Shown here: positions 1 through 64,000 of the stretch, piece after piece | Position numbering within the stretch: the stretch's first letter is position 1 | How the letters are laid out: each line of letters starts with the position of its first letter | IMG/VR virus record: IMGVR_UViG_3300028364_000014 | Span: 1-64,000 of that record | DNA: 64,000 nt | Reading direction: 5' to 3' (one strand) | Translations under genes and position numbers: made by a program | The notes under the pieces: model-generated | What the model was told of the DNA's origin: nothing | Database searches by the model: none | What the model saw: only the letters and a program-made list of their open reading frames with translations

Positions 1-3000
1 AGGACCAGACATAGATGCTTTACCTTTAAGCTGGCTTGCTCGATACTTTTGTCCAAAGTCTGAATCCTTTAAATTATTCAAACCTCCAGTCAACTCTTGT
101 ACAATCTTTTGGGCTTCCTCTATTTTAGCGGTCATTTTATCAGAAAACTGTCCGCCACCACCAGTTGTAGCAGCCATACCTCTACCAGCACCTAACATTA
201 CTCCGGCATTATCTGCGATAGAATGAATATGTACAGGAACTACTTTTCCTGAATCATAAGTTAAAGGTCCTCCTCCTGTAAATGAGGGAATTCCTGTGCT
301 TCCACTACCCGTAGAGGCCATCCCTCCTCCTCCACCTACAGAAGTAGCACCAGTACCCATGCTTGGCGGAATGTTAGAAAGATTATATTGACTCCCCTCT
401 TTTAAACGGGATCTGGATTGTTTATACTTTTCTTCAAGGCTTAAATCTGATTTTTCAAATAAAGACCCCAAAAAATCACCCTCTTTAGCCTTAGTAGCAG
501 CAGCTTTAGTAAGCCTATCTAATTGTTCTAACAAAGCTAATTTTTTACGAATTTTGTCATTTTCTACATTAGTCTTCTCTTCATCATTAGGGTCTACCTG
601 ACTACGAACAAAAACCGCAGCATCGTCTGCGTACTTATCTTCTAATTGAATTTGGTCTGCCTTATCCATAACAGGCATTCCTACTGTACGATTTAATTGT
701 TCTAGTGCTTTATAAGCCTCATTAATTGGTTGATCCATGATATCTTTTACAAATGGTAGATGGTTATCTTGGGCTATTCTATTCATTGGAGCGATCTCTA
801 GAATATCTTTATTACCTTCTAACTGAGCATTTATACTCGCAATTTTTTTCTGGTCATTAAAAAGATTTTCTACAGTGGATTGCCCTAACAAAGCGTAACT
901 ACCTAAATCATCTTTCCCATAAGAACTAAGATCACCGAAAGAATCTTTTAAGTTTTTTGCTACAGCCCGAGCTTCTTTAAACTTCTTCTCAAAAACCTTA
1001 CGTTCGTCACTATCTCGTAATTTAAAATTCTTCAGTTCTGGTGCAGCCACATCATCGTATTTCTTATTATATCTAGTACGCTGGGAATAAGGACTAGCTG
1101 CAGAAGTCCTTAAATGATACAAAGGTGTAAGATGCTCTTCAGCCGTATTCTTTATATCTATGCCTTTTGATCTCATTTGATCCCCTATTAAATTTTCAGC
1201 ATACTCTCTAGGCTTCTTAGTACCTAATTTAATATTTCGTTTAGTAGGAGACATCTTGGCAAGATCCCGTTCCACACCCTCTATAGCAGCTTCTTGAATT
1301 TGTCTGCTTAATTCCTCTAAAAAACTATTAAAACCTAAAGCTTCAGTGATATAAGCCTTTAATGCGGAACGATCTAACTTACCTTCAACTTTGTCTTGTG
1401 CTAAAGAGGTGGCTTTAAATTTATCCCCTCCGCCTTGAGCTATCTTCAATGCATCATCAAATAAGTCACTAGTAGACATCCCGCCTAATCTTATACTAGT
1501 AGCTTTTTTCTGAGCATCAGAAAAATCCTTCAAATCACCATAGGATTTATTAGTCTCGATATTACTCTGTAGCTCAGCTACACCTTTAGGTCCTTTAGAT
1601 AATGACCCAACTATCTCACTGGCAATAGGAGTCTCACCAGCATGCTTAACATCCATGCCCTTCTGGATACCAACCCTCACTAGTTCGTTAACCATAGTAT
1701 TTAATTCATTACCCATACCTTTACCAAGCGACTTAAGGTCCATTGGGAATCTTTTCTGTAACTCGACAGAAGGACTAAAATCTGCTGTATCACTAATCTC
1801 TCCCTTGCCAAAACCTAGATTACTTTCAAATATCTTCAGTACTCTATTTAATCCCTCAGTATCTTGTCCAGTATTAATTTTATATAATTGAGCATTTACA
1901 GTATTAGCATGCTTAGCTTCGTATAATTCGTCTCTCACACCTAAATCAATAGATTTACCTACACCTTCTGGTAAGGTAGCTAGAGCCGCCCTAAGCATCT
2001 CAATGTTAATGCCTTTATCATCACCAAGTTTAACACTGTCCAAGGTCTTTACAACACTATCTATAGTTTTGTCATCTCTAAAAATATTTCTTGCTACATT
2101 TTCTAATACTTGTGCTGGTTCAGGGGTAACTCCGGTAGAGTTCGGTATATTAGAAAGAATATCCAACCGTTTTGATTTATCTAAATACTCTAGATCTTCG
2201 GTGAGAAAAGGGCTCTCTAAAAATTTAAAACCTTCTTGTTCTGGAAACTTCTTATTAAACTTCATCTGCTGCTCAGCAAATAAAAATTCACCTGTGGATT
2301 TTTCACCAGTAGTAGCACCGTAAGTAAATGAATCTCTAAACACTTGAGCAGTGGAATTCACATCTTTATCAAACGTGGTTATTTTTTTATAATGTTTTGC
2401 AATGTCTTGTCTAGCCGCCATTGTTTGAGCTGAATGAACTTCTATCTGATCACCGTCAAAATCAAGTTTTTGTTGGTGCGCTATATATTTAGGAATCACA
2501 TCAGATACGGCTTTATTTAATTGATTTATAGTACCAGTTAATTTTTTAATTTTATCAAGGTCTGGGTCTTCCTTATCCCATTCCTCTTCTCTTTTAGCAC
2601 TTAACCCTGTTATTACATCCTCTACTTTATTTTTAGCTTCAGCAAAACCACCTAGATCCATCTCTGGAACACCAGGAGCCATCAGAGTATGTTTAGCTAG
2701 AAATCTACCGCCCCCATCTTTACTCTCTTCTTTTAATAACTTAGCTTCATAGGGCTGAACTGAAGAAGTTCCAGTAAAAGGATAACGAACACTCTCTATA
2801 TAAGGAGTTAGTTCGTTTTTTAATTGGTCTCTAACATCCATCTTATTGACTTCATCCATACCAGAGGGATTACCTGTTTCTAATAATTCCCTATACTCCA
2901 ATAACTCTTTTAAAGTCTCCCCTTGAGTTTGCTTAACCCTTTTTAAATCCCCAGTATTATCTTGAGCGTACCTACGTTTAAACCTAGCTGGTAATTTTTT

Positions 3001-6000
3001 AGCATAATCCTCTGACACACCAAGTTCATGCTGTTTTAAGGTTACAAAACCTTTATCCTTTTGATTCTTAATTATCTCAGAATGACCTTTTGATACACCC
3101 TTAATTTTATTAGCGGCTTCTTGTAAAGATTTTATTTCTTCAGTACCAAGATCAGAGTCTTTTGACACACTTTCAAGAGCTTTAGCAAAAGCATTTAAGT
3201 CATCAGTCTTATCCACCATCGCCGTAGTGGCTTTAGCCATAATAGCTGGAATCTTACGTGTAAAAAAAGCTTCTTGTACAGAACCAGTTTTCCCTAAAAC
3301 AGTTTGAGCAAGCGTGTGATAATATTCTATTTTTGCTCTATCTAAACTATCCACAGCCTGCTGTAATCGATCTTCCTTAGTGGCAGGAGTAACCTTCAAC
3401 CCCTTTGCTAATTTATTAAGGTCTTGAACCCCAGATCTAAAACTCTCATCTATCATAGAGTCAACGTCATAACGTCCTTGATGTTTTAATGGAGAAGACT
3501 CACGTTTACTAGGATCTAACCCTATTATTTGATCAACAGCAGCATTAATAGTCTCAGAATAAGCTTGAGGTTCTTTTTGACCACGTTCCTTTTGTTTTGT
3601 GTAAAGCTGTCCCATAACGTAATCTTTTTTAGTTCCACCTCCCCTATTAAATGCCTGATCTACCTGACTATCCCCCATTACATCAGTCAAGCCGCGTAAT
3701 GTCGCCTCTAAACTAGATTGATCTTGCGGATCTAAAAAATCTTTATATTGTATTTTACCTTGCTCATTTCTACCTTTACCATCTACAGAAACTACACGAT
3801 CTACCTCTTCACGCAGCTCCTGCATATGTTTTATAATCCTACCCTTTGTATCAGATTTATTGGTACTACCGTCATCACTTATCTCGGCACCATTAATAAT
3901 ATCTTCAAGATGTTTTGCAGAGTTAATTACCTGAGTTAGTCTTCTGGATACCCCATCCAAGCCCCGTTCTCCAGCTAGTAAAGGTTCTGGATAAGTAGTC
4001 CTTGCTAAAGCCCCCGGCACATAAAAAGACTCTTTTTTACTTATATCCCTTGTATCTGGAATAGAAACATCCATGGCCCCTGGAAACTTGGCTGTATCTA
4101 ATACAGTACTAACTAAACTCCGTTCCGGATCTAAATCTTTACCAAAACCACCAGTAGACCCGTAAAAAGAATGTAACTCATCTAAACCTACCTTCTGAGC
4201 TGAACCTAACAAACTTTGTTTTAATTCAGGAGAGTCTGTATTTAAAACCTGTAACCCTTTTAAATACTCCCAGTGCTTTCTTGCGTCTAAAGGAATCTCA
4301 CCAGAAACTCCTTGCATCATTGCAGAATCTTTACCAAATATGGTAGAGTAGGCACCATAAGCCGGTATATTTAGTTTCTCACCTTTAACTTGATTCTCTA
4401 TGTCAGACTTGCTCCACGCTGGATTAGCACTTGGATCTTCAACTATCTCTACAAACTTAGGACCAACAAAACCTTTCCTAGCTTTACCAAACTCATCTAT
4501 AATACGTGAGTAATAACTACTTTTAGCTTCTAAAGCTGCAGCTGCGTTTGCTTCTGTAACCGCTTTATCTCGTTTAGATAAAGACTCGGTTTCATCTTCT
4601 GAAAGTACGCCCCCCTTAGTCTTTTTATCTCTAAGTCCCTTTGCCTCAGTACCAGATATCAAACCCCTACTGACTGTCATATCCTTTAACAAAGAATCAC
4701 GTATGGACCCTTGTGACTTTCCAGTGCCTGAAAAACCCAAAACTTTACTATATTCACCTAGACTAGGAAATAACTCTTTACCTTCTTCCATAGTACCAAG
4801 CATGCTTTTATAAGTATTAGTATCAAACTTAGTATTTAATGTTGTAGACCCTTGCCAGCCAGATCCAATTACGTTATTCATCATCATCTCAAGGCTTTCT
4901 GTTTGAAGACCACGTTTACCAGCATTACTAGAGTTAATTCTAATATCTATAGGTTTTTCTTCAAACTGTTTAGCTCCTTCTACTTCCTTACGATGTAACA
5001 TTTTTACACCAGCTATACCAGATAAACCTTGTTCTAACGAACCCCCAAAAGAATTAACCATTTTCTTGGCATCCTCAAAAAGATCCGATTGTACCATTGC
5101 ATCTTTTTCAGAAACCACCCCTGCTGATTTATCAGTAAACATACTCATCATAAATTTACTACCACTAGCTTTTAACTGATCCTTTAATAAATCAACGTCC
5201 TTACCTGTGTACTTGGTCCCTGTTTCAGAGTCCGGGTCACTTCTTAGAATAACTGCTCTATTTTTTTGTATAACCTCAGAAAGTAACGAACCCATACTTT
5301 TTGGAAGAATAGCAGTACCTAATCCTGCTTTTTCTCTCTCAGAATCACTTAGTACTTTTATATTTTTAGTCTTATAGGCGGCTTCTAATACAGACGAATC
5401 TTTAAACCCTTTAGAAGGAGATACAGCCACTCCCTTCATACCATACCTGGTAGTAAATTTTCTACCATAGTAGTTAAAAAAGGTTTCAGCTATCTTAGCG
5501 GTCTGTACGTTTATATCCTGTCCCCTAGCTACGGTAACAGCCTTCTGTATATCTGTTATTAGTGTTTTATCAGCCCTACCTCTATACTTTTGTGGCACAC
5601 CTAGTACATTTTGAAATACTCTATTAAGTTCATCTATTTGCGCTAACGGATCTGTATCAGTAAGTACATTACCCTGCCCTTTCTTTCCGCCTTCCCCTTT
5701 AATTCTAGATCTAATATCTTCCACACTGATTGCATTACTCGGTAGATCTCGTAAATTACCTTCACTTGTTATTAAATCCAATCTACCTAAAGCGTCAGGC
5801 TGCACGATTGTTTTAGTAACACTGGTAAGTACTTCTGCTAATTTACCTGAAATAACCATCTGGTCTTCAAATGTATTTGCAGTACTTCTTAACTCAGCTA
5901 TTACATTGAAACCATAACCTTGATCCCCGTACCTGCCGCCAGCAATCTGCTCGTTCTCCCTAGTAGACCTTAATCCTGGAAACTCAGTACCAGGCACACC

Positions 6001-9000
6001 TTTTTGTCTGTAAGCCATAGCATTAGTAGTACTGGCAATATTTCTGCCTGCCTGCTGAAATTGTTGTCCAAAAGGTGACATCTCAGGTAAAACATCAGAG
6101 TGCATTTTCAAATTAGTAGCCTTTAAACTACTAAGATATTTACTGTCTTCCTTAAAAGATGATCTGTATTCATCTAACGTAGAGGCGGAAGACTCAGGAA
6201 CACCAAGGGTAGATAAAGTTGTAACATCTTGTGGTATATTTCTAGCATACTCAGTAGTAGATAATACCTTAGATTCATTCATATAGTTTTTTAATACCAT
6301 ATTTAAATCACGTATATAACTTTTAGATTGATCAGGATCTAACCCAGCTGCACCTTTCTCATAAACCGGCGAGGTCATAGTCATCATATTGACTATTTTT
6401 TCTTGATGTGCATATCTTCTTGGTCTAGAGGGGTCTGCTATAGGTATTGTACCCACTAGCTTACTTAGATAAGACTCATACTCGCGAACTGTTTTATCAT
6501 GATTTGGATTTTTTGTAAGTTTATCAATTGGAGACTCTCCTGGAGCGTAATTGGATAGTACTTTTTCAAATACTTGGTATATATTTTTAAAATCAACTGT
6601 TTCCATACGTTTAACCACATCAAGAGCAGACACTCCAGCACCATCCATAGCTTGTATGAATTGCCCTACTGAAATTGAACCATCCTTTAAACTTTCACCC
6701 ATTTGATCTATATTTCTAATAGCTTCTACTTTAAATGTTTCAGGGTCACCTTGCTCCGTACGTGCTAACTCCGCTGATCTAACAATAGCCCCTTTTTTAT
6801 ATGTGCTCACTAATCTACCTTTATTTGCGTCACTTGCAGAAGCGAGATCTGTAAGCATCTCCTGAGCTAGTTTATTAGACTCAACATACTCTTTTCTATC
6901 AGGGCGTATACCTGCTTTTTGTATTCTTTCAGTGTACTTTTCTGGCATATTAGTACCAAAACTTTTAAGCTGATTAAATAGATTTTCAAAACCAGTTTTA
7001 TATTCGGCAAATTTAGGTATAACTCGTTGACTACCAGTAGATGTTTCAAATATTTGAGCACCTGTCTCAGTAAGACGTGCTGCGGGTACAGCTAAAGTCC
7101 TGGTAAGAGCACTCCTACTTTTACTACCTTTTGACGATCCAGCTACTCCAATATTAAGCCGTTTATTGGCTTCCATCTCCCCTAAAGTTTCCTGGTAAAT
7201 ACTCTCTAACTTACCAATATTCATACTATTAAGCATATCACTCATTTTTTTAGGAACGCCTGGACCAGCTTCATTAGTTTTATTTTTAATTCTAACTAAA
7301 TTTTCAGCAGAGTCTGGTTGAGAAAACTTCCAAGACTTTATATCATCAGTGGGTACACGCTTTAACCAAGTACCTACGGATTCACCAAGATTACTCCTAT
7401 TCTTATTTAAAAGGTCATTCTTAACTGTATCTTTAAATAAGCTTTTAAGTGCCTCAGGTGATTGAGTCCTATCAACAGGAGTAAAATCTTTATTATCCCG
7501 CCTCATTTTTTCAATTTCTTTAGCGATAGCCCCAACATCCGCAATTTGAAAAGTCCATTGTTTACCTGCTACTTTCTTATTAATACCAGAAGCAAGCTTA
7601 AAATATTCTGACGGATCTTGAGCGTCATCCCCCCTAAGAATTTTCCACTTTTGTGACTGAGTGATGACTTTAGTTTTTTTATCATAAGTTTGTTCAACAG
7701 GACCTCGCAATGCCAAGCCTTCTTCAACCTGCTTAATCATAAAATTCCTTAGATCCATTAAAGATTTAGCAGTAGTATTAACATTCTCTTTAATGATCTG
7801 TCTTGCTTTCTCTCCTGTATCAATACGGGTTTTAGGTGTGGGCAATTCATAATCTTTTCCTGGGGTAATTACATCTGATTTATACCCGTATAAAGTTTCT
7901 TTTGATGTTTTATACTTGTAGTCTGCAGGAGCCGATTTTTGACTAGTTTTAATATCCTTACCAAGTCTAAACTTCTCAGACTGCTCCCTCATACGCTGTC
8001 TTACTTCAATTTGTTTAAGTTTATCTTGCTCATTTGTACTTGGTAGTCTATTTTGAGAAGTAGAACCTGTAGTTCCAGAAAAAGGATTAGATGTTTGTTG
8101 GCTATTTATAGCGTCTGTTAAATCAGATAACTTGTCACCAAGAGAGGCTATTAACCTAGTAATATCACGAGGTAATATTTCCTTAGACAATAAGTTACCA
8201 GCAGTTTTAGTGTCTATACCACTAGTAATCACAGCTTTAAGTTTATTTGGGTCGTCTTTAGAAGCAGCAATCTGTGTTACTACTTTCATAATAGCGTCGT
8301 AAAGGCCCTGTGATGACTGGTTTTTAGGTTCAACGTAAAGATTAGATCTTAAAGTATCTTTAAGTACTGATAAAAACTGGTTAAGGTCAGAAAATATTTT
8401 TTCATCGGGCTTATTTCCTGTAGTACTTGAAGCGGATACTGCGACATTAAATTGTTGTTTAAAATCAGACTGTAGTTGAGTTATAAGTTTTTGAGAATCA
8501 GTAACTAGTTCAATATTAAACGGTGTAGAGTCAGCCTTCTTTCTAAGCTTTTCTAGATCACTTATTATAGTATTTTTAGACACAGAAGCAGTGAAATCGA
8601 CATTCTTACTCCTACCTAAGTCGTCTAAATCTTTTTTTGCACCTTTAAGACTTTTATCTGTAACTACAGATAAGGGAACCTCAATACCGGCTAATGACTT
8701 TATATCTTTAATAAAAGTAGCTACTTCTCCAGCACCTTCTACAACAAGTTCTAATTTAGCATTCCAATCTTTAACCTCTTTATTATTGGTAACACCTTTA
8801 GGTACTAATTCTTTAGGTATCATAGATACAGCGTCAGTTAACTTAACTAAATTCCCCTTTAAAGCATCAGCATCTATAGACCCAGAAGGACTACCCTTCA
8901 ATTCTTCTACTAGCTTAGTTAGCTGCTTCATAACAACAATAAAATCAGGAACACTCTCTAACTTTTTAGCTATAGCATCTAAAGATTTTCCCACCTCAGA

Positions 9001-9921
9001 CTCTTTTGCTTGAGGGATTTTGTTTATTACTTTAGATATTTCTGAAGTTATTACTTGAGCTAATTTTAAAGGATCTTCAGTGGCTTTTTTTACCACCGCA
9101 GTCTTCTTCTTAACAGCGGACGCCCTAAAACTTGTCACACTTTCTTTAAAAGCTGATGCCCCATCATTAAACTCTTTAGGAAGCTTCTTAACTTCACTAC
9201 GCACCAAAGTAATATCAGCAATTAACTCTTTAAAAGCAGTACCCATTTGAGCCATCAAACTTAAATACGTTTTAAACTCGGTTATATCAAAACCACCACC
9301 ACTTTTACGCTGCTCATTTACAGCCTTACCAGCAGAAGCTATTTTAGTAAAACTTGACTCTAATCTTTTTAAAATAGCAGAAATATCTTTGAGAGAAGCT
9401 ATCATATCAGTAGGCATAGCTGCTTTTAAATTAGAATTCAATGCATTCTCAATACCTTTAAAAACTGAGGGATCTATTGTTACTACACCCTTAGTGTTTT
9501 TAGATAACTCATCTGCAAAGTTTTTATATGCGATTTCTCTTTGCTTACTAGATATTTTCAATGCGGAAGCAACATCTACCAGGCCTGACTCTGGAGACTT
9601 TTGTACTTTAGCAGCTACATCTTTAACAGACTGCTTAGTGATGTCCACAACAAGGCGTTGTAACATATTGGCTAATTCAGTCTTGGTTACACCACCACTA
9701 TCTCCAGACGCATTACTAGTTATAACCTTACTAAGGATAGTAGGGAGTTCTTTTTTAATAGCAGATGCTACCGCATTAACGATACCGTCCTGCGTGCTTG
9801 ACATCCCCTTATTAAACTCAGTGTATAATTGCTTTAAGCTGGAATTTGGGGCTGACTGTTCATTTGCCCCTGAAGTGGTACCAGTAGATTTAATATTTAT
9901 ATTGACGTTTTTTTCGCCCAA
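1..9921 (-). CDS. Giant tape-measure-position protein containing a single-chain two-barrel (beta + beta-prime) RNA polymerase; 3' end beyond window
   Basis: TTG start at 9921 with GGAGG 7 nt upstream. The frame is consistent at every point checked down to position 1 (3307 codons); its absence from the ORF track fits an ORF running off the edge. In-frame motifs: ANTFEDQMVISG (~5845-5880), GRKFTTRYGMKGV (5428-5466), VLGKTGSVQEAFFTRK, SVRYPFTGTSSVQPYE (~2750-2793), LDFDGDQIEVH (DFDGD 2449-2463), IQKGMDVKHAG (1636-1668). Follows tail tube and chaperone genes. Confidence 0.85.
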   Translation of the reverse strand, partial: MGEKNVNINIKSTGTTSGANEQSAPNSSLKQLYTEFNKGMSSTQDGIVNAVASAIKKELPTILSKVITSNASGDSGGVTKTELANMLQRLVVDITKQSVKDVAAKVQKSPESGLVDVASALKISSKQREIAYKNFADELSKNTKGVVTIDPSVFKGIENALNSNLKAAMPTDMIASLKDISAILKRLESSFTKIASAGKAVNEQRKSGGGFDITEFKTYLSLMAQMGTAFKELIADITLVRSEVKKLPKEFNDGASAFKESVTSFRASAVKKKTAVVKKATEDPLKLAQVITSEISKVINKIPQAKESEVGKSLDAIAKKLESVPDFIVVMKQLTKLVEELKGSPSGSIDADALKGNLVKLTDAVSMIPKELVPKGVTNNKEVKDWNAKLELVVEGAGEVATFIKDIKSLAGIEVPLSVVTDKSLKGAKKDLDDLGRSKNVDFTASVSKNTIISDLEKLRKKADSTPFNIELVTDSQKLITQLQSDFKQQFNVAVSASSTTGNKPDEKIFSDLNQFLSVLKDTLRSNLYVEPKNQSSQGLYDAIMKVVTQIAASKDDPNKLKAVITSGIDTKTAGNLLSKEILPRDITRLIASLGDKLSDLTDAINSQQTSNPFSGTTGSTSQNRLPSTNEQDKLKQIEVRQRMREQSEKFRLGKDIKTSQKSAPADYKYKTSKETLYGYKSDVITPGKDYELPTPKTRIDTGEKARQIIKENVNTTAKSLMDLRNFMIKQVEEGLALRGPVEQTYDKKTKVITQSQKWKILRGDDAQDPSEYFKLASGINKKVAGKQWTFQIADVGAIAKEIEKMRRDNKDFTPVDRTQSPEALKSLFKDTVKNDLLNKNRSNLGESVGTWLKRVPTDDIKSWKFSQPDSAENLVRIKNKTNEAGPGVPKKMSDMLNSMNIGKLESIYQETLGEMEANKRLNIGVAGSSKGSKSRSALTRTLAVPAARLTETGAQIFETSTGSQRVIPKFAEYKTGFENLFNQLKSFGTNMPEKYTERIQKAGIRPDRKEYVESNKLAQEMLTDLASASDANKGRLVSTYKKGAIVRSAELARTEQGDPETFKVEAIRNIDQMGESLKDGSISVGQFIQAMDGAGVSALDVVKRMETVDFKNIYQVFEKVLSNYAPGESPIDKLTKNPNHDKTVREYESYLSKLVGTIPIADPSRPRRYAHQEKIVNMMTMTSPVYEKGAAGLDPDQSKSYIRDLNMVLKNYMNESKVLSTTEYARNIPQDVTTLSTLGVPESSASTLDEYRSSFKEDSKYLSSLKATNLKMHSDVLPEMSPFGQQFQQAGRNIASTTNAMAYRQKGVPGTEFPGLRSTRENEQIAGGRYGDQGYGFNVIAELRSTANTFEDQMVISGKLAEVLTSVTKTIVQPDALGRLDLITSEGNLRDLPSNAISVEDIRSRIKGEGGKKGQGNVLTDTDPLAQIDELNRVFQNVLGVPQKYRGRADKTLITDIQKAVTVARGQDINVQTAKIAETFFNYYGRKFTTRYGMKGVAVSPSKGFKDSSVLEAAYKTKNIKVLSDSEREKAGLGTAILPKSMGSLLSEVIQKNRAVILRSDPDSETGTKYTGKDVDLLKDQLKASGSKFMMSMFTDKSAGVVSEKDAMVQSDLFEDAKKMVNSFGGSLEQGLSGIAGVKMLHRKEVEGAKQFEEKPIDIRINSSNAGKRGLQTESLEMMMNNVIGSGWQGSTTLNTKFDTNTYKSMLGTMEEGKELFPSLGEYSKVLGFSGTGKSQGSIRDSLLKDMTVSRGLISGTEAKGLRDKKTKGGVLSEDETESLSKRDKAVTEANAAAALEAKSSYYSRIIDEFGKARKGFVGPKFVEIVEDPSANPAWSKSDIENQVKGEKLNIPAYGAYSTIFGKDSAMMQGVSGEIPLDARKHWEYLKGLQVLNTDSPELKQSLLGSAQKVGLDELHSFYGSTGGFGKDLDPERSLVSTVLDTAKFPGAMDVSIPDTRDISKKESFYVPGALARTTYPEPLLAGERGLDGVSRRLTQVINSAKHLEDIINGAEISDDGSTNKSDTKGRIIKHMQELREEVDRVVSVDGKGRNEQGKIQYKDFLDPQDQSSLEATLRGLTDVMGDSQVDQAFNRGGGTKKDYVMGQLYTKQKERGQKEPQAYSETINAAVDQIIGLDPSKRESSPLKHQGRYDVDSMIDESFRSGVQDLNKLAKGLKVTPATKEDRLQQAVDSLDRAKIEYYHTLAQTVLGKTGSVQEAFFTRKIPAIMAKATTAMVDKTDDLNAFAKALESVSKDSDLGTEEIKSLQEAANKIKGVSKGHSEIIKNQKDKGFVTLKQHELGVSEDYAKKLPARFKRRYAQDNTGDLKRVKQTQGETLKELLEYRELLETGNPSGMDEVNKMDVRDQLKNELTPYIESVRYPFTGTSSVQPYEAKLLKEESKDGGGRFLAKHTLMAPGVPEMDLGGFAEAKNKVEDVITGLSAKREEEWDKEDPDLDKIKKLTGTINQLNKAVSDVIPKYIAHQQKLDFDGDQIEVHSAQTMAARQDIAKHYKKITTFDKDVNSTAQVFRDSFTYGATTGEKSTGEFLFAEQQMKFNKKFPEQEGFKFLESPFLTEDLEYLDKSKRLDILSNIPNSTGVTPEPAQVLENVARNIFRDDKTIDSVVKTLDSVKLGDDKGINIEMLRAALATLPEGVGKSIDLGVRDELYEAKHANTVNAQLYKINTGQDTEGLNRVLKIFESNLGFGKGEISDTADFSPSVELQKRFPMDLKSLGKGMGNELNTMVNELVRVGIQKGMDVKHAGETPIASEIVGSLSKGPKGVAELQSNIETNKSYGDLKDFSDAQKKATSIRLGGMSTSDLFDDALKIAQGGGDKFKATSLAQDKVEGKLDRSALKAYITEALGFNSFLEELSRQIQEAAIEGVERDLAKMSPTKRNIKLGTKKPREYAENLIGDQMRSKGIDIKNTAEEHLTPLYHLRTSAASPYSQRTRYNKKYDDVAAPELKNFKLRDSDERKVFEKKFKEARAVAKNLKDSFGDLSSYGKDDLGSYALLGQSTVENLFNDQKKIASINAQLEGNKDILEIAPMNRIAQDNHLPFVKDIMDQPINEAYKALEQLNRTVGMPVMDKADQIQLEDKYADDAAVFVRSQVDPNDEEKTNVENDKIRKKLALLEQLDRLTKAAATKAKEGDFLGSLFEKSDLSLEEKYKQSRSRLKEGSQYNLSNIPPSMGTGATSVGGGGGMASTGSGSTGIPSFTGGGPLTYDSGKVVPVHIHSIADNAGVMLGAGRGMAATTGGGGQFSDKMTAKIEEAQKIVQELTGGLNNLKDSDFGQKYRASQLKGKASMSGP

Positions 9922-10001
9922 GATAGTGCCTCCAAAATTTAATTTATACGAAACTATGGTATAATTAAATACCCTTTAATTCTACACAAGTTACTTAATT
10001 C

Positions 10002-11006
10002 CTATCCGCGTTTCGTCCTTTTTTTCACGTCAGCTCTATCTTTTAATTTTTTTGCCTCTCTAGGTGTATCATACGTTATATCACGATACAGAGAGTTAGA
10101 AGCAGTAATAATAACCTCTTCTTGATCAAATGCAGATAACTTACCAGGTGTCTTATGTTTGCTTCGCCGTGAAGCGTCCTCGCGTGTCCTTTCCTCATAG
10201 AATGATTTCATATAAGCATCTAATGAATCATCATCCTCAATAACTAAGTCACTTGGTCGATCCTCTGGCATCATTTGATAAATACTATCGTAGTAATTAG
10301 ACCAATATGCTAAGCTTAACATATCAGTAGTGTAATCAGAAGAAGGTTTTCCGAACAACTTTTCTGAAACCTTTTGACTATTTACATACCTAATACGCCA
10401 TAAACTATGTCTAGCTATATAACGAATTATATTGGTAGGTATACCATAATAAAACCTTAAAAAAGTATTTAAAACTTCTTCTCTAAAAGATATATTTGTA
10501 GTCTCTTTAAAGTACTTTAATTTACTCCAGTATTTATTGTACCTATGGTCATAGGTACTATCCCAACATAAATATAAAGTACGTTCCTCATTAGCTCTAA
10601 CTTCAGCAGACATCATCATCCTAGAAGATTTTTTGCTAGATATTACAAACATTTCTTCTTTGATCTTTTGTATAATTTTCTTTATACGATCTTGATTAGC
10701 CCTAACTCTAGTAGTCTTCCCTAATAAAATTTTTTGGGCATCCAACTGTGACTCTAATTTAGATAATTTTTTTTCATCTTCAGCTGTAAAAATATTACGA
10801 TCTCTTATCAATTTCTCTAAGTCTATATCATTCAGGAGACCCTCATCGAGAGCCTCCTGATATGCCATTGTATAGATAGCATCTGCGTATAGTTTTACAT
10901 CATTAGTGGGATACTTAAAGATTATAAACTCTTTATTTATTTGAGTTATTAACTTACCAGAAGAAATTCTCACTAAGTATTGATCTACTTCAGCATCTGT
11001 TATCAT
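10002..11006 (-). CDS. Putative tail assembly chaperone (334 aa)
   Basis: ORF directly upstream of the tape-measure-position gene; helical and charged; call by synteny only. Confidence 0.45.
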   Translation of the reverse strand: MITDAEVDQYLVRISSGKLITQINKEFIIFKYPTNDVKLYADAIYTMAYQEALDEGLLNDIDLEKLIRDRNIFTAEDEKKLSKLESQLDAQKILLGKTTRVRANQDRIKKIIQKIKEEMFVISSKKSSRMMMSAEVRANEERTLYLCWDSTYDHRYNKYWSKLKYFKETTNISFREEVLNTFLRFYYGIPTNIIRYIARHSLWRIRYVNSQKVSEKLFGKPSSDYTTDMLSLAYWSNYYDSIYQMMPEDRPSDLVIEDDDSLDAYMKSFYEERTREDASRRSKHKTPGKLSAFDQEEVIITASNSLYRDITYDTPREAKKLKDRADVKKRTKRG

Positions 11007-11018
11007 TCTTTTGTGCCT

Positions 11019-11789
11019 TTATTTTTTCTTAGTACTCGTGGATTTTTTAACTGGTGCCTTTTTAACACCTTCTTTAATAGAGGAATCATCTGTTGATTTA
11101 GGGGTTTCAATCTTACCAGGCTTATTTACATCTTTCTCCAAATCAACTAGTCTTGCTTTTTCAGCCTCTACAGAAGCCTGATTAATAATATCTGTTTGTA
11201 CTTCTTGCATTGCTACTGCCTCTGGTGTATTATCAAGAAAGTCAGACTCATATCCCTGCAAAAATAACATAACTTCATACCTTGATTTCAATGACAGTGC
11301 CTGATCTTTTGACGACAAAAAAGCATCATAATCTGGCCAAACCTTGGTACCGTCATCATACTCAATCATACGAGATGTTAGTGCCTCAAGTCTAGCGTCA
11401 TCCGCCATCTGCTCACAAGTGTTACTCATAGGACCACTAAGACGCTGATTCCACTGAAAAAGATTATCTCGTGCTTTAGAAATCTGAATTGCCAACTCAG
11501 CTTTTTCTTCATTATTGCTAGCTTCGCGTAGTCTAAGAATATACTCATTCAGAATAGTAGTTAACTCCTCTACTCTGTTTTCAAAAGCTTCTCCAATCAC
11601 CCCGCGCCTCTTAAGAATATCCAACATCTCTGCACTAGTAGTAATACCCTCCACTAAACAATTAGTGTATGTTTTACTATACTGCCAATCAGCCTTTCTA
11701 ATAGCATCAGCACTTGGAGTACCAATAAAATACTCTGTCTCATCCGTACCTAAAAAACTTCTTCGATCACTTAAATTTTCGTTACTCAT
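11019..11789 (-). CDS. Putative tail assembly chaperone (256 aa)
   Basis: ORF between tail tube and tape-measure gene; Lys-rich C-terminal tail; synteny only. Confidence 0.45.
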   Translation of the reverse strand: MSNENLSDRRSFLGTDETEYFIGTPSADAIRKADWQYSKTYTNCLVEGITTSAEMLDILKRRGVIGEAFENRVEELTTILNEYILRLREASNNEEKAELAIQISKARDNLFQWNQRLSGPMSNTCEQMADDARLEALTSRMIEYDDGTKVWPDYDAFLSSKDQALSLKSRYEVMLFLQGYESDFLDNTPEAVAMQEVQTDIINQASVEAEKARLVDLEKDVNKPGKIETPKSTDDSSIKEGVKKAPVKKSTSTKKK

Positions 11790-11804
11790 TTTTAATTTTC
11801 TCCT

Positions 11805-12059
11805 TTACCCTTTATTCCTAAACTCAATTACTTCTTCAGTGAGTCTGGTATATTCAATGTTATAGTTATCCAACTCTTTAGCCATATTTCGCATACAATT
11901 GTTCCCTGCCCTTAGGATTTTAGATCTTAATTGTTTAAAATTTTCTGTAGGACAAGCCACGTGTGCAAAATCTAAAGACTGCTCCATCATTTTAGTGATT
12001 TCTTTCCTAGTATCTTGTATTAATCTAGCTCTGCTAGCTTCAATATATTTTTTATCCAT
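11805..12059 (-). CDS. Hypothetical protein (84 aa) in tail module
   Basis: ORF with AAGG-like RBS, co-oriented with neighbours. Confidence 0.6.
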   Translation of the reverse strand: MDKKYIEASRARLIQDTRKEITKMMEQSLDFAHVACPTENFKQLRSKILRAGNNCMRNMAKELDNYNIEYTRLTEEVIEFRNKG

Positions 12060-12089
12060 AGCCCTTTTCCTTCCTTTACCGTATTTATA

Positions 12090-12113
12090 TAAGGGAGGGA
12101 ATTACCCCTCCCC
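12090..12113 (-). terminator. Stem-loop after tail tube gene, possible terminator
   Basis: GGGAGGGG-TAATT-CCCCTCCC perfect 8-bp hairpin just after the stop at 12123; weak U-tract. Confidence 0.45.
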
Positions 12114-12122
12114 TAATCAAAA

Positions 12123-13599
12123 TTATGCGTTACGCGCAAGCCTAGCTTTTGCAGTAGCATAATTAATATCACCTTTTATAACGTATAGATCATTAGTGGT
12201 TCTAAATCCAAAAGTCTGAGTAGCATTAGATCCAACATCTAGAGACATACCTTCATCAGTAATCTTCAGGTTTTTAACTACAACCGTTTTTAGAGCACGT
12301 TCAGTATCCCCAGCTGCATAGGTATCAAGAACACCGTCAAGGAAGTAATCCTCACCGTCAAGAGCAGAACCACTGACAACTTTTCTATCAGTACTAGTTC
12401 CTCCAGCCTCCTCATCTGTTTGTTCATATACCTTAACTACGAGGATAAGATTATCCTTAATCATAAGATCACTAAGTTTAATATCCCCCATAGTATCCAA
12501 ATCATCCAACTTTCCTGCAAACTTTGCCCAGTTCTCCAAATCACCAGCTGTAGTATCTACAGTCAATGTAATAGGAATAGGCATAGTTAGAGGTCTATCA
12601 TAAGGTCCTAAATGCCCTAACTCAGTAAGAGGCTCACGAGTCAAATCAACTGAAATATTAGCACTCGTCAAACGCCAAGCATTAGCAAACGCTGTAGCAG
12701 AAGAATCCGGATCTACGATATACACCTCTACCTGACCCTGTCTAAGGGCACCAACACTATCAGGTCTTTCAGTAGGCTCTTCAAGCTCAACAAAATAATT
12801 ATTAGTAGTAGGAGTATAAGCATCCGCAGAGTAAATCAACTGAAGCCTGTCACCATCTGCTGGAGCATTAGTTCCTGTAGGTAGATAAAGCTTATGTTGT
12901 GCTGGCATAGTGGTATTATCATAAACATAAGTAGTCGCAGCAGCTGCCGTGCCGGTTACAACCTCAACGTTAATCATCTCATTTTTACTTTCATCGAACC
13001 AAGTAACAGCAGGAGCTCCACTATCACTCTTCCGTAGAAAACCAAGCCCTGTAGTTAGTGTAGCTACATCATTACCAGCCCCTAAGGTCATCATAACAAA
13101 TCCATCTGTTAGAGCCCCAGCTGATAAAAGGGTAAACTCCTCGTAGTTTACAAACCTACCATCATTTAACAACCACATCTTGTTATCAGTCTCTGCTCCA
13201 TAATTCTCTGTAGCATTTGCTCCAGTAGAGTAACTAAATTCGAGACTATTAACAAAAAGCTCATCAAGAAACAATGTCTGATCAATATTATTAGACAATG
13301 TTCCAATAGAACATTCCTCTTGTACTGGTGCCCATAAAGTTACACCAGGCAAGTTACCACAAGTTACTGCAAAGTCTGCTAGAGATACCCCATGCAGATA
13401 ATTAGCAGTCCCTGTTGGATCTGATACCAAATTCGCATTACCATCAACTGCGGTAATAGCCATCTCAACCTTGGCTGGGATAACCTGAGCCAATGTGGCT
13501 AAAGTCTTAACATCCCCAAAGTCATTAGTGTTCAATGTTACTGAAACGGCAGGGACATCATCTACTACGTCGATTATATCTAAGTGACCAAGCTCAAAT
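12123..13599 (-). CDS. Major tail (tube) protein, exon 2 (spliced product about 528 aa)
   Basis: Joining exon 1 (...GAC AT) to 13599 (A TTT GAG...) gives the continuous frame TSEDIFELGHLDIIDVVDDVPAVSVTLNTNDFG, in frame with track ORF 12123..13535. Beta-rich, Thr/Asp/Gly-rich, at the tail-tube position. Confidence 0.8.
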
Positions 13600-14665
13600 C
13601 ATTCTGTTACTTTTAGTGACCTCAGCTTTACCTGTTAGGCGGGGAAAGTTCTTCGACTCTCCCTCTTGGCGTCTCCGCCAAGTTCAGACTGTACCTTCAC
13701 CCTTTTTAAAAGGGGTTTCACACGCAGTCGTTGGGGAACAAATTTATAATGTATACATTCTGGTAATATATATGTTACCATATCCAGTAAATCATGTAAG
13801 TATTTAGTTTTACCTAGTCTTATAGTACTATTATAAGTATCAATACTTATAGTACCTTTAAAAAATTTACGTAAAGCTACTATTAAGACCTCTATTTCTT
13901 CTAAAGTAAAACTACATGTAGCAATTGAACCTCTTAAGGCTGTTTTACTACCATGAAAAGAAAAACTTCCATCATCAGCTAACCAAATACAAAGAGCTAA
14001 TAAATCTAAATCTTCTATTACATCAGTAATTACTCTTTTTTTACCTTTAACATAAAACTTATTAAAGTACTCAGTTATATCTGGATGAGCAATTGTGTTA
14101 ATAAAATAGTAACCTGAAGAGTATGAATTTTTACCATTAATAATTTTAGGTCCTGGTTTTTCTGCTAAAGTTATTTTTTTAACAAATGGAGATAATAAAT
14201 CTTTTTTCCATTTTAAGTAATCTAATTGTTTAGTACAATGACCAATTTGCAATCTAGCATTTTTAGATTTCCTATTCTTTAGCAAAGAGCCGTCTCCTAA
14301 AATAGAGCCTAATATAACAGATCTATGAACATCTGATATTTCTACAGATCTTAACTCTTCATAAACAGTCATACAACTAGGTAAAAGTTCTATATCATAA
14401 GATTTATACCACGAATATATAGTACTATAGGGTATAGATAACTCTGTAGCAACTTTGGCCACAGATTTATGACAATCTATTAATTCTTGAAGTTTTTCTT
14501 TACTTACTTTATTTCTTTTCATTATAAATCCTTTCCTGCGGATTGTCTATATCTTTAAGATTATTACTACCAATTCAGGTTAGTACCTAAAGCTTAACTA
14601 GAGTTTCCCGCATACCGTGAAATTTTTTCTCTTACTTGTTACCAAATAAGGGACACATTTAGTTT
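13600..14665 (-). ncRNA. Group I intron (1066 nt) interrupting the tail tube gene
   Basis: P1 GGACAU/GUGUCC with U.G at the 5' splice site; P10-like AAAU/AUUU; core elements GCGGGAAACUC, GACAAUCCGCAGG, ACGACUGCG, AAGGUACAGUCUG; terminal G at 13600; splicing restores the frame. Confidence 0.9.
13635..14522 (-). CDS. Intron-encoded LAGLIDADG homing endonuclease with N-terminal HTH
   Basis: Two motifs, VILGSILGDGSL and LCIWLADDGSF; the ORF reads through the 3' half of the intron core. Confidence 0.88.
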   Translation of the reverse strand: MKRNKVSKEKLQELIDCHKSVAKVATELSIPYSTIYSWYKSYDIELLPSCMTVYEELRSVEISDVHRSVILGSILGDGSLLKNRKSKNARLQIGHCTKQLDYLKWKKDLLSPFVKKITLAEKPGPKIINGKNSYSSGYYFINTIAHPDITEYFNKFYVKGKKRVITDVIEDLDLLALCIWLADDGSFSFHGSKTALRGSIATCSFTLEEIEVLIVALRKFFKGTISIDTYNSTIRLGKTKYLHDLLDMVTYILPECIHYKFVPQRLRVKPLLKRVKVQSELGGDAKRESRRTFPA

Positions 14666-14775
14666 ATGTCCTCGCTCGTAAATGATGTCGTGGTTCCTAG
14701 AGACTGTACTCGATAGAGCACTTCTCCATTAACCCAAACTGATTGTGAAGCATAGATTATTCTATTTCTTGCCAT
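14666..14775 (-). CDS. Major tail (tube) protein, exon 1
   Basis: AGGAGG RBS, ATG at 14775, MARNRIIYASQSVWVNGEVLYRVQSLGTTTSFTSED plus 2 nt; missed by the ORF track. Confidence 0.85.
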
Positions 14776-14867
14776 GTTTTAAATCCTCCTGTTAATTTTT
14801 TTTTATACTGCTTTCAGGTTGGTATGATAATTCATGTCCGTATTACCAGTTATATATTGAGGCTTTA

Positions 14868-15929
14868 CTATACAACCGATAACCTTTCCTTTATATTATA
14901 TCTTTTATACAAAATTGATTGATACCAATTCTTATGCCAAGTTCTATCTTTATTGGCTTTACTATTACAAGAACGACAGATGGTTATTAAATTACTTGGG
15001 TTACAGTTCTTTTTATCATAATCAATGTGATGAATTGTTAAATCCTTTGGATTTTTAGAATTACAGTACGGATTTAAACATTTATTTCCATCACGATTTC
15101 TTATGTCTTGTTTGTATTCTTTATCCTTCCAGGCTTCACAGTACGGCTCAAAGGTGATACCACCCTTCCAATTATAGTTTTTATCCCCTGATATACTTAT
15201 AAAATAGCAATCAGGGCATCTATGTCCAGACGACCAATCTTTCCAATTTATAGAGTTATAATGCCCTTTAGAACATTTATACTTTAATTTAGTACGTGCA
15301 TTTTTATACTCATTACTCAATAAAATATATTCCTCACTTTCAAAGGATTTTCTTATTTCATATATTGTGGGCATTATTTTAGCCATATAACACTTTGAAC
15401 ACCTAGAGCTATTACGATTCCAATTTTCCCAACTTACTTTGTAAACATGCCCTTTTGGGCATATAGAAATAAGTTTACTATTTCTATTAATATATTTATC
15501 ACTTAATAAAGTATAACCTTCTAACTCAAAAGAAGCTTTTATTTTTTTAAATGATGCCCTCTTTTTACCAGAGCACTCCATACACCTATTACCAAGTAAC
15601 CAATTATTCCAAATAACACTACCTAAATGCCCTTTAGGACAAATATACTTTAATTTACTTTTAGAATTTATATATTTATCAGTTAAAAGTACATAGCCAG
15701 CATCATTAAAAGAGGCTCTCACAAAATCGATAGATAATTTCCTATTACCTACACATTTAGAACATCTTACACCCTTTCTTAAATGATCTATACGCATACT
15801 ACCCTCGTGCCCTTTGTCGCAAACATATTTAAAAGATTGTCTAGAATTAACGTATACGGTTGACACTAAAGTATACTTAATTTCTTGAAACTCTTTTCTA
15901 ACTCTCTCTATTGTTAATTTTGAAGGCAT
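14868..15929 (-). CDS. HNH homing endonuclease, family A (CxKGH zinc-ribbon repeats)
   Basis: Repeated YxCxKGH...W..W....RCxxC units; C-terminal LTIHHIDYDKKNCNPSNLITICRSCN. Confidence 0.85.
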   Translation of the reverse strand: MPSKLTIERVRKEFQEIKYTLVSTVYVNSRQSFKYVCDKGHEGSMRIDHLRKGVRCSKCVGNRKLSIDFVRASFNDAGYVLLTDKYINSKSKLKYICPKGHLGSVIWNNWLLGNRCMECSGKKRASFKKIKASFELEGYTLLSDKYINRNSKLISICPKGHVYKVSWENWNRNSSRCSKCYMAKIMPTIYEIRKSFESEEYILLSNEYKNARTKLKYKCSKGHYNSINWKDWSSGHRCPDCYFISISGDKNYNWKGGITFEPYCEAWKDKEYKQDIRNRDGNKCLNPYCNSKNPKDLTIHHIDYDKKNCNPSNLITICRSCNSKANKDRTWHKNWYQSILYKRYNIKERLSVV

Positions 15930-15945
15930 ACTGTGACCCTTTCCT

Positions 15946-16986
15946 TTATTTCCTTGTATAAGTCTCTATTTCAAAACTTATTCGTGACCTATAAGCATTA
16001 AGATCACTAAGTATTACTTCATTAGTGCTACGAGACATTACTAACGGTAAATTAATATGTCTAGCAGAAACTTTACTAAAAGTCATATTACCGTGCGTAA
16101 CTCCTAAATCATCTAAAGAGGTTCTATTAAATAGAGAGGTTAGTTTATTAGAAGTTTTCTTTCTACCATAAAAAGTACCATCATAATCTAGTACATCCCC
16201 AGTAGGAAAGTTATATATAGGAGCGGATTTCAAATATAAACTATCATATATAGTTTCTACTAAATCGTTTCGCTCCGAAGGACTACTAGCAAACACATGT
16301 ATATCTACTTTTCGCTGAATCTTTTTACCAGCGCCTAATTGATACCCCTCTTTGTCTGTGCCATGCATGTCTACCACTACTACTGGAGGCTCTGCTGCCT
16401 CAATAGCCGCCCATTCATCGACAACACTTACGTAGTTCCAATAATAATCTATATACCGAGGAATAACCTTATTATTATCAAAAATAACCCTACCATCTTT
16501 GTAATCTATCATATACTCTGTACCAGAAATTACTACAAAATTTTCATCATAAACCTCTACCCTGTTTGATTGTTCAGGAGTACCTACACACTTATTACCA
16601 CCAAATACCATAATCCCAGAACAATTAGTAATCCCACTTTCAGTAGTATAATAACTACCGTCTGAGTATAAACATCCTGAAACAGAAGTATCAAGATCCC
16701 TACCTTGTACTGTAACAAATTCAGGAACACATGTAGAATTCAAATACTGACATTCTCCGTTTTTATCATAAGATGGGCAGTCAAAAAATACCCAACCACG
16801 TCCCCTATCATTAGGACTAGGAAGAGTATTAGACATAGCTTGGTACACATAACTTCCAGCACAAGTTAAATGCTCCATAATCTGTAAAGAAACTTGTTCG
16901 TCTTTCTCAATAAAATTCCTGAGAGCGGTGTCTTTTATATACCTATATAAACTTAGATCTTCTTTTCTTAACTGGGTCATCTCCAT
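15946..16986 (-). CDS. Putative tail completion/terminator protein (346 aa)
   Basis: Position before tail tube; C-terminal VDIHVFASSPSERNDLVETIYDSL resembles tail-terminator-like proteins. Confidence 0.45.
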   Translation of the reverse strand: MEMTQLRKEDLSLYRYIKDTALRNFIEKDEQVSLQIMEHLTCAGSYVYQAMSNTLPSPNDRGRGWVFFDCPSYDKNGECQYLNSTCVPEFVTVQGRDLDTSVSGCLYSDGSYYTTESGITNCSGIMVFGGNKCVGTPEQSNRVEVYDENFVVISGTEYMIDYKDGRVIFDNNKVIPRYIDYYWNYVSVVDEWAAIEAAEPPVVVVDMHGTDKEGYQLGAGKKIQRKVDIHVFASSPSERNDLVETIYDSLYLKSAPIYNFPTGDVLDYDGTFYGRKKTSNKLTSLFNRTSLDDLGVTHGNMTFSKVSARHINLPLVMSRSTNEVILSDLNAYRSRISFEIETYTRK

Positions 16987-16996
16987 AACAAGCTCC

Positions 16997-17629
16997 TTAA
17001 TATTTTGTTTTGATCAGTCTAGTGCTTTTTTCGTTTGCTTCGTCTATCCAAGCGTCTATATTTTCCTCATAATACTCATCTGCGGCGCCAAATACTTCGT
17101 CTTCTAGAGGCGGTACATTAGAAAAAGGAAATTTAATCAATTCTCGACTTAAAACAGTTTTCTCTTTATTTTTAAGACTAGGAGTATACTGTATTATATA
17201 TACTCGTTTTTTTCTTGGAACAGTAGAGTCGATAGGATCAGCATTAATAGTTGTTTTACCTGTTATTTTTTCCAAATCATCATGACTAACCTCTACATAA
17301 GTACCAGGAGTACCCTCTAAAATACGTTCTATTATTTTCATACCATTAAAGTCAAAATTTAATAGATCAGGTAAAATAATACGTACACCAGTAGTAGGAT
17401 GTTCCCCTATAAACTTAAATGCATCAAGAGACTCTTGAAATATTTTTCTAAATAAAGCAGGATCGGTGTTACTGTTTGGATCAGTTATCCTATCAGAAAG
17501 CCCATCAAAACCTGTCAATATAAGGTCTTTAAAATTAGGTACTTCAGCCACTAAACGCTCTTTTAAATGATAAGTAAAAGCACGTTCTATATCTTTTACT
17601 ACCCTAGTTATTCTAGAAGAATCAGCCAT
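16997..17629 (-). CDS. Putative neck/tail completion protein (210 aa)
   Basis: Synteny within the head-tail joining block. Confidence 0.4.
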   Translation of the reverse strand: MADSSRITRVVKDIERAFTYHLKERLVAEVPNFKDLILTGFDGLSDRITDPNSNTDPALFRKIFQESLDAFKFIGEHPTTGVRIILPDLLNFDFNGMKIIERILEGTPGTYVEVSHDDLEKITGKTTINADPIDSTVPRKKRVYIIQYTPSLKNKEKTVLSRELIKFPFSNVPPLEDEVFGAADEYYEENIDAWIDEANEKSTRLIKTKY

Positions 17630-18222
17630 TAACTACTATAATCCTTTATTATCTCATCACTATCAATACTAGGCTTATCAGTAGTAAACGCAGTTATTAC
17701 TAACACAGTTTGATTACCTAGACCTCTTAATACTGGGGGCTTAGATAACTTACAATTTACACCGTCGACTACTAATTTTTTACAATTTTTAAATGTATCA
17801 AAATTTTTAGGATCTGTTTTTAATTGAACTACTGATGACCCCTCAGAACCGGCTGGTGTATAAACCATCTTATTTCTATCATCAGGATTCCAAGTAATCA
17901 AACAATTTGTATAAACTTTACGAGGTGTTTCTAAAAACCCTTTACCTAGACATATAGGGCACCTACCTACTTTAAAATATTTAAACTGTAAAGACATATT
18001 ACCATCAGCTAACCATTCAGACTGTTTAATTTTTGCCTCAAGGGCAGTCCACTTACACTTACCTGTAGAGCTATCTGTGCCTTTATCATAATAACAATTA
18101 CTACATTGACTTTTTATAGATTGTTTATAAACAAGCACTTTTCTACTTAAACATTTTATAACGTCCCTCATAGCCGTACGAAATCTGTTTTTTGTTTTTG
18201 GGCTAATACGTCCACGAGCCAT
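17629..18222 (-). CDS. Putative head closure/neck protein with Cys pairs (197 aa)
   Basis: Synteny; CSNC and CPIC motifs; overlapping start/stop with neighbour. Confidence 0.4.
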   Translation of the reverse strand: MARGRISPKTKNRFRTAMRDVIKCLSRKVLVYKQSIKSQCSNCYYDKGTDSSTGKCKWTALEAKIKQSEWLADGNMSLQFKYFKVGRCPICLGKGFLETPRKVYTNCLITWNPDDRNKMVYTPAGSEGSSVVQLKTDPKNFDTFKNCKKLVVDGVNCKLSKPPVLRGLGNQTVLVITAFTTDKPSIDSDEIIKDYSS

Positions 18223-18236
18223 ATTAAGCTCTCCTT

Positions 18237-19085
18237 TTAATATCTATTTTTAATTATTGCTCTATACCAAGCTTTGTGCCACGTTCTATTTTTATTAGCC
18301 ATAGAATTGCACGATCTGCAAATTGTTATTAGATTACTTGGTTTGCAATTTTTTTTATTATAATCTATATGATGAATAGTTAGATCATTTGGATTTTTAG
18401 AATTGCAATACGGATTTAAGCATTTATTATTGTCACGATCTCTTATACTTTGTTTGTATTCTTTGTCTTTCCAAACTTCACAATAAGGTTCGAACGAGAT
18501 ACCACCTTTCCAATTATAATGACCAGTGCCTGCATTCTTAATATGTGAACAAGTAGGGCATCTGTATCCTTGCTGCCAATCAGCCCAAGTAATTAAATGT
18601 GTGTGCCCTTCCTTACACGTGTAACCTAACTTATCTTTACTACGTTTATATTTATCAGATATAAGTGTATACCCTTCTTTTTCAAAAGATTTTTTAACTG
18701 TGCTTAGAGTTGGCTTACCTTGTCCTACGCAATAAGGACATCTGTGTCCTTGCTGCCAATCAGTCCAAGTAATAGAATGCTTATGCCCCTTAGAACAAAT
18801 ATAATCTAACTTAGTGTAAGCGTTTTTATATACTTTAGAAACAAGTATATAATTAGCATTATTAAAACAAGTTCTTACATATTCAATAACAAGAGTAGTA
18901 TTTCCTACACAAGTAGGGCATCTATGGATTTGTTGCCAATCATTCCAAGCAATGCTGTGCTTATGTCCTTTAGGACAACTATAGTCTAACTTATGTTTAT
19001 TATTGATATACACTTCACTAAGCAAAACATAACCTTCTTTTTCAAAAGAATCTTTTACGTATTCTATTGTTAATTTTTTACCCAT
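18237..19085 (-). CDS. HNH homing endonuclease, family A
   Basis: CPKGH/CSKGH repeats; LTIHHIDYNKKNCKPSNLITICRSCN. Confidence 0.85.
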   Translation of the reverse strand: MGKKLTIEYVKDSFEKEGYVLLSEVYINNKHKLDYSCPKGHKHSIAWNDWQQIHRCPTCVGNTTLVIEYVRTCFNNANYILVSKVYKNAYTKLDYICSKGHKHSITWTDWQQGHRCPYCVGQGKPTLSTVKKSFEKEGYTLISDKYKRSKDKLGYTCKEGHTHLITWADWQQGYRCPTCSHIKNAGTGHYNWKGGISFEPYCEVWKDKEYKQSIRDRDNNKCLNPYCNSKNPNDLTIHHIDYNKKNCKPSNLITICRSCNSMANKNRTWHKAWYRAIIKNRY

Positions 19086-19088
19086 AGT

Positions 19089-20093
19089 CTAATCAACTCT
19101 AACCCCCGTAATTCCTTTCAACATTAACGAATTCACTACCTCATCTAAATCTTTCTTCAGGTCATCCAACAACATTTTTCTAATTTTTAAGCCGGCTTCT
19201 GGGTTATAGGAAGATCCTTCATCTTTTATGAAGCTCCCATCTTCAGTAGCGTCCTCCCATAACTCTTTACGCAGTAAGTCTATAGCAGTCTGTAATATAT
19301 ACGCCTGAGAAGTAGCTGTAACAGTTGTTAGCCCAGTAGGAGGCATTACAGTATCATACGCCTCCATAATCTCTCTATCAGAATGCCTAAAAGAGTGGTA
19401 AAAAATATCTACCCCGTGTTCGATCTCTTTTATTGTATCTGTACCACAAATATTAGTTATACCTGAACAAGTTATACATACCTCATCTATGTACTCTTGA
19501 AACTTAAGATACTTATAACCATTTACTGAAGGATTTAAAGTGTCTATAAAAGACTTACCCCCCATAGTTATAAAAACCGGCCATCCTTTTTGATCAAGCT
19601 GAAAAGTTTTACCATCAGGATGAATAGATGATTGAGCTTCAACTCCGTATTCTCTTATAAGTGATAAAGGGTCACCTATATACAACCTTATTCTATTTAT
19701 AATACGTTGATTATCTGTATCATATAAGACTTCTCTGGGGAATTCCGGATTATAATAAAGATCCCCAGTCTCTCCTAGTATTGGAGATGACCACCCATTA
19801 GCAGCACTAATAGTATCAATACCACTTTCAGTAGTAACCATAATATACCTAGAACTATACCAATCACTGAAGTTACCGTCAGTATCATAAGTTTGATAGA
19901 AAGTCTGACCTGCGTGTAATGCAATAGGTATTGGAAAAGTCTCTGACCCTAATACAGTTACCCAATCAATTAAATCCTCAGTAGGGTTTGGTGGCTGATC
20001 CGGTTCATTGCCTGCGTACTTAGCAATCTGTATATAGTTATACGCTGTAAGTACTGTAGCTATATTATCAACTGTAAACGATAAACTTATCAT
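19089..20093 (-). CDS. Putative head-tail adaptor (334 aa)
   Basis: Position after MCP block; IINRIRLYIGD motif typical of connector-like proteins. Confidence 0.45.
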   Translation of the reverse strand: MISLSFTVDNIATVLTAYNYIQIAKYAGNEPDQPPNPTEDLIDWVTVLGSETFPIPIALHAGQTFYQTYDTDGNFSDWYSSRYIMVTTESGIDTISAANGWSSPILGETGDLYYNPEFPREVLYDTDNQRIINRIRLYIGDPLSLIREYGVEAQSSIHPDGKTFQLDQKGWPVFITMGGKSFIDTLNPSVNGYKYLKFQEYIDEVCITCSGITNICGTDTIKEIEHGVDIFYHSFRHSDREIMEAYDTVMPPTGLTTVTATSQAYILQTAIDLLRKELWEDATEDGSFIKDEGSSYNPEAGLKIRKMLLDDLKKDLDEVVNSLMLKGITGVRVD

Positions 20094-20210
20094 GTATTCT
20101 CCTTAGTATTATGTATTCAGTAGTAAGTCAGTATCAATCACCGTAGTCTGCTCCCAATACCGAAATAATTATCTGCAAAAACCAACTAGTTATAAGCAGG
20201 TTACATAAAT

Positions 20211-20245
20211 AAAAAAAGGACCATACGCTAATAAACGCACAGCCC
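20211..20245 (-). terminator. Rho-independent terminator
   Basis: GGGCTGTGCG-TTTATTAG-CGTATGGTCC followed by T7 on the minus strand. Confidence 0.7.
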
Positions 20246-20270
20246 TTTAATAGGTCATAACTAATTTTAT

Positions 20271-20747
20271 TTATCTTGAAATCTGTAATTCACGTACTCT
20301 CTTATGTAATAATTTACATAGACTATCCTTTCCAGTAAGCTGATTAGCCTCTTTCAAAGCGTATCTTAGTAAATTAAGATTAGTAATTTTTGGTAAAGCT
20401 TCTCTTGCTTTTCTTACAGATAATGACGTTATATCATCTACAGTAGTCTCCTTACTAACCATCGGAGGTACATTACTGCCCCCTTGGCTTCTTGTTTGAG
20501 GTTCTACCGGAATATCAACTTCTAACTTATCCAAATCTTCATTATAGACAATCTTCCAAGTAGTTTTATCCGGTAGCTTTACATCTTTAAGCCAACTAAT
20601 AAATTGTTCATTAGGAGGCATACCGTGCTTTTTACCGTACTGCTCAAAAAGATCTTGAAGTGCAATTTCTCCTCCAGGGCGTACAGACCTTTTCATAGCG
20701 TATGCCCAATTAGGTGTAATGTTCTTAACATATCCTCGCATAATCAT
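20271..20747 (-). CDS. Hypothetical protein (158 aa), C-terminal small helical domain
   Basis: ORF with RBS; C-terminal segment resembles Rho-N/LEM-like helices (weak). Confidence 0.5.
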   Translation of the reverse strand: MIMRGYVKNITPNWAYAMKRSVRPGGEIALQDLFEQYGKKHGMPPNEQFISWLKDVKLPDKTTWKIVYNEDLDKLEVDIPVEPQTRSQGGSNVPPMVSKETTVDDITSLSVRKAREALPKITNLNLLRYALKEANQLTGKDSLCKLLHKRVRELQISR

Positions 20748-20788
20748 AATAGTTTTCTCCTTTTCTGTTTGTTAATTACCTTGTCCTT

Positions 20789-21106
20789 TTAATTAGTTCT
20801 TGTTTTATCTATCAAATTATGTATTAAATTTGATAAACGGTGTATAATAAGTCCTGTAATAAAAAATAAAATCGGTGTATAATCAGAATTTAATACTAAC
20901 ACCAGTGAAAAAAAACCAGCCCAAACTGAAAAACAATACCCACAATCTATAAGCTCATGGAAAAAGCTAAATACTCTACTATTTTGTCCACGATCAAATA
21001 ACCATTTTCTCATTGGCCAAAAAAGCTCAGATTTAACCACTAATTCAGTTAATGCTTCAGTTAGTATCACAGCCATTACGATATTATACATAAATATATA
21101 CATCAA
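20789..21106 (-). CDS. DUF1360-like membrane protein
   Basis: Hydrophobic segments and LIDCGYCFSVW, matching the CxxCxSVW pattern of DUF1360. Confidence 0.6.
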   Translation of the reverse strand: MMYIFMYNIVMAVILTEALTELVVKSELFWPMRKWLFDRGQNSRVFSFFHELIDCGYCFSVWAGFFSLVLVLNSDYTPILFFITGLIIHRLSNLIHNLIDKTRTN

Positions 21107-21124
21107 TACCTACTTATTATAAAG

Positions 21125-21991
21125 TCAGTTAATTACAAAATTAGTTATTAAATCAAAGCACTCATCTCTATACCAACTTTTATCACTAATACGTAATAAG
21201 TTAATATTATTATCCGCACAAAATATATCCTTAATTTTATCTCTAAAAATCATGTCTTTTCTGGAATGCCAATATTCACCGTCACATTCTATTGCTTTAT
21301 TAATATCCGGCAAATAAATATCAAGCTCTAAATATTTACCAGTTACTTCGTTAAATACTACCTCTCTATTATTATATAAAATATTACCATCATATATATT
21401 TTTTATGTACTCTCTAACGGATTGTTCAAACTTAGAAGTATAATTATTTTGTGAGTAACAAATAAAACATCTATTATTATTATCTTTAAAATTATGAACG
21501 GTCGAATACCATTTATGCCCTTCTGGACATTCTAATAATAATTTACCAACATGCGAATTAATGTAATTTGAACTATCAATTATATTATAATTATAATTAT
21601 TCAAATAAATAGTAAAAATTTTAAGATCATTTATTCGTTTTTTTTCTTGATTTGATTTAGTAATATATTTTTTCTTAATATTACGCTTTTTTTCTGCTTT
21701 TAGATTATTTTTTTTTAATCTGGATTTTTCACATGATAGACTGCCACAAGTAGTCTTATTTTTATAATAAGTAATAAATTCTACACCGCAAAACTTACAA
21801 TTGCGCGTAAATTCTACATAATTATTTCTTTTCCTACTTTGGTTTCTCCATTGAATCTTTTCTCTATCTTGTTTAGCAATATCTTTACAATTATTACAAT
21901 ATTTTTGACTGCCTGAAGTAGGTGTAAAAACCTCATTACAACCCGACATAGTGCATACTTTATCTTTATACATTTTAGTCCTTTTATCCAA
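21125..21991 (-). CDS. Endonuclease of Vsr/DUF559 (EDxHD-like) type with N-terminal Zn motifs
   Basis: LELDIYLPDINKAIECDGEYWHS motif; CPEGH repeat shared with family A HNHs. Confidence 0.75.
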   Translation of the reverse strand: MDKRTKMYKDKVCTMSGCNEVFTPTSGSQKYCNNCKDIAKQDREKIQWRNQSRKRNNYVEFTRNCKFCGVEFITYYKNKTTCGSLSCEKSRLKKNNLKAEKKRNIKKKYITKSNQEKKRINDLKIFTIYLNNYNYNIIDSSNYINSHVGKLLLECPEGHKWYSTVHNFKDNNNRCFICYSQNNYTSKFEQSVREYIKNIYDGNILYNNREVVFNEVTGKYLELDIYLPDINKAIECDGEYWHSRKDMIFRDKIKDIFCADNNINLLRISDKSWYRDECFDLITNFVIN

Positions 21992-22801
21992 TTAACATAC
22001 AAAATTTGCTATATTAATTGTTGTGCAATTATCCCTATGCCCAAATTTGTAATGACAGATACTGCAACAGGCTATTCCATTGTCTGGGTCCAAAGCATAA
22101 AACGATTCTAGTTTTTTTGGTTGTATATGATGTGCGACTGTTGCTTGCTTACCACAATATTCACATACGTACTTAGCTCTTTTAAGTACCTCTTTTGACC
22201 ATATTTGTAATTCATAACTTGTATATTCAATTATATTCCTACTTTTTCTTACATTAAATCCTACTGGATATTTATGTTTATTAAATATACTACAAGATGA
22301 TCTACACCCATCAGAACAATAAAGTTTTGATTCTCTATCTATATTACCTTTTATATATTGTGCACGAGCCTCCACAGAAGTTCTTTTAGCTACAAACCAT
22401 TCACCACATAATGAGCATTTTACTAAAAGAATACCATTATCATTCTTTACCTCTTCTATAGGAAAAATTTGATGAGCATAAGTATCAAATAATGGAATGT
22501 TTTTTTTAATCACACCGCCTTTTGACATTCTTTTTGAAATAGCCTTACACTCTTGTTTTGACTTCTTTACACCAGACATACTTTTTGAAATTTTCTTTTT
22601 TATTGTTTCTGATTGATGAGCACAATTAGCACTACATATTTTTGTAGGATAAGTAGCCCTCATAAAAAATGACTCACCACACACACTACAGGAATTTATA
22701 AATTTATAATACAAACGTTTTCTTCGAAACACATCTCTTTTATATATATAAGAAAAACTATCTAAATTTTCAAGTCCATCATTACCATACTTAATCTTCA
22801 T
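21992..22801 (-). CDS. HNH endonuclease with Zn-binding modules
   Basis: YVCEYCGKQATVAHHIQP...NGIACCSICH; CSLCGEWF and LYCSDGC modules. Confidence 0.8.
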   Translation of the reverse strand: MKIKYGNDGLENLDSFSYIYKRDVFRRKRLYYKFINSCSVCGESFFMRATYPTKICSANCAHQSETIKKKISKSMSGVKKSKQECKAISKRMSKGGVIKKNIPLFDTYAHQIFPIEEVKNDNGILLVKCSLCGEWFVAKRTSVEARAQYIKGNIDRESKLYCSDGCRSSCSIFNKHKYPVGFNVRKSRNIIEYTSYELQIWSKEVLKRAKYVCEYCGKQATVAHHIQPKKLESFYALDPDNGIACCSICHYKFGHRDNCTTINIANFVC

Positions 22802-22884
22802 AACATAATGCCTTTATTTATTTATTAGTATGGGTCCTTAAAAATAATATTCCTAAGGACCCACACCATATTAAAATATTTACA

Positions 22885-23958
22885 TTATAAACTTCTATCT
22901 ATAATACCCATGCCCAGCATTCTCGAATCTAGGCAAGCGAATCCGAGCTCTGCCCAACCAAAGAAACCTTGTTTCTGAACACGAAGAAGAGTGGGATCAT
23001 CATGAGCCTCATATTCTTTACGAATAGGCATAACAAGAGAATCATTAACACTAAGGTCAAACCCCATAATCTGTGTCTCGCCGAGATCACTAATAGTACC
23101 ATCAGCAGCAGTCACATTAGGATTATCAAGTGTATACCCATTATACTGCTCAGTACCAGCAGTGGCCACAAACTTACCATAAGCAGAGGCACTACCATTA
23201 ATGTTATAAAGTCCTGTTGCTCCTAGATGTTGAATCTCATGAAGAGTTACATTCCAAATACTACCCATACCTGACGCCTGAAAAATCTCACGCCTAGTAA
23301 CAGGGTCAATATCAGTGTCAGTCCACTCTCTGATGTCAGCAGCATCCTCTGGGGATACATAAAGATCAGTAAGTGTCCTGCCTGTCCTCTTAAATCCTAC
23401 AATCATCTTATTAATTAATTCCTTAGAAAGATATCCAGCTCCAGCAGCAGAAGGTGCGATCTCATAAAGAGGTGCAGGGCGTGAACCAAGTAGCCCTTTT
23501 CCTGAGAAAGCAGAAGTAGCAGCAGGCATAATAACACGCCAACCACACTCCTCCTCATAATTTGCTAGATCTTTTGCGGCACGCGTTGCTGCTCTTGAGG
23601 CAATATCAATCCTGGAATCCCTTGCGTATGTAATTTTCCAGTCAGCTGCCGCATCAATAGTAAACGTAGGAACGTATACCTCTTCACCAATACCTTCGAT
23701 GAAGTTCTGTGCAACATAACCAAGTCCTGGAAGTACCCATACTGGAATCTCAAAATCTTCTGCGACGGGATAAACCGCCTGAGCGCCCGGGCCTAATCTT
23801 TCCACTGTAAAGAGCTGACGCATAATAGAGTCGAGCTCGATCTTTTGTAGTATTGGAGTTGTTAAAGCAGCTGCAAATGCTCGATAAGCAGCCAAACCTT
23901 CAGGGGTATTAACCTCTGCGGTTGCTCTAAAAAGCTCCATCATTTCCTTTCTTTCCAT
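22885..23958 (-). CDS. Major capsid protein (HK97-like fold)
   Basis: 357 aa after scaffold and decoration genes; C-terminal QKQGFFGWAELGFACLDSR typical of MCP ends; strong GGAGG RBS. Confidence 0.8.
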   Translation of the reverse strand: MERKEMMELFRATAEVNTPEGLAAYRAFAAALTTPILQKIELDSIMRQLFTVERLGPGAQAVYPVAEDFEIPVWVLPGLGYVAQNFIEGIGEEVYVPTFTIDAAADWKITYARDSRIDIASRAATRAAKDLANYEEECGWRVIMPAATSAFSGKGLLGSRPAPLYEIAPSAAGAGYLSKELINKMIVGFKRTGRTLTDLYVSPEDAADIREWTDTDIDPVTRREIFQASGMGSIWNVTLHEIQHLGATGLYNINGSASAYGKFVATAGTEQYNGYTLDNPNVTAADGTISDLGETQIMGFDLSVNDSLVMPIRKEYEAHDDPTLLRVQKQGFFGWAELGFACLDSRMLGMGIIDRSL

Positions 23959-24027
23959 AATTTCCTCCTAAATGTATTATAATAATTTTGGATGTGTATA
24001 TCACATTAATCCAAAGTTTTTTAAAAT

Positions 24028-24651
24028 CTAAACTAAAAGTTTAATTCTAATTGGGTATAGCGTGGTGTTAGCAATATTAGCAGTAGCTTTAGCAGCACTA
24101 GCTCCCTTAACTACTCTAGCAACAACAGTACCAGACGCGCCACTAATAGCTGCGCCAGTTGCTTTGTCAGTAGAACCATCAGATGAACCAACACTCGTTG
24201 TTACTCTTGCTTCATCAGCAGCAGCCCTCAAGGACTCACCTGGCGCTATTGCAGCAACACCATTAAGTGATGTGTAATGCACGGTGTCAAAAATACCGAG
24301 GTGCGCTACACCTACTGGTACCGATTTAGTACCCACAATCGCACCAGTGTTATCATAAACTGGTTGAGATATAGCATCACTGGAACCTAAATCACCTGGC
24401 ATAACAAACCCAGTTGGATGTACACTGTGGTATCCAGCTTTAACTTTTTGCATAAGAAATCCAAACGGTGTTTCTGAAACACTGTGAGCCATTTTTTTTA
24501 CCATTGCTTCTTGGTTAGTTGCGTCAGGATCAAGATACACTACAGAACCGGCATAAGCAATAACACCCCCAACCCCGGCAGCCCCAAAAGAAGCATTCTC
24601 CGCGTAGCTACAAAATTGATTCTCTACAACTGAATGTCTAGGAATAAACAT
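24028..24651 (-). CDS. Putative capsid decoration/cement protein (207 aa)
   Basis: Ala/Gly/Val-rich ORF directly upstream of MCP. Confidence 0.55.
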   Translation of the reverse strand: MFIPRHSVVENQFCSYAENASFGAAGVGGVIAYAGSVVYLDPDATNQEAMVKKMAHSVSETPFGFLMQKVKAGYHSVHPTGFVMPGDLGSSDAISQPVYDNTGAIVGTKSVPVGVAHLGIFDTVHYTSLNGVAAIAPGESLRAAADEARVTTSVGSSDGSTDKATGAAISGASGTVVARVVKGASAAKATANIANTTLYPIRIKLLV

Positions 24652-24689
24652 ACTTTATTTCCTCCTTATTAATTTCAATATTTATTTAT

Positions 24690-25397
24690 TTATTTATCAG
24701 TCTTAGTCATACTAGCAGCCATGGCTTTACCCATATTAGCGTACTTAGTCAACATATCATCTGATGGTTTACTTTCAAAATTCATTGCAGCAGCCATACT
24801 CTGTCCAGGAGTAATTTTAGCTGGAGGAGTCTTTACGTCTTTATTAGACGCAGTTTCTTTCCCAGAAGTACCCTCTTCTTTGTCAGAAGCAGGCTCTTGT
24901 TTAGAAGCAGCCTCTAGCTCTGCAGATACAGCATTACGAAGTTCTACACGGTCAGCCTTATAAGATGCAAACTCTTCATCAGTAAGTTCCTTAACTTTGG
25001 CGGTCTGTGTTTTAAGATCAGACAAAATAGCTACCTTCTCTTCTTTGAGTTCAGTCATTCTAGACTCAGCTACCCTATCTTTTTCTATACTCTCCAGTGC
25101 TTCTTTGGTTTCTACAAGAGAAGCCTCTAATTCCGTTACTTTTAACTGTGCCGCCTCAAGCTCAGTAGTAAGTTCGGAAATTTTAGTATCTTTCTCAGCA
25201 GTAAGTGTCTTAGAAGATACATTAGCTTCTTCTAGCTCAATCACTTTTGCTTCCAGTGACTGAGTAAGTGTTTCGATTGTTTCAGCAGACTCATTGAGTG
25301 CATCCTGTGTTTTTTGTACTTGTCCAGCCCTTTCTTTATCAGAAAAGATTTCTGTTACAATAGCTTCAATGTCTTGCTTTAATGTGTCTTTATCCAT
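24690..25397 (-). CDS. Putative capsid scaffolding protein
   Basis: Long acidic coiled coil, low-complexity linker and conserved-looking C-terminus; lies between protease and MCP. Confidence 0.65.
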   Translation of the reverse strand: MDKDTLKQDIEAIVTEIFSDKERAGQVQKTQDALNESAETIETLTQSLEAKVIELEEANVSSKTLTAEKDTKISELTTELEAAQLKVTELEASLVETKEALESIEKDRVAESRMTELKEEKVAILSDLKTQTAKVKELTDEEFASYKADRVELRNAVSAELEAASKQEPASDKEEGTSGKETASNKDVKTPPAKITPGQSMAAAMNFESKPSDDMLTKYANMGKAMAASMTKTDK

Positions 25398-25526
25398 TAA
25401 GGTATTTCCTCCTTATAAATTGTTTTTTTTGTTATTAACTTTTGTTTACTCATTTTGGCTACCAACCTATTTTAGTAAAAATTTTAATACCCTTTTCCGC
25501 AATAGTTAATAAGCTATTTTAATTAA

Positions 25527-25955
25527 TTATGGGTAACTCTGTGATGGTGCTCCAGTACCTCTAGTACTAAGTGTGCTTACATCAATTTTTGGTCCTAACA
25601 TAAACTGTAAATTAAAATCTACATCTGCATCGGCTTTTACACTGGCCATTTTAATTTCGATTGTGTTAGCTTCAGTATCAAAAGCCACCCAATGATCTGA
25701 GCCTGCATTAGTTGTAGGTGTAGCTGTTACACTAGCGTAAGCAGCCAAGTCCATATCATAGAACTTAACCCCACTAGCAACAGTAACAGAGGTAGTACCA
25801 CTTGCAACAGTAGCAGTAGCAGACCACATAAACGGTACATTATGGTTATTACCCATATTCTTGAATACAGTAGCAGAATTTGCTGAGCTTGTAATCTTTA
25901 CCTGTCTAGGTGTGCTGTTTAAAGAACCTGTTTGTGCTTGTCCTAAATCTGGCAT
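25527..25955 (-). CDS. Virion structural protein (142 aa, beta-rich)
   Basis: Thr/Ala/Ser-rich; head module position. Confidence 0.5.
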   Translation of the reverse strand: MPDLGQAQTGSLNSTPRQVKITSSANSATVFKNMGNNHNVPFMWSATATVASGTTSVTVASGVKFYDMDLAAYASVTATPTTNAGSDHWVAFDTEANTIEIKMASVKADADVDFNLQFMLGPKIDVSTLSTRGTGAPSQSYP

Positions 25956-27118
25956 TAGTTTTCCTCCTTATTTTTGTCAGTAAAAACTTTTTTGGCATTA
26001 ACCAATGCTTTTTCTAATCTTAACAAACATCTCGAACTTTCTTTACTATCGAGTTCAAATTGTTTACCAGCTAGAAGCTTCTTTGTATAAGATGACGCCG
26101 TAAATTCTGCAATAAACCTGAGACAGCGCGGGTCAAGCGCATCTCTTGTATCAGAAGTACACGGAGAATCAAACAAAGTACAGTAGTTTTCAGCCAAAAC
26201 AACATCGTGCTTATCAGTGAGACGTTTTTTGTAATTTATACAAATACCCACTGTATCATCATAATTTAAATTAGAGTTTTCTTTTTTATCTTCTATACTT
26301 TGGGAGGTTACATTAATACCCTCAACTTTTTTATCAATAACAGGTGTGACAACTTCTTCTTTTGTAGAACTATTTTCTACTAAATCAAGATCAAATATAA
26401 TCGGTTTAATATCATCATCAGACGCGGTTTCTAAAATAACACTCGGAGGATTAGCTGGATTTTTAACAATCCCGCACCCAGAGAAACATATCCCTCTAAG
26501 TACTCTAGCTACAGTGCCTTCGGCTACCTCTTTACCACCTTTCATTATCTTTGCTGATTTTCCAAAAATACTTTCATCAGATAACTCAATACCTAAAGAG
26601 TTTGCTACAGACTTTGGTATAATCATATCACCTACTTTAATATCAAAGTCTTTAAAATAACATTCCATAGATACCTTCCATTCATTATTAGCAATTTCTT
26701 TTGCTATGTCTGGAAATCTATTTTTATAAACAATAGAACCTATTTGTATATGCATATCCTTAGTATCTAAAGTTGCAGTCTCAGTAGAGGACAACTCAGT
26801 AAGGTCAAGTGCTTTATGCTGATCATCAGTAAAAGCATGAGAATATAAATGACCAATAATCTCAGTCTCTTCATGTTCCACATCTAGTGCTTTACTAACA
26901 ATAGTATTAGCAGCGGCTACTAGCTCTGACCCTAAGAAAAAAGCATGGTTAAGGTTTTCACCTGAGCTAACAAGAATGGCAGAAAAATAAGAAAGGTCGG
27001 GTTGTTTCTCACCAGGACCTGGTAAATTGATTACAGAAGCCACCTCCTTCTTTAATTCCTCTGTTTCCTCATCCATGTCAATACTAGCTGTTAAATAAAA
27101 TTTATACTTATCTTCCAT
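25955..27118 (-). CDS. Putative prohead maturation protease
   Basis: WKVSMEC (candidate catalytic Ser) and FSGCGIVKNPANPPSVI motifs; position between portal and scaffold. Confidence 0.65.
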   Translation of the reverse strand: MEDKYKFYLTASIDMDEETEELKKEVASVINLPGPGEKQPDLSYFSAILVSSGENLNHAFFLGSELVAAANTIVSKALDVEHEETEIIGHLYSHAFTDDQHKALDLTELSSTETATLDTKDMHIQIGSIVYKNRFPDIAKEIANNEWKVSMECYFKDFDIKVGDMIIPKSVANSLGIELSDESIFGKSAKIMKGGKEVAEGTVARVLRGICFSGCGIVKNPANPPSVILETASDDDIKPIIFDLDLVENSSTKEEVVTPVIDKKVEGINVTSQSIEDKKENSNLNYDDTVGICINYKKRLTDKHDVVLAENYCTLFDSPCTSDTRDALDPRCLRFIAEFTASSYTKKLLAGKQFELDSKESSRCLLRLEKALVNAKKVFTDKNKEEN

Positions 27119-27304
27119 TATCCTCTCCTAGTAATTATTTATTCTATTTATTTCCATACTTCTCTCTTAATATCTCAAGAGCGCTATAAAAATCATAACC
27201 ATTCATAATCAATTCTTTCATTTCATTATAAAACGCCACATAGTCTATATCAAAAGTCATTAATATTCTCCGTGAGTTTTTATTTATTATGAATCAACTA
27301 ATTA

Positions 27305-27958
27305 TTACTGACTTGCTTTTATATTATCTATTCTTTGGCATTTAAATCCTCTGTGGTGATTTCTACCATAAAGTGCTACCAATCTCATTCCTGAATCATT
27401 TAAATTATTCTCTCTACAAAAAGCACTTAAGTTTTTTATTACCTTATGAGTACCGTTAGGATACACTACATCCCAATACTTACTTTTTGATGCTACTACA
27501 TTAGCCACATGAGCTTTTGATTTTTTAACCCCACGACGCATAGTTGATAATTTTTTCTTAAATTCTTCAGACATTTTTTTACCAGTTTTAGCTTTGGAAA
27601 TTTTACATTTAGTACTTTCCTTACATATTCTTCCTACAGTACCTTCACCACCTAAAGTCATATTATACCCGTTTTTATATGTATCATAATACTCGATGTA
27701 GTACACCTCTTTCTTGTCTAACTCAGCCTTTCTATTACAAGAACATAGAATTTGCCAAACAAAATTAGTTTCCCCGTATTTATTAATTGCCCTATGAAAA
27801 TGAGTTTTTATATTTGATCTTGTAGCCAGATTTAAATGTTTAATTTTTCTTTTATTCAAAGAATGGATAGTTTGTCCTATATAAGCTTTATTATTTATCA
27901 TATTAGTTACTTTATAAACAATACCGTCTACTTTTATATTTGAATCATATTTATACAT
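27305..27958 (-). CDS. GIY-YIG homing endonuclease with NUMOD3 repeats
   Basis: GIVYKVTNMINNKAYIGQT; E-containing KKEVYYIEYY; GYNMTLGGEG; NUMOD3-like KCKISKAKTGKKMSEE. Confidence 0.9.
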   Translation of the reverse strand: MYKYDSNIKVDGIVYKVTNMINNKAYIGQTIHSLNKRKIKHLNLATRSNIKTHFHRAINKYGETNFVWQILCSCNRKAELDKKEVYYIEYYDTYKNGYNMTLGGEGTVGRICKESTKCKISKAKTGKKMSEEFKKKLSTMRRGVKKSKAHVANVVASKSKYWDVVYPNGTHKVIKNLSAFCRENNLNDSGMRLVALYGRNHHRGFKCQRIDNIKASQ

Positions 27959-28136
27959 ATGACACCGCTTTTATATTATACCTATTCTTAAGCACCACCC
28001 GATGCCAACCTTTATGCCCCTTCTGACAAATACAATCTAATTTATAACCATTATTGACATACTCTTTACTAAGTAAAGTATAATCTTCTGAATCAAATGA
28101 CTCTTTAACAAATGCATATGTAAGTCTCTTACTCAT
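27951..28136 (-). pseudogene. Internally deleted remnant of a family A HNH endonuclease
   Basis: First CQKGH repeat fused directly to the family A C-terminal tail (W..VLKNRYNI); nuclease core absent. Confidence 0.65.
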
Positions 28137-30108
28137 ACCTAACTACCTCTACAGCTTCCAAAAATTCTGCGTATTCTGTATCATCTAAAACACTTCTTGC
28201 GCCACCCAGAAAAGCCGAATACTGTTCATCATCCATAACACTTATATCCCCAATAGCCGCTGTCTTTTTTGGTTTAGTAGGCTTACTACCAGGTTGTTTG
28301 TCTGGGTTTGTATTAGGTTTTTTCTTTGTCTTTGTTTCACCAGCCGGTCTTCCTTTACTAGGTGTTCCTGTAGGTGATTTTTGCTTAGGCTGAACTCCTG
28401 GACCATCTACTGCTTTTTGAAACGGGCTGCCAATTATACCAAAAATACCACCTTCTACTAAAGGCAACTCTGTTTGCATATTCTTTAATTCATTATCGTA
28501 ATCAAACCCTAAGGCCTCTAAGGCTGTTTGATATGACAACATCCTTCTATCGACTAGCGAACTCAATGTGCTCATATATAATACCTCATCACGTAACACA
28601 CTATCGTCCCAACGTATTTTAGGAAAACGATCAAAACCCATTGCCTCTGCTATTTGTCTATATTCCTTATAAATCCATTTCTCTACTTGCCGACGGGCAT
28701 AATGAATCTCCTCCATTAGACCTTTAGTAAGTAAATTTACTTCTGCTGCATTGATATCCCCTGTTCCATCTATTATGGCACGAGTTACAGCAAGACCTGC
28801 TGTCATATCCTCGTTTACCTGTTTGTACTTATCTTGCCCTAAAATAGCTTCAATCTCGGGCGAAACTATTTTTTGAATATCCAGTGTATGGTTCCATACC
28901 ACATCAAATGCTTTTGATGGACTATTAAATAACTGAGCAACTGTCTCTAATTCTTGCTGACTAACGACTGGGTACTCATCATTACCTATGGTAATCTTTA
29001 GAATATAATTAGAAATACCATCAAGTGTACTTACATCAGCCTCTTGTAGTGATTGTTTATATTTTATAGTATCCAATATCCTAGTTACCCTAGGTCTTGC
29101 ATAACGTTCATAAGGCTGTTTTCTATAAGTAACCATTCCCACAAGTCTCGAATCTAGTTGAAACTCACCGCCTTGCTCTGCTGCAGATTTAATCTCTTTA
29201 GGTAGTGACTTAATTAGTTCTTTTTCTTCTTCTGTTAGTTCTCCAGAAGCTTTTTGTAATAACTGACCTAGCTCTTGTGGGGGAGTTAATTTTACAGCTA
29301 CTTTATCAAATAAAAGGTTACCTTCTATATTAACTAGTTGATGATTTAAAACTGTGTATGAGGAGGGAAGAAATCCTTTGGACCATATATTTTTTTTGGC
29401 GGCTTTTTCAACCTCCATTAACTGCTCAAAAGAAGCACCTTTTTTCTTAGCAGACTCGACAAGCTTTGCCACTTCCGCATCTTTTTCATCTTCAAATTCA
29501 GCATGTAATTTATGAAGCCTGACAGTTTCTGAAGCAGAGTCGCCTTTTTTAGTCTTCTGCCCTGGTACGGGTGATAAAAAAGATACTCTAGGTTCATACT
29601 TAGATAAAACTTTATAAGTTACAACATGTCCTATCTTAAAAAAATCAAGAAAAATCCACTCTAGTACTTCTTTAAAATCTACATCAAATGTCCAGGTATC
29701 ATAAAACTGTTTGATATTCTCATCATCAATATCATTTTCAAACCCTTTCATTGACAAAGAGGCTAAGGCGTTTGTAGCAGAACCAACCAATGGATCAGTG
29801 TAATAATGTTTTTCTGCTTGTTTATATAGTGTTTTAGGGTCTTCGTCATAAGGATTTTTACTCAGGGCTAAATCCAAAGTTTGCCGTGAAGTATAGTCTC
29901 TATTTATAGTTGCAGCAGATTCAAGCCTAGGTTTAATAGCCATACCAGGTTTATCTAATATAGCTAGATTACGTTTATTTGGTTTGAGCATAAAAACAGA
30001 TTGACCAGTCTCTCTATTTATCTCTAGAGATTCTATACCAGCATCTGGGTATCTATTTTGTAGATCAGAAGTTAGTTTATTTATATCTATTATATTATCA
30101 TCTGCCAT
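28129..30108 (-). CDS. Portal protein
   Basis: 659 aa between terminase and protease; helical core with Pro/Lys-rich C-terminal extension. Confidence 0.7.
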   Translation of the reverse strand: MADDNIIDINKLTSDLQNRYPDAGIESLEINRETGQSVFMLKPNKRNLAILDKPGMAIKPRLESAATINRDYTSRQTLDLALSKNPYDEDPKTLYKQAEKHYYTDPLVGSATNALASLSMKGFENDIDDENIKQFYDTWTFDVDFKEVLEWIFLDFFKIGHVVTYKVLSKYEPRVSFLSPVPGQKTKKGDSASETVRLHKLHAEFEDEKDAEVAKLVESAKKKGASFEQLMEVEKAAKKNIWSKGFLPSSYTVLNHQLVNIEGNLLFDKVAVKLTPPQELGQLLQKASGELTEEEKELIKSLPKEIKSAAEQGGEFQLDSRLVGMVTYRKQPYERYARPRVTRILDTIKYKQSLQEADVSTLDGISNYILKITIGNDEYPVVSQQELETVAQLFNSPSKAFDVVWNHTLDIQKIVSPEIEAILGQDKYKQVNEDMTAGLAVTRAIIDGTGDINAAEVNLLTKGLMEEIHYARRQVEKWIYKEYRQIAEAMGFDRFPKIRWDDSVLRDEVLYMSTLSSLVDRRMLSYQTALEALGFDYDNELKNMQTELPLVEGGIFGIIGSPFQKAVDGPGVQPKQKSPTGTPSKGRPAGETKTKKKPNTNPDKQPGSKPTKPKKTAAIGDISVMDDEQYSAFLGGARSVLDDTEYAEFLEAVEVVRYE

Positions 30109-30118
30109 TTAATAACCT

Positions 30119-30328
30119 TTATCCTTTTAAAATACTACCAGGAGTACCTGATACTGTAGCTACAGAATCAGTAGATAATATCCATTTAGTAACATCTTTT
30201 CTTCCTATTATATCATCCATTGTCCAAGTAGCCTTACCAGATCTACTTTTGGTATAGTCAGCAGGCATATTATTTATCCACCAAGGTGTACCAATAGCTT
30301 CACCTCTATTTTCTTCTGACATATTCAA
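30119..30328 (-). CDS. Hypothetical protein (69 aa)
   Basis: ORF with AGGAGG RBS. Confidence 0.55.
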   Translation of the reverse strand: MNMSEENRGEAIGTPWWINNMPADYTKSRSGKATWTMDDIIGRKDVTKWILSTDSVATVSGTPGSILKG

Positions 30329-30436
30329 TCCTCCTATTATTAAAAGTGGGTACCTGGGTAATCAAAAGCTTTATTTATTTTTTTACCATGTACCAAGGCC
30401 CCACTATATAAATACTCTAATTATTACAGAGGTTAG

Positions 30437-30814
30437 TTAATTATTACCTGTTAAATCTTTTTTAATTTGCTCAACAAGCTCAGTAAAACCAAAACCTTTA
30501 CTCAATACCTTATCAAATCCAGCTACTGACGGTTCTATAGAATCAAATATATTAGAATAACCAGTCATAGCATAAATCTTAGCATCTTTAAATTTCTTCC
30601 TAAAAACTACACCTAAATCAACACCAGATAGTTCCTTACTTCTTAAATTAATGTCTACTATAAAAATATCAAAAGACATAGTCTCTATTAACTGCAGCGC
30701 TTCTTCTCCGGTTGTAGCTATTTTATAAGAGTAAGGAGATAGTGCCATAATAGCTCTATATACTGATATTATATTTTTATCATCGTCGATAAATAAAATA
30801 TTATAATTTTCCAT
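30437..30814 (-). CDS. Single-domain response regulator receiver (CheY-like)
   Basis: ILFIDDD acidic pocket, FIVD phosphoacceptor, AMTG, VLSKGF conserved Lys. Confidence 0.88.
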   Translation of the reverse strand: MENYNILFIDDDKNIISVYRAIMALSPYSYKIATTGEEALQLIETMSFDIFIVDINLRSKELSGVDLGVVFRKKFKDAKIYAMTGYSNIFDSIEPSVAGFDKVLSKGFGFTELVEQIKKDLTGNN

Positions 30815-30828
30815 TATAAACTTCCCCC

Positions 30829-33819
30829 TTATTTAATTCTTTTCTTTAATACCGCGTGGCCTAGTCCGTATTCCAATAGTGGGGGTGCTTGAAAACTTGA
30901 AGTGCCTTGAGATCCTAAATAATCAAAACTAGTCCCTACTCTACTACGCACTAAGCCACTTACACTATGAAGAATAGGACCATCTCCCTCTTCGAGTTCC
31001 CTCTCAACCTGTCTTGCTCCATGGGCTCCTAATATAAGTGCAGAATATAAATCCTTATTCATATGCTTAGTAGGAGTATCGAAATGCAATATACCAGTAG
31101 AAGTTTGAGTAACTACTATATTTAATAACTGTGATTTAAGCGTTATTATATTTATATAAGCCCTAGCTAATAAATCGTTAGTAGAATTAGATGGATTATC
31201 TGGAAATAAAAGACTCTTATCCTCAAACATAGCTTTTGTAGTAAAATTGGCATCAGCTATCCAAGTAGGATTAAAATTAACCATATCTAGTATATGTCTT
31301 CCTTCTAAATGTATATGATCTTGGTTTCCTCTATCAATAATAGGTTCGGTTTCTCCGTAACCCTCCTCTAATAAATCACATACTGCCTTTCCACCTCCGC
31401 CTTTATCCATGAATATTCTAATGATATTATATTGATTACAAAGTTGTTGTACTGATCTTGTAAGTCCTTGTGTGGTCTGCTTTTTAAGTTCTATTACATT
31501 AACTATTTTATTAGGTTTACCTATTTCAATAATAACCACACCACAACTGGCGCTTCCCCCCTGATTAGGGTCAATACCCATTATATACTGTTTATTAGGC
31601 GCTCCATTGAACTGTAAAGTAAAATCATTCCCTAAAGTACAATCATCTAATAGGGATGCCTTAAAAAATCCCTCTGAATCTGAAACCATGGCAGCTTCAT
31701 ATTCCATACTATACTCATGTCTAGACATAATACGTTTAGCTTCAGCAATATTATTATTATCCAAGAACCCCTCAGGTAAGTCCCAATAAGGTACTTGCCA
31801 CACTGCATAATCACAATCCTTACCTTGAGCTTCAGCTTCCGCCACCATCTTCCAATGGTCCCTCATACGTCGCCACATATGATTAAATTTATAATACCCT
31901 GAGGAAGTCATTACCATCTTGTTAACTTTTTCCTCAGCAAAATCATCAGCAGCAGCAAGACCAGCATTAATCAAACGAGTCTGTTCCTCTAGTCTACGAA
32001 CTCTTTCCATCGGTGCCAAAGAGGTTGCTCCCATTGGTCTTACTACCATATCCAAAGTTTGATCTGGAACTTGCGCTAACTCATCCACAAGAATTAGATA
32101 GAAACGTGATCCACGAATTTTACTACCATCTCCTAGTGGTAGTCCCTCAATATATGATGGAGTTTTACCAGCAACCGACTTAAATTTTAAATAAGCTGTG
32201 TCTGAACCACGAGTTGGTTTCTTTGCAGAAGCTTCTCTAAGAATTGAAGATTGATCATATAGTTTCTCTACTTCAGCAAATATCATTTTTGAATTGTGAT
32301 TAATAAACCCGTTAGCCCAATAACAGTGTTCATTTTTTACTTCTATATCTATTGTTTCTGAAAAGAAGTAATCAACCTCTTTAATTTTAACAAAGTATAA
32401 CCCTTGTTCATATAATTTTTTGGCTTTATTGTAATTATCCTTTATTAATTTATTTGTAAGACCAATAGCCCTAGCTAAACTTTCTTCTTGATTAAAATGG
32501 TTATCTATATAAGCATTAAGCTTTTCTTTCTTTCTTAAGCATCTAAATCCAACAGTATCATTGAATCTTTTGATAAAAGTTTGTCCTGTAATCCTAACTT
32601 TATAGGCTTCTGCACATTTAGACGGTTTATTTCCTTGCGATAATTGTCTTATACATGCCTTTTTACTTATACCAAAGTTAGACACTATACCTAAATTTAG
32701 TAGTATAGCCTGCACTTCTTTAGCTAGTTGTTTAGAAGAAGTACTAAAGGCAATTTCAGAACCTTTATTTTTTTGCACATAAAAACACCCATCTGTGTCA
32801 TATAAACCCTGTAAACAAGCTATTAAGTTATCTCGTGAAGCTTTTTTTAAAATACTAGGAATCTTTTTATCCAGAGCTGTTGTTTTAGTAAAACCACACT
32901 CTAATAAATACTGGGCTAGTTGCTTACAAAAGTATTGAATTTCCCAAGTATCATTCCTTCTATTCCTTCTATCTATCTTTTCTTCTTTATCTACACAAAA
33001 ATATCTTCTTAGATTATTCTCAAAAGAGTCTAATAAATCCTGGTCTTCACTTACAAAGTCTACACGCTGTTTTCTTTTATTTTTACTAACAGAAACACAG
33101 CCATCACCTAGTAAAAGACCCATCCAATAAGATAAAGAAGGTGTTAATTCTTTAGGTATTAAACAATTTTTAGTTCTCCAATCATGTTCAAATTCAAATT
33201 CAGGCATCGAGTTATCATTACCAAAATAATTAAATCCTGTTTTTATTGCTATATATTCATCTTTTATATCCTGTAAGTCTTTAAATTCAGTATCTAAATC
33301 ATCGTTTAAACACACAACGGCATGATCTATAGTACCAGACAATTCAAATCCTTTTGTAGTTTTTATATACTTACATGCTTTATCTTTATCTGTCCATTTA
33401 CTGACTACTGTATTATGATTAAAATTTGACTGTACTCTTGTTTTTCCTGGAATTACTTTATTATAAAAATCCTCTGTACCTGTATTTAATCCTTCATTTG
33501 TCCAAAACGTAGCAAGTGTGTCTGATTTTATTAACGATTGTCTAAATACTGGGCCAATTAGACCTACCCTATAACCTGGATACAACAAGCAACTTAATGC
33601 AGCTAAAGTACCGAGCATAAAAGTTTTTCCCACGCCACGTCCACAAATAGCTATGACGTAGTTCTTAAACCACATGTCTCTAAAAACCAATCGCTGAATA
33701 GGTGCTAAATCTACCCCTAGGAGCTCATAAGCGGCTGTACAAGGGTGAGCTCTATAAAACTCTATAAGTTCCTTACCTTGTACCAGCAACGCTTCCATGT
33801 TTTGTCTTTTTTTAGCCAT
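30829..33819 (-). CDS. terL: Terminase large subunit with intein
   Basis: Walker A CGRGVGKT, Walker B LILVDE, nuclease GIDP and IFMDKGGG, KDLYSAL; intein insert after GPVFRQ. Confidence 0.92.
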   Translation of the reverse strand: MAKKRQNMEALLVQGKELIEFYRAHPCTAAYELLGVDLAPIQRLVFRDMWFKNYVIAICGRGVGKTFMLGTLAALSCLLYPGYRVGLIGPVFRQSLIKSDTLATFWTNEGLNTGTEDFYNKVIPGKTRVQSNFNHNTVVSKWTDKDKACKYIKTTKGFELSGTIDHAVVCLNDDLDTEFKDLQDIKDEYIAIKTGFNYFGNDNSMPEFEFEHDWRTKNCLIPKELTPSLSYWMGLLLGDGCVSVSKNKRKQRVDFVSEDQDLLDSFENNLRRYFCVDKEEKIDRRNRRNDTWEIQYFCKQLAQYLLECGFTKTTALDKKIPSILKKASRDNLIACLQGLYDTDGCFYVQKNKGSEIAFSTSSKQLAKEVQAILLNLGIVSNFGISKKACIRQLSQGNKPSKCAEAYKVRITGQTFIKRFNDTVGFRCLRKKEKLNAYIDNHFNQEESLARAIGLTNKLIKDNYNKAKKLYEQGLYFVKIKEVDYFFSETIDIEVKNEHCYWANGFINHNSKMIFAEVEKLYDQSSILREASAKKPTRGSDTAYLKFKSVAGKTPSYIEGLPLGDGSKIRGSRFYLILVDELAQVPDQTLDMVVRPMGATSLAPMERVRRLEEQTRLINAGLAAADDFAEEKVNKMVMTSSGYYKFNHMWRRMRDHWKMVAEAEAQGKDCDYAVWQVPYWDLPEGFLDNNNIAEAKRIMSRHEYSMEYEAAMVSDSEGFFKASLLDDCTLGNDFTLQFNGAPNKQYIMGIDPNQGGSASCGVVIIEIGKPNKIVNVIELKKQTTQGLTRSVQQLCNQYNIIRIFMDKGGGGKAVCDLLEEGYGETEPIIDRGNQDHIHLEGRHILDMVNFNPTWIADANFTTKAMFEDKSLLFPDNPSNSTNDLLARAYINIITLKSQLLNIVVTQTSTGILHFDTPTKHMNKDLYSALILGAHGARQVERELEEGDGPILHSVSGLVRSRVGTSFDYLGSQGTSSFQAPPLLEYGLGHAVLKKRIK
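32293..33537 (-). mobile_element. Intein (415 aa) with LAGLIDADG endonuclease in TerL
   Basis: Starts SLIKSDT, ends YWANGFINHN followed by Ser+1; LLLGDGC and LQGLYDTDG motifs; removal gives GPVFRQ-SKMIF. Confidence 0.9.
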
Positions 33820-34328
33820 TAGTCTTCTTCGCCTTTTGTTTCCTCTATATCAAGCCTGTTGCCATCATAACTTTCTCTATTTTTCCTCATCAACTTCTCT
33901 TCAGCTCTTAGTTTAGCCATACGTTTGGCTTGAGCTGCTTTTGCTTGCTGGTCATAGGCTACCGCTAAATCAACAATGGAGAAGCCTTTAAGCTCATTAG
34001 GATTAATCCTATCTCGCCTCCTAGAAGACAAGTTTTCTTTAAGTTTTTCATTTCGTTTATCAAGCTTCTCTATAGTAGCCGCCATATCAAGTTGTTTATC
34101 AGAGTCACCCTTAGTTTCTTTTAATAGTCTAAACGACAATACTTTATTCATAGACAAACTCATAATGTCATCTAGATCACTAGAAATTAACTCATCAGCA
34201 TCAAAATCTGCTAAGTATACCTCTACATACTCTCCGTACAATTTCAACTCATCATCATCAAAAATATCTTTAGCTGGCAAAAGGTCTCTAACTTTTCTAT
34301 GTGCTGGATGTAATTTTGGTCTAGCCAT
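33819..34328 (-). CDS. Putative terminase small subunit
   Basis: 169-aa helical protein whose stop overlaps the TerL start; synteny only. Confidence 0.5.
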   Translation of the reverse strand: MARPKLHPAHRKVRDLLPAKDIFDDDELKLYGEYVEVYLADFDADELISSDLDDIMSLSMNKVLSFRLLKETKGDSDKQLDMAATIEKLDKRNEKLKENLSSRRRDRINPNELKGFSIVDLAVAYDQQAKAAQAKRMAKLRAEEKLMRKNRESYDGNRLDIEETKGEED

Positions 34329-34333
34329 TATCT

Positions 34334-34735
34334 TTACTCCTCCATTTTTTGTTTGTACATTAGGAGTAATTCAGGAGTTAAAGAATGACCAAACATTTCT
34401 TCTATGTTTTCACCATATGAAATCTCTATTCTTAATTTATTCTGTAAAGACTTAAAAGTCAATACATCACGTATATCATCCAATTCCTCCTCTACATTTA
34501 ATACCCACTCACACATATCATCATCAATTATTCTACAATAAGTATTTATAATTTCTTGTGATAAAGGGTCTTTTCTTCTAAAATAATTCTGTAAAGATCT
34601 TGATATTTTATTTTTTGTAGCCTCTTTATGTTTTTGTCCCTTCTTGGCTTCACTTATAGCATGCTTACTAGCTTCACTAAGTTTAAAACCAATAGGTCTA
34701 CCTTTTCTACCTTGAGTTAGTCTAATCGGTTTCAT
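34334..34735 (-). CDS. NUMOD3-motif DNA-binding protein
   Basis: KLSEASKHAISEAKKGQKHKEATKNKISRSL. Confidence 0.6.
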   Translation of the reverse strand: MKPIRLTQGRKGRPIGFKLSEASKHAISEAKKGQKHKEATKNKISRSLQNYFRRKDPLSQEIINTYCRIIDDDMCEWVLNVEEELDDIRDVLTFKSLQNKLRIEISYGENIEEMFGHSLTPELLLMYKQKMEE

Positions 34736-35036
34736 AAGTTACCTCCGATACTGAAGAAAATTTATTACAACCACTACATATTACACCTACAGTAGCAGTC
34801 GTTCCATAAAGTATTTTACCACAATTATCACACCTAATAACGGAAGATCTCCCTTTAGATTTTAACGGTTTTCTAAACTCAAACGGTAAGTTTTTATAAT
34901 GATCTGCAAACTTACTCTCTTTATGTATTTTCTCATTTAGTTTAGTAACCCCTCCTTCCGGTTCCCATCTTCTAGGCGTTTGCCCAGGTCTTAATTCCCC
35001 TGTACCTAAACTACCAAATGTATTATCTTTATTCAT
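34722..35036 (-). CDS. Zinc-ribbon protein (104 aa)
   Basis: CDNC...CSGC. Confidence 0.55.
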   Translation of the reverse strand: MNKDNTFGSLGTGELRPGQTPRRWEPEGGVTKLNEKIHKESKFADHYKNLPFEFRKPLKSKGRSSVIRCDNCGKILYGTTATVGVICSGCNKFSSVSEVTYETD

Positions 35037-35049
35037 ATACTTCTCCTGT

Positions 35050-35463
35050 TCAACTTTCGAGATCTATATTTAGAATTTTTAAAATATCTTCTATCTCTAT
35101 ATACAAAAGCTGCTTAGCTTCCTCTATCCCTAACTCATAATCCTCTTGTAATTTTAAAGGAACTACTACTGAGTCATTAAACCTTTTCCCAGGTTCAGGT
35201 CTATCCTCTATAATTCTATTATATACTTCTAAGTTAGCCTTATATTTCCTTACCATAAAAAGCATTGAAGAATCTAGTATTTCTTTTATTAGTGTTATTT
35301 TTTTACTATTACTTAAATTATCCATCTGAGAAATACTTAACACAAAAGAAAATAGACCACAGTAACCTTTAAATGCATCCATTACATCTCTAACCACTAA
35401 ACCTTCACCCTCAAGTAACAAACTATCTAGATACTCAGTACTACTCTTATTAACTCTACTCAT
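35050..35463 (-). CDS. Hypothetical protein (137 aa)
   Basis: ORF in operon. Confidence 0.6.
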   Translation of the reverse strand: MSRVNKSSTEYLDSLLLEGEGLVVRDVMDAFKGYCGLFSFVLSISQMDNLSNSKKITLIKEILDSSMLFMVRKYKANLEVYNRIIEDRPEPGKRFNDSVVVPLKLQEDYELGIEEAKQLLYIEIEDILKILNIDLES

Positions 35464-36025
35464 GTTTTATATCCTTATATTGAACGTCTAAGAACTTTTT
35501 AGACCCTATATAATCACTTATATAAACACAAAGTTCTGGTAAAGTATATTCAGTCATAGGCTTAGCAAAAGCTTTAGTAGTCCAAGGACCATAGTGATAA
35601 TAAACACTACCATAAATTATGTTATAATCTTCTTCAGTTAGTAATTGAGTGTCTCTCTGTACCTCCATAACCAAATCAGCCGCTAATCTAGGATGATTTT
35701 TTAAGGTCCAGCTGGTTTTTTCCTTTCCGCGTTTTAATAAATCATGAATTATACAAGCACTTAAAACAGCATCACGATTACTGTCTATAGCAAGGGCTCT
35801 AGTTAGAGCGTAAGCTATATGAAATACTTTTTTAGTGTGTATAATAGTACCATCCCAACTCAATTCATTTAGAGGGTGATACTTACCAGTAGAACTAGCA
35901 GGACAATCTGTAAAAATATAATCAGGAGCTAATGCTAAACATAATTTAGTAAATTCTCTAATATTAGAATCAGTTATTAGTGCTAATTCAGCTTCAAACA
36001 TCTCTTCTCTTTGTTTACTTCTCAT
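35456..36025 (-). CDS. HD-domain phosphohydrolase
   Basis: ASSTGKYHP, IIHT, CIIHDLLK, HPRL, YHYG, SD pattern. Confidence 0.85.
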   Translation of the reverse strand: MRSKQREEMFEAELALITDSNIREFTKLCLALAPDYIFTDCPASSTGKYHPLNELSWDGTIIHTKKVFHIAYALTRALAIDSNRDAVLSACIIHDLLKRGKEKTSWTLKNHPRLAADLVMEVQRDTQLLTEEDYNIIYGSVYYHYGPWTTKAFAKPMTEYTLPELCVYISDYIGSKKFLDVQYKDIKHE

Positions 36026-36040
36026 TTAATTCTCCAAATA

Positions 36041-36286
36041 CTAGTACGGACGAAGTTGTAAATCATCCGTAGTTAAATTAATTCTTTCGATAGATGTAGA
36101 ATTGTGATTAGGGTTGTACCCTGGTTGTTTCCAACCACTACCATCTATACTATGCGATCTGCCTTGAGCTATTTTAGGATTAACTACTGTAGCAGTCCAC
36201 CTATCATTTTTATTATAACTAATAGGGTATCTTTCTCGGTATCTACTTAGTTGGGGTTCTCTAAATTCATTTTCACTAATTGGCAT
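36041..36286 (-). CDS. Hypothetical protein (81 aa)
   Basis: ORF with GGGGAG RBS. Confidence 0.55.
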   Translation of the reverse strand: MPISENEFREPQLSRYRERYPISYNKNDRWTATVVNPKIAQGRSHSIDGSGWKQPGYNPNHNSTSIERINLTTDDLQLRPY

Positions 36287-36314
36287 TATACTCCCCCTTT
36301 ATTCACATAATTAA

Positions 36315-36704
36315 TTACTTTTTTTTCTTATCATCTTTTTTATTTTTCTTAAAAGGAAAACCATCATCTTCTTCGTCTTCCATATCTTTCTTATCTTTCT
36401 TATCCTCTTTCATTTTAGCTGCTTGCTCGATAAAAAAGTTCCCAGCCCTTTCCAAAGAAGCTGCATAATCATTATCTTTAGATGATTCTTCCTTACCTAT
36501 TGATTTCATGATTTCCATAACATTTAGTGCAAACTCAGGAATTTGTTTCCCACTCCACTCATAGTGCACACTCATATACTCATTATCACCCATTTTAGAA
36601 GAGATACTAGCGTAATTATATCCATCACTGTATCTACTAATAACAGCATTCTTAACCGTTTTAACATCAATACCTACATTAAAGTTACTATCTTTCATTT
36701 TCAA
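36315..36704 (-). CDS. Hypothetical protein with K/D-rich tail (129 aa)
   Basis: ORF with RBS. Confidence 0.55.
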   Translation of the reverse strand: MKMKDSNFNVGIDVKTVKNAVISRYSDGYNYASISSKMGDNEYMSVHYEWSGKQIPEFALNVMEIMKSIGKEESSKDNDYAASLERAGNFFIEQAAKMKEDKKDKKDMEDEEDDGFPFKKNKKDDKKKK

Positions 36705-37275
36705 TCTCCTTTTTAATTTCTAAAGCTTTTAATTTCAATTCATCTAATGTACCATTATTATCTACCACAAAATCGGCATCACAAAAGTCATCAAGAGATG
36801 TCTCTGAGGTATGCTGAGTATTATGTATTTTAATATCATGATTTCTATTTATTTTTATATGGTAACCTCCACGATCTGTAACAGCTTTAATTTCGTCAGG
36901 GAATCTACCATCGGTGATAATAACATTTTTAAGACCACTACTGTCTATATGATTAAATAACTGTTTTATCCAAAACTTATTATCTATAGTTCTATAAGCT
37001 TCAGTACCCATATACTGCATAATCTCTCTTGGAGTCCAATACTCTATCTCAGATAAGTCGTTATCAAGTAGAGTTTTAGGATACCTCTTATCAGGTACTT
37101 CCTTTAAGTCACCATACAATTGGGCGGAGCTTAAACCAAAATCGTTAGCTAACCTTTCTTTAAGATTATTAGCGTAACCCATAATAAAATAATTAGCATC
37201 CATTACATCTTGTAACATTTTACCTAAGGTGTCTTTTCCACATCTAGCCTTAGAGCTTATAACTATTAGAGCCAT
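36688..37275 (-). CDS. Deoxynucleoside monophosphate kinase
   Basis: ISSKARCGKDT P-loop; TPREIMQYMGTE; VIITDGRFPDE; HTSETSLD. Confidence 0.85.
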   Translation of the reverse strand: MALIVISSKARCGKDTLGKMLQDVMDANYFIMGYANNLKERLANDFGLSSAQLYGDLKEVPDKRYPKTLLDNDLSEIEYWTPREIMQYMGTEAYRTIDNKFWIKQLFNHIDSSGLKNVIITDGRFPDEIKAVTDRGGYHIKINRNHDIKIHNTQHTSETSLDDFCDADFVVDNNGTLDELKLKALEIKKEIENER

Positions 37276-37389
37276 TTTAATTCCTTATTTATTTTTTAAA
37301 AGTCTAATTACACTACAAAATGTATCCCAATCTTTTATACCACTTAGTGCTTGCTTATCATAGGCGTTTTCCATAGGTACTCCTTTATA

Positions 37390-37794
37390 TTAATCAATAG
37401 TTACTCTCCAATCAAGCTGTCTAATAGCGCTATCAATACTAACAAACTCGTGCAATAAACCGTCCCTTTGTTTTTGTAAAGTTATTATATCCAAACTTTT
37501 ATTATCAGAACCAATAAGTTCCGTAATAACAGCTACTTTTAATTCTATAGCTTCTCTGAGTTCAATAGCAGTACTAAGAGTTACTTCAGTATCTCCTATA
37601 CTAATCTTAGACTGTGTATTAGCCTGAATTAATATTAAATTTATAGTTTGTAATTTATTAATATAATTTAATAACACAACTACAATACCATTAGCTTCTA
37701 TCTCATTTACAAGCCCAGAAGATAATTTTCTCCTGAGCTCGTTTATTTTTTGTTTTAATAATATACGTTCATCTAATTTTTCTCGTAAGTACAT
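37390..37794 (-). CDS. Hypothetical coiled-coil protein (134 aa)
   Basis: ORF with RBS. Confidence 0.55.
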   Translation of the reverse strand: MYLREKLDERILLKQKINELRRKLSSGLVNEIEANGIVVVLLNYINKLQTINLILIQANTQSKISIGDTEVTLSTAIELREAIELKVAVITELIGSDNKSLDIITLQKQRDGLLHEFVSIDSAIRQLDWRVTID

Positions 37795-37807
37795 AATCTC
37801 CTATTGT

Positions 37808-38524
37808 TTAATAGCGTAAGCTTGTTGAACAATTACCGCAGTACTTAATATTACTTTTCCAACGATGGCCACAGGTTGGGCAAGTAACTTTAGTTTTAAC
37901 AGTAATAGGTTTTTGTATTTTTTTTCTTTTAACCTCACCTTTAAGGTTTAGTATAATTGTGTATGGAAAAAGTTCTAACTTACCAATAGCCCCAGTAACA
38001 AACTCTTGAAAAATCTCTTTACCAGGGACTGTGATACCTACGGCATTTTCGGGCTCATTATAGTCAGATACAATAGATTCAAATTTATTTGCAGAATAAG
38101 CAAGAGGATCACAAAAGTTACCATAACGAATACCAGTTTCTTTAAAAAAAGAAGGTCTAGTCTGGCTAATAAACTCTCGTTCCTCAAACCTATAAGTTAC
38201 TTCTATCAAACCATCCTCTATTAAATTACCTCTAAATTTAGATATAGACTCAGTACGCTCTATAAATCTAAACTTATTAGTAACTTTTAATCCATTCATA
38301 AATCCTTTTAATTCTGTAGACCCGTTAGGATCAATTATTATACTATTACCATTTAAAACATCCTGACCGTCGACTTTCACCTCTACGAGTGCCTTTCTAC
38401 TTTCTTTATTTTTTAATAAAAGAGAGTAGTCTGAACCAAATGGTAATCGTACTACATTATTATTGAATTCTCTTAATACTTTACCCTTATGCTTAATCAC
38501 TACTATAAAATTATTACCGTACAT
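37808..38524 (-). CDS. Hypothetical protein with C-terminal double zinc ribbon
   Basis: CPTCG...YCGNC. Confidence 0.6.
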   Translation of the reverse strand: MYGNNFIVVIKHKGKVLREFNNNVVRLPFGSDYSLLLKNKESRKALVEVKVDGQDVLNGNSIIIDPNGSTELKGFMNGLKVTNKFRFIERTESISKFRGNLIEDGLIEVTYRFEEREFISQTRPSFFKETGIRYGNFCDPLAYSANKFESIVSDYNEPENAVGITVPGKEIFQEFVTGAIGKLELFPYTIILNLKGEVKRKKIQKPITVKTKVTCPTCGHRWKSNIKYCGNCSTSLRY

Positions 38525-38601
38525 TATTTTTATCCTTTAACGGGCTACTAGTTAAAGCCCCTATTTATTTTAAACTAGTTAGTGTTATTATTAATTAGTT
38601 A

Positions 38602-38817
38602 CTATACAGGTGTTACATCTATTGCTTGAGTACCTTTATCGGTAATTTTCAACGCAAACGTAACTGCTTGTCCATCAGTCAAAGTTTTATACCCTGATAC
38701 ATTTATAGCACTATAATGAACAAAATACTCCTCTGTATCCATTTCTTCCTCGTAGACAAATCCATACCCTCTGTCATTATTAAACCATTTTACAATTCCA
38801 TCAATCTTTTCTACCAT
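38602..38817 (-). CDS. cspA: Cold-shock protein
   Basis: GIVKWFNNDRGYGFV (RNP1), YFVHYSAI (RNP2), GYKTLTDGQAVTF. Confidence 0.93.
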   Translation of the reverse strand: MVEKIDGIVKWFNNDRGYGFVYEEEMDTEEYFVHYSAINVSGYKTLTDGQAVTFALKITDKGTQAIDVTPV

Positions 38818-38953
38818 GTTAATTATTCTCCATTTTTTAATTTTATTTTAGTTTTTACTAGTCATTGTGGCCATAATGATTAGTAATTATAATTCTTATT
38901 TTTAATTTAATCAAAGTATTTTATCACTATACATCTAGAAGTTACATTAATAG

Positions 38954-39994
38954 TTATATTTTATATCTATTATTTAATATAGCCTGATACCAAGACTTAT
39001 GCCACTCTCTATCTTTATTAGCCCTTGAATTACAAGAGCGACATACCGTTATTAAATTACTTGGTTTACAATTCTTTTTATTATAATCTATATGATGGAT
39101 TGTTAGTACCTTGTCCCTATTCCAACAAACAGGATTTAGACACACATTCCCATCACGATCCATAATACCTTGTTTATATTCTTTATCCTTCCATGCTTCA
39201 CAATAAGGGTCAAATGTAATACCACCTCTCCAATTCGGAGTATTTGATCCAAAATAGTTATTAATATAACATGTAGAGCATCTATTACCTTGACTAAAAT
39301 TATTCCAAGTCACATAATTAGTATGTCCATTATCACATATGTATTTTAATTTCTGTTTTCCATTTCTATATTCAGTAGACAGTAAAGTATATCCTACTTT
39401 ACTAAACTCATCTTTTATATACTCTACATTGTGTCTAACTTTACCAGAGCACACTGAGCACCTATTACCGTTACTCCAATTTGCCCAAGTAATATTTCTA
39501 ATATGACCTTTGGGGCATTTAACTTTTAAATTAGAAAAAGCATTTTTATATTTATTTAATAGCACATAACCCTCTGACGCTAGTAACTCAAACACATCAT
39601 CAGTAGTTAACTTGGCATTATTACTACATATAGCACATCTACTATTTTTAGAACTCCAAGCATCCCAAGAAGTACTATACTTATGACCATTTGGACATAT
39701 ATAATCTAATTTTTCAGAACAATTTATATATTCAGAGGTTAATAAAACATACCCCTCGTCAGCAAAGGCTTTCCTTATACTCTCGATTGTTCTTCTTCTT
39801 ACTCTACCATTAGGATTACAATAAGAACATCTTCTTCCAGTTTGCCATTTATTCCACGATATTTTATATTTATGCCCTTTAGGACAAATATATTCTAACA
39901 ACGTAGCTGAGTTTGTATAACTAGTAGCTAATAATTTATATCCTTCAGACTCAAAAGAACTTTTTACATATTCTATAGTAAGCTTTTTAGACAT
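38954..39994 (-). CDS. HNH homing endonuclease, family A
   Basis: CPKGH/CPNGH/CDNGH repeats; LTIHHIDYNKKNCKPSNLITVCRSCN. Confidence 0.85.
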   Translation of the reverse strand: MSKKLTIEYVKSSFESEGYKLLATSYTNSATLLEYICPKGHKYKISWNKWQTGRRCSYCNPNGRVRRRTIESIRKAFADEGYVLLTSEYINCSEKLDYICPNGHKYSTSWDAWSSKNSRCAICSNNAKLTTDDVFELLASEGYVLLNKYKNAFSNLKVKCPKGHIRNITWANWSNGNRCSVCSGKVRHNVEYIKDEFSKVGYTLLSTEYRNGKQKLKYICDNGHTNYVTWNNFSQGNRCSTCYINNYFGSNTPNWRGGITFDPYCEAWKDKEYKQGIMDRDGNVCLNPVCWNRDKVLTIHHIDYNKKNCKPSNLITVCRSCNSRANKDREWHKSWYQAILNNRYKI

Positions 39995-39995
39995 A

Positions 39996-40397
39996 TCACT
40001 CTACTAACTCAAAATGAGGTCCGTCGAAGAATTTATTATTCATTTTCCTATTAGAAGACCAGTCGCCTCCCCATCGAATATTTATACCCATCTGTGATGC
40101 TACGCCAAGAACAAACCCCGCAAAAAGTACAAATTTTTCTTTACTCTCCCAAGGGATACCCTCCCCTACATAATACGGAGTTACATCAACTGCTTTAGAT
40201 GGAAATGTATTGTGGTTACTATTAGGCCACTTTACTTTAGAACGTCCAGAATTAAATGCATTATCTTGTTCCGTTTGCTCTCTATGCCCGCATATAACAC
40301 TACAATCGTAATACTTAATAATCTCATTAAATAATCTTTGTAGAGCTACATCAGTTGTTTCAAGATTTCTTTTAGATCTTTTTCCAAACTCTGGCAT
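39996..40397 (-). CDS. Peptidase M15 endolysin (L-Ala-D-Glu peptidase type)
   Basis: GHREQTEQD, SNHN...AVD, IRWGGDW, DGPHFEL. Confidence 0.88.
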   Translation of the reverse strand: MPEFGKRSKRNLETTDVALQRLFNEIIKYYDCSVICGHREQTEQDNAFNSGRSKVKWPNSNHNTFPSKAVDVTPYYVGEGIPWESKEKFVLFAGFVLGVASQMGINIRWGGDWSSNRKMNNKFFDGPHFELVE

Positions 40398-40435
40398 ATT
40401 TCTATCTCCTGCTGATTTAGAGGTTACATTAATGT

Positions 40436-41488
40436 TTATAAATTAGCCGCCAATAAAGCACCATTAGCCACAGAAGTTAGTGGAGAAGCTGCTAATCTTA
40501 CTTCCGATATCTTTATAGGTAACTCTGTTTTAGCTAGTTGTTCTTCTACTCTTCTAACAAAACCTTCAGCTAGTGCTAAGCCTCCAGATACTACCAGAGG
40601 TATTCCATCTTTAAATACTGGAAGTTTTTTACTATTCTTTTTTAACTCATAAGCTATATTCTCTATAGTGTATTTAATAACATTATTGTAGTAAACACAA
40701 ATTGCATCAGCTATATCACCTTTAGGATTATATAAATCAGTTCCAGCTTCTTTTTCTTGTAGTACAAGAGACGGAGATATATCTAACGCGCGTCCAACTG
40801 AGCTATCTATAAAATCACCAGACTTGGTCATAGAGAATTCTAGTAAAGGGTCGCCATCTACTATCACAATGCAGTTAGCCATCCCAGCCCCAAAACTAAC
40901 AGCAATACCGACCAACCCATCATCAATTAATTCAGAAAGTGCTATAGCGAATGCTTCATTAATAGGCTGTGGGGCATAGCCCAAACTTCCAAGATACTGA
41001 TTAATAATTTCCGTATGATAAAGAATGTCAAAGTCACTGTCAATAGGAGCGGCAGGTACGCTATATACTACCTTTGAACCAGGAACAGCTTCGCCTAATA
41101 AATTTTTAATAATTAATTTAATTATTGGCAATGATTTTTTTGACTTAGGGCTAATAACCCCCTGACTAAGAGGTCTTTCAGCAACTCCTCTACGCTCTAT
41201 AGCAATATCTAATGCATCATCTCCTATCACTATAAATGATCCATCTGTATCTATAATATAGTCAGCATCTCTTTTATCCAACGACATTTTAATAGCGTTA
41301 CTATTAACTTCTGATTTAGGTACTAGTCTATAGAATGCATCACGTTGCATTTTGAATATTGGATTTCCTTCTGTATCCATACTAGATGCAATTAGAAGAT
41401 TAGTTCCCACATCTAGTCCTTTATGTATCAGTGCTTGTGTAGTTGGAACTTCTACAACCACACCAACAGCTTCATTTTCTTCAGTCAT
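40436..41488 (-). CDS. Actin-like ATPase (ParM/MreB/FtsA superfamily)
   Basis: GLDVGT (phosphate 1), PINEAFA (connect 1), SFGAGMAN (phosphate 2), VVSGGLA (adenosine), VANGA (connect 2). Confidence 0.8.
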   Translation of the reverse strand: MTEENEAVGVVVEVPTTQALIHKGLDVGTNLLIASSMDTEGNPIFKMQRDAFYRLVPKSEVNSNAIKMSLDKRDADYIIDTDGSFIVIGDDALDIAIERRGVAERPLSQGVISPKSKKSLPIIKLIIKNLLGEAVPGSKVVYSVPAAPIDSDFDILYHTEIINQYLGSLGYAPQPINEAFAIALSELIDDGLVGIAVSFGAGMANCIVIVDGDPLLEFSMTKSGDFIDSSVGRALDISPSLVLQEKEAGTDLYNPKGDIADAICVYYNNVIKYTIENIAYELKKNSKKLPVFKDGIPLVVSGGLALAEGFVRRVEEQLAKTELPIKISEVRLAASPLTSVANGALLAANL

Positions 41489-41497
41489 TTATATCTC

Positions 41498-42109
41498 CTA
41501 TTTTTTAGGTAATTTATCCATAAGATTTTTTAATTTATTTATGTTAGCTTCAGTATTAGAATTATACTTAATCTCTTTAATTTTAACATGAGATTCCATT
41601 TTATCTTCAGCCCCTTTCTTAGACGGGTCAATAAATATATCATCCATAGAAGGTCTATCAGATCCTTCTTCTGATTGAGTATTACTAATTGAAGGCGCGC
41701 TACCTGTTAAACTTGATAACTTAGTTATTTTATCAGTTAAACTTAAAATAATGTTATCTTTAGACTCAAGTACCGCCTCTTTCTTGTCTAAAACTAGTTC
41801 CATTTTATCCATGGTTGTAGTAATTTCTACTATTTTTAACTCAAGTTGTTTAATATTTTGTATATATTTTTTTTCTAACTCAATCGAAACCTCTGCTATT
41901 GCCTCATTCAACATATCATCTACTTGCTGCTGGGAATAACCACTAGAAACTATATTACTACTATTAGCCAATTTAATTATTTCAGCTTTAAGTTCTTTTA
42001 TGTCTTCAGAAGCGTTATTTACTATAGAAGCCCTACTCTGAACATTTCTTGGTCCAGTAGAACTCAATCTTCTACCTCCTTTTAAGGAGGACTCTTTATT
42101 ATATATCAT
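41498..42109 (-). CDS. Coiled-coil hypothetical protein adjacent to the actin-like gene
   Basis: Heptad-like central region; 203 aa. Confidence 0.55.
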   Translation of the reverse strand: MIYNKESSLKGGRRLSSTGPRNVQSRASIVNNASEDIKELKAEIIKLANSSNIVSSGYSQQQVDDMLNEAIAEVSIELEKKYIQNIKQLELKIVEITTTMDKMELVLDKKEAVLESKDNIILSLTDKITKLSSLTGSAPSISNTQSEEGSDRPSMDDIFIDPSKKGAEDKMESHVKIKEIKYNSNTEANINKLKNLMDKLPKK

Positions 42110-43019
42110 TATTGCACCTCAACTCACTGTAACTACAACCAGGTAATTTATGCACATCTTTATGACATTCTTTACAAAGTGTTATACAATTAACTACGTC
42201 ATTACCTAAACGAGGATTTTGAGTGTACCCTTCGATGTGATGACAATGAAGTGTGGCCTCTTTTTGAGTAGCACCACAAATTTGACATCTCCAATTATCT
42301 CGTTCAAAACAAAGCTGCCTAATTAGAGGATCAACTTCCCGCGAGGTTGCTTTTTTAAAACCTTTAGGATATAACTCTTGCCCATAGGTAGGGCAAGATT
42401 CTTTACAATAATTAGAACAATATAGATAACAATCACCTCTACAATTACCTAACCCGTCTAAAGCACTCACCCTCGACTGTATCTGTAAATTAGTTGGTAT
42501 AAAATATCCATTACAGTATTTACAAAGCACTTCCAAAGAAACCCCGTCTTTAGCTAATCTTGGTAACTCGTCTACAGTTAATCTACCACAATAAGTTTCA
42601 TAATTTGCTCCACTTTTATAATACTTTTGGAGATATAACAATCTATCAGTTTTATTTTTTTTATAATATAGCATACTCTTATCAGATAATCTAGCCTTAT
42701 TACTCTTTCTATAAAGCTTATTAACATCAGCAATTCTCTCTTTATTACTATTTCTATATATTTTAGATTTTTTAGCTATCTTTTCTTTATTTTTTTGATA
42801 GTATTGTTTTTGTTTAGACAAACTAACTTCTCTATTATCATAATAATAGTCACTAGACTGTCTATTAAGTAACTCTTTATTAGAGTCTCTATATAACTTT
42901 CTGCATGACTTGCAAACGTACTGTAATCCATCAGCATTACATTTGCATTTACCAAAACATGTAATGCTTTTAGAAATACCACATCTGGTACACACCTTAA
43001 TACCATCCTTAGCCATCAT
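42099..43019 (-). CDS. HNH homing endonuclease, family B
   Basis: N-terminal CTRC/CKSC, KY-rich helical repeats, RDNWRCQICG...LHCHHIEG...NCITLCKECH. Confidence 0.85.
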   Translation of the reverse strand: MMAKDGIKVCTRCGISKSITCFGKCKCNADGLQYVCKSCRKLYRDSNKELLNRQSSDYYYDNREVSLSKQKQYYQKNKEKIAKKSKIYRNSNKERIADVNKLYRKSNKARLSDKSMLYYKKNKTDRLLYLQKYYKSGANYETYCGRLTVDELPRLAKDGVSLEVLCKYCNGYFIPTNLQIQSRVSALDGLGNCRGDCYLYCSNYCKESCPTYGQELYPKGFKKATSREVDPLIRQLCFERDNWRCQICGATQKEATLHCHHIEGYTQNPRLGNDVVNCITLCKECHKDVHKLPGCSYSELRCNNDI

Positions 43020-43028
43020 TTACTAAAA

Positions 43029-43610
43029 TCACCTCTTATCTTGTATTTTGTCAATAACACCATAAGTAACAGCCTCTTCAGCTGACATATAGAAGTCCTT
43101 CTTCATATCTTCTTTCACTGTTTCAATACTTTGACCTGTAAACTCTACATAGTATTTTGCCATCTTCTCATATAAATGTTTAGTGTGTGCAAAACTATTT
43201 TCCATTTCATGATATTTACCTTGATGCCCGCTGCTTAACTCATGTAACATAATCGATGAATTAGTTAGTGCAAAACGTTTGCCCTTTGTGCCTGCAGCTA
43301 GAATAAATGAACCTGCTGAGGAAGCTTGTCCATAAGCTAACGTACAGATATCTGGTTTAATATAGTTCATCGTGTCAAATATTGAGAACATAGCGGTTAT
43401 TTCACCGCCAGGACTATTGATATACATATTAATATCTTTAGTGGCATCGGAAGATTCAAGAAACAGTAACTGTGCTACTACAGCATCAGCCATGTGCTGA
43501 TCAAAAACTCCCTTAATAAAAACTACGCGGTCCTTTAACAGACGAGAATAGATATCGTAAGTCCTCTCCTGTCCTTTATCACCTTTTTCAATAACGTATG
43601 GTACACTCAT
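43029..43610 (-). CDS. clpP: ATP-dependent Clp protease proteolytic subunit
   Basis: [28 protein letters not shown] (Ser), MLHE (His), DFYMSAEEA (Asp). Confidence 0.95.
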
Positions 43611-43673
43611 AATTCTTTAATTCCTTTTTCGTTAATTAATTCATAATTATGCGGGACCATCCCACATGTATAT

Positions 43674-43701
43674 AATATAAACATATTTAGTTATTTGTCA
43701 A
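43674..43701 (-). promoter_or_regulatory. Sigma70-type promoter upstream of clpP
   Basis: TTGACA-N16-TATATT. Confidence 0.7.
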
Positions 43702-43713
43702 GTATTTTTTTAA

Positions 43714-43935
43714 TCAAGCTAAAAACTGTTTCACTACTGCTTTTATTATTACCATATCTTCTTGTTGTAACACAGGATTTAACAACATATCCGATATAGT
43801 ACAATTTAAATTGTTATACAGTATGAGAAGAGGTCTATCTCTCCAAATCATATGAACGAAACTTAAACAAGCATTTTGGCTCTTCAGAGTGATAGTTCTT
43901 TCGGCTACATACTTAGTAATATTGTTATCAACCAT
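43714..43935 (-). CDS. Hypothetical protein (73 aa)
   Basis: Track ORF; weak support. Confidence 0.35.
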   Translation of the reverse strand: MVDNNITKYVAERTITLKSQNACLSFVHMIWRDRPLLILYNNLNCTISDMLLNPVLQQEDMVIIKAVVKQFLA

Positions 43936-44362
43936 AGTTATTAGTATCCATTATCCTATTATGATGTATTTAAACGAGTTTAAACATACCTTAGGGCTCG
44001 TTACAAATAAAACTGATAGTAGTGTACCAACTAAGGTATAAGTACATTCTTAATACCTACTAAGGACTACTAGTATGTTATTAAACTTAGTTTACTCTTG
44101 TATCTTCTGTGAAAGGTAAATAACTTACACAAAAAAATACCTAGAAGAACTTCCTTAATCAAGACTTATTTTTAATATTATTGCGTGAGTTTCTTTATTT
44201 TTAAAGTATTGCATTTTTCCAAAAATGCTATTAATACTTATGAATTAAATACTAGTCATAAGTATTGTTATCTTATTATATGAGTATCTTCTTATATTGG
44301 GTACATTTCGGCCCCTTTCACATGGGTACATTTTGGAACTGTTGTCTGGTATGAGGGGCTCT

Positions 44363-44854
44363 TCATCCCCTTAATTCAGCAAGCATTATTGGACCCATAC
44401 TTTCTTCCCAAGCAGTTTGTTTTTCTTGATCGGTGGTTTCTAAGTCTAACATAATATCCTTAAATAAGTGTTCTCTATAATTTTTATTACTGCCTTTATG
44501 TGTTCCTAGCATATATACATTTTGACCATTACTTACTTTTCTATTTTTTTTAATCCATCCAGCATTAAGTAATAGTTTAATATGTTTTTTAGTTTTGCGC
44601 TCACCCATTTTAGTGAATTTCATTATTTCAACTATAGGGTATGTACACGCTAATATACCTTCATCAAAATAGTTTTTTTTAATAGGGTATCCTGTATAAT
44701 CATTCCAAGTGTTTCGTATTATTTTATCCCATAGTACTGAGTAAGTAAGGATTGCTCCATTACGAAGTATCTCTATATTCATTTCTTGTTGTTTTGTTAA
44801 CTTATCTTTAGTACTAATGCTTTTACTGTATATTTTAAAAAATGTATCTGCCAT
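44363..44854 (-). CDS. Putative winged-helix DNA-binding protein (paralogue of next gene)
   Basis: LLLNAGWIKK...NVYMLGTH...LFKDIM shared with 44854..45252. Confidence 0.55.
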   Translation of the reverse strand: MADTFFKIYSKSISTKDKLTKQQEMNIEILRNGAILTYSVLWDKIIRNTWNDYTGYPIKKNYFDEGILACTYPIVEIMKFTKMGERKTKKHIKLLLNAGWIKKNRKVSNGQNVYMLGTHKGSNKNYREHLFKDIMLDLETTDQEKQTAWEESMGPIMLAELRG

Positions 44855-45252
44855 TAGTCTACTTCCTCTGACATAATATCTTTGAATAGTTTTATATTAC
44901 CATCTATATGCGTTCCTAATATATAAACACATTGACTAGAGAACCCGTCTTTATTTATTTTTATCCAGCCCTTATCCACAAGGGTTTTGATAGCCCTATT
45001 TAATACTTTTATGCCACACCCGAGTTTAGCCATTAGTGTTTTTTTACTGAGACTTGCTACAATAAACCCTTTGTCATAGAAATCTTTTTTAAGCGGTGGA
45101 AATTTACATAAATGCCAATAACCTTTATATTCTGGCGCAGACTGCTCCAACCAGTACTCATCCGTGTAATACTCATCAGCTATGTTGAACCATAAGTATC
45201 CAAATAGTTTTTTTGAAACATCTTTTTTCATAATTTTAGCTCCTGGGCTCAA
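44854..45252 (-). CDS. Putative winged-helix DNA-binding protein
   Basis: SKKTLMAKLGCGIKVLNRAIKTLVDKGWIKI HTH-wing pattern. Confidence 0.6.
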   Translation of the reverse strand: MSPGAKIMKKDVSKKLFGYLWFNIADEYYTDEYWLEQSAPEYKGYWHLCKFPPLKKDFYDKGFIVASLSKKTLMAKLGCGIKVLNRAIKTLVDKGWIKINKDGFSSQCVYILGTHIDGNIKLFKDIMSEEVD

Positions 45253-45285
45253 TTACTGTATTTCTTTTTACTGATTATTAGTTAT

Positions 45286-45546
45286 TTAGTATACAAATTC
45301 CCTTATTAATCTGTATCTATTAATTGGAGTATACATACTACATTCATGAACTATTGTGTCTAAATCTTCCCCTGTAATTAAACATTTATATTGCTCTAAA
45401 AAAAGATCGAAGTCGTCTGTGTCTTCTAAGTCAAACATTTCTGCGTAATAATCTCTATCTTCTTGTGTTATAGGTTCAAGTAGTCTTGATAGTCTATGTT
45501 CGCATGTAGAGCACTTTGATTTTTCAAGTAGGTTAATGATATTCAT
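45286..45546 (-). CDS. Hypothetical Cys-containing protein (86 aa)
   Basis: CSTCEH...C...C. Confidence 0.55.
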   Translation of the reverse strand: MNIINLLEKSKCSTCEHRLSRLLEPITQEDRDYYAEMFDLEDTDDFDLFLEQYKCLITGEDLDTIVHECSMYTPINRYRLIREFVY

Positions 45547-45564
45547 AAATGATCTCTCCAGTAA

Positions 45565-45789
45565 CTAGTTATTATTTAAATCTATACCTCTTTGTTTATA
45601 TGCTCTTTTAATAGTAGTATCATCTTTTCCATCTAATATTTCACCAGAGCGTTTCATTCTTTTAATCTTATTGTTTATTGATTCACGAGTTCTGTTAGGA
45701 AACATGTCCTCTAGTTCTTTTATAGTCATAGTTTCATAATTGTCAAGTAATAATCTTTTTTCTGAGTATCCCCAACTTTTAGTTTTCAT
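45565..45789 (-). CDS. Small Myb/SANT-like helix-turn-helix protein
   Basis: WGYSEKRLLLDNY...FPNRTRESINNK. Confidence 0.6.
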   Translation of the reverse strand: MKTKSWGYSEKRLLLDNYETMTIKELEDMFPNRTRESINNKIKRMKRSGEILDGKDDTTIKRAYKQRGIDLNNN

Positions 45790-46780
45790 TTATAGCCCCC
45801 TTGTTATTACACCTAAGTTCATAATACCCACATCCTGGAAGCTTATGCACATCTTTATGGCATGTTTTACATAAAGTAGTAGTGTTAGTCACATCATTTC
45901 CTAAACGTGGATTCTGGGTGTATCCTTCGATGTGATGGCAATGTAGTGGAGCTTCATTTTGAGTTGCTCCACAGATTTGACATCTCCAATTATCTCGCTC
46001 GAAACACATTTGTCTAACTAGTGGATTTACTTCGCGAGAAGATGCAGGTTTGAATCCTTTAGGGTATAGAATTTGTCCGTATATTGGGCAAGATTCTTTG
46101 CATCCAGCAGAACAATATAATAAATTTTCTGATGTTATTATTCCATTTATAGCACTTATTCTATGTATTACTTGAGAATTAGTAGGCATAAAATATTTAC
46201 CACAATAACGGCATTTAACTTCTAGTGACTTATTATCCTTAGCAAGTCTGGGTGATTCTTCAATTGTTAATTTATCTTTGTATGGGTAGTACTTTGCATT
46301 TGATTTACGATATTGGTTTTTGTTGCTTGATATTTTTTCTTTATTGTTTTCTCCATATAGTTTTGATTTTTTATCTAGGTGTTTTTTATTATTTAAATAG
46401 TACTGTTTAATGTAATCTGCTAATTCTTCCTTATTGTCTTTTTGGTATTGTTTAATATATTTAGCTAGTTTTTTCTTATTATTTTTACGATACGTTTTAT
46501 TATATTCCGATGTTTTTTCTTTATTATTTATACGGCACTGTTTAGTTTGTTCATTCATCTTAATTTTATTATTTCTATAATAATTTTTACTATATTTTAG
46601 TGTCTTTTCTCTATTTCCTTCTCTATAAACTTTATTACATATACTAATTTTGTTTTTATTAACTATTCTGTATTCTTTATCGCACAATTTGCATCTATAA
46701 CTTAAACCGTCTTCGGTATTTTTATTTTTACTAAAGTCACTATAATTTTTTTCTTTTTTACACTTAGTACATCTTTTCAC
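45779..46780 (-). CDS. HNH homing endonuclease, family B
   Basis: C-terminal part nearly identical to 42099..43019 (ERDNWRCQICGATQ..LHCHHIEGYTQNPRLGNDV). Confidence 0.85.
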   Translation of the reverse strand: MKRCTKCKKEKNYSDFSKNKNTEDGLSYRCKLCDKEYRIVNKNKISICNKVYREGNREKTLKYSKNYYRNNKIKMNEQTKQCRINNKEKTSEYNKTYRKNNKKKLAKYIKQYQKDNKEELADYIKQYYLNNKKHLDKKSKLYGENNKEKISSNKNQYRKSNAKYYPYKDKLTIEESPRLAKDNKSLEVKCRYCGKYFMPTNSQVIHRISAINGIITSENLLYCSAGCKESCPIYGQILYPKGFKPASSREVNPLVRQMCFERDNWRCQICGATQNEAPLHCHHIEGYTQNPRLGNDVTNTTTLCKTCHKDVHKLPGCGYYELRCNNKGAINEN

Positions 46781-46804
46781 AATCTTTATCCTCCTCTTTA
46801 AGTA

Positions 46805-47029
46805 CTAAAAACAATTCAACTGCTCAGAATTATTAATTGACATAACAGCCTTTGTCTCTTGAGAATGTCTAAAATTTTTACGTATGCTAGATGATTTTTG
46901 TTTTACTGTAGAATTACATACAAAACATTTAGTACTGCAATATAATCCTTTGGTAATACTTCTCACTAAACAATACTCATTACAGGTTTCACATATTTTT
47001 ATATAGTAAGTAGCTGTACCTTTTTCCAA
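46805..47029 (-). pseudogene. Probable truncated endonuclease N-terminal fragment
   Basis: CETC..YCSTKC plus NUMOD3-like HSQETK; resembles the N-terminus of 47614..48189; no nuclease domain. Confidence 0.4.
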
Positions 47030-47060
47030 TTACCATTTCTAGTAAGTAACATATTACTAA

Positions 47061-47624
47061 TCATCGAATTGAGAATGTCAAATCCTTATTAAAAGTGTTT
47101 AATATTATAGAAGTTACTTTATTTATAGTTTTTAAGCCTGGTTCTAAATTTATATAATTGATTTTATGTTGATCTAAGACAGATTTAATTATACCATCGA
47201 TATCTATTGCCTCTGCTTTAGATTGCTTTCTACCAAATTTTTCATACTTAATTGAATTATTTCTCGTCAAATATATATTTAAATTATTATATGAGTTGTA
47301 TACACTCATAATATAGTCCTCAAACTCCTTAGTTAGGGTGTTCCTTTGATAAACTAAAGAAAGCAGTAGTGACGTATCAGTAACTACTACAGCCGCTTTA
47401 TTCTCTATTCTAGCGAGTCGTCTATTTTGTTCCCCAAACACTGAACCTTGCATACTAAGTGCTTTCCAATTTTCTTCAAAGGTTAATTCTTTAGGGTATT
47501 CAGTCACTAGTTCACAATCTATATAGTGTAATTTTAGTAATGAAAATATTCCTGAGGCGGACGCTGATTTTAGACTGCCAGGTCCTCCTAGGAAATTTAT
47601 TATTAGTGGTTTTTTAATACTCAA
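47061..47624 (-). CDS. NadR-like P-loop kinase (AAA_28 type)
   Basis: INFLGGPGSLKS, VTEYPKEL, VVTDTSLL, YEKFGRKQ. Confidence 0.75.
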   Translation of the reverse strand: MSIKKPLIINFLGGPGSLKSASASGIFSLLKLHYIDCELVTEYPKELTFEENWKALSMQGSVFGEQNRRLARIENKAAVVVTDTSLLLSLVYQRNTLTKEFEDYIMSVYNSYNNLNIYLTRNNSIKYEKFGRKQSKAEAIDIDGIIKSVLDQHKINYINLEPGLKTINKVTSIILNTFNKDLTFSIR

Positions 47625-48189
47625 ATTCTTTATCCTTTTTACTATTCATAAAAATGGCTAATTGTTCTTTAGTATTATTTCCATACCCAAAATATTTATG
47701 GAATTTTATATGGCATTTTTCACACAGGGTTATACCATTGTCAACATTTAATCTATACTTAGGATAAGCTGAATAAGACATTATGTGATGAGCCACTAAA
47801 TTACCACCTTTATCATCATTACATTTTTTACAATTGTAATTATCTTTTTTATACACCTTAAGTCGCCAATCTATATAATCTGTATAATCCCTGTTACGTA
47901 TTCTATCTTCATCAGATAAGTTTGGGTTATACCTATAGCTGCTTTTGCCACTGTTTGCTTTAGATATTATTAATTTATGTGCTTTGGACATTGACTTACC
48001 ATACCTTGGGTTATTATCTCCTAAATTTGCACAACGCTTACTGCAAAAAGTATTTTTCTTACTTTTTATTCTTAAAAATGTTTCTTTACAAAGGGGACAA
48101 ATATCTATTACGTAAATATCCGACCCCTTTCTAAAAGTGCCTCTAGTAGTTAAGTATACATTCTCTAAATTATCCCAACAAATAATCAT
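47614..48189 (-). CDS. HNH endonuclease with NUMOD3
   Basis: KDNYNCKKC...LVAHHIMS...NGITLCEKCH. Confidence 0.85.
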   Translation of the reverse strand: MIICWDNLENVYLTTRGTFRKGSDIYVIDICPLCKETFLRIKSKKNTFCSKRCANLGDNNPRYGKSMSKAHKLIISKANSGKSSYRYNPNLSDEDRIRNRDYTDYIDWRLKVYKKDNYNCKKCNDDKGGNLVAHHIMSYSAYPKYRLNVDNGITLCEKCHIKFHKYFGYGNNTKEQLAIFMNSKKDKEFEY

Positions 48190-48192
48190 TTA

Positions 48193-49533
48193 TTACCCTA
48201 TTGTTTTATCTTGTAGTAAATCAGCTATTTCTAATATATCACTTCTATATGAGTTCTGTAATTCAACATAAGCTATAGATCTGTGTGGTAGAACTCTAAG
48301 TAATTTTAATAGACCTGATTCTGATGGCTTAACTACGTTATATGTTTGTTTTAAATCACCAAGTAGTATCAACCTACCAGAAGCCGATGGACGACTTAGA
48401 ATCATGCTCATATAGTCTACAGTAATAAGTTGAACTTCATCTACGATTAGTGTGTCGTTATCTAGAAGAGATAGTCCTTGAATTGAATTTAAAGATATAG
48501 GCTCAAACTTTTCTTTAAAAATTATATCTTTAACGTAATCATAGCGTTTCTTTATGTCTTGACCTCTAGTATTTGAATAGATATAATATAGAGCGCTCAT
48601 AAAACCAGCAAGCCAGTCTTGCATTTTATCCATTTTATCCCCAGGAAGAAATCCCAACTCATACTTAGAATTAATTCCTATAGGTGCTCTCGACACAAAC
48701 ACTTTTTTATCTCGATCTTTAGCTAATGCCGCTGCTGAAGCCAGCAAAGTCTTACCAGAGCCCCATCTGCCGGTGATTAAGCAATGAGGGGCTTCTTTGA
48801 GTGCAAATATAGCGCATACTTGATAAGCATCTCTTGCTTTTACAGTAGTTTGTTCTACTTTTATTTCCCTATATTCAGGATTATCATCTATTTTAATAAA
48901 TACTTTTTTTATGGGATTATGTGCATATATAATCGTGTTAGGGGTAGGATTTTTAATAAATACAAAAAACCAGGAGTTTTCATCTAATGATTTTTCACTG
49001 GATCTTTCAAATAAATCAAATGTGTTTGAATAATCATTACCGTTTGGGTCATCACTAATGTATCTCCCATAACCAAATACACCTTCTTCACAATTCCAAT
49101 AAAGAGCGTCTTGTTCAATGTAAACATAAGGATTAAATAAATTATTTAACACAACATCAAAAAGCTTTACCATCACTCCTTGAGATTCAGCGATTATTGA
49201 CATTGACATATCTTTTGTAGCCAGTACTGCTCCGTGTTTTTTTGCGGAAGCTATAATAGCTTGATCATTATTGAACGTGCCATTAAACGCCTCAGTGTCA
49301 AATTCTATCTTATCTGGAAATTCTTTTTTAAAGTCTATAATAGCTCTTATAGCCTCTCTCGCACTATAAGAAGTGTCTGGTTTAAATTTATGTTTATCTA
49401 GTTCTTGTAATACAGTAATAGGCAGAATTAACTTTATATATTCTTTTGAAAGTTTAAATAAGATTTTTGAGTCATCAAGTAATAAGTTAGTATCAATAAC
49501 TACTTTAGTGTTGTTTTTTATTGACTTAAGCAT
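48193..49533 (-). CDS. phoH: PIN-PhoH protein
   Basis: N-terminal PIN VIDTNLLL, VLQELD, NNDQAI, LATKD; PhoH GRWGSGKT, LGFLPGD, LIVDEVQ, LLGDLKQ. Confidence 0.9.
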   Translation of the reverse strand: MLKSIKNNTKVVIDTNLLLDDSKILFKLSKEYIKLILPITVLQELDKHKFKPDTSYSAREAIRAIIDFKKEFPDKIEFDTEAFNGTFNNDQAIIASAKKHGAVLATKDMSMSIIAESQGVMVKLFDVVLNNLFNPYVYIEQDALYWNCEEGVFGYGRYISDDPNGNDYSNTFDLFERSSEKSLDENSWFFVFIKNPTPNTIIYAHNPIKKVFIKIDDNPEYREIKVEQTTVKARDAYQVCAIFALKEAPHCLITGRWGSGKTLLASAAALAKDRDKKVFVSRAPIGINSKYELGFLPGDKMDKMQDWLAGFMSALYYIYSNTRGQDIKKRYDYVKDIIFKEKFEPISLNSIQGLSLLDNDTLIVDEVQLITVDYMSMILSRPSASGRLILLGDLKQTYNVVKPSESGLLKLLRVLPHRSIAYVELQNSYRSDILEIADLLQDKTIG

Positions 49534-49925
49534 AAATAAGTCTCCTTATTGTGTATTGGGATTTATTTTGAAAAAACATAGGTTAGTTAAATACACTAAC
49601 ACTTTTTATGAACAAAACTGGGAAGGGGTTTTATAAAATCATTGGCATACTCTAGCTCCTAGTAAATATATATTGTAAGAAGGTAAGAGGCTAACCTCCT
49701 TAATAATAAGAAGGTTAGTTAAAGCTAGATTATAGAGAGATGTATTAATAATTTCATCGATATTACAGTGGGGGACACTGTTGAAGTTTGTTGTTAGTAT
49801 TATGGCTACAGATTTTTTTATCAGTTCGGCCTTTAGGCCGTAAAACCCAATGCTTTAGCTTTGGGATATAAGCCTTTGCTTTAGCAGTTTTTGTTAGATA
49901 TGATTCATTTACCGCAACAAGGATA

Positions 49926-51413
49926 TTAGTAAGTCACCAAGCCGCAATTGTTTGTCAATTTACGACAACGTTTAATGCCAAAAGTATCTAATTTTTTTGG
50001 ATTAAGAATGTTCTCAAAAGTAATAACCTCACCTTTGTTTTGCACGCCTTTACAAACTTGTATCATTGATTCTACGTTGACAACATCACCTTTTCGGATC
50101 TTGTAGTCAGTGATTAAACTTCTCATTACTTTTTTTCCTGGGATTGCAACTATAACTGTTGAGTTAAGCTTCCCCTCAACCATGAGAGATTGTTTTAATT
50201 CGGTAAGACTCTTTTTCTTAGGGTCTTGTCCTGCCCGTCGTTTACGATTCCAGGCTACTATCTTTTTCTTTTTTTCCGGTATTGAGTCAAAAATCATATA
50301 TCTACGATCCGTAGATCTTAACGTAAATGACCGGGTGTGCCTAGGAAATTGTCTCATATTCAACTCAGAATTATAATCTTTCCAAGAGTAATCTTGTAAA
50401 TCCTGATTTCCTAAACTGTCGTTGAATGCAATGAGGCTTGCATCACTGGCATGAGATTTAATAATATTGTCTCGATTCCTAACGCCACTCGTAATATATC
50501 CGTAAGTGTCTTGAATTGGACATTTGTCTTCAAATTCATTCCAGATCGTTTTCATGACTGAATTTAAAACTCCAGCATCACGGTATCCGTTTACAGAAGT
50601 AGATTCCTTTGGACATTTTAATCCATTTTTGTGAACTTTGTTATGACAATTTTCACACAGCAATATTAAATTTTCAGGTCGATCTGAACCACCATTACTC
50701 TTCCAAGTGATATGATGAACTTCGTTTCTAATTTTACCAACATCTTTTTTACAGATTTGACATTGGTAATTGTCTCTATTCCTTACATAACTTTTTACGT
50801 TTTCAAAACCAAATTGTAATCCTTTTTGATACCAAAAAGATTGGACCTTTGGAGTAATCATCTTGTGGATATCAAATTTATTATACTCTAAATGAATTTT
50901 AACTTGTTCAATTGGAACCAACTTTAATAACTTTGCCAATACATTTCTATGCGATTGGATCAAATGAAGATGAGTAACTTGAAACTTATGTTTACTTCGA
51001 TTTTTCCAAATAGGGTGCTTGAACTTAGCATTTCCAGCCCCATACTTTTTTTTGATACCTTTTCGAGCCAGATATCTTCGACTGCGGCGATACATTCTTT
51101 TGGCATCAAGCCCTTCTTTGATCTTTGCTGTGCGTAGGTATACCTCTCCGTTAATAAGTTTAGTAATAACATCCCTTTGGATTTTAAATACTGCAAACCC
51201 AATGTTCGCATATCCAGGATCAATACCTATTCTAAACTCACAATTAATTGTTTCACTTTTATAAAATACTTTTGTTAATAATTGAACAATAATTACGTCT
51301 TTGTTTAATCGTTTTATAACTTTAGCTTTCTTGTTTCGAATCAACCTTCCCACCATATCGTGTTTTTTGGTAGGGTGGCCGATATTGTTTCTTGCGTCTA
51401 CAATGTAAATCAT
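49926..51413 (-). CDS. iscB: IscB RNA-guided endonuclease
   Basis: PLMP-like N-terminus (GHPT), RuvC-I GIDPG, Arg-rich RRSRR bridge helix, RuvC-II HLEYNKFD, HNH EVHH...PENLILLCENCH, RuvC-III SHASDA. Confidence 0.92.
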   Translation of the reverse strand: MIYIVDARNNIGHPTKKHDMVGRLIRNKKAKVIKRLNKDVIIVQLLTKVFYKSETINCEFRIGIDPGYANIGFAVFKIQRDVITKLINGEVYLRTAKIKEGLDAKRMYRRSRRYLARKGIKKKYGAGNAKFKHPIWKNRSKHKFQVTHLHLIQSHRNVLAKLLKLVPIEQVKIHLEYNKFDIHKMITPKVQSFWYQKGLQFGFENVKSYVRNRDNYQCQICKKDVGKIRNEVHHITWKSNGGSDRPENLILLCENCHNKVHKNGLKCPKESTSVNGYRDAGVLNSVMKTIWNEFEDKCPIQDTYGYITSGVRNRDNIIKSHASDASLIAFNDSLGNQDLQDYSWKDYNSELNMRQFPRHTRSFTLRSTDRRYMIFDSIPEKKKKIVAWNRKRRAGQDPKKKSLTELKQSLMVEGKLNSTVIVAIPGKKVMRSLITDYKIRKGDVVNVESMIQVCKGVQNKGEVITFENILNPKKLDTFGIKRCRKLTNNCGLVTY

Positions 51414-51419
51414 CTTTTC

Positions 51420-51675
51420 CCCTCTTAATAAATACCCATTGATCGGGCAAACTAAGAATAGTTCGGTTCGTCTCCCCCGACTTAATCAAAAGTAATACTG
51501 ATCTTCGTTACCTACTAATCAGCAATGAGGACTTGTAATGCTCCGCTTACCTCCATTGCTACGGACTGGGAGTGGCATCCGTAGGTGAACTCTCGATTAA
51601 ACGTCTGTTCAATCCTGAATTAAATCAGCTTGCTGTTGATTGCAAGCCCAAGTCCTTTAGGCTTGGGTAATTGAC
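51420..51675 (-). ncRNA. omegaRNA/HEARO-type scaffold of IscB
   Basis: About 255-nt structured noncoding region between the left end and iscB, with CACCTACGGATGCCACTCCCAGTCCGTAGC and GTCGGGGGAGAC elements typical of HEARO/omegaRNA. Confidence 0.8.
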
Positions 51676-51841
51676 TATTATTTTGTAAGTATGTGTTAAT
51701 GATGGTTGATTGGTCATCAGAAGATAGGTTATTAAATAATTCGTTACACATAATTAAGCAATCTGTTGGTGACACATCAATTGTTAAATTAAACTTTGCT
51801 CCGCTTGTTTCTAAGGTAGTTTCAAAAAATTTCTTACTCAT
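51620..51841 (-). CDS. Small gene whose 3' end is interrupted by the IscB element
   Basis: GGAGG RBS; the last 18 codons (SQLPKPKGLG...) come from the element left end. Confidence 0.55.
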   Translation of the reverse strand: MSKKFFETTLETSGAKFNLTIDVSPTDCLIMCNELFNNLSSDDQSTIINTYLQNNSQLPKPKGLGLAINSKLI

Positions 51842-51848
51842 AGTCCTC

Positions 51849-52340
51849 CTAAATTCTAAAATATTTTTCTAAGATGTGACACGCCTCTTCTTCAGTACGT
51901 ACCCAACAATTAACCACACTTTTAACAAACGGATGGTTGCATTTGGCATCTTTGGTAGGGTCTCCGTCCAAGATCCCTATTACGGCTTTATGGTTATTAT
52001 CGTGATACCATGCCAATTCAAAAAAAGTACCTATCATGTCTTTGGCTGTGTCATAATGATTCATATTTGCTATAGCCCCTGTAGACTTCATAACATACAT
52101 CTTGTCTTTAGGAACTAGTAGGTTAATCCCTTCAGTGGTATACACCTTAGTTCTATCTGGATCAGATCCGTCGCTGTATTCTTTTTGTACTGATTTATTA
52201 AATTCATTTTTGCATGGGTCAATGAAATAAAACTGTCTATCACCGTTAAAATGGTTTTTTACTCTTTTTCTCCAGTTATAAGTTTCTGGCTCATTAACGC
52301 TGATTTGTCCAATTAAATAAATCTTATCTCTCATAACCAT
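51849..52340 (-). CDS. Nucleoside 2-deoxyribosyltransferase-like protein
   Basis: KIYLIGQI..WRKRV..FIDP..D...GTFFELAW pattern. Confidence 0.65.
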   Translation of the reverse strand: MVMRDKIYLIGQISVNEPETYNWRKRVKNHFNGDRQFYFIDPCKNEFNKSVQKEYSDGSDPDRTKVYTTEGINLLVPKDKMYVMKSTGAIANMNHYDTAKDMIGTFFELAWYHDNNHKAVIGILDGDPTKDAKCNHPFVKSVVNCWVRTEEEACHILEKYFRI

Positions 52341-52478
52341 AATTCCTTGTTTCTAAGTGTGTTTTTAAAAAAGCTATTTCATTTTCAATGGTGATTTTTT
52401 CTTTTCCTTTTGTAACATCTAATATTGTATTTAATAAATTAAGTTTTTTTATTAAATTATCATTCTGTAATTTTTTTT

Positions 52479-52733
52479 TCATAATATTAAATCTTCCTCA
52501 GTGTAAACATCTCCGTTTAGTTCAATCTTACTATTTTCATAATTTTCTATGACTCGTCTATAGAATTCTAGTTTAGCTCCTTCACATGCACCTATTATAT
52601 CATTAAATGTTGAATAACACTTACCGTTGTGTCTCATATACTTAAGTAATAACTCTGTTATCATAAAATTTAATTCTCCCGATGTTTCTGGAGTAGTTAT
52701 GTCGTTTCTTCTAAATTGTTCAATATATGGCAT
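52479..52733 (-). CDS. Conserved phage hypothetical protein (MPYI...GELNF...KLEFYRR...NGDVY)
   Basis: Motif pattern familiar from phage genomes; function unknown. Confidence 0.6.
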   Translation of the reverse strand: MPYIEQFRRNDITTPETSGELNFMITELLLKYMRHNGKCYSTFNDIIGACEGAKLEFYRRVIENYENSKIELNGDVYTEEDLIL

Positions 52734-52745
52734 TATATCTCCTTT

Positions 52746-52934
52746 TTATCCAACACTGATGTTTTTATATAACCAACTATCGTAATGTTTTCTAATACTT
52801 TTGGCATATTCATGTTTGTCTTTAAACTCTTCTCTTTTGTATATTGATTTGTCTATTAAAAACTTTATTTCCTCGTCTACAAACTTTTCATCTAAGTCTG
52901 TTTCAGGTATTACAAAGAAATCGCTATATTTCAT
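52746..52934 (-). CDS. Hypothetical protein (62 aa)
   Basis: ORF with RBS. Confidence 0.5.
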   Translation of the reverse strand: MKYSDFFVIPETDLDEKFVDEEIKFLIDKSIYKREEFKDKHEYAKSIRKHYDSWLYKNISVG

Positions 52935-52986
52935 TTTAAGTTTTCTCCTGATAGTGTTTAAATTTACTTATTAAAACATAGTGTTA

Positions 52987-53304
52987 TTATCCCTTTTTTA
53001 AACTATCTATATAGAGCATCTGTCTAGCTATAGTAGACATCAGCATTACTTCAATTATATCTGAAGCCACTTCCTCTGTCGTGGTGTTGAATTTAGTTGC
53101 AGTAGTTTTAACTCCCGGATCTATTAACAATTCATTTTCTACTGATTGTATGTACTCCATTACTTCGTATGTTTTTTCTGTTAGTTTTGGCAAGTCAATT
53201 TGATCCTCGAAAGTAGGGTCACTTTGGTAAAGTTTGGACAAGGTTTGCCCAAGGTTGTTCATAATTTCTTGTTTCTCTATAAAATCTGATAATTTACTCG
53301 TCAT
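52987..53304 (-). CDS. Hypothetical protein (105 aa)
   Basis: ORF with RBS. Confidence 0.55.
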   Translation of the reverse strand: MTSKLSDFIEKQEIMNNLGQTLSKLYQSDPTFEDQIDLPKLTEKTYEVMEYIQSVENELLIDPGVKTTATKFNTTTEEVASDIIEVMLMSTIARQMLYIDSLKKG

Positions 53305-53318
53305 AATTAGTCCCTTAA

Positions 53319-53519
53319 TTAAATTTTATTAAATAAATCATCTATTGCATCAATTAAAGATGTTTTTAATTTAGCTAGATCATTAGATTGCATAGTTATA
53401 ACTGGTTGCTTTTGTTCTGTACCATCTTCAAATACTATTCTTATATCACTAACACCGGTAGCAAAATTTCTATCATGTAATCCAATTGTTGCTATTAGTT
53501 GATATTTATTTTTCTTCAT
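53319..53519 (-). CDS. Hypothetical protein (66 aa)
   Basis: ORF downstream of a promoter, AAGGA RBS. Confidence 0.55.
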   Translation of the reverse strand: MKKNKYQLIATIGLHDRNFATGVSDIRIVFEDGTEQKQPVITMQSNDLAKLKTSLIDAIDDLFNKI

Positions 53520-53562
53520 TTTTAATTCCTTTATTAGTTAATATTATTTCCGACATGTATAT

Positions 53563-53590
53563 ATTATAAGCATGTTTTTATGTTTGTCAA
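53563..53590 (-). promoter_or_regulatory. Sigma70-type promoter
   Basis: TTGACA-N16-TATAAT. Confidence 0.75.
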
Positions 53591-53593
53591 GTT

Positions 53594-53914
53594 TTATTTA
53601 CTAAAATATTTTTTACCTAAATGAGTTAGTCTAAATGCAAACATTGAACCACCATTAACATTCCCTCTAACTGTTACTTCTAATAATCGCTCATCCGCGA
53701 ATTCATCTAAATAACCCCAATCATTTTCTTCTATGTCAATATAAACTACATCCGAATTAGGAGACTCTAAGATAGCTCTTTGTATAGCCCTTCCTTCTGT
53801 AGTTTTTAATAAAGCTTTTATATAAGGTTCTCGTTTTTTTATAGCTTTATCTATTTTATATTTTAACCATACAAATTTAAATGCATGACTTAGTGCCGAA
53901 AGTGGTACAGTCAT
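53594..53914 (-). CDS. Hypothetical protein (106 aa)
   Basis: GGAGG RBS. Confidence 0.55.
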   Translation of the reverse strand: MTVPLSALSHAFKFVWLKYKIDKAIKKREPYIKALLKTTEGRAIQRAILESPNSDVVYIDIEENDWGYLDEFADERLLEVTVRGNVNGGSMFAFRLTHLGKKYFSK

Positions 53915-53915
53915 A

Positions 53916-54158
53916 TTAACCCTCCTTTTCTTTTGCTTTAAAGCCTGTATAAAAAGCTATCGCTGTGCCAGCTACCGTACTAAATGAGTAGTAAAAAGGC
54001 GCGAAGGTATCAATCGCTAACCCAAACAATGAACTAACCATTAATGCTAATGTAATAAAGATATAAATTAATACGGTGCTAAATAATACTACACGTCTAG
54101 CCCTATTAGGCTCTTTCTCTGCCCATTCTATTAGTTCTAATACATTAGTCATTTCCAT
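53916..54158 (-). CDS. Two-TM membrane protein (holin-like topology)
   Basis: Two hydrophobic helices, charged C-terminus KAKEKEG. Confidence 0.5.
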   Translation of the reverse strand: MEMTNVLELIEWAEKEPNRARRVVLFSTVLIYIFITLALMVSSLFGLAIDTFAPFYYSFSTVAGTAIAFYTGFKAKEKEG

Positions 54159-54164
54159 TATAGT

Positions 54165-54413
54165 TTATCCTTTTTCTACATTTTCTATATACTCCTTATA
54201 TAGTTTTAATTCTTTTTTATTTAACATCCTACATTTTACAGATGTGCCTTTCTGGCTACCTATAAAACAAATTTCTTCAGTAGTACAATTTTCTGCTTTA
54301 TGCGGTCGTCCATGTAAACAGGTATCATGACAATGGTCCACTTTCTTTTTTTTATTACATATATAATAGATCATATTATAAACCTCTGTGTTATAGTATA
54401 AGTATTTAGACAC
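54165..54413 (-). CDS. Cys/His-rich hypothetical protein
   Basis: CHDTCLHGRPH...C...C; the true start may be internal. Confidence 0.45.
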   Translation of the reverse strand: MSKYLYYNTEVYNMIYYICNKKKKVDHCHDTCLHGRPHKAENCTTEEICFIGSQKGTSVKCRMLNKKELKLYKEYIENVEKG

Positions 54414-54555
54414 ATCTAATATAGCTTTTTAATGACCATAATGGTATTTATGAAATAGATAGTTGATTTAGAACTGACCATCATGTTCATTATAATTTCA
54501 AAGATAAAGGCGCAACTACTATCTTTAAAATTATAACTATAATTGTTATTATTGA

Positions 54556-54591
54556 AGTATTCAGTCTTCTAGTATTCAGTCTTCTAGTATT
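54556..54591. repeat. 15-bp tandem repeat, 2.4 copies
   Basis: AGTATTCAGTCTTCT x2 plus AGTATT in an intergenic region. Confidence 0.8.
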
Positions 54592-54739
54592 TACCCCATA
54601 GTATTTTTCATACTAGTAATAATGATTGTTTCAAAATAGTGCTTAAATATTTAAATTAAAAAAATAAATAAACAAAAAAAATATCTGTATTATGTAATAA
54701 GTATTTTTAACTACCCACTCACGCAAGAATGTTTTAAAT

Positions 54740-54976
54740 TTATAAGCTTTCATTGTACTTATCTGTTCTTAGTTCTTTATCAGTACCGTCCAGGTAGTTA
54801 CTTGTTAGACAATAGAACTTATATAGAATGTCCGATACATACTCGGCTTGTTTTTTTAATTCAGGGTTAGATTGCACCGCCGGATGATCTACTATATGCT
54901 CATTAAATATGTCTACGGCTATATAAGATCTATCCATAACTTCAAAGTAATGATAATCGGTTAATTTATTATCCAC
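54740..54976 (-). CDS. Hypothetical protein (78 aa)
   Basis: GTG start with AGGAG RBS. Confidence 0.55.
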   Translation of the reverse strand: MDNKLTDYHYFEVMDRSYIAVDIFNEHIVDHPAVQSNPELKKQAEYVSDILYKFYCLTSNYLDGTDKELRTDKYNESL

Positions 54977-55016
54977 AGATTCTCCTAGTATTTAATTAGT
55001 TAGTAAAACTATAAAA

Positions 55017-55358
55017 CTATATAACTATGAACTGATATAGTATAATTATTCCTAGTACTAATATATTTATTATCTTTATATGGTTAGTGTATATAAAATT
55101 AAGCAACTTATTAGTATCATTTTTAATAACATCTAATGTCGCTGTTTTAAGTTCTATATAAGCTTTATTTAACTCGTTGATACATTCACTGGACGACTTA
55201 ATATGTTCTTTAGTCATTTGATGTGTTATTTTAGGGTTATACTCGTTATAGTACCAACCTGTAGGTGATTCTATAGCCCCGCAATTTAAACACTTCTCTG
55301 GAGACCACGAACCTCCAGAGGTATTCGTACTTCTGCTTTGTTGACATTCATTTATCAT
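55017..55358 (-). CDS. Hypothetical protein with C-terminal TM helix
   Basis: CLNC motif; hydrophobic C-terminus. Confidence 0.5.
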   Translation of the reverse strand: MINECQQSRSTNTSGGSWSPEKCLNCGAIESPTGWYYNEYNPKITHQMTKEHIKSSSECINELNKAYIELKTATLDVIKNDTNKLLNFIYTNHIKIINILVLGIIILYQFIVI

Positions 55359-55404
55359 ATTTTAACCCTTTTCTCCTCCCGCCCTTGTTTAATTTATTAC
55401 AGTG

Positions 55405-55659
55405 TTATTCCTCATAATATGCTAAACACGTCTCTGTGTTAGGAGGTACTTCAGTGTAACCAGCGTCTATAACCCTGTAGTGACGGGTATCTTGAAGTTT
55501 TTCGGCATTTTCAAAATATTTATTATCACTCATCATTAAAACTATTACACTCAAATTACAGTCAGTTACACCTAGTCCGATTACAGCGTGACAGGTTTGT
55601 GCTGCTAGCTTCTGTGGTGACATTTTTAAATTACGTCTGTATAAAATTTTTACTTTCAT
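55405..55659 (-). CDS. Peptidyl-tRNA hydrolase type 2 (Pth2)
   Basis: RRNLKMSPQKLAAQTCHA and VIDAGYTEVPPNTETCLA. Confidence 0.85.
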   Translation of the reverse strand: MKVKILYRRNLKMSPQKLAAQTCHAVIGLGVTDCNLSVIVLMMSDNKYFENAEKLQDTRHYRVIDAGYTEVPPNTETCLAYYEE

Positions 55660-55699
55660 TTAAATTCCTTTATGTAGATAACGTGCATGTGTATATTTA

Positions 55700-55727
55700 A
55701 GTATAAGCACTAATAGTTATTTGTCAA
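55700..55727 (-). promoter_or_regulatory. Sigma70-type promoter upstream of Pth2
   Basis: TTGACA-N16-TATACT. Confidence 0.7.
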
Positions 55728-55731
55728 TGTA

Positions 55732-56661
55732 TTAACTTCCAAAAATATTACGTGATTTAATTAGGGTATTATCTCCAGTCAGTTGTGGTTCTTGAGTATA
55801 TCCATTAATATTTAAAGTAGCTGTAATATCTTCATGTATATTAATCCAATTTTTATTAGAATTACTCTTAATTGTGTTAATTAGGTACGAAGTCATGGCA
55901 CCTTGCCACTTACCTTCTATATACGCATCAGCCGATGTTTGATTGTCTTTACAACCTGATAGAAGTACATACTCTTGATAGCTTTTAATTTCTTTATTAA
56001 GTCTATTTATAGGAGTATCCACATTATTTCGTATCTGAATATCAATCGGGGGACTTATGAATCTATCCTCCTGTTTTATAGACCTAGCCATTGAACCACT
56101 ATGACATGAATCACAAATGAATGTTAAAAACACTCCATTGGCTTTTTTATTGAAATTATGTCGAATAATGTCATCTGTTAATGGGTCATCCCAATTTAAA
56201 TCCGTAGGGCAAAGTATTTCATCTAAATGATCATTAAGTTCATCTCCATCACGATCTCTCACTTGAGACCCGTGCCCTGAAAAATGAAGAACCAATTCAT
56301 CACCTGGAACAGTGTGACTTAATAACCAGTCTATTCTACTTAAAATGTTCTTTTTAGTAGCTCTTTTGTCTACTAGTACTCTAACATTGTCTGATGGAAA
56401 CTTATAGATATTAACTAATACATCGTGCATAGCAACAGCGTCATTTACACAGCCTTTGAGATCTGAGTTAAGGCTTGAATCATAGATATTAATACCTATA
56501 ATAACGGCGAACTTAGATGGTTCCCTCTTAGCAGTAATACCCTCTTCTATGGTCTCATCTATAGTGGCGTAAATAGGGTTATTCTTTATCTCCCCTGTTG
56601 TTTCTGGAGTTTTTAATACTGTAGTAATCCAACCCCAAAAGCTTGTTAAAAAGTTTGTCAT
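55732..56661 (-). CDS. Metacaspase / peptidase C14 (caspase-like)
   Basis: AVIIGINIY, LKGCVNDA, HFSGHG (His), ICDSCHSG (Cys), LSGCKDNQTSAD, QEPQL. Confidence 0.92.
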   Translation of the reverse strand: MTNFLTSFWGWITTVLKTPETTGEIKNNPIYATIDETIEEGITAKREPSKFAVIIGINIYDSSLNSDLKGCVNDAVAMHDVLVNIYKFPSDNVRVLVDKRATKKNILSRIDWLLSHTVPGDELVLHFSGHGSQVRDRDGDELNDHLDEILCPTDLNWDDPLTDDIIRHNFNKKANGVFLTFICDSCHSGSMARSIKQEDRFISPPIDIQIRNNVDTPINRLNKEIKSYQEYVLLSGCKDNQTSADAYIEGKWQGAMTSYLINTIKSNSNKNWINIHEDITATLNINGYTQEPQLTGDNTLIKSRNIFGS

Positions 56662-56662
56662 A

Positions 56663-56923
56663 TTATTTCTCCTTATTATTTTTATACATCTCTGCTAATA
56701 AATCTAATTGAAATTTTTCTGGTAATTCCCAATACTCCCATTCTATTCCTTTTAGTGGTTTTTCACATAAAGATTGTTTTATGATGTTTCCATCCATTAT
56801 ACACCAACCACCAAATAAAATTTTTATAAAAACATATTTAGATTTTGATGGAAAAACTCTTGATGCAATAAGTATTAAAAATTTTGCTATTTGTTCTCGT
56901 GCACTCTTATTAGAGTAACTCAT
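56663..56923 (-). CDS. Hypothetical protein (86 aa)
   Basis: AGGAG RBS. Confidence 0.55.
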   Translation of the reverse strand: MSYSNKSAREQIAKFLILIASRVFPSKSKYVFIKILFGGWCIMDGNIIKQSLCEKPLKGIEWEYWELPEKFQLDLLAEMYKNNKEK

Positions 56924-56989
56924 TTTTTCTCCTTATTTATTTTTTTAAAATACTAGTTCATAGTTCTTATCCATAAGTAGGTTTGTTTA

Positions 56990-58117
56990 TTACGAATTAT
57001 TTAGTAAATAAGCTTTACATATTATGTATAATTCCTTTTCTGTATAATGACCTAATCCCGCATTAAACACCCAAATAACCAATCTACAGTTTTCAGGTGT
57101 ATATCCCTTACTAACATCAATTCTATCAATACTTGGTCCGAATGGGTTTCTCTGAAGAGTGGTATCGTAGTCGAATGGTAATTCAGTGACCTCACATAAA
57201 TTTGACTCTGTCTTCTCGTTTAACCATTTTCTAGTTATACTGTGATCCATATTTTTTTCTTTCGCGCGGACTTTTGAGTACACAAACAACCGTCTTAGTT
57301 TAAACTCCTTAGGGTTTTCTGTCCTTAGTTTTTCTAATCGTTCTTTCTGGTCTCTACTATAGTCATTAGGCGTCTTATAGTTGGCTATTCGCTCTAATCT
57401 CTTACGTTCTTTTTCTAGCTCTCTAATTTCTTTTAATTTCTTACGTTTTAATACTAGTAAAGCTTGCCGCTCTTTCTTTTCTTTCTTTTTTATTATTTTA
57501 CTAAGGTAAAGTTCTTTTTCCCTTATTGCTTCTCTTTCTTCTATTATAAATTGCTCTATAGGTATATTTTTCTTATACCACAGATTAGTAAGTCTCCTTA
57601 GTTCTCGATAGAGTAGTGTTTGGTGTTCAGTACAACAATAGAAGGTACTGATTATTTTTTTACTGTTATGTCCTTGTACGAAGCACTTAACTTTAGTAGC
57701 TGTGTTAATACTAGGGGTAAACCACTCATGGCAATAAGCACATTTTATTTCTAAATAGTCTCTATCTAGTACTGCTCTTCTTATCTCATAATATGGAGCT
57801 AGTATTTCATACCTCTCGTATAATGGATGTATTTGACCTTTATCAATCAATTCGAAGTATCTCTTGTTTTTAATTACCTTAGCTTCCTCTACTTCTTCCC
57901 AATCTTTAAGTTCTTCCTCTGATGGTTTATACTTATGTTTACACTTGGCACCACAGAATAATGACTGGTGTTGATTTGAAGTTAAATACGGCTCGCCACA
58001 GTTCTTGCATGCATCCTTATATATATAGGAGCACCCTTTTCTCCTAAAGAACCCGTTCCTACTAAGTGTCATTTGATCCAGTTTTTCATAACACAATCTC
58101 ATTGTTATCCTCCTCAT
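56990..58117 (-). CDS. Endonuclease-like protein: Zn modules, coiled coil, C-terminal His-Me/HNH-like domain
   Basis: CKNC, CAYC modules; CEVTELPF...PSIDRIDVSKGYTPENCRLV. Confidence 0.7.
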   Translation of the reverse strand: MRRITMRLCYEKLDQMTLSRNGFFRRKGCSYIYKDACKNCGEPYLTSNQHQSLFCGAKCKHKYKPSEEELKDWEEVEEAKVIKNKRYFELIDKGQIHPLYERYEILAPYYEIRRAVLDRDYLEIKCAYCHEWFTPSINTATKVKCFVQGHNSKKIISTFYCCTEHQTLLYRELRRLTNLWYKKNIPIEQFIIEEREAIREKELYLSKIIKKKEKKERQALLVLKRKKLKEIRELEKERKRLERIANYKTPNDYSRDQKERLEKLRTENPKEFKLRRLFVYSKVRAKEKNMDHSITRKWLNEKTESNLCEVTELPFDYDTTLQRNPFGPSIDRIDVSKGYTPENCRLVIWVFNAGLGHYTEKELYIICKAYLLNNS

Positions 58118-58472
58118 ACTTCTTCACAAATGCAGCAGCCCAATAGGCAAACACTTCCTCAGGAAACTCACATTTGGCCGTATTATACATATGACAAACC
58201 ATTTGGCAGTTATTTTCTGTATATCCTTTGTTTGAATCTACTCTATCAATACTTGGGTAGTAGGGATTTACATACGGATCTCTGTGAGTCTTAAAAGGCA
58301 AGCCAGTGACCTCACAACGACCAGCATCCAATTTATCACGTATCCAGTTAGGTGTTAAACTAAACGGGATATTTTTTCGGCGGGCGCGCTTTTCAAGTTT
58401 TTGTAGTTTGTTGTTTAAATTACTAAAATAATTATCCATGGTTGGTTCCTTTTTTTTATCTTTTTCCCCCAT
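58086..58472 (-). CDS. Short His-Me/HNH-like endonuclease, paralogue of the C-terminal domain of 56990..58117
   Basis: CEVTGLPF...PSIDRVDSNKGYTENNCQMVC. Confidence 0.7.
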   Translation of the reverse strand: MGEKDKKKEPTMDNYFSNLNNKLQKLEKRARRKNIPFSLTPNWIRDKLDAGRCEVTGLPFKTHRDPYVNPYYPSIDRVDSNKGYTENNCQMVCHMYNTAKCEFPEEVFAYWAAAFVKKYEEDNNEIVL

Positions 58473-58548
58473 CTCTTCTTCGGAGGTAAGTCCTAATCGT
58501 GGTTGTTTGTAAGCAGTGCTTCAAAAATAAATAATCAATAGAAAGGTG

Positions 58549-58702
58549 TTCTGACGAGTTAGATACTAAAGGTCTTCAGTACTAAAGGTCTTCAGTACTA
58601 ATAGTTTAAGTACTAATAGTTTAAGTACTAATAGTTTAAGTACTAAAGGTCTTCAGTATTGATAGTTTAAGTACTAAAGGTCTTCAGTACTGATGAGTTA
58701 GA
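58549..58702. repeat. Mixed 15/16-bp tandem repeat array at the strand switch
   Basis: A=TACTAAAGGTCTTCAG, B=TACTAATAGTTTAAG, C=T(A/T)CTGA(T/C)GAGTTAGA in the order C A A B B B A B' A C. Confidence 0.9.
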
Positions 58703-58997
58703 TACTATGTAGTTACTGCCTATATAGTAGTTAGTTTAATATAGCCTAAAGGTACTACTATCGTGGTCTAATACAATTTTAGAACCCCCAAAATAAGTGG
58801 GACAGGGACACTGTAGTATGATAGAGTATTATTGCATACATACAATACATTATAGGCCCCTTACTTCTTATTTAGTAGAGTGCCTTTATGCGATGACAGC
58901 TCTATGATAAACATACCAGCCGGGTGAGTCGGTTTGATATGAGATCAAGTTTGATCCCCCCCCCTCCCCCTGGGAGGCAACTACAAAGGAGATTATT

Positions 58998-59231
58998 ATG
59001 ACTACCACACAAAAGACTTATGAGCAAGTAATCGAGACTAAGGAATCTTATATTGATGTATATCAGCCAGTTGCAGGTTGGAAACCTCAACTAATGGTTT
59101 GGATGGAAGAGGATGGCATGACTGGATTTGTATGTCTCAACACAAGCTACTTCGCATATGAAACAAGGGAGAAGGCTGTTGTTGAGGCTAAGCAGTGGGC
59201 TGAGGATGAGGATATAGCCTATGTAGAATAA
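58998..59231 (+). CDS. Early-region hypothetical protein (77 aa, acidic)
   Basis: AAGGAG RBS. Confidence 0.7.
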   Translation: MTTTQKTYEQVIETKESYIDVYQPVAGWKPQLMVWMEEDGMTGFVCLNTSYFAYETREKAVVEAKQWAEDEDIAYVE

Positions 59232-59234
59232 ACA

Positions 59235-59300
59235 ATCCGAAACGGGACTATACATCCCGTCTACAGCCTTAAGCAAGCTGTACTGATGAAGGTAGCTTAA
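59235..59300 (+). ncRNA. Hammerhead ribozyme (type II-like, open stem II)
   Basis: GAAAC-GGGA/UCCC-GUC stem III, UACAGC/GCUGUA stem I, CUGAUGA core; 2-bp stem II after an extra A; loop I UUAAGC can pair with the 3' GCUUAA. Confidence 0.75.
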
Positions 59301-59327
59301 TTAATATATAACTTAAGGAGACTTATC

Positions 59328-59516
59328 ATGACTAATTCAATCAACATTACTGACGCACCAAAATGTAAAACATTTGAAATGAATGGTAATACTTGTGAAG
59401 GTTGTTTGGTTGACCCTTGTCCTTGTGGAACCGATGACGCTAATTCACTTGAATACATCGATCATGTTGGATATTGTATAATTAACAAAAATAACGAAAT
59501 TGTGGAGGTGATGTAA
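59328..59516 (+). CDS. Cys-rich small protein (62 aa)
   Basis: AAGGAG RBS. Confidence 0.65.
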   Translation: MTNSINITDAPKCKTFEMNGNTCEGCLVDPCPCGTDDANSLEYIDHVGYCIINKNNEIVEVM

Positions 59517-59662
59517 TGATAAAGTTTATTAAACCTTTAGTAATGTTTACCACATCATTCAGCGCAGTATGGTACGCAGCATTCATTCTTGACCCAGACT
59601 TTGTTAAGTTTGTCTGGGAAGCAGTCAAATACACTACCCAGCATTGGCTGTGGATAGTGTAG
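59516..59662 (+). CDS. Small hydrophobic protein (48 aa), not in the ORF track
   Basis: GGAGG RBS; MIKFIKPLVMFTTSFSAVWYAAFILDPDFVKFVWEAVKYTTQHWLWIV. Confidence 0.55.
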   Translation: MIKFIKPLVMFTTSFSAVWYAAFILDPDFVKFVWEAVKYTTQHWLWIV

Positions 59663-59705
59663 ATTTTAACTCTTTCGTCTTGGGCAGGACGTTAACTTAC
59701 CCATC

Positions 59706-59773
59706 ACTCGTCTGAGCGAGTATAAACAGTCCTTAGGCTCAGAGCGTCGTCCCACTTCGGTGGGGCGGGTGGC
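59706..59773 (+). ncRNA. Pistol ribozyme, copy 1
   Basis: P1 ACUCG/CGAGU, loop UCUGAG pairing with CUCAGA (pseudoknot), UAAA linker, GCGU junction, P3 with UUCG loop, G-GU-GGC cleavage context. Confidence 0.85.
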
Positions 59774-59807
59774 AATAACGCCTTAATTAGTTAAATAGGA
59801 GTTTATT

Positions 59808-60095
59808 ATGAAAGTAAGAACAACTGCACTTATTATGTCGTCTATCCTCGATTCAGGACGCACCATTGATATGAGTGGGGCAAGTAACCTTCTTCAGTTT
59901 GGTAATAAAGCCAGTTACCTTGGTGGTGGGTGGTGGTACATCAGTGATAGTGGAGGAACATCATTGAAGAAAACCATTATGGCTATTAGGTCACTTACCA
60001 GGTCTGGTAAGGTGTGTGTGGAATGTGGAAAACTTCACATCTGTAATGACAAGTGTGTAAAATGCGCCAGTGCATCATCGCCTGAATACTGGTAA
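59808..60095 (+). CDS. Hypothetical protein with C-terminal zinc ribbon
   Basis: AGGAG RBS; CVECG...CVKC. Confidence 0.65.
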   Translation: MKVRTTALIMSSILDSGRTIDMSGASNLLQFGNKASYLGGGWWYISDSGGTSLKKTIMAIRSLTRSGKVCVECGKLHICNDKCVKCASASSPEYW

Positions 60096-60146
60096 TCAAC
60101 AGTCCTTTCGAATATTAAATATATAGATATTAAAAGGAGTATTACT

Positions 60147-60347
60147 ATGGAATTAAAGGAAGTGGGAAAAAGAGAACTAGCGGAACAGTACAATATTCCT
60201 GAAGAGTATTTAAGGTATATAGGACCCACTGATTGCTCAATGCTAGCTGGAGGAGGTAAACTTCATCAGTATAATATCCACCTCAAAGGACACCCGAACG
60301 ACAAATCGACGGTTGCATACAGACAAAAGGAGGTACAAAATGGTTAA
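60147..60347 (+). CDS. Hypothetical protein (66 aa)
   Basis: AAGGAG RBS. Confidence 0.65.
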   Translation: MELKEVGKRELAEQYNIPEEYLRYIGPTDCSMLAGGGKLHQYNIHLKGHPNDKSTVAYRQKEVQNG

Positions 60348-60744
60348 TGTATACGTAGACCTTGACGGCACCCTACTAGATAGCCGGCTTGATGATAAGT
60401 ACAAAGCCATCAGCACTCAGTATGGTAAGGGTTTTGCTGATGACTGGTATGAATCCACCTATTACGATACCCTTGAGCTCAATTTGGCTCTGTGGTGTCG
60501 TCTATTGGTATTAAAGGAAGAGGGTGCTTCTATTGTAGCCTGGACTAATAGACGAGAATCTAAGGCTGACATGACATTCAGTAATTTGGCTAAGCTTGGT
60601 ATTATGGATTTGTTTTCAGGATTTATGTTCTGTAACGGACAAAAACATACTATGCCACTCAGGGATGGAGTAGTATTTGAGAATGAGTTCGACAATGAGA
60701 TTGAATGTTCAGAATTTAATTTTATCCCAACATTTAAACTGTAA
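60340..60744 (+). CDS. HAD-superfamily hydrolase
   Basis: ATG at 60340 after AGGAGG; YVDLDGT motif I, AWTNR motif II. Confidence 0.75.
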   Translation: MVNVYVDLDGTLLDSRLDDKYKAISTQYGKGFADDWYESTYYDTLELNLALWCRLLVLKEEGASIVAWTNRRESKADMTFSNLAKLGIMDLFSGFMFCNGQKHTMPLRDGVVFENEFDNEIECSEFNFIPTFKL

Positions 60745-60755
60745 GGAGATTCAAG

Positions 60756-60848
60756 ATGGATAAATGGTTAGAAATTGTGTCTGGAATTGTGTGTGGGTTG
60801 CTGATTGTTGGTATGATATATATGGCAATGCTCGGAATGGCTAACTAA
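60756..60848 (+). CDS. 30-aa single-TM peptide, not in the ORF track
   Basis: AAGGAG RBS; MDKWLEIVSGIVCGLLIVGMIYMAMLGMAN. Confidence 0.55.
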   Translation: MDKWLEIVSGIVCGLLIVGMIYMAMLGMAN

Positions 60849-60860
60849 TAAGGAGGCATT

Positions 60861-61058
60861 ATGAAGGTAAGCAGATTTACTACAAAAAAGAATAACTATA
60901 GCAAGAGATACCTTGAGAAAGAGTATAGAGAGGAGTATTTGGTCGCTAAGTTATCAAAGAAATCCTCTACTCTTGCATACGATTTTAATTCTCCTACAGA
61001 AAATACAATAAACAACTGGGAAAGAACTTCAAATGGAGCAAAGATTTGGAGTTTTTAA
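60861..61058 (+). CDS. Hypothetical basic protein (65 aa)
   Basis: AAGGAGG RBS. Confidence 0.65.
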   Translation: MKVSRFTTKKNNYSKRYLEKEYREEYLVAKLSKKSSTLAYDFNSPTENTINNWERTSNGAKIWSF

Positions 61059-61094
61059 TATATTAACCTATAACTGCCCCTTACTTAGAGGGGC

Positions 61095-61156
61095 ACCACT
61101 AAAGCACCGTTGTCAGGGTTCCCAAGTCCTGGATGAGAAAACTGCTGAGGGGTGGT
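61095..61156 (+). ncRNA. Twister ribozyme candidate (P1 type)
   Basis: P1 ACCAC/GUGGU, L1 UAA opposite GAGGG, P2 AGCA/UGCU, P4 CAGG/CCUG with loop GUUCCCAAGU; T1 CCC/GGG; T2 pairing imperfect. Confidence 0.6.
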
Positions 61157-61383
61157 TACAATTATCACTATAAGGATAAATGCGTATGTTACTATTATGA
61201 TGTTCTTAATGGCCCTAAAGTGTTTTACCATCAACTACAGGTGTTGCTCCAAAATGTAGTGTAGTAGCTATCTAATACCTACGGGGCAAAATCACATCTT
61301 AGGATACCATAACTAAAAGATACGAGTGAACTTTTAAAAGCAATTCTATCTATATTTATAAATAACTAATAGGAGATTACACC

Positions 61384-62691
61384 ATGAAGACAATCACAGT
61401 TGAAAACAATCAGGTATTTATCACAAACACCATTACCAATGAGAAAGTAAAACATAACTATTCAATGAACAACCGACCACTCAGTGTTGTTGAACTGTAT
61501 ACGAGTATTGATCCTATAGATATTAGAAAATCTCGTGAAAAGAAAGAAATAACTGCATTGTGGCGAGCAGCTGGAGATGAGCTAGGGACTTCAGTAGCTA
61601 ACTTCTCCAGAATGTTAAATGGTGCGTGTTATAAAGCTTATATTAAAGACAATGAAGACCTACACAACAGGTTTGGGGTTGAGTACAAAAAAGTTGGAGG
61701 AAAAGTTAAAAGAGTCAGAACCCGTTTAGCTGTTGAAATGGTAAATACTTACTGTGAAGTAATACGACAATATATTGCTGACGGTAATACTCATTTAGCC
61801 GGATTTAGTATTCCGTTCGGTGAAGCTAGTGTAGCTAAAAAGAAATTAGGCAAAGGATTGTGGAAACAACTAAATAAGAATTCTAAAACTAAGAATGATT
61901 TAATATGTAAGATACTTAATGCGTACTCTGAACCTAAACTTGATACTACAGCTTATACAGCCATGTTGAATAATACACCATCTACAATACTCAGTATGGT
62001 AGACAGTGCCAATACATTGCTGGCTTTCTTTAATACGGAAAGTTCAACAGGGATGAAGGATACTGTTAAAAAGTCAATTCAGCACATAGGACTTCCTATG
62101 TACAAATTAGATTATGAAAGACTGCAACGTGTTATTGTATTGATTCGTGATACACACCGTATGCATCAAAACTTTAACCCTAATTGGTCTTTAACTAGAA
62201 TTAAAGAAGAACATCAAATAACAATAAACGAGCAGTTTGCCTTAAGACACTCTAAAGAGAGGTTTAGTTGGTTAAACCTCATTACTCAGTACTTTGAGGC
62301 TAATGGTAATAAAGCTGAACTCATGTGCTCAGCATATGATATAGCTATACTAGGTAAGGACCAAGGACATTACGTAGGTAATTATGCACGTTTCAGTAAA
62401 GATGCTAACTACGTTGTATATAGAATTACTGACTGTGAGGGAACGATCTCTACATTAGGGATTAGGCACCCAGATGAAACAAATCACTTATGTGATCAAC
62501 ACTACCTGAGATTTAATTATATAGTAGCTAATGAAGCTTGTTTATCCTTTGCAGCTAAAATTACCAGACAAGTAAAAAAGGAATTAGAGTTGATTGATAT
62601 ATCCAAAAAACAGGAACCTTTAAAACCTATCACACAAGCTATCGATTTTCCTCAAATTGAAGCTGATGATCCAGAAGACACCCCATTCTAG
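61384..62691 (+). CDS. PcfJ-like domain protein (435 aa)
   Basis: C-terminal WSLTRIKEEH...LGKDQGHYVGNYA...VVYRI..TLGI resembles the PcfJ HCVGxY region (Cys replaced by Tyr). Confidence 0.55.
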   Translation: MKTITVENNQVFITNTITNEKVKHNYSMNNRPLSVVELYTSIDPIDIRKSREKKEITALWRAAGDELGTSVANFSRMLNGACYKAYIKDNEDLHNRFGVEYKKVGGKVKRVRTRLAVEMVNTYCEVIRQYIADGNTHLAGFSIPFGEASVAKKKLGKGLWKQLNKNSKTKNDLICKILNAYSEPKLDTTAYTAMLNNTPSTILSMVDSANTLLAFFNTESSTGMKDTVKKSIQHIGLPMYKLDYERLQRVIVLIRDTHRMHQNFNPNWSLTRIKEEHQITINEQFALRHSKERFSWLNLITQYFEANGNKAELMCSAYDIAILGKDQGHYVGNYARFSKDANYVVYRITDCEGTISTLGIRHPDETNHLCDQHYLRFNYIVANEACLSFAAKITRQVKKELELIDISKKQEPLKPITQAIDFPQIEADDPEDTPF

Positions 62692-62697
62692 TCAATT

Positions 62698-62763
62698 ATC
62701 TGTTTGAGCAGGTACACAGGCCTTAAGCTCAAAGCGTCGCCTCACTTCGGTGGGGCGGGTGGC
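62698..62763 (+). ncRNA. Pistol ribozyme, copy 2
   Basis: P1 AUCUG/CAGGU, loop UUUGAG pairing with CUCAAA (compensatory change relative to copy 1), GCGU, P3 with UUCG, P2 GCC/GGC; linker UACAC instead of UAAAC. Confidence 0.8.
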
Positions 62764-62814
62764 AAAATGGACATTCCGTCCACAATTAAACCGTAATACA
62801 TAGGAGATTACACC

Positions 62815-63420
62815 ATGACTAACATTATCAAAAAGAATGCTAAAGTACTTAACAATCGTGAACTTATAACTGGAATGGGCGCTAATGGTATTGTGCCCTC
62901 TCTTAACAACAAAGGCACACTTATTTTTACTCATTGCCCTATGTGCGAAGCAGAGCTCCTTGCAGATAACCCTGGTTATACTAAAGCTATTCTTAGTAAT
63001 AAACCTTGGTATCAAGCTACGCCAGCTATTGTGTTCAAAATGCCTAATGGCTCTACTCTCAAGGCGTGCTGTTGTGGTTATAGAGAGCTAGTAATTATTA
63101 CACCTAAACCTAGGTGCTCTAACTGCGGTAGTGTTCTTAAGAACGAAGGGGACAGGTGCTATGGTCCTAACTGCCAGCCTCCTACACAACAGGAGCTGGA
63201 CTCCATTGCGACCGAGAAAAAGCAAGCTCAGGAGATAAAGGCTGCTGAATTGAAAGCCAAACAAGAGGCTAAGCAAAAAGCCACTAAACCTCCTGTCAAA
63301 CAGTGCGTAACTCCTGGATGTACAAACCCAGTGCCTGAGAGTCGTTTTGTTAGATGCGAGGCATGTCGTGCAACACGAAGAACCCCAAAGGAGGAGGCTT
63401 GTACTGAAGTTCAGATGTAA
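62815..63420 (+). CDS. Multi-zinc-finger protein (201 aa)
   Basis: AGGAG RBS; CPMC, CCC, CSNC..C...C, CVTPGC..CEAC. Confidence 0.65.
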   Translation: MTNIIKKNAKVLNNRELITGMGANGIVPSLNNKGTLIFTHCPMCEAELLADNPGYTKAILSNKPWYQATPAIVFKMPNGSTLKACCCGYRELVIITPKPRCSNCGSVLKNEGDRCYGPNCQPPTQQELDSIATEKKQAQEIKAAELKAKQEAKQKATKPPVKQCVTPGCTNPVPESRFVRCEACRATRRTPKEEACTEVQM

Positions 63421-63589
63421 TCTGCTGGCTACCGAAGATGAACTCATCTATCTCATGATAGATGGACTAACCTATATCTACTGCCTTGATAAAGCTAAGC
63501 ATCCATACTTCATTAAAACATTGAAGTATAAACCAGGCAAAGCTATTAACTATATCAAAGCAGAAGCCTATTGGACAGAGATGGGTTAA
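63347..63589 (+). CDS. Hypothetical small protein (start uncertain)
   Basis: Track ORF overlapping the previous gene; probable start downstream (ATG 63455). Confidence 0.4.
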   Translation: MLDARHVVQHEEPQRRRLVLKFRCNLLATEDELIYLMIDGLTYIYCLDKAKHPYFIKTLKYKPGKAINYIKAEAYWTEMG

Positions 63590-63641
63590 ATTAAACCTGG
63601 GCACCTGAGTAATTAAGGTGTCCAAATTAAGGAGAATTATC

Positions 63642-63980
63642 ATGCAAAAAGCACTAAAAACTGTTAAACGAGCTACCTATGCACAAAAACGACAAGAGGC
63701 TTTTGATATGTTGAACAACACATATGAGGAAGAAGGTGTTCTTCTGTGCAGTGGGGAATTTAAAATCAATTCTCTGATGGCTATGATGATGGCAAGATCT
63801 GCTTTTAAAGAGACTTATGGAGCACTCGCCCCAAGGTACTTCAACATACCGGCTGACGAGCTTCCAGGAACTGAAGTACACCCAGGTGTATATATTTCAC
63901 GAGATGAGAATTCTCATTATTCTTTGGAGTACGAAGACGGTTTCCAAATGGAGGAATTTATTCAACAATGGGTATGTTAA
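63642..63980 (+). CDS. Hypothetical protein (112 aa)
   Basis: AAGGAG RBS before ATG 63642. Confidence 0.65.
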   Translation: MQKALKTVKRATYAQKRQEAFDMLNNTYEEEGVLLCSGEFKINSLMAMMMARSAFKETYGALAPRYFNIPADELPGTEVHPGVYISRDENSHYSLEYEDGFQMEEFIQQWVC

Positions 63981-64000
63981 ATAAATAAACAAGGGGCTCT

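What the first reader, a model, noticed from the sequence alone, without database searches (positions are those of the whole stretch)
1..9921. Two-barrel RNA polymerase embedded in a giant tape-measure-position protein
Seen: one minus-strand frame (TTG at 9921, running past position 1; absent from the ORF track) carries, in the correct order, GYGFNVIAELRSTANTFEDQMVISG (cf. beta GYNFEDS), GRKFTTRYGMKGV (cf. beta/Rpb2 GDKFxSRHGQKG with both catalytic-centre lysines), VLGKTGSVQEAFFTRK (cf. beta-prime switch 2 LxGKxGRFRQNLLGKR), SVRYPFTGTSSVQPYEAKL (cf. NRxPTLHRxGIQAFEP), LDFDGDQIEVH (cf. NADFDGDQMAVH, three Mg-binding Asp) and IQKGMDVKHAG (same Q-M-H-G spacing as trigger loop TQLTMRTFHIG). About 1250 low-complexity residues precede it. 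The gene follows tail tube and chaperone genes. Known: Thermus phage P23-45 gp96 is a tape measure fused to a virion RNAP, and crAss-like phages carry single-chain virion RNAPs. Inference: a virion-packaged RNAP delivered through the tail, in an AT-rich phage apparently unlike Thermus phages, which would extend this rare architecture to another lineage.
Basis: partly seen in the sequence, partly recalled or inferred. Interest (0 to 1): 0.95.

Follow-up and report, generated by a model that had tools for sequence, protein, structure and literature searches.

The report
RNA-polymerase-like module in giant tail protein
An uncultured AT-rich jumbo phage encodes a giant protein, cut off by the contig end, that carries the catalytic signatures of a cell-type RNA polymerase and whose full-length relatives also carry a tail tape-measure domain, so this fusion, known only from Thermus phages, probably exists in a second, widespread lineage.

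Summary
The open frame and all six motifs are real. The minus-strand frame 9921->1 has 3307 codons and no stop (chance about 1e-117). It starts at a TTG behind a GGAGG and is cut by the end of a 237.9-kb IMG/VR contig.

The protein belongs to a large uncultured-phage family. There are 44 IMG/VR loci and 109 clusters at 50% identity, and most full-length members have 6,800-8,000 aa. Every relative that reaches far enough carries a Pfam PF10145 tape-measure domain about 750-800 aa after the polymerase-like region. The tape-measure reading is therefore supported by homology, but that domain lies outside this window.

The polymerase reading rests on short colinear motifs matching E. coli beta and beta'. 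Their key residues are invariant in the family and persist in very distant relatives.

It is not confirmed at fold level:
- HMM searches against PDB found no RNA polymerase.
- hhalign reached at best 43% probability.
- AlphaFold2 was confident for the beta'-like core only.
- Foldseek found nothing significant.

The family is not detectably related to P23-45 gp96. The upstream "tail tube and chaperone" genes could not be identified.

Verdict: a probable new variant of the tape-measure-fused virion RNA polymerase, confidence about 0.7.

The parts
1..9921 (-). Giant ORF, first 3307 aa. It is truncated at its 3' end by the contig end. By homology at least about 1,190 aa are missing, including the tape-measure domain.
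7942..9921 (-). Variable N-terminal region, aa 1 to about 660. It is K/S/A-rich and poorly conserved. Some relatives carry a DnaQ-like exonuclease domain in this region.
6082..7914 (-). Family-specific region, aa about 670-1280, with no match to any known family; clearly conserved from about aa 900. Its aa 900-1290 part was modelled with pLDDT mostly 75-90.
3937..6075 (-). Beta-like module, aa 1283-1995.
5845..5919 (-). Motif around TFEDQMVISGK, aa 1335-1359. It matches E. coli beta 811-822 (NFEDSILVSERV). E1343, T1350, F1351, E1352, D1353 and Q1354 are invariant in the 11-sequence alignment A1; E1343, E1352 and D1353 stay invariant and F1351/Q1354 stay >=90% conserved in the wider alignments.
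5428..5466 (-). Motif GRKFTTRYGMKGV, aa 1486-1498. R1487, K1488, R1492, G1494, K1496 and G1497 are invariant.
4888..4956 (-). PIDIRINS...KRGLQTESLE aligns with E. coli beta 1094-1114 (PVDIVLNP...SRMNIGQILE).
   Evidence: conservation
1042..3345 (-). Beta'-like module, aa 2193-2960. AlphaFold2 gave pLDDT 74 and pTM 0.63.
3253..3300 (-). Switch-2-like motif VLGKTGSVQEAFFTRK, aa 2208-2223. It aligns with E. coli beta' 325-347.
3010..3045 (-). It aligns with E. coli beta' 359-370 (PYLRLHQCGLPK).
2737..2793 (-). Motif SVRYPFTGTSSVQPYEAKL, aa 2377-2395. It aligns with beta' 423-441 (NRAPTLHRLGIQAFEP) and ranks 4th of 1387 positions. R2379, P2381, F2382, T2383, G2384 and S2387 are invariant. The model predicts two strands here.
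2434..2466 (-). Metal-binding motif LDFDGDQIEVH, aa 2486-2496. It aligns with beta' 458-469 (NADFDGDQMAVH). D2487, D2489, D2491 and H2496 are invariant. The 12-mer score is 41.8 (z = 8.2; 0 of 300 shuffles reached it).
1816..1962 (-). Candidate bridge helix, aa 2654-2702. The model shows a long helix kinked at a conserved TG. This is my assignment from the model's shape only; it has no sequence support against beta'.
1636..1668 (-). Candidate trigger loop IQKGMDVKHAG, aa 2752-2762, at the tip of a helix-loop-helix in the model. Q, K, G, D, K and G are conserved, but M and H are below 90%.
1..1041 (-). Poorly conserved tail of the window copy, aa 2961-3307, ending in a Gly-rich stretch. In relatives it leads on to the tape-measure domain.
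10002..13535 (-). Four upstream genes (334, 256, 84 and 470 aa), conserved in synteny with the giant gene and of unknown function. The 470-aa product is about 60-73% identical across relatives.

Best explanation
The gene encodes the N-terminal 3307 residues of a giant tail protein. In its full-length form this protein joins a single-chain, cell-type (beta then beta') two-barrel RNA polymerase module, at about aa 900-2960, to a C-terminal tape-measure domain.

Proposed mechanism (all steps inferred):
1. The tape-measure part places the protein inside the tail during assembly.
2. At infection the protein is ejected ahead of or together with the DNA.
3. The polymerase module transcribes the first phage genes without help from the host polymerase, as shown experimentally for P23-45 gp96.
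4. The variable first ~660 residues may be an exchangeable cargo. Some relatives carry a DnaQ-like exonuclease there.

Shown here:
- the open reading frame;
- the motifs and their conservation;
- the tape-measure domain in the same ORF in relatives;
- the head/tail gene context.

Inferred: the two-barrel fold, catalytic activity, virion packaging, delivery and early-gene transcription.
For: Gene and family:
- The frame is open and has a plausible start.
- The family comprises 44 IMG/VR loci and 109 clusters at 50% identity. About 50 of these clusters have 6,400-8,000 aa.

Tape-measure link:
- PF10145 PhageMin_Tail is found at P0001 aa 4116-4312 (E 5.5e-25), and also in P0006, L003 and L008.
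- The same domain is found by blastp in all 41 relatives that reach that far, at 53-71% identity.
- The gene lies downstream of the terminase, portal and major head protein genes on the same strand.

Polymerase signatures:
- Key motif residues are invariant across sequences that are only 26-50% identical overall.
- Distant relatives still show FEDQ/S, then G.K...R.G.KG, then DFDGD in that order. P0071, for example, has GFEDSIIIGG and GDKFISRGGNKG.
- Profile test of the beta'-like module against E. coli beta': the three best 12-mer windows are colinear. They fall on the switch-2-like stretch, on LHQCGLP and on NADFDGDQMAVH. The maximum has z = 8.2, and 0 of 300 shuffles reached either the maximum or the chain score. 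The wrong subunit gave nothing.
- hhalign top hits fall on the same motifs with the correct subunit. The best result was P = 2.4e-4, probability 43.5%.
- AlphaFold2 predicts confident strands at four of the five motif positions where my reading of the beta' barrel expects strands; the first (aa 2226-2236) is only partly confident. A 70-aa helical insert sits before DFDGD.
- RNA polymerase chains appear among the top non-significant Foldseek hits, matched to the correct module. Pol I A190 is rank 4 for the beta'-like model. RNAP beta (7xya_C) is rank 3 and Rpb2 rank 27 for the beta-like model.

Precedent: PMC10770324.
Against: - No significant sequence or structure match to any known RNAP. Pfam, PHROGs and phmmer gave nothing. 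Family HMMs against all PDB chains gave none, although the published phi14:2 gp66 (6VR4), QDE-1 (2J7N) and T. thermophilus RNAP (2O5J) structures should be in that library (ids). Foldseek against PDB and BFVD had no hit at E<=0.001.
- AlphaFold2 twice gave pLDDT below 50 for the stretch holding the beta-like motifs. A second barrel is therefore not shown.
- The colinear-chain statistic for the beta-like module is not specific. The wrong-subunit control scored as high.
- The trigger-loop and bridge-helix assignments lack sequence support.
- The tape-measure domain of this very copy is off-window. It was not found elsewhere on the same contig.
- No transmembrane segment of the kind reported in gp96 was found.
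- It is unclear how a module of about 2,000 aa inside a protein of about 7,500 aa would pass through a tail tube.
Confidence: 0.7

Rival explanations
1. The protein is a giant tail or ejection protein whose polymerase-like module no longer polymerises. It would be an exapted structural or nucleic-acid-binding scaffold, or the acidic motif would bind metal for another reaction. One such possibility is a cell-wall-degrading double-psi-barrel domain like those often fused to tape-measure proteins.
For: There is no significant match to any RNAP by HMM, hhalign or Foldseek. The beta-like motif zone is not folded with confidence. The tape-measure identity is the only domain with a curated-threshold hit.
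Against: Not only DFDGD but also FEDQ, the two-lysine motif, the switch-2-like stretch, LKQHELG and RxP...SVQ match the correct RNAP subunits in the correct order. Their key residues are invariant and survive in relatives with little other similarity. That pattern points to selection on catalysis. No lytic domain was detected by Pfam.
Confidence: 0.15
2. The module is an active two-barrel polymerase with a different job. It could be an RNA-dependent RNA polymerase of the QDE-1 kind, a primase-like enzyme that starts phage DNA replication, or a PolD-like DNA polymerase.
For: Two-barrel enzymes include RdRPs and archaeal PolD (PMC10770324 section 11; PMC7824862). Sequence alone cannot fix template or product. 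Some relatives carry a 3'-5' exonuclease domain, and such a domain also accompanies DNA polymerases.
Against: Outside the barrels' catalytic loops the matching motifs (FEDS-type, switch-2-like, LHQCGLP) belong to the beta and beta' subunits of DNA-dependent RNAPs. According, PolD shares only the barrels with RNAPs. The fusion to an ejected tail protein fits early transcription, as in P23-45.
Confidence: 0.1
3. The motif resemblance is chance in a very long protein.
For: Each single motif is short. The individual hhalign P values are weak, from 2.4e-4 to 0.2.
Against: The top-scoring windows fall on known catalytic motifs of the correct subunit and in colinear order. For the beta'-like module 0 of 300 shuffles matched, and the wrong-partner control was empty. 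The motif residues are the invariant ones in a family with 29-40% mean column identity.
Confidence: 0.03

Closest known systems
Thermus phage P23-45 gp96, a tape-measure-fused virion RNA polymerase (Chaban et al. 2024, PMC10770324)
   Same: One giant polypeptide combines a DFDGD-containing two-barrel polymerase module, placed N-terminal, with a tape-measure part placed C-terminal. The likely role is transcription of the first genes by an enzyme delivered through the tail.
   Different: - No detectable homology: hhalign E values were 0.023-0.17 and phmmer found nothing.
- The gp96 polymerase is a compact module of about 800 aa at residues 327-1124. Here the conserved core spans about 2,000 aa and starts near aa 900.
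- The motifs here are of the cellular beta/beta' type.
- The tape-measure part here is PF10145, with no metallopeptidase hit and no transmembrane segment.
- Full-length relatives have 6,800-8,000 aa against 5,002 aa for gp96.
- The genomes are AT-rich, come from jumbo-sized contigs and are uncultured.
Bacterial RNA polymerase beta and beta' subunits (E. coli RpoB and RpoC)
   Same: The motifs are colinear in the order beta then beta':
- FEDS-type motif;
- G.K...R.G.KG;
- switch-2-like stretch;
- LHQCGLP;
- R.P...[GS][IV]Q;
- DFDGDQ..VH.

   Different: - The two parts are fused in one chain inside a tail protein.
- Similarity is confined to short motifs, and no HMM or Foldseek match is significant.
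- There are large inserts, for example about 105 residues between RxP and DFDGD.
- No Pfam RNA polymerase domain is detected.
crAss-like phage phi14:2 gp66 and the other single-chain two-barrel RNAPs (QDE-1, YonO, P23-45 gp64)
   Same: They are single polypeptides with both barrels. gp66 is virion-packaged and part of a block of large proteins.
   Different: Neither profile HMMs against PDB sequences nor Foldseek against PDB picked up any such structure. crAss-like phages have short tails and no tape-measure protein (my own knowledge).
Coliphage N4 virion RNA polymerase
   Same: It is a giant protein of about 3,500 aa that is ejected from the virion and transcribes early genes.
   Different: The N4 enzyme is a T7-like right-hand polymerase, not a two-barrel enzyme (PMC7824862). 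It is carried in the head of a short-tailed phage.

Membership tests
Two-barrel (double-psi beta-barrel) RNA polymerases | A DxDxD metal-binding loop in the beta'-type barrel, preceded by an [RK]xP motif | tested here: met
   R2379-x-P2381 and D2487-F-D-G-D2491 are invariant in the family. They align to beta' 423-441 and 458-469. The P-to-D spacing has a median of 104 residues, slightly beyond the x{20,100} filter used in PMC10770324 Suppl. Data 4.
Two-barrel (double-psi beta-barrel) RNA polymerases | Two conserved basic residues supplied by the beta-type barrel | tested here: met
   K1488 and K1496 in GRKFTTRYGMKGV are invariant. They align to E. coli beta 1063-1074 and persist in distant relatives. 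This holds at motif level only.
Two-barrel (double-psi beta-barrel) RNA polymerases | Two double-psi beta-barrel folds facing each other | tested here: inconclusive
   AlphaFold2 predicted confident strands at the beta'-type motifs. It gave pLDDT below 50 over the beta-type motifs in two runs. Foldseek gave no RNAP hit at E<=0.001.
Two-barrel (double-psi beta-barrel) RNA polymerases | Bridge helix and trigger loop after the beta'-type barrel | tested here: inconclusive
   The model shows a long kinked helix (aa 2654-2702) and a helix-loop-helix (aa 2736-2775). There is no sequence support against beta'. The M and H of the proposed trigger loop are less than 90% conserved.
Two-barrel (double-psi beta-barrel) RNA polymerases | Statistically significant sequence or profile similarity to a known member | tested here: not met
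   Pfam, PHROGs and PDB phmmer/hmmsearch gave nothing. The best hhalign result was 43.5% probability, P = 2.4e-4, over 22 columns. The literature describes this as typical for divergent RNAP families.
Two-barrel (double-psi beta-barrel) RNA polymerases | Template-dependent RNA synthesis | not testable with these tools
   This needs biochemistry.
Phage tail tape-measure proteins (PF10145 / TP901 type) | A PhageMin_Tail domain in the protein | tested here: inconclusive
   The domain is not in the 3307 aa held in the window, because the gene is cut by the contig end. It is present in the same ORF in relatives: P0001 at aa 4116-4312, P0006, L003 and L008. It is also found in all 41 relatives that reach that far.
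Phage tail tape-measure proteins (PF10145 / TP901 type) | Position in the tail module, after the tube and chaperone genes and before the distal tail or baseplate genes | tested here: inconclusive
   The gene lies downstream of the terminase, portal and head genes on the same strand. The flanking genes, upstream here and downstream in relatives, match nothing known. There is no frameshift chaperone signature.
Phage tail tape-measure proteins (PF10145 / TP901 type) | Presence in the tail lumen, with protein length setting tail length | not testable with these tools
   No isolate is available.
P23-45 gp96-type virion RNAP family | Sequence homology to gp96 residues 327-1124 | tested here: not met
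   hhalign of A2 and A4 against gp96 aa 1-1200 gave E values of 0.023 and 0.17, and only the DFDGD region aligned. phmmer and hmmsearch found nothing. The protein works like gp96 but is not a member of that family.

The most novel reading that the evidence does not exclude
This is a previously undescribed family of two-barrel RNA polymerases. It would be a fused beta-beta'-type enzyme of about 2,000 aa built into tape-measure polyproteins of 7,000-8,000 aa, among the largest phage proteins known. It would have arisen independently of the P23-45 fusion and be widespread in uncultured jumbo phages. If so, delivering a transcription machine through the tail is a recurrent strategy and not a Thermus-phage oddity.
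Probability: 0.5. Interest if true: 0.85.

Novelty: new variant of a known kind. Interest (0 to 1): 0.78.

Why it matters
The only documented tape-measure-fused RNA polymerase is in four related Thermus phages. A second, unrelated and far more widespread family would change that picture.

- It would show that coupling genome ejection to self-sufficient early transcription through the tail evolved more than once.
- It would add a new branch, with motifs unusually close to the cellular enzyme, to the two-barrel polymerase tree. That bears on the origin of cellular RNAP.
- It would sharpen a mechanistic question: how does a polymerase of about 2,000 aa inside a protein of about 7,500 aa get through a tail tube?
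- It would explain why motif-spacing filters used in earlier surveys could miss such enzymes.

Tried and rejected
Searches that found nothing:
- Megablast and tblastn of the gene and of aa 1250-3307 against 50,697 phage records gave no match.
- Pfam and PHROGs on the whole protein gave only noise.
- phmmer and two family HMMs against all PDB sequences found no polymerase.
- A broadened HMM that included distant relatives matched E. coli beta' only over the 24-aa DFDGD stretch, at 9.5 bits.

Structure attempts:
- A 1200-aa AlphaFold2 model spanning both motif sets (aa 1320-2519) was computed but lost on the server before Foldseek could run.
- The two replacement models gave no significant Foldseek hit in PDB or BFVD.

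Statistics and context:
- A first colinear-chaining test with low thresholds picked up noise and was discarded.
- The missing C-terminal part was sought on the same contig in IMG/VR, first with P0001's C-terminus and then with a tape-measure alignment. It was not found.
- The upstream 470-aa and 334-aa proteins were profiled against PDB, and the 470-aa family against 5.8 billion proteins. There were 756+ hits, all unnamed.
- Genes downstream of the giant ORF in relatives had no PHROG hit.
- A tail-chaperone frameshift was rejected because the 84-aa and 256-aa ORFs are in the same frame.
- No transmembrane segments were found, and the window holds no tRNA.
Full report
**Observation.** The minus-strand frame from 9921 to 1 translates into 3307 codons without a stop. 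The other five frames of the same stretch hold 102-514 stops. At this base composition the chance of such an open frame is about 1e-117. The TTG at 9921 sits 8 nt behind a GGAGG, and the previous gene ends at 10002. The ORF is missing from ORF lists only because it runs off the window. The window is the first 64 kb of IMG/VR contig IMGVR_UViG_3300028364_000014 (237,910 bp), and window position 1 is the contig end.

Two side statements did not hold.
- The residues before the motifs are not low-complexity; entropy is 3.7-4.0 bits. Only aa 1 to about 900 are poorly conserved. Homology with relatives begins near aa 640-780 in most and spans the whole length in two, and conservation is clear from aa 900 on.
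- The 'tail tube and chaperone' genes upstream could not be identified (see Context).

**A large family with a tape-measure domain.** A word-indexed search with aa 1300-2800 found 11 relatives at 28-50% identity. Four carry Pfam PF10145 (PhageMin_Tail), and one is named a TP901-family tape-measure protein by its source. IMG/VR holds 44 distinct loci, on contigs up to 269 kb. An exhaustive profile search of 1.84 billion cluster representatives found 109 proteins. About 50 of them are full-length at 6,400-8,000 aa, with the polymerase-like module at roughly aa 1,500-2,900.

The closest relative, P0001, has 4530 aa. It aligns to window aa 669-3300 at 45% identity and has PF10145 at aa 4116-4312 with E 5.5e-25. 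The same domain was confirmed in P0006, L003 and L008. It was found by blastp in all 41 relatives whose ORF reaches that far, at 53-71% identity, making it the best-conserved part of the protein. In P0001's contig the giant gene is followed directly by a second ORF of at least 4028 aa with a ComEA-like HHH_3 domain. In most relatives the two form one ORF.

By homology the window copy lacks at least about 1,190 C-terminal residues, including the tape-measure domain. I could not find them elsewhere on the contig. More distant PF10145 loci (L094-L110) show no polymerase-like module within 10 kb upstream, while L093 has a compact one. The module therefore looks like an addition to a tape-measure lineage.

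**Evidence that the module is an RNA polymerase.**
- Conservation. Across sequences only 26-50% identical, the invariant residues include several motif positions:
  - E1343 and TFEDQ 1350-1354;
  - R1487, K1488, R1492, G1494, K1496 and G1497;
  - G2210;
  - R2379, P2381, F2382, T2383, G2384 and S2387;
  - L2486, D2487, D2489, G2490, D2491 and H2496.
- Distant relatives keep the same order of motifs. P0071 has GFEDSIIIGG and GDKFISRGGNKG. P0088 and P0094 have VFEDQI and STKITTR[FY]GSKG. All have [NK]LD[FYL]DGD..[VI][HFI].
- Profile test, beta'-like module. I scored family profiles in 12-residue windows against E. coli RpoB and RpoC (fetched) with 300 shuffles. The three best windows against beta' are colinear:
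  - aa 2202 with beta' 325 (switch-2-like);
  - aa 2485 with beta' 458 (NADFDGDQMAVH).

  The maximum was 41.8 (z = 8.2). No shuffle reached the maximum or the chain score, and the wrong subunit gave nothing.
- Profile test, beta-like module. The maximum was reached by 8 of 300 shuffles and the chain score by 2 of 300.
- hhalign, against single sequences and against profiles of 30 proteobacterial beta and beta' sequences built, put its top hits on the same motifs with the correct subunit. The best was P = 2.4e-4 at 43.5% probability. A second hit covered beta' 359-445.
- A weaker extra match links aa 1657-1678 to beta 1094-1114.

**Evidence against, or missing.**
- Nothing reaches conventional significance. 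Pfam, PHROGs and phmmer found nothing.
- Family HMMs against all PDB chain sequences found no polymerase, although the published gp66, QDE-1 and cellular RNAP structures should be in that library (PDB ids).
- AlphaFold2 on aa 2120-2960 gave pLDDT 74 and pTM 0.63. Confident strands fall at four of the five motif positions where my reading of the beta' barrel expects strands (aa 2374-2379, 2387-2396, 2412-2416 and 2492-2496); the first, aa 2226-2236, is only partly confident. A 70-aa helical insert precedes DFDGD. A long kinked helix and a helix-loop-helix follow.
- In two independent runs the stretch with the beta-like motifs came out at pLDDT below 50.
- Foldseek found no hit at E<=0.001 in PDB or BFVD. 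RNA polymerase chains do appear among the top non-significant hits for the matching module, but this cannot be weighed.
- The chain statistic for the beta-like module is not specific, because the wrong-subunit control scored as high.
- The proposed trigger-loop alignment is not reproduced, and its M and H are less than 90% conserved.

**Context.** All genes from about 58 kb down to position 1 are on the minus strand. They include a large terminase (30829-33819), a portal (28129-30108) and a major head protein (22885-23958), followed by the giant gene.

The four genes just upstream of the giant gene (470, 84, 256 and 334 aa) are syntenic in nearly all relatives. They match nothing in Pfam, PHROGs or PDB profiles. 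The 756+ database relatives of the 470-aa protein are all unnamed. The 84-aa and 256-aa ORFs are in the same frame, so there is no chaperone-type frameshift. Genes downstream of the giant ORF in relatives are also unknown.

The phage is far from anything cultured. There is no nucleotide match, and the portal is only 21-25% identical to those of Bacillus siphophages.

**Mechanism.** The most likely reading is a tape-measure-anchored, tail-delivered virion RNA polymerase that transcribes the first genes on the incoming DNA, as demonstrated for P23-45 gp96 (PMC10770324).
- Shown here: the gene, the motifs and their conservation, and the tape-measure domain in relatives.
- Inferred: the fold, catalysis, packaging, delivery and the early-gene role.
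- The variable N-terminus may be exchangeable cargo, since some relatives carry a DnaQ-like exonuclease there.
- The split into two ORFs right after the tape-measure domain in one lineage suggests a module boundary there, and perhaps proteolytic processing in the fused forms (inference).

**Comparison and novelty.** The protein works like gp96 but is not a member of that family. hhalign against gp96 aa 1-1200 gave E values of 0.023-0.17, and only DFDGD aligned.

It differs from gp96 in several ways:
- core size, about 2,000 aa against about 800 aa;
- motif type, cellular beta/beta';
- tape-measure domain type;
- lack of transmembrane segments;
- total length;
- genome type.

The P-to-D spacing has a median of 104 residues. 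That exceeds the [RK]xPx{20,100}DxDxD filter used in the published survey, which may explain why the family was missed. Full-text searches found no other report of a tape-measure-RNAP fusion. I rate this a new variant of a known kind, with interest 0.78 and confidence 0.7 that it is an active tail-delivered RNAP.

Noticed in passing
window 30829-33819 (-): The large terminase (996 aa) is interrupted by an intein carrying a LAGLIDADG endonuclease at about aa 134-509 (Pfam Intein_splicing plus LAGLIDADG_3). The terminase halves lie on either side.
   Followed up: partly
window 13635-58117 (-): The window is unusually dense in free-standing homing endonuclease genes, at least 11 in 64 kb.
- HNH: 14868-15929, 18237-19085, 21125-21991, 21992-22801, 38954-39994, 42099-43019, 45779-46780, 49926-51413 and 56990-58117.
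- LAGLIDADG: 13635-14522.
- GIY-YIG: 27305-27958.
Several sit between structural genes.
   Followed up: partly
window 40436-41488 (-): This 350-aa protein matches Pfam PF25216 Volactin at E 3.5e-60. From my own knowledge, volactin is an actin homologue first described in haloarchaea. A phage-encoded actin-like protein could serve genome positioning, or hint at the host.
   Followed up: no
window 55732-56661 (-): This 309-aa protein has a caspase-type Peptidase_C14 domain (E 1.9e-31).
   Followed up: no
window 48193-49533 (-): This gene encodes a PhoH-like protein (PHROG 2765, E 5e-62).
   Followed up: no
L001 18923-28923; P0012-P0062: In the closest relative a second ORF of at least 4028 aa, with a ComEA-like HHH_3 DNA-binding domain near its C-terminal end, follows the giant gene directly. 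In most relatives the two are fused into single ORFs of 6,800-8,000 aa, among the largest phage proteins.
   Followed up: partly
P0008 aa 254-371; P0009 aa 194-297; P0010: Some relatives carry a DnaQ-like RNase_T 3'-5' exonuclease domain in the variable N-terminal region. Two of them sit in bins labelled Methanogenium and Thorarchaeota, although binning of viral contigs is unreliable.
   Followed up: partly
window 12123-13535 (-): The 470-aa protein upstream of the giant gene is highly conserved: about 60-73% identical among the relatives' loci, and 57-72% among the listed database hits. It has at least 756 database clusters on contigs up to 311 kb, none with any annotation. It may be a major tail protein of a very abundant uncultured phage group.
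   Followed up: partly
window 11019-12059 (-): The 84-aa and 256-aa ORFs are in the same frame, separated by a single TAA and five codons. They could be one gene with a stop codon, or two separate genes. This is not a -1 frameshift arrangement.
   Followed up: partly
window 60313-64000 (+): Gene orientation and GC skew both switch near 59-60 kb. Genes run on the plus strand beyond that point, so this may be a module or transcription-unit boundary.
   Followed up: no

What the first reader, a model, noticed from the sequence alone, without database searches (positions are those of the whole stretch)
12123..14775. Group I intron with LAGLIDADG endonuclease splits the major tail protein gene
Seen: an unannotated 110-nt exon (RBS, ATG 14775) ends in GGACAU, which pairs with intron GUGUCC to give the U.G splice site; the intron ends in G13600; ligation restores a 528-aa frame. 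The endonuclease ORF reads through the catalytic core. Known: phage group I introns are mostly in DNA-metabolism genes and usually carry HNH or GIY-YIG enzymes. An intron in an abundantly needed structural gene, carrying LAGLIDADG, is uncommon and makes tail assembly depend on splicing.
Basis: partly seen in the sequence, partly recalled or inferred. Interest (0 to 1): 0.65.

Follow-up and report, generated by a model that had tools for sequence, protein, structure and literature searches.

The report
Self-splicing intron in phage tail-tube gene
The main tail-tube gene of an uncultured giant lake phage is interrupted by a mobile self-splicing group I intron that carries its own LAGLIDADG DNA-cutting enzyme; this is a real but not unprecedented arrangement, and relatives carry up to three such introns in the same short stretch of the gene.

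Summary
On the minus strand, a 110-nt exon (14775-14666) and a 1477-nt exon (13599-12123) flank a 1066-nt insert (14665-13600). More than 100 uninterrupted homologues of about 520-535 aa read exactly the predicted ligated sequence across the join (...TSEDIFELGHLDIIDVVDD...).

- **Intron:** both halves of the insert hit Rfam's group I model as truncated matches. An ORF-less relative that is 85-91% identical scores 62 bits against a cut-off of 50. Helices P3, P4, P7 and P9 covary across 14 related introns.
- **ORF:** it encodes a double-motif LAGLIDADG enzyme (PF03161, E 4e-28; nearest solved structure I-SceI). It sits in the P6 loop, reads through P7-P3'-P8-P9, and is under purifying selection.
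- **Host protein:** it has no sequence-family match. It folds like the duplicated tail-tube proteins of T5 and P74-26, and lies between the head genes and a giant tape-measure-like gene.

No RNA data exist, so splicing itself is inferred. Precedents exist: the Twort tail-tube gene orf142 has three group I introns, and Cluster J mycobacteriophages have capsid and tail introns. I therefore class it as a new member of a known kind.

One addition: about a fifth of related phages carry related introns at five sites within 48 nt of this gene.

The parts
14785..14790 (-). Shine-Dalgarno AGGAGG of the tail-tube gene, 9 nt upstream of the ATG
   Evidence: Read directly from the sequence.
14666..14775 (-). 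Exon 1 of the major tail (tube) protein gene. It is 110 nt: codons 1-36 plus two bases of Ile37. It ends GGACAU, the 5' strand of P1.
   Evidence: Its translation is 100% identical to residues 1-37 of the uninterrupted homologue P0002 and near-identical to the other N-termini shown.
13600..14665 (-). Group I intron, 1066 nt, from the first base after the splice-site U to the terminal G13600
   Evidence: Rfam RF00028 gives truncated hits at 14500-14675 (23.1 bits, E 3.4e-4) and 13665-13800 (20.1 bits, E 3e-3). The intron is 85% and 91% identical to the ORF-less intron L008:3727-4002, which scores 62.1 bits against a cut-off of 50.
14651..14662 (-). Internal guide sequence. GUGUCC (14656-14651) pairs with the end of exon 1 to form P1. 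UAAAU (14661-14657) pairs with exon 2 AUUUG (13599-13595) to form P10.
   Evidence: Read from the sequence. P1 shows compensatory changes in relatives, for example GGACGU/GCGUCC and GGAUAU/GUAUCC. P10 changes from AUUUG/UAAAU to AUUCG/CGAGU in L004.
14631..14650 (-). P2 hairpin, CUUAUUUG-GUAA-CAAGUAAG, with a GNRA loop
   Evidence: The helix is kept with different sequences in relatives, all with GNRA loops.
14537..14622 (-). 5' half of the core: P3 5' strand UUUCAC (14622-14617), P4 UGCGG (14612-14608) paired with CCGCA (14541-14537), and the P5 extension between them
   Evidence: P3 is paired in 84 of 84 cells with 2-3 pair types at every position. P4 is paired in 70 of 70 cells with G-C, U-A and C-G at one position.
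14520..14536 (-). 5' strand of an extended P6 stem. It contains the endonuclease's ribosome-binding site (AGGA) and its AUG.
   Evidence: It pairs 16 of 17 positions with 13751-13735. The duplex energy is -15.0 kcal/mol against -5.6 +/- 2.2 for shuffled sequences. All 10 ORF-bearing relatives keep the stem, with compensatory changes.
13635..14522 (-). Intron ORF of 295 aa. It has an N-terminal helix-turn-helix (residues about 11-43) and a double-motif LAGLIDADG endonuclease (ILGDG at D77, LADDG at D184). The last 23 codons are a read-through tail.
   Evidence: PF03161 matches at E 4e-28, residues 67-233, and phrog_11023 also matches. I-SceI is the best PDB hit at E 5.6e-7. dN/dS against relatives is 0.12-0.20. 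Relatives stop at or just after P8.
13735..13751 (-). 3' strand of the extended P6 stem, lying inside the ORF (codons for HYKFVP)
13665..13729 (-). 3' half of the core: P7 GACUG (13729-13725) paired with CAGUC (13691-13687), P3 3' strand GUGAAA (13721-13716), the P8 hairpin (about 13715-13699), and P9 CUUGGCG-GAGA-CGCCAAG (13682-13665)
   Evidence: Rfam alignment. P7 is paired in 70 of 70 cells, switching between G-C and A-U. P9 shows up to 5 pair types per position. This motif occurs only once in the 238-kb record.
13600..13663 (-). Peripheral 3' elements: the P9.1 hairpin (13663-13642), the P9.2 hairpin (13639-13620), the conserved GUAACAG, and the terminal G13600
   Evidence: Both hairpins are kept with covariation in relatives.
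12123..13599 (-). Exon 2 of the major tail (tube) protein gene: the last base of Ile37, 491 codons and the stop
   Evidence: 809 homologues were found, the best 73% identical. A model of the uninterrupted homologue P0002 matches the P74-26, T5 and DT57C tail-tube proteins.

Best explanation
The gene for the major tail-tube protein of this uncultured phage (238 kb or more, salt-lake or lake origin) is interrupted after the second base of codon 37. The interruption is a 1066-nt mobile group I intron.

**Shown from the sequence**
- The two exons join to give exactly the invariant N-terminal sequence of the uninterrupted homologues.
- The intron has a complete group I core: P1 with a U.G pair, P2, P3-P9, P9.1, P9.2, P10 and a terminal G.
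- A roughly 790-nt insert in the P6 loop encodes an I-SceI-like monomeric LAGLIDADG protein with an extra N-terminal helix-turn-helix.

**Inferred**
- After transcription of the late structural operon, the RNA folds and an external guanosine attacks the bond after U14666. The freed exon 1 then attacks the bond after G13600, and the ligated mRNA is translated into a 528-aa tube protein. Tail assembly therefore depends on splicing.
- The endonuclease's ribosome-binding site and AUG are locked in a 16-bp extension of P6. Its reading frame runs through P7, P3', P8 and P9. Translation of the endonuclease and folding of the ribozyme are therefore mutually exclusive on any one RNA molecule. This should keep endonuclease expression low and protect splicing.
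- In a mixed infection, the endonuclease cuts the intron-less allele of a related phage near the insertion site. Repair from the intron-bearing copy then copies the intron in (homing).
- The protein may also, or instead, help splicing as a maturase.
For: **Join.** The exact junction SED-I-FELGHL is seen in uninterrupted homologues.

**Ribozyme.**
- Rfam RF00028 hits both halves.
- Three ORF-less relatives in L008 score 89.7, 80.4 and 62.1 bits against a cut-off of 50.
- The window's halves are 85% and 91% identical to the third of these.
- Over 14 related introns, P3 is paired in 84/84 cells, P4 in 70/70, P7 in 70/70 and P9 in 88/98, all with compensatory changes. P1 and P10 change together with the exon sequence.

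**ORF.**
- PF03161 at E 4e-28.
- I-SceI homology.
- Both catalytic Asp motifs are present.
- dN/dS is 0.12-0.20.

**P6 stem.** The stem over the ribosome-binding site and AUG is -15 kcal/mol against -5.6 for shuffles, and is conserved in 10 relatives.

**Host protein.**
- Foldseek top hits are the tail tubes of P74-26, T5 pb6 and DT57C, at E 5e-6 to 3e-5 and probability 1.00. BFVD hits include proteins named major tail protein.
- Gene order is TerL, portal, major head, then this gene, three small genes and a giant ORF.

**Mobility.**
- The intron is present in some related loci and absent in most. All true intron-bearing alleles carry GAC at codon 36.

**Real DNA.** Independent metagenomes carry the same arrangement.
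Against: - No RNA evidence exists. No run holding this DNA is on record as RNA, so splicing, its efficiency and the order of events are inferred.
- The window's intron does not itself reach Rfam's gathering score. A scan of the whole region finds nothing, because the ORF splits the core.
- The tail-tube assignment rests on a model of medium confidence (mean pLDDT 70.5) with modest TM-scores (0.34-0.48), and on gene order. Pfam, PHROGs and PDB sequence searches are blank.
- Residues 23-55 of the model, where the intron sits, have pLDDT below 50.
- Endonuclease activity and target are untested.
- No intron-less variant of this same phage was seen in the four runs laid.
Confidence: 0.9

Rival explanations
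1. The insert is a decayed or immobile intron. It still splices, but its ORF no longer acts as a homing endonuclease. The ORF is either inactive or retained only as a splicing helper (maturase).
For: The window's ORF has lost the stop codon that relatives use and runs 23 codons further into P9.1. No intron-less allele of this same phage was seen in four runs. From general knowledge, LAGLIDADG proteins of organellar group I introns are known to act as maturases.
Against: Both LAGLIDADG motifs and their Asp residues are intact. dN/dS of 0.12-0.20 over 245 codons shows selection on the protein. The patchy distribution among relatives, and closely related ORFs at different sites, point to recent mobility.
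Confidence: 0.15
2. The insert does not splice. The gene is broken, and the phage makes its tube protein from the internal TTG at 13535, or is defective.
For: There is no RNA evidence for splicing. Gene callers predict the downstream ORF alone, for example the 480-aa P0001.
Against: The first 58 residues that would be lost are nearly invariant across 40 homologues. The ribozyme core is intact and covaries. The same arrangement persists in many independent samples and in diverged phages. P1 and P10 define exactly the in-frame join.
Confidence: 0.04
3. The host gene is not the tail-tube protein but another abundant virion protein with a tube-like beta-sandwich fold, such as a distal tail or baseplate-hub protein.
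For: Fold matches also include T5 and DT57C tail-tip or baseplate chains, which share the tube fold. TM-scores are modest, and no sequence family supports the name.
Against: The best matches are tail-tube chains and proteins named major tail protein. The position, after the head and connector genes and before three small genes and a giant tape-measure-like ORF, is that of the major tail gene in siphophages. The extreme conservation and abundance of homologues fit a major structural protein.
Confidence: 0.12

Closest known systems
Staphylococcus phage Twort orf142 (tail-tube gene) with three self-splicing group I introns (Landthaler and Shub 1999, as cited in PMC11878797)
   Same: Group I introns interrupt a phage tail-tube gene. 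Several introns are packed into one short gene region, as in relatives L008 and L046, which carry three each.
   Different: Twort is a myovirus of Firmicutes with a small, unrelated tube protein. As far as I recall, its orf142 introns carry no LAGLIDADG ORF. Splicing there was shown experimentally; here it is inferred.
Cluster J mycobacteriophage introns in capsid and tail genes (PMC3706429)
   Same: Likely group I introns in late structural genes of large siphophages, and one carries a LAGLIDADG-like ORF. Presence is patchy among close relatives.
   Different: In LittleE the ORF is I-CreI-like, 177 aa and on the opposite strand. The tail intron sits in a minor tail gene and has no ORF. Neither the sequences nor the hosts are related.
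Phage T4 td intron with I-TevI
   Same: From my own knowledge of the T4 literature, not tested here: the endonuclease ORF is looped out of P6, and its translation start is sequestered in RNA structure, so that translation does not disturb splicing.
   Different: I-TevI is a GIY-YIG enzyme and the host gene is thymidylate synthase. The T4 ORF does not read through the 3' core.
I-SceI, the monomeric LAGLIDADG endonuclease of the yeast mitochondrial 21S rRNA group I intron
   Same: It is the best solved-structure relative of the window's ORF (E 5.6e-7, residues 142-260). Both belong to the PF03161 family and have the double-motif monomer architecture.
   Different: Sequence similarity is low. The window's protein has an extra N-terminal helix-turn-helix, and its C-terminus is encoded by ribozyme core sequence.
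Bastillevirinae DNA-polymerase intron with a LAGLIDADG_2 ORF (phrog_11023; PMC11878797)
   Same: The same PHROG and Pfam family of endonuclease, inside a phage group I intron. Rfam likewise sees only partial hits on either side of the ORF.
   Different: The host gene there is DNA polymerase. That study found introns only in DNA-metabolism and terminase genes.

Membership tests
Group I intron (Rfam RF00028) | P1 helix between the exon 1 end and an internal guide sequence, with a U.G pair at the 5' splice site | tested here: met
   GGACAU (14671-14666) pairs with GUGUCC (14656-14651). Relatives show compensatory P1 changes.
Group I intron (Rfam RF00028) | [quoted passage not shown] | tested here: met
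   G13600 is the last intron base. UAAAU pairs with AUUUG. In L004 the P10 pairing becomes CGAGU/AUUCG.
Group I intron (Rfam RF00028) | Conserved core helices P3, P4, P6, P7 and P8, supported by covariation | tested here: met
   P3 is paired in 84/84 cells, P4 in 70/70 and P7 in 70/70, with compensatory changes over 14 introns. The alignment and counts are my own script.
Group I intron (Rfam RF00028) | Score at or above Rfam's gathering cut-off of 50 bits | tested here: inconclusive
   The window's two halves give 23.1 and 20.1 bits as truncated hits, and nothing when scanned whole, because the ORF splits the core. ORF-less relatives that are 83-91% identical score 62-90 bits.
Group I intron (Rfam RF00028) | Guanosine-dependent self-splicing | not testable with these tools
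   No RNA run holds the stretch. An in vitro assay is needed.
LAGLIDADG homing endonuclease (PF03161, I-SceI-like) | Pfam score above the gathering cut-off | tested here: met
   98.9 bits against 25, at E 4e-28.
LAGLIDADG homing endonuclease (PF03161, I-SceI-like) | Two LAGLIDADG motifs, each with the catalytic acidic residue | tested here: met
   VILGSILGDGS (residues 69-79, D77) and LALCIWLADDGS (175-186, D184). All 10 related ORFs keep the acidic residue; one has E in the second motif.
LAGLIDADG homing endonuclease (PF03161, I-SceI-like) | Site-specific cleavage of the intron-less allele | not testable with these tools
   The only indirect evidence is the patchy distribution and dN/dS of 0.12-0.20.
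Siphophage major tail-tube protein with a duplicated tube domain (T5 pb6 / P74-26 type) | Tail-tube fold | tested here: met
   Foldseek gives 8ed0 at E 4.6e-6, 9iny at 7.9e-6, 8hrg at 3.1e-5 and 5ngj at 2.2e-3. TM-scores are modest (0.34-0.48), and the model is of homologue P0002 with pLDDT 70.5.
Siphophage major tail-tube protein with a duplicated tube domain (T5 pb6 / P74-26 type) | Sequence membership in a named tail-tube family | tested here: not met
   No hit in Pfam, PHROGs, PDB by sequence, or cultured phages.
Siphophage major tail-tube protein with a duplicated tube domain (T5 pb6 / P74-26 type) | Position between the head or connector genes and the chaperone and tape-measure genes | tested here: met
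   The order is TerL 30829-33819, portal 28129-30108, major head 22885-23958, this gene, then ORFs of 84, 256 and 334 aa, then a giant ORF at 9921-1. The tape-measure identity of the giant ORF is itself inferred.
Siphophage major tail-tube protein with a duplicated tube domain (T5 pb6 / P74-26 type) | Presence in the virion as the tube subunit | not testable with these tools
   The phage is uncultured.

The most novel reading that the evidence does not exclude
The window's intron belongs to one family of related group I introns. Within this phage lineage, the family has moved among at least five sites inside a 48-nt stretch (codons 37-52) of the tail-tube gene.

Four of the five sites end in a GAY-RU or GAU word (Asp-Ile, Asp-Val or Asp codons) that matches the intron's guide sequence; the fifth ends in GGU. 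Identical guide sequences occur at different sites: GCGUCC is found at site A in L005 and at site B in L053. The window's endonuclease (site A) is closest to one at site D (77%). Its ribozyme core is as close to an ORF-less site-B intron (83%) as to any site-A intron.

This pattern would fit site switching by reverse splicing into look-alike sites, followed by endonuclease-driven spread. Such switching has long been proposed for group I introns, but natural series that document it are scarce.
Probability: 0.35. Interest if true: 0.6.

Novelty: new member of a known kind. Interest (0 to 1): 0.42.

Why it matters
**Annotation.** The tube gene is mis-called as a 470-480-aa ORF. The true product is 528 aa with an invariant N-terminus. 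Gene callers make the same error in many metagenomic relatives.

**Biology.** This adds a clear case, in an uncultured giant siphophage-like lineage, of a mobile intron in a highly expressed late structural gene. Production of every tail subunit then depends on RNA self-splicing. The intron also shows a conserved RNA stem that hides the endonuclease's translation start.

**Wider value.** The set of relatives carries 0-3 related introns at five neighbouring sites, with and without endonuclease ORFs. It is a compact natural series for studying three questions:
- how group I introns reach new sites;
- how they gain and lose endonuclease genes;
- how tightly packed introns with 13-46-nt exons are spliced correctly.

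Tried and rejected
**Searches that came back blank**
- An Rfam scan of the whole 5-kb region found no intron. A whole-genome RF00028 search also found nothing. Both fail because the ORF splits the core; scanning the halves separately worked.
- Megablast and tblastn of the region and the tube protein against 50,697 cultured-phage records gave no match.
- Pfam, PHROGs and a PDB profile search of the tube protein gave no match. Its identity therefore had to come from fold and gene order.
- tblastn of the endonuclease against cultured phages gave only weak hits (28% identity) in crAss-like Bacteroides phages.

**Reads**
- No RNA run holds the stretch.
- Laying four DNA runs showed no intron-less joint, so presence/absence polymorphism within this same phage population was not shown.

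**Other tests**
- Searches for a second copy of the endonuclease or of the core motif in the 238-kb record found only this one.
- Exon co-conversion test: all true site-A intron alleles have GAC at codon 36, and most have AGC-GAG before it. Many intron-less alleles share these codons, so the signal is only suggestive.
- My first regular-expression script for helix extraction failed and was replaced by a column-based count.

**Rejected readings**
- An intein is excluded: the insert has stop codons in the host frame and the ORF is in a different phase.
- A group II intron is excluded: there is no match, and the group I core is complete.

- The joined (spliced) protein of the window was not built or sent to any search or fold tool. 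The exons were searched by reference, and the natural uninterrupted homologue P0002 was folded instead.

Full report
**1. The observation**

The window is the first 64 kb of a 237,910-bp IMG/VR virus record estimated to be 87% complete. The feature lies on the minus strand, and the sequence shows the following:
- An AGGAGG at 14790-14785, 9 nt before ATG 14775.
- A 110-nt open stretch, 14775-14666, ending GGACAU.
- An insert, 14665-13600.
- An open frame that continues from 13598 to the stop at 12123.

Each exon was used by reference.

**2. Is the join real?**

A word search with the exon 2 product found 809 homologues. Most of the best 120 are 520-535 aa long. Those shown begin MARNRIIYASQSVWVNGEVLYRVQSLGTTTSFTSEDIFELGHLDIIDVVDD.... 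That is the translation of exon 1, an Ile, and the start of exon 2, without a gap. P0002 (528 aa) is 100% identical to exon 1 and 73% identical to exon 2.

In an alignment of 40 homologues, nearly every one of the first 66 residues is invariant or at least 90% conserved. A protein starting at the internal TTG (13535) would therefore lack the best-conserved part of the family.

The arrangement is not an assembly artefact. Contigs from independent salt-lake metagenomes carry it. One run covers the whole stretch with 4 differences, and others bridge each splice site.

**3. What the insert is**

A scan of the whole region against Rfam found no intron. The two ends scanned separately both hit RF00028 as truncated matches:
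- 14500-14675 matches model positions 1-128 (23.1 bits, E 3.4e-4).
- 13665-13800 matches model positions 162-253 (20.1 bits, E 3e-3).

Related phage contigs settle the matter.
- In L008 the same gene region carries three ORF-less inserts of 305, 263 and 276 nt. They score 89.7, 80.4 and 62.1 bits against a cut-off of 50.
- The window's first 143 nt are 85% identical to the third of these, and its last 140 nt are 91% identical.
- The window's intron is therefore that core plus an insert of about 790 nt in the P6 loop.

From alignments of 14 related introns I counted pairs for helices defined on the window's sequence.

| Helix | Cells paired | Variation |
|---|---|---|
| P3, whose strands lie on opposite sides of the ORF | 84 of 84 | 2-3 pair types at all six positions |
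| P4 | 70 of 70 | compensatory changes |
| P7 | 70 of 70 | switches between G-C and A-U |
| P9 | 88 of 98 | up to five pair types per position |

P2, P5, P8, P9.1 and P9.2 also keep their helices with different sequences. P1 and P10 change together with the exon sequence. Examples are GGACGU/GCGUCC in L005, and P10 AUUCG/CGAGU in L004 against AUUUG/UAAAU here.

**4. The ORF**

ORF 14522-13635 (295 aa) matches LAGLIDADG_2 (PF03161) at E 4e-28 over residues 67-233, and also phrog_11023.
- It has two motifs, ILGDG (D77) and LADDG (D184), so it is a monomeric double-motif enzyme.
- Its best solved relative is I-SceI.
- A weak helix-turn-helix signal covers residues 11-43.
- Ten related intron ORFs align over the full length.
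- dN/dS against five of them is 0.12-0.20, so the protein is under selection.

All these ORFs read through P6', J6/7, P7 and P3'. The conserved peptide VPQRL is encoded by the conserved ribozyme sequence GUUCCNCAACGACU. Relatives stop at or just after P8. The window's copy lacks that stop and runs 23 codons further, through P9 and P9.1, ending 35 nt before the 3' splice site. The statement that the ORF reads through the catalytic core is therefore confirmed.

A further point: the ribosome-binding site and AUG (14536-14520) pair at 16 of 17 positions with 13751-13735, forming a long P6 stem that closes off the ORF.
- Its energy is -15.0 kcal/mol, against -5.6 +/- 2.2 for shuffled partners.
- All ten ORF-bearing relatives keep such a stem (-15 to -21 kcal/mol), with compensatory changes around different start contexts.

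I infer that endonuclease translation and ribozyme folding exclude each other on a given RNA. As far as I recall, this is the logic described for I-TevI in the T4 td intron.

**5. The host gene**

No sequence family names it. I folded the natural uninterrupted homologue P0002 with a 40-sequence alignment, giving mean pLDDT 70.5 and pTM 0.72.
- Foldseek's best PDB matches are the tail tubes of P74-26 (E 4.6e-6), T5 pb6 and DT57C.
- Matches in the viral library include proteins named major tail protein.
- TM-scores are modest (0.34-0.48).
- The intron-bearing N-terminal stretch is poorly modelled.

Gene order agrees. It runs large terminase (30829-33819), portal (28129-30108), major head protein (22885-23958), this gene, three small ORFs, and then a giant ORF that runs off the window (3307 aa or more). 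In relative L003 the called product at that position is 6921 aa.

'Major tail (tube) protein' is therefore the best reading, at about 0.85 confidence.

**6. Relatives: an intron hot spot**

Among about 75 related viral contigs, most have an uninterrupted gene. Sixteen or seventeen carry one to three introns within codons 37-52. There are five insertion sites.

| Site | Position | Exon 1 end | Loci |
|---|---|---|---|
| A | codon 37, after base 2 | GGACAU | the window; L014 and L077, whose sequences shown match the window's; L004; L005; L049; others |
| E | after codon 41 | GGU | L008, L074 |
| D | codon 45, after base 2 | GGAUAU | L071, L046 |
| C | after codon 50 | GGAU or UGAU | L054, L048 |
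| B | codon 52, after base 2 | GAUGU or GACGU | L053, L008, L046, L074 |

- L008 and L046 each carry three introns, with exons as short as 13 nt. L048 carries two, each with a LAGLIDADG ORF.
- The cores are related (57-86% identity), and relatedness does not follow site. The window's endonuclease is closest to the site-D one in L071 (77%). Its core is as close to the ORF-less site-B intron of L008 as to any site-A intron.
- L005 (site A) and L053 (site B) have the same guide sequence, GCGUCC.

This pattern suggests movement between look-alike sites. I did not test that properly.

**7. What is not shown**

- No RNA run holds the stretch. Splicing, its timing, and any effect on tail production are inferences from a complete and covarying ribozyme and an exact in-frame join.
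- Endonuclease activity and target are untested.
- No intron-less variant of this same phage was seen in four DNA runs.

**8. Comparison with what is known**

Introns in phage structural genes are less common than in DNA-metabolism genes. A 2025 survey of Bastillevirinae found introns only in polymerase, reductase and terminase genes, and says most split phage genes fall in that class (PMC11878797).

They are nevertheless known:
- Cluster J mycobacteriophages have efficiently spliced introns in capsid and minor-tail genes, one with a LAGLIDADG-like ORF. The capsid gene of lactococcal phage Tuc2009 also has one (PMC3706429).
- A LAGLIDADG_2 ORF of the same PHROG occurs in a Bastillevirinae polymerase intron (PMC11878797).

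The window's feature is therefore a new member of a known kind, in a lineage with no cultured representative.

**9. Verdict**

- Confidence that this is a bona fide group I intron with the stated splice sites and a LAGLIDADG ORF: about 0.9.
- Interest is moderate. The single intron is textbook biology in an unusual host gene. The family of neighbouring introns in relatives, and the conserved stem over the endonuclease start, are the parts worth following up.

Noticed in passing
L008:3114-4002; L046:2308-4002; L048:1650-4000; L074:4124-4694; L053, L054, L071 (same gene in related viral contigs): The same 48-nt stretch of the tail-tube gene carries related group I introns at five different sites. 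There are up to three per gene, with exons as short as 13 nt, and the introns occur with and without LAGLIDADG ORFs. Relatedness of cores and ORFs does not follow insertion site.
   Followed up: partly
L065:138-1715: The interval between exon 1 (site A) and the site-B 3' splice site holds three copies of the P4' motif and two of the P7 motif. It has one 382-aa ORF and no recognisable middle exon. It looks like rearranged or recombined introns, and the gene may be defective there.
   Followed up: no
window 30829-33819 (-): The large terminase ORF (996 aa) contains an intein with a LAGLIDADG_3 endonuclease domain, at residues about 134-509. Pfam gives Intein_splicing 35.8 bits and LAGLIDADG_3 at E 2.6e-23. 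This is a second kind of mobile element in the structural module.
   Followed up: partly
window 14868-15929, 18237-19085, 21125-21991, 21992-22801 (all -): Four free-standing HNH or CapR-type homing-endonuclease genes lie between the major head gene and the tail-tube gene. One sits directly upstream of exon 1. The related contig L005 has no HNH-annotated gene directly upstream of its exon 1.
   Followed up: partly
window 1-9921 (-), running off the window: A giant ORF of at least 3307 aa lies downstream of the tail gene and three small ORFs. In relative L003 the called product is 6921 aa. It has no family hit. If it is the tape-measure protein, the tail would be extraordinarily long.
   Followed up: no
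window about 12092-12113 (-): A GC-rich hairpin (GGGAGGG-GUAAUU-CCCUCCC) followed by a U-rich run lies just after the tail gene's stop. It looks like a terminator. It is the source of a weak chance Rfam hit to 'Termite-leu'.
   Followed up: no
L002:1-50, L003:1-50: Two Logan contigs of a relative begin inside the last 35 nt of a site-A intron. This suggests that assemblies tend to break at these introns, so intron frequency may be under-counted.
   Followed up: no
window 13635-13706 (-): The window's LAGLIDADG ORF runs 23 codons past the point where all relatives stop. The tail (LLKRVKVQSELGGDAKRESRRTFPA) is encoded by P8-P9.1 and is probably not functional protein.
   Followed up: yes

What the first reader, a model, noticed from the sequence alone, without database searches (positions are those of the whole stretch)
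49822..51700. Phage-borne IscB-omegaRNA element with a reconstructable insertion site and predicted TAM
Seen: intact 495-aa IscB, about 255-nt structured leader, matching end hairpins, no TnpA. The left end interrupts a small gene at ...CAA AAT AAT A|GTCAA. After the right hairpin comes ...GAACTG|ATAAAA. Joining the flanks gives an in-frame ending QNNNKKICSHNTNNKLQQCPPL*. Known: IscB guides derive from the 5' flank and the TAM from the 3' flank; ATAAA is a reported IscB TAM. Inference: guide ends ...CATACTTACAAAATAATA, TAM ATAAA, so the element could cut element-free alleles of co-infecting relatives (RNA-guided homing).
Basis: partly seen in the sequence, partly recalled or inferred. Interest (0 to 1): 0.6.

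Follow-up and report, generated by a model that had tools for sequence, protein, structure and literature searches.

The report
Mobile IscB guide-RNA element in jumbo phage
A 1,854-base selfish DNA element encoding an RNA-guided nuclease (IscB, the ancestor of Cas9) sits in a gene of a large lake phage, and a near-identical phage lacking it shows exactly where it went in, making this a natural case for testing whether such elements spread between co-infecting phages by cutting the empty site.

Summary
Window 49822-51675 (minus strand) is a 1,854-bp non-autonomous IS200/IS605-type element. It carries an intact 495-aa IscB (RRXRR + HNH, catalytic residues kept, full-length fold match to solved IscB) behind a 262-nt omegaRNA (HEARO, E 1.6e-7, 22 covarying pairs).

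A contig from an independent salt-lake metagenome joins 49821 directly to 51676.

The window is part of a 238-kb jumbo phage. That phage also holds a second full copy (83% nt), a roughly 125-bp miniature, and two empty sites that are occupied in population variants. All six 3' flanks begin ATAAA, which is TTTAT before the left end in IS convention. ATAAA is the TAM reported for KraIscB-1 and OrufIscB.

IscB is under strong purifying selection (dN/dS 0.07). No TnpA occurs in the phage or its relatives, and two more distant relatives lack IscB altogether.

The predicted guide plus TAM exist only on the empty allele, so the geometry for RNA-guided homing is complete. Expression, cleavage and homing remain untested. 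This is a new member of a known kind in an unusual, informative setting.

The parts
49822..51675 (-). Whole mobile element, 1,854 bp (non-autonomous IS200/IS605-type, ISC-like)
   Evidence: The empty-allele contig joins 49821 to 51676 with no ambiguity. Similarity to the second copy begins and ends at these bases.
49926..51413 (-). iscB, 495 aa, intact
   Evidence: Pfam RRXRR + HNH. phmmer matches to solved IscB chains 7utn/7xht at E 8e-22, with RuvC D65, E176, H321/D324 and the HNH H233-H234...N248...H257 conserved. AF2 model pLDDT 84; Foldseek top hit 8csz_D IscB, E 1.4e-26, across the full length. dN/dS 0.07 against copy 2.
51414..51675 (-). omegaRNA scaffold (HEARO-type), 262 nt, ending at the iscB start codon
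   Evidence: Rfam RF02033 hit 51675-51492, E 1.6e-7, with model position 1 at 51675. RNAalifold on 6 relatives gives 56 pairs, 22 with compensatory changes. It is 91.5% identical to copy 2 although dS is 1.3.
51676..51691 (-). Predicted guide (16 nt of flank immediately 5' of the scaffold: TACTTACAAAATAATA). The length is inferred from OgeuIscB.
   Evidence: Position follows from the HEARO model start. The sequence is unique in the 238-kb genome and is nowhere followed by ATAAA there. Guide length comes from PMC13180657. Expression not tested.
49817..49821 (-). Predicted TAM ATAAA (TTTAT on the + strand, directly 5' of the IS left end)
   Evidence: The same pentamer follows all six insertion sites. 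Other metagenome contigs share ATAA to ATAAAAAAA beyond the element end.
49827..49865 (+). Left-end (IS convention) subterminal hairpins: CGGCC-TTTA-GGCCG and CCCAATGC-TTTA-GCTTTGGG
   Evidence: DNA fold -10.8 kcal/mol, z -2.96. Conserved in copy 2 and in the miniature.
51648..51675 (+). Right-end hairpin (51648-51666) plus a 9-nt tail GTAATTGAC. Its complement forms the first stem of the omegaRNA.
   Evidence: DNA fold, z -2.66. A compensatory G/C to A/T change is seen in copy 2.
51676..51841 (-). 5' part of the interrupted small phage gene. It is read as a 73-aa fusion running into the element (stop at 51620).
   Evidence: ORF list. Homologues of 60-71 aa lie at the same place in three related phages that lack the element.
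49763..49821 (-). Displaced 3' end of the small gene (codons ...NKKICSHNTNNKLQQCPPL*)
   Evidence: Translation of the joined flanks. The join is seen physically in the X7 contig.

Best explanation
Window 49822-51675 is a non-autonomous IS200/IS605-family element of the IscB type, inserted into the 3' end of a small gene of a 238-kb jumbo phage. It lies in the same orientation as that gene and immediately 3' of the top-strand motif TTTAT.

Shown:
- Exact boundaries, and seamless presence/absence polymorphism between near-identical phages.
- An intact, selected IscB with all catalytic residues.
- A conserved, covarying omegaRNA that abuts the flank.
- Several insertion sites, all next to ATAAA.
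- No TnpA in the phage.

Inferred:
- Read-through transcription from the phage gene yields an omegaRNA whose 5' ~16 nt (…TACTTACAAAATAATA) come from the flank.
- IscB-omegaRNA recognises that sequence only where it is followed by ATAAA. That is true on the element-free allele. On the occupied allele it is followed by GTCAAT.
- The resulting double-strand break is repaired from an occupied genome in the same cell, either a co-infecting phage or a sister replicon after excision. This converts empty alleles to occupied ones.
- Moves to new TTTAT sites need a Y1 TnpA supplied in trans, by the host or another element.
For: - Boundaries and empty allele: (joint 49821->51676, both = 0).
- IscB identity and integrity.
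- omegaRNA.
- Second copy in the same genome (G000:89743-91605, 83% nt). It also sits in the 3' end of a gene, in the same orientation.
- Purifying selection: dN/dS 0.07 at dS 1.3, while the non-coding ends stay 92% identical.
- ATAAA at six of six sites: copy 1, copy 2, the miniature at G000 ~143.5 kb, the L045-type site in a relative, and the G000:151857 and G000:118206 sites, which are empty in this genome and occupied in variants. Background frequency is 0.005.
- Guide unique, with no self-target.
- No TnpA in the phage or in three related records. Two more distant relatives (189 and 144 kb) lack IscB.
- Literature: omegaRNA bounded by the RE, TAM shared by TnpA and IscB, same-orientation bias, and only ~1.5% of iscB genes lying next to tnpA (Meers et al.). 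ATAAA TAMs. Homing into co-infecting phages or plasmids is proposed for OMEGA systems (PMC13565253).
- Other homing elements: the phage also carries an intein-LAGLIDADG in its terminase and several free-standing HNH genes. This is indirect evidence that homing elements persist in it.
Against: - No RNA data exist for this virus, so omegaRNA expression and its 5' end are unknown.
- The promoter scan is no better than chance.
- The HEARO score is below Rfam's gathering threshold.
- The empty allele is one assembled contig in one run. It cannot tell a never-occupied site from a TnpA excision product.
- No co-conversion tract could be examined.
- The source of transposase is unidentified.
- The TAM is inferred from insertion sites, which report TnpA's preference directly and IscB's only by the known coupling of the two.
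Confidence: 0.78

Rival explanations
1. Ordinary transposon housekeeping only. [quoted passage not shown] Horizontal homing into other phages would then play no meaningful part.
For: This is the experimentally shown role of IscB/TnpB (Meers et al.). Multiple new sites next to TTTAT require transposition. The empty allele could be an excision product.
Against: No TnpA is present in this phage or its relatives. Without excision there is nothing to restore during a lytic cycle unless the host supplies TnpA. Empty and occupied alleles coexist in near-identical phages across samples, which is the substrate for horizontal homing. The two roles use the same reaction and do not exclude each other.
Confidence: 0.12
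2. A phage weapon. The IscB RNP is kept because it destroys competing relatives that lack the insertion (marker exclusion or killing), and copying of the element is incidental.
For: Strong purifying selection on IscB. The genome is dense in nucleases of the homing type. Killing of competitors by homing endonucleases is described for phages (PMC13565253).
Against: The guide is simply whatever flank the element landed in, as in any IS. Nothing suggests a fixed, exapted guide. Insertion disrupts phage gene ends. Sites are polymorphic rather than fixed.
Confidence: 0.06
3. Decaying relic, or artefact of assembly. On this reading the IscB is inactive and the 'empty site' is a chimeric contig.
For: The HEARO score is below the gathering cut-off. 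The PLMP motif is diverged (IGHP). There is only a single empty-site contig. One related contig (L048) does carry mismatched flanks, which may be a chimera.
Against: The ORF is intact in at least four diverged copies, with dN/dS 0.07-0.10 and all catalytic residues kept. The omegaRNA covaries. The joint shares no bases between its two sides, so a k-mer assembler has nothing to jump on, and its depth equals that of the flanks. Two further empty/occupied pairs exist.
Confidence: 0.04

Closest known systems
IscB-omegaRNA (OMEGA) elements of the IS200/IS605 superfamily, e.g. KraIscB-1, OgeuIscB, OrufIscB, GstIscB (ISC2-type, non-autonomous)
   Same: The domain order and fold are shared. So are the HEARO-type omegaRNA directly upstream, with its first stem formed by the IS right end, and the guide taken from the flank. 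The TAM lies on the far side of the element and equals the TnpA target motif. Insertion is seamless, without duplication. tnpA is usually absent. The element sits in the same orientation as the upstream gene. The ATAAA TAM matches that of KraIscB-1 and OrufIscB.
   Different: Only 23-31% identical to any solved or GenBank-phage IscB. It belongs to a clade of about 55 metagenomic proteins, and every longer contig examined from that clade is phage-like. The element resides in a lytic-looking jumbo phage rather than a bacterial chromosome. Activity is untested.
Free-standing and intron/intein homing endonuclease genes of T4-like phages (SegF, SegB, I-TevI, mobE)
   Same: Presence/absence polymorphism between closely related phages. 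The predicted break falls only on the allele lacking the element, and repair would use the co-infecting donor. Such elements coexist in this same genome.
   Different: Target recognition here would be by an RNA guide plus a 5-nt motif, not by protein. The element can also transpose to new sites, re-programming its own target automatically.
Phage-borne TnpB/TldR (e.g. cyanophage A-1(L) tnpB; TldR of temperate phages)
   Same: An OMEGA-family gene carried on a phage genome.
   Different: Those are TnpB (Cas12-like) or nuclease-dead regulators. This one is a nuclease-competent IscB with transposon ends and polymorphic sites.

Membership tests
IscB (OMEGA RNA-guided nuclease) | Split RuvC with inserted HNH, catalytic residues present | tested here: met
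   Pfam RRXRR 1-174/174 and HNH. Aligned to OgeuIscB at GIDPG (D65), LEYNKFD (E176), HH..N..H (H233/H234, N248, H257) and H321/D324. D65, E176, H233, H234, N248, H257 and H321 are invariant and D324 nearly invariant (90% or more) in 45 homologues.
IscB (OMEGA RNA-guided nuclease) | Full-length IscB architecture including the N-terminal PLMP domain and C-terminal TAM-interacting domain, with no REC lobe | tested here: met
   AF2 model pLDDT 84.1, pTM 0.72. Foldseek hits 8csz_D, 9liq_A and 7utn_D at E 1e-26 to 5e-20, TM about 0.6 over the whole length. The PLMP tetrapeptide itself reads IGHP (diverged).
IscB (OMEGA RNA-guided nuclease) | HEARO/omegaRNA immediately upstream on the same strand | tested here: met
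   RF02033 E 1.6e-7, full model 1-211, but 46.5 bits against a gathering score of 83. The same match occurs in copy 2 and relatives. 22 of 56 pairs show compensatory changes.
IscB (OMEGA RNA-guided nuclease) | Guide- and TAM-dependent dsDNA cleavage | not testable with these tools
   No biochemical data and no RNA runs.
IS200/IS605 superfamily element | Subterminal hairpins at both ends, no terminal inverted repeats, no target duplication | tested here: met
   Hairpins folded. The joint has no duplicated or shared base.
IS200/IS605 superfamily element | Insertion immediately 3' of a conserved penta-nucleotide (TAM) on the top strand | tested here: met
   TTTAT (ATAAA in IscB orientation) at six of six sites.
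IS200/IS605 superfamily element | Y1 (HUH) TnpA transposase | tested here: not met
   No PF01797 match in the 238-kb phage or three related records. The element is therefore non-autonomous, like most iscB loci (about 98.5% per Meers et al.). The trans-acting TnpA is unidentified.
IStron (group I intron fused to an IS200/IS605 element) | Group I intron ribozyme flanking the IS | tested here: not met
   An Rfam scan of 48500-53000 at E <= 1 gives HEARO only.

The most novel reading that the evidence does not exclude
In jumbo phages of saline lakes that encode no transposase, IscB-omegaRNA elements behave as self-reprogramming, RNA-guided homing genes. They form a natural gene drive that spreads between co-infecting phage genomes at several polymorphic sites, and they leave miniature and omegaRNA-only remnants. 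This would be the first natural population evidence for 'non-restorative' OMEGA homing, which so far has been proposed in theory and shown for plasmids.
Probability: 0.45. Interest if true: 0.75.

Novelty: new member of a known kind. Interest (0 to 1): 0.55.

Why it matters
The biological role of IscB has been shown only in bacteria and with TnpA present. Horizontal, TnpA-independent homing is proposed for phages but has not been documented in nature.

This phage population offers exact occupied and empty alleles at three or more sites, each with its own predictable guide and a common ATAAA motif. A handful of defined constructs could therefore test RNA-guided homing directly.

It also adds a compact, clearly selected IscB with a simple A/T-rich TAM from a clade with no characterised member. 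And it shows that many phage 'HNH endonuclease' annotations may hide IscB-type RNA-guided nucleases.

Tried and rejected
- Megablast of the region against GenBank phages: no match.
- Exact-pattern scans of IMG/VR for the joined flanks of copy 1 and copy 2: nothing.
- A 15-mer from the element's 3' end in IMG/VR: 25 hits, but all except the identical contig were chance matches.
- A 22-mer scan of the JGI metagenome contigs: only sites already known.
- A single-protein search of IMG/VR with IscB: only the identical contig.
- Three related phages (70-74% nt) lack the element, but they are too diverged at the gene's 3' end to fix the junction. The junction came from metagenome contigs instead.
- The sigma-70 promoter scan is uninformative: 14 found against 12.4 expected.
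- IStron or intron reading: rejected.
- Relic reading: rejected.
- Contig L048 joins the 5' flank of the G000:151857 site to the 3' flank of the L045 site. I treat it as a possible assembly chimera or recombinant and did not build on it. The proper 3' junction of that site comes from a separate X8 contig.

No complex prediction was run. No alternative genetic code was used.

Full report
**What is there**

The window is the first 64 kb of a 237,910-bp IMG/VR virus record (33% G+C, CheckV 87% complete). It is a tailed phage. It encodes a portal and a large terminase that carries an intein with a LAGLIDADG endonuclease. It also encodes PhoH and several free-standing HNH endonucleases.

On the minus strand, 49926..51413 is an uninterrupted 495-codon ORF. 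It matches Pfam RRXRR over the whole profile (9e-28) and HNH (9e-12). It aligns to solved IscB chains (7utn, 7xht, 9liq; E about 1e-22). The RuvC aspartate in GIDPG, the RuvC glutamate, the HH...N...H of the HNH domain and the RuvC-III H..D are all present. D65, E176, H233, H234, N248, H257 and H321 are invariant and D324 nearly invariant in 45 homologues.

An AlphaFold2 model (pLDDT 84, pTM 0.72) has solved IscB-omegaRNA-DNA complexes as its best PDB matches. The top hit is 8csz_D, E 1.4e-26, aligned end to end. IsrB and small Cas9s follow.

The 262 nt between the ORF and 51675 match Rfam HEARO, the family now known to be the IscB omegaRNA. The match has E 1.6e-7 and covers the full model. 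Model position 1 falls on the G of GTCAA at 51675. The score (46.5 bits) is below Rfam's gathering cut-off of 83. A consensus fold of this leader with five relatives gives 56 pairs, 22 of them with compensatory changes.

**Boundaries and the empty site**

Three related phages in IMG/VR (70-74% nt) have the neighbouring 163-aa gene, a homologue of the small interrupted gene, and PhoH, but nothing between them. They are too diverged to fix the junction.

The decisive result came from laying contigs of four salt-lake metagenomes on 49000-52600. In run X7 a 486-bp contig (depth about 6, like its flanks) lies on 49681-49821 and continues directly at 51676-52020. The tool reports 'skips 1854', no letters between, and no base that could belong to either side.

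The element is therefore exactly 49822-51675, inserted without duplication or loss. The joined flanks restore the ending ...YLQNNNKKICSHNTNNKLQQCPPL*.

In the convention of Meers et al. the omegaRNA end is the IS right end and the TAM lies 5' of the left end. On the window's plus strand the element reads TTTAT|LE(49822)...RE(51675). Both ends carry subterminal hairpins, and the second LE hairpin resembles the RE hairpin.

**More copies, more sites, one motif**

- The same genome holds a second full copy at G000:89743-91605 (83% nt). Its 496-aa IscB is open and it has its own HEARO match.
- That copy also sits in the 3' end of a gene (309 aa), in the same orientation. The joined flanks restore ...HFELYNKNNENKDL*.
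- A roughly 125-bp miniature with both end hairpins and no ORF lies beside a tRNA-Pro at about G000:143.5 kb.
- An 85%-identical IscB element sits in a relative, after another small ORF that is restored when the flanks are joined (L045 and nine more contigs).
- G000:151857 reads GAAGCT|ATAAAATAAT... It is empty here. It is occupied in contig L048, whose 5' flank is 99.7% identical to G000. An X8 contig supplies the matching 3' junction.
- G000:118206 reads ...CTCTGAT|ATAAATCC. It too is empty here. In runs X7-X9 it carries a 341-nt remnant made of the omegaRNA plus the first ~79 nt of iscB. This last reconstruction rests on short loose ends and is only probable.

All six 3' flanks start ATAAA. 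That pentamer occurs at about 0.005 per position in this genome. Further metagenome contigs end their match with the element exactly at 51675, or 4-10 bases beyond 49822 within ATAAAAAAA.

**Is it functional?**

- Between copies 1 and 2, dN/dS is 0.07 at dS 1.3.
- The omegaRNA and the 3' end remain 92% identical, so they are more constrained than silent sites.
- The 16 nt upstream of the scaffold occur once in the genome and are nowhere followed by ATAAA there. On the occupied allele they are followed by GTCAAT.
- ATAAA is the TAM reported for KraIscB-1 and the optimal TAM of OrufIscB. OgeuIscB works best with 16-nt guides.

**Mechanism**

Shown: a seamless, polymorphic, multi-copy IS200/IS605-type insertion, an intact selected IscB, and an omegaRNA that abuts the flank.

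Inferred: transcription reading through from the phage gene makes an omegaRNA with a flank-derived guide. The same-orientation bias is known for iscB. The RNP cuts only the empty allele (target + ATAAA), and recombination with an occupied genome copies the element in.

No Y1 transposase is found in this phage or three related records. Two more distant relatives (189 kb and 144 kb) lack IscB. New sites therefore need a TnpA in trans. During a lytic infection, spread without TnpA would be by homing.

Such 'non-restorative' homing into co-infecting phages or plasmids is proposed for OMEGA systems, and TnpB-dependent, TnpA-independent spread of IS605 among plasmids is reported (PMC13565253). I found no report of it in a natural phage population.

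**What is known and what is new**

IscB-omegaRNA elements, their TAM logic and their role in transposon retention are established, so the kind is known. The new points are these:

- A clade of about 55 metagenomic IscBs (at least 40% identical to this one). Every longer contig examined from it is phage-like.
- It has no close relative among 50,697 GenBank phage records. Only 19 of those records hold any IscB homologue, all below 35% identity and labelled HNH endonuclease or hypothetical.
- A natural set of occupied and empty alleles.

**Limits**

- No RNA run holds this virus.
- The empty allele is one assembled contig.
- The TAM is inferred from insertion sites.
- The promoter scan is uninformative.
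- The transposase source is unknown.
- Contig L048 has mismatched flanks and may be chimeric.

Noticed in passing
G000:89743-91605 (+), outside the window (L002:1504-3366): Second full IscB-omegaRNA copy (83% nt; 496-aa IscB, 84% aa). It is inserted in the 3' end of a 309-aa gene, in inverted orientation relative to copy 1, about 38 kb away. Recombination between the two could invert the segment between them.
   Followed up: yes
G000: about 143,535-143,660 (-), L003 about 1490-1615, next to tRNA-Pro: Miniature element of roughly 125 bp with degenerate versions of both end hairpins and no ORF, followed by ATAAAAAT. It looks like a PATE/MITE-like derivative of the same family.
   Followed up: partly
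G000:151857 (empty) vs L048:2733 (occupied): This genome has an unoccupied target, GAATATGAAGCT+ATAAAA. A 99.7%-identical variant carries an IscB element there, whose first base reads A instead of G. L048's 3' flank belongs to a different insertion site, so L048 is either a chimera or a recombinant. The proper 3' junction appears in an X8 contig.
   Followed up: partly
G000:118206/118207 (empty); contigs of runs X7, X8, X9: Variants carry a 341-nt remnant here, made of the omegaRNA plus the first ~79 nt of iscB. It ends directly at ATAAAT. How a deletion ending exactly at the TAM arose is unexplained.
   Followed up: partly
window 30829-33819 (-): The large terminase subunit (996 aa) is interrupted by an intein with a LAGLIDADG homing endonuclease (Pfam Intein_splicing, LAGLIDADG_3).
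   Followed up: partly
window 14868-15929, 38954-39994, 47614-48189, 56990-58117 (all -): Four free-standing HNH-type endonuclease genes; the first two are paralogues. The genome is rich in homing-type nucleases.
   Followed up: no
run X8, loose end at window 49818: The element's left-end hairpin plus ATAA is joined to a GC-rich flank (GGCGATCAGCTTGCC...), unlike the 33% G+C phage. The same ends may therefore also reside in a bacterial genome, a possible host and TnpA source.
   Followed up: no
G000:148798-149476 vs L048:353: A 680-bp stretch present in this genome is absent from the near-identical contig L048. The stretch is bounded by GTGGG(T/C)GGTT repeats.
   Followed up: no
window 51620-51675 and L002:1504-1559: The 5' end of the omegaRNA is open in the host gene's frame. 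Each interrupted gene therefore ends in the same tail, (S/C)QLPKPKG(L/F)GLA(I/V)N(S/R)KLI*.
   Followed up: no
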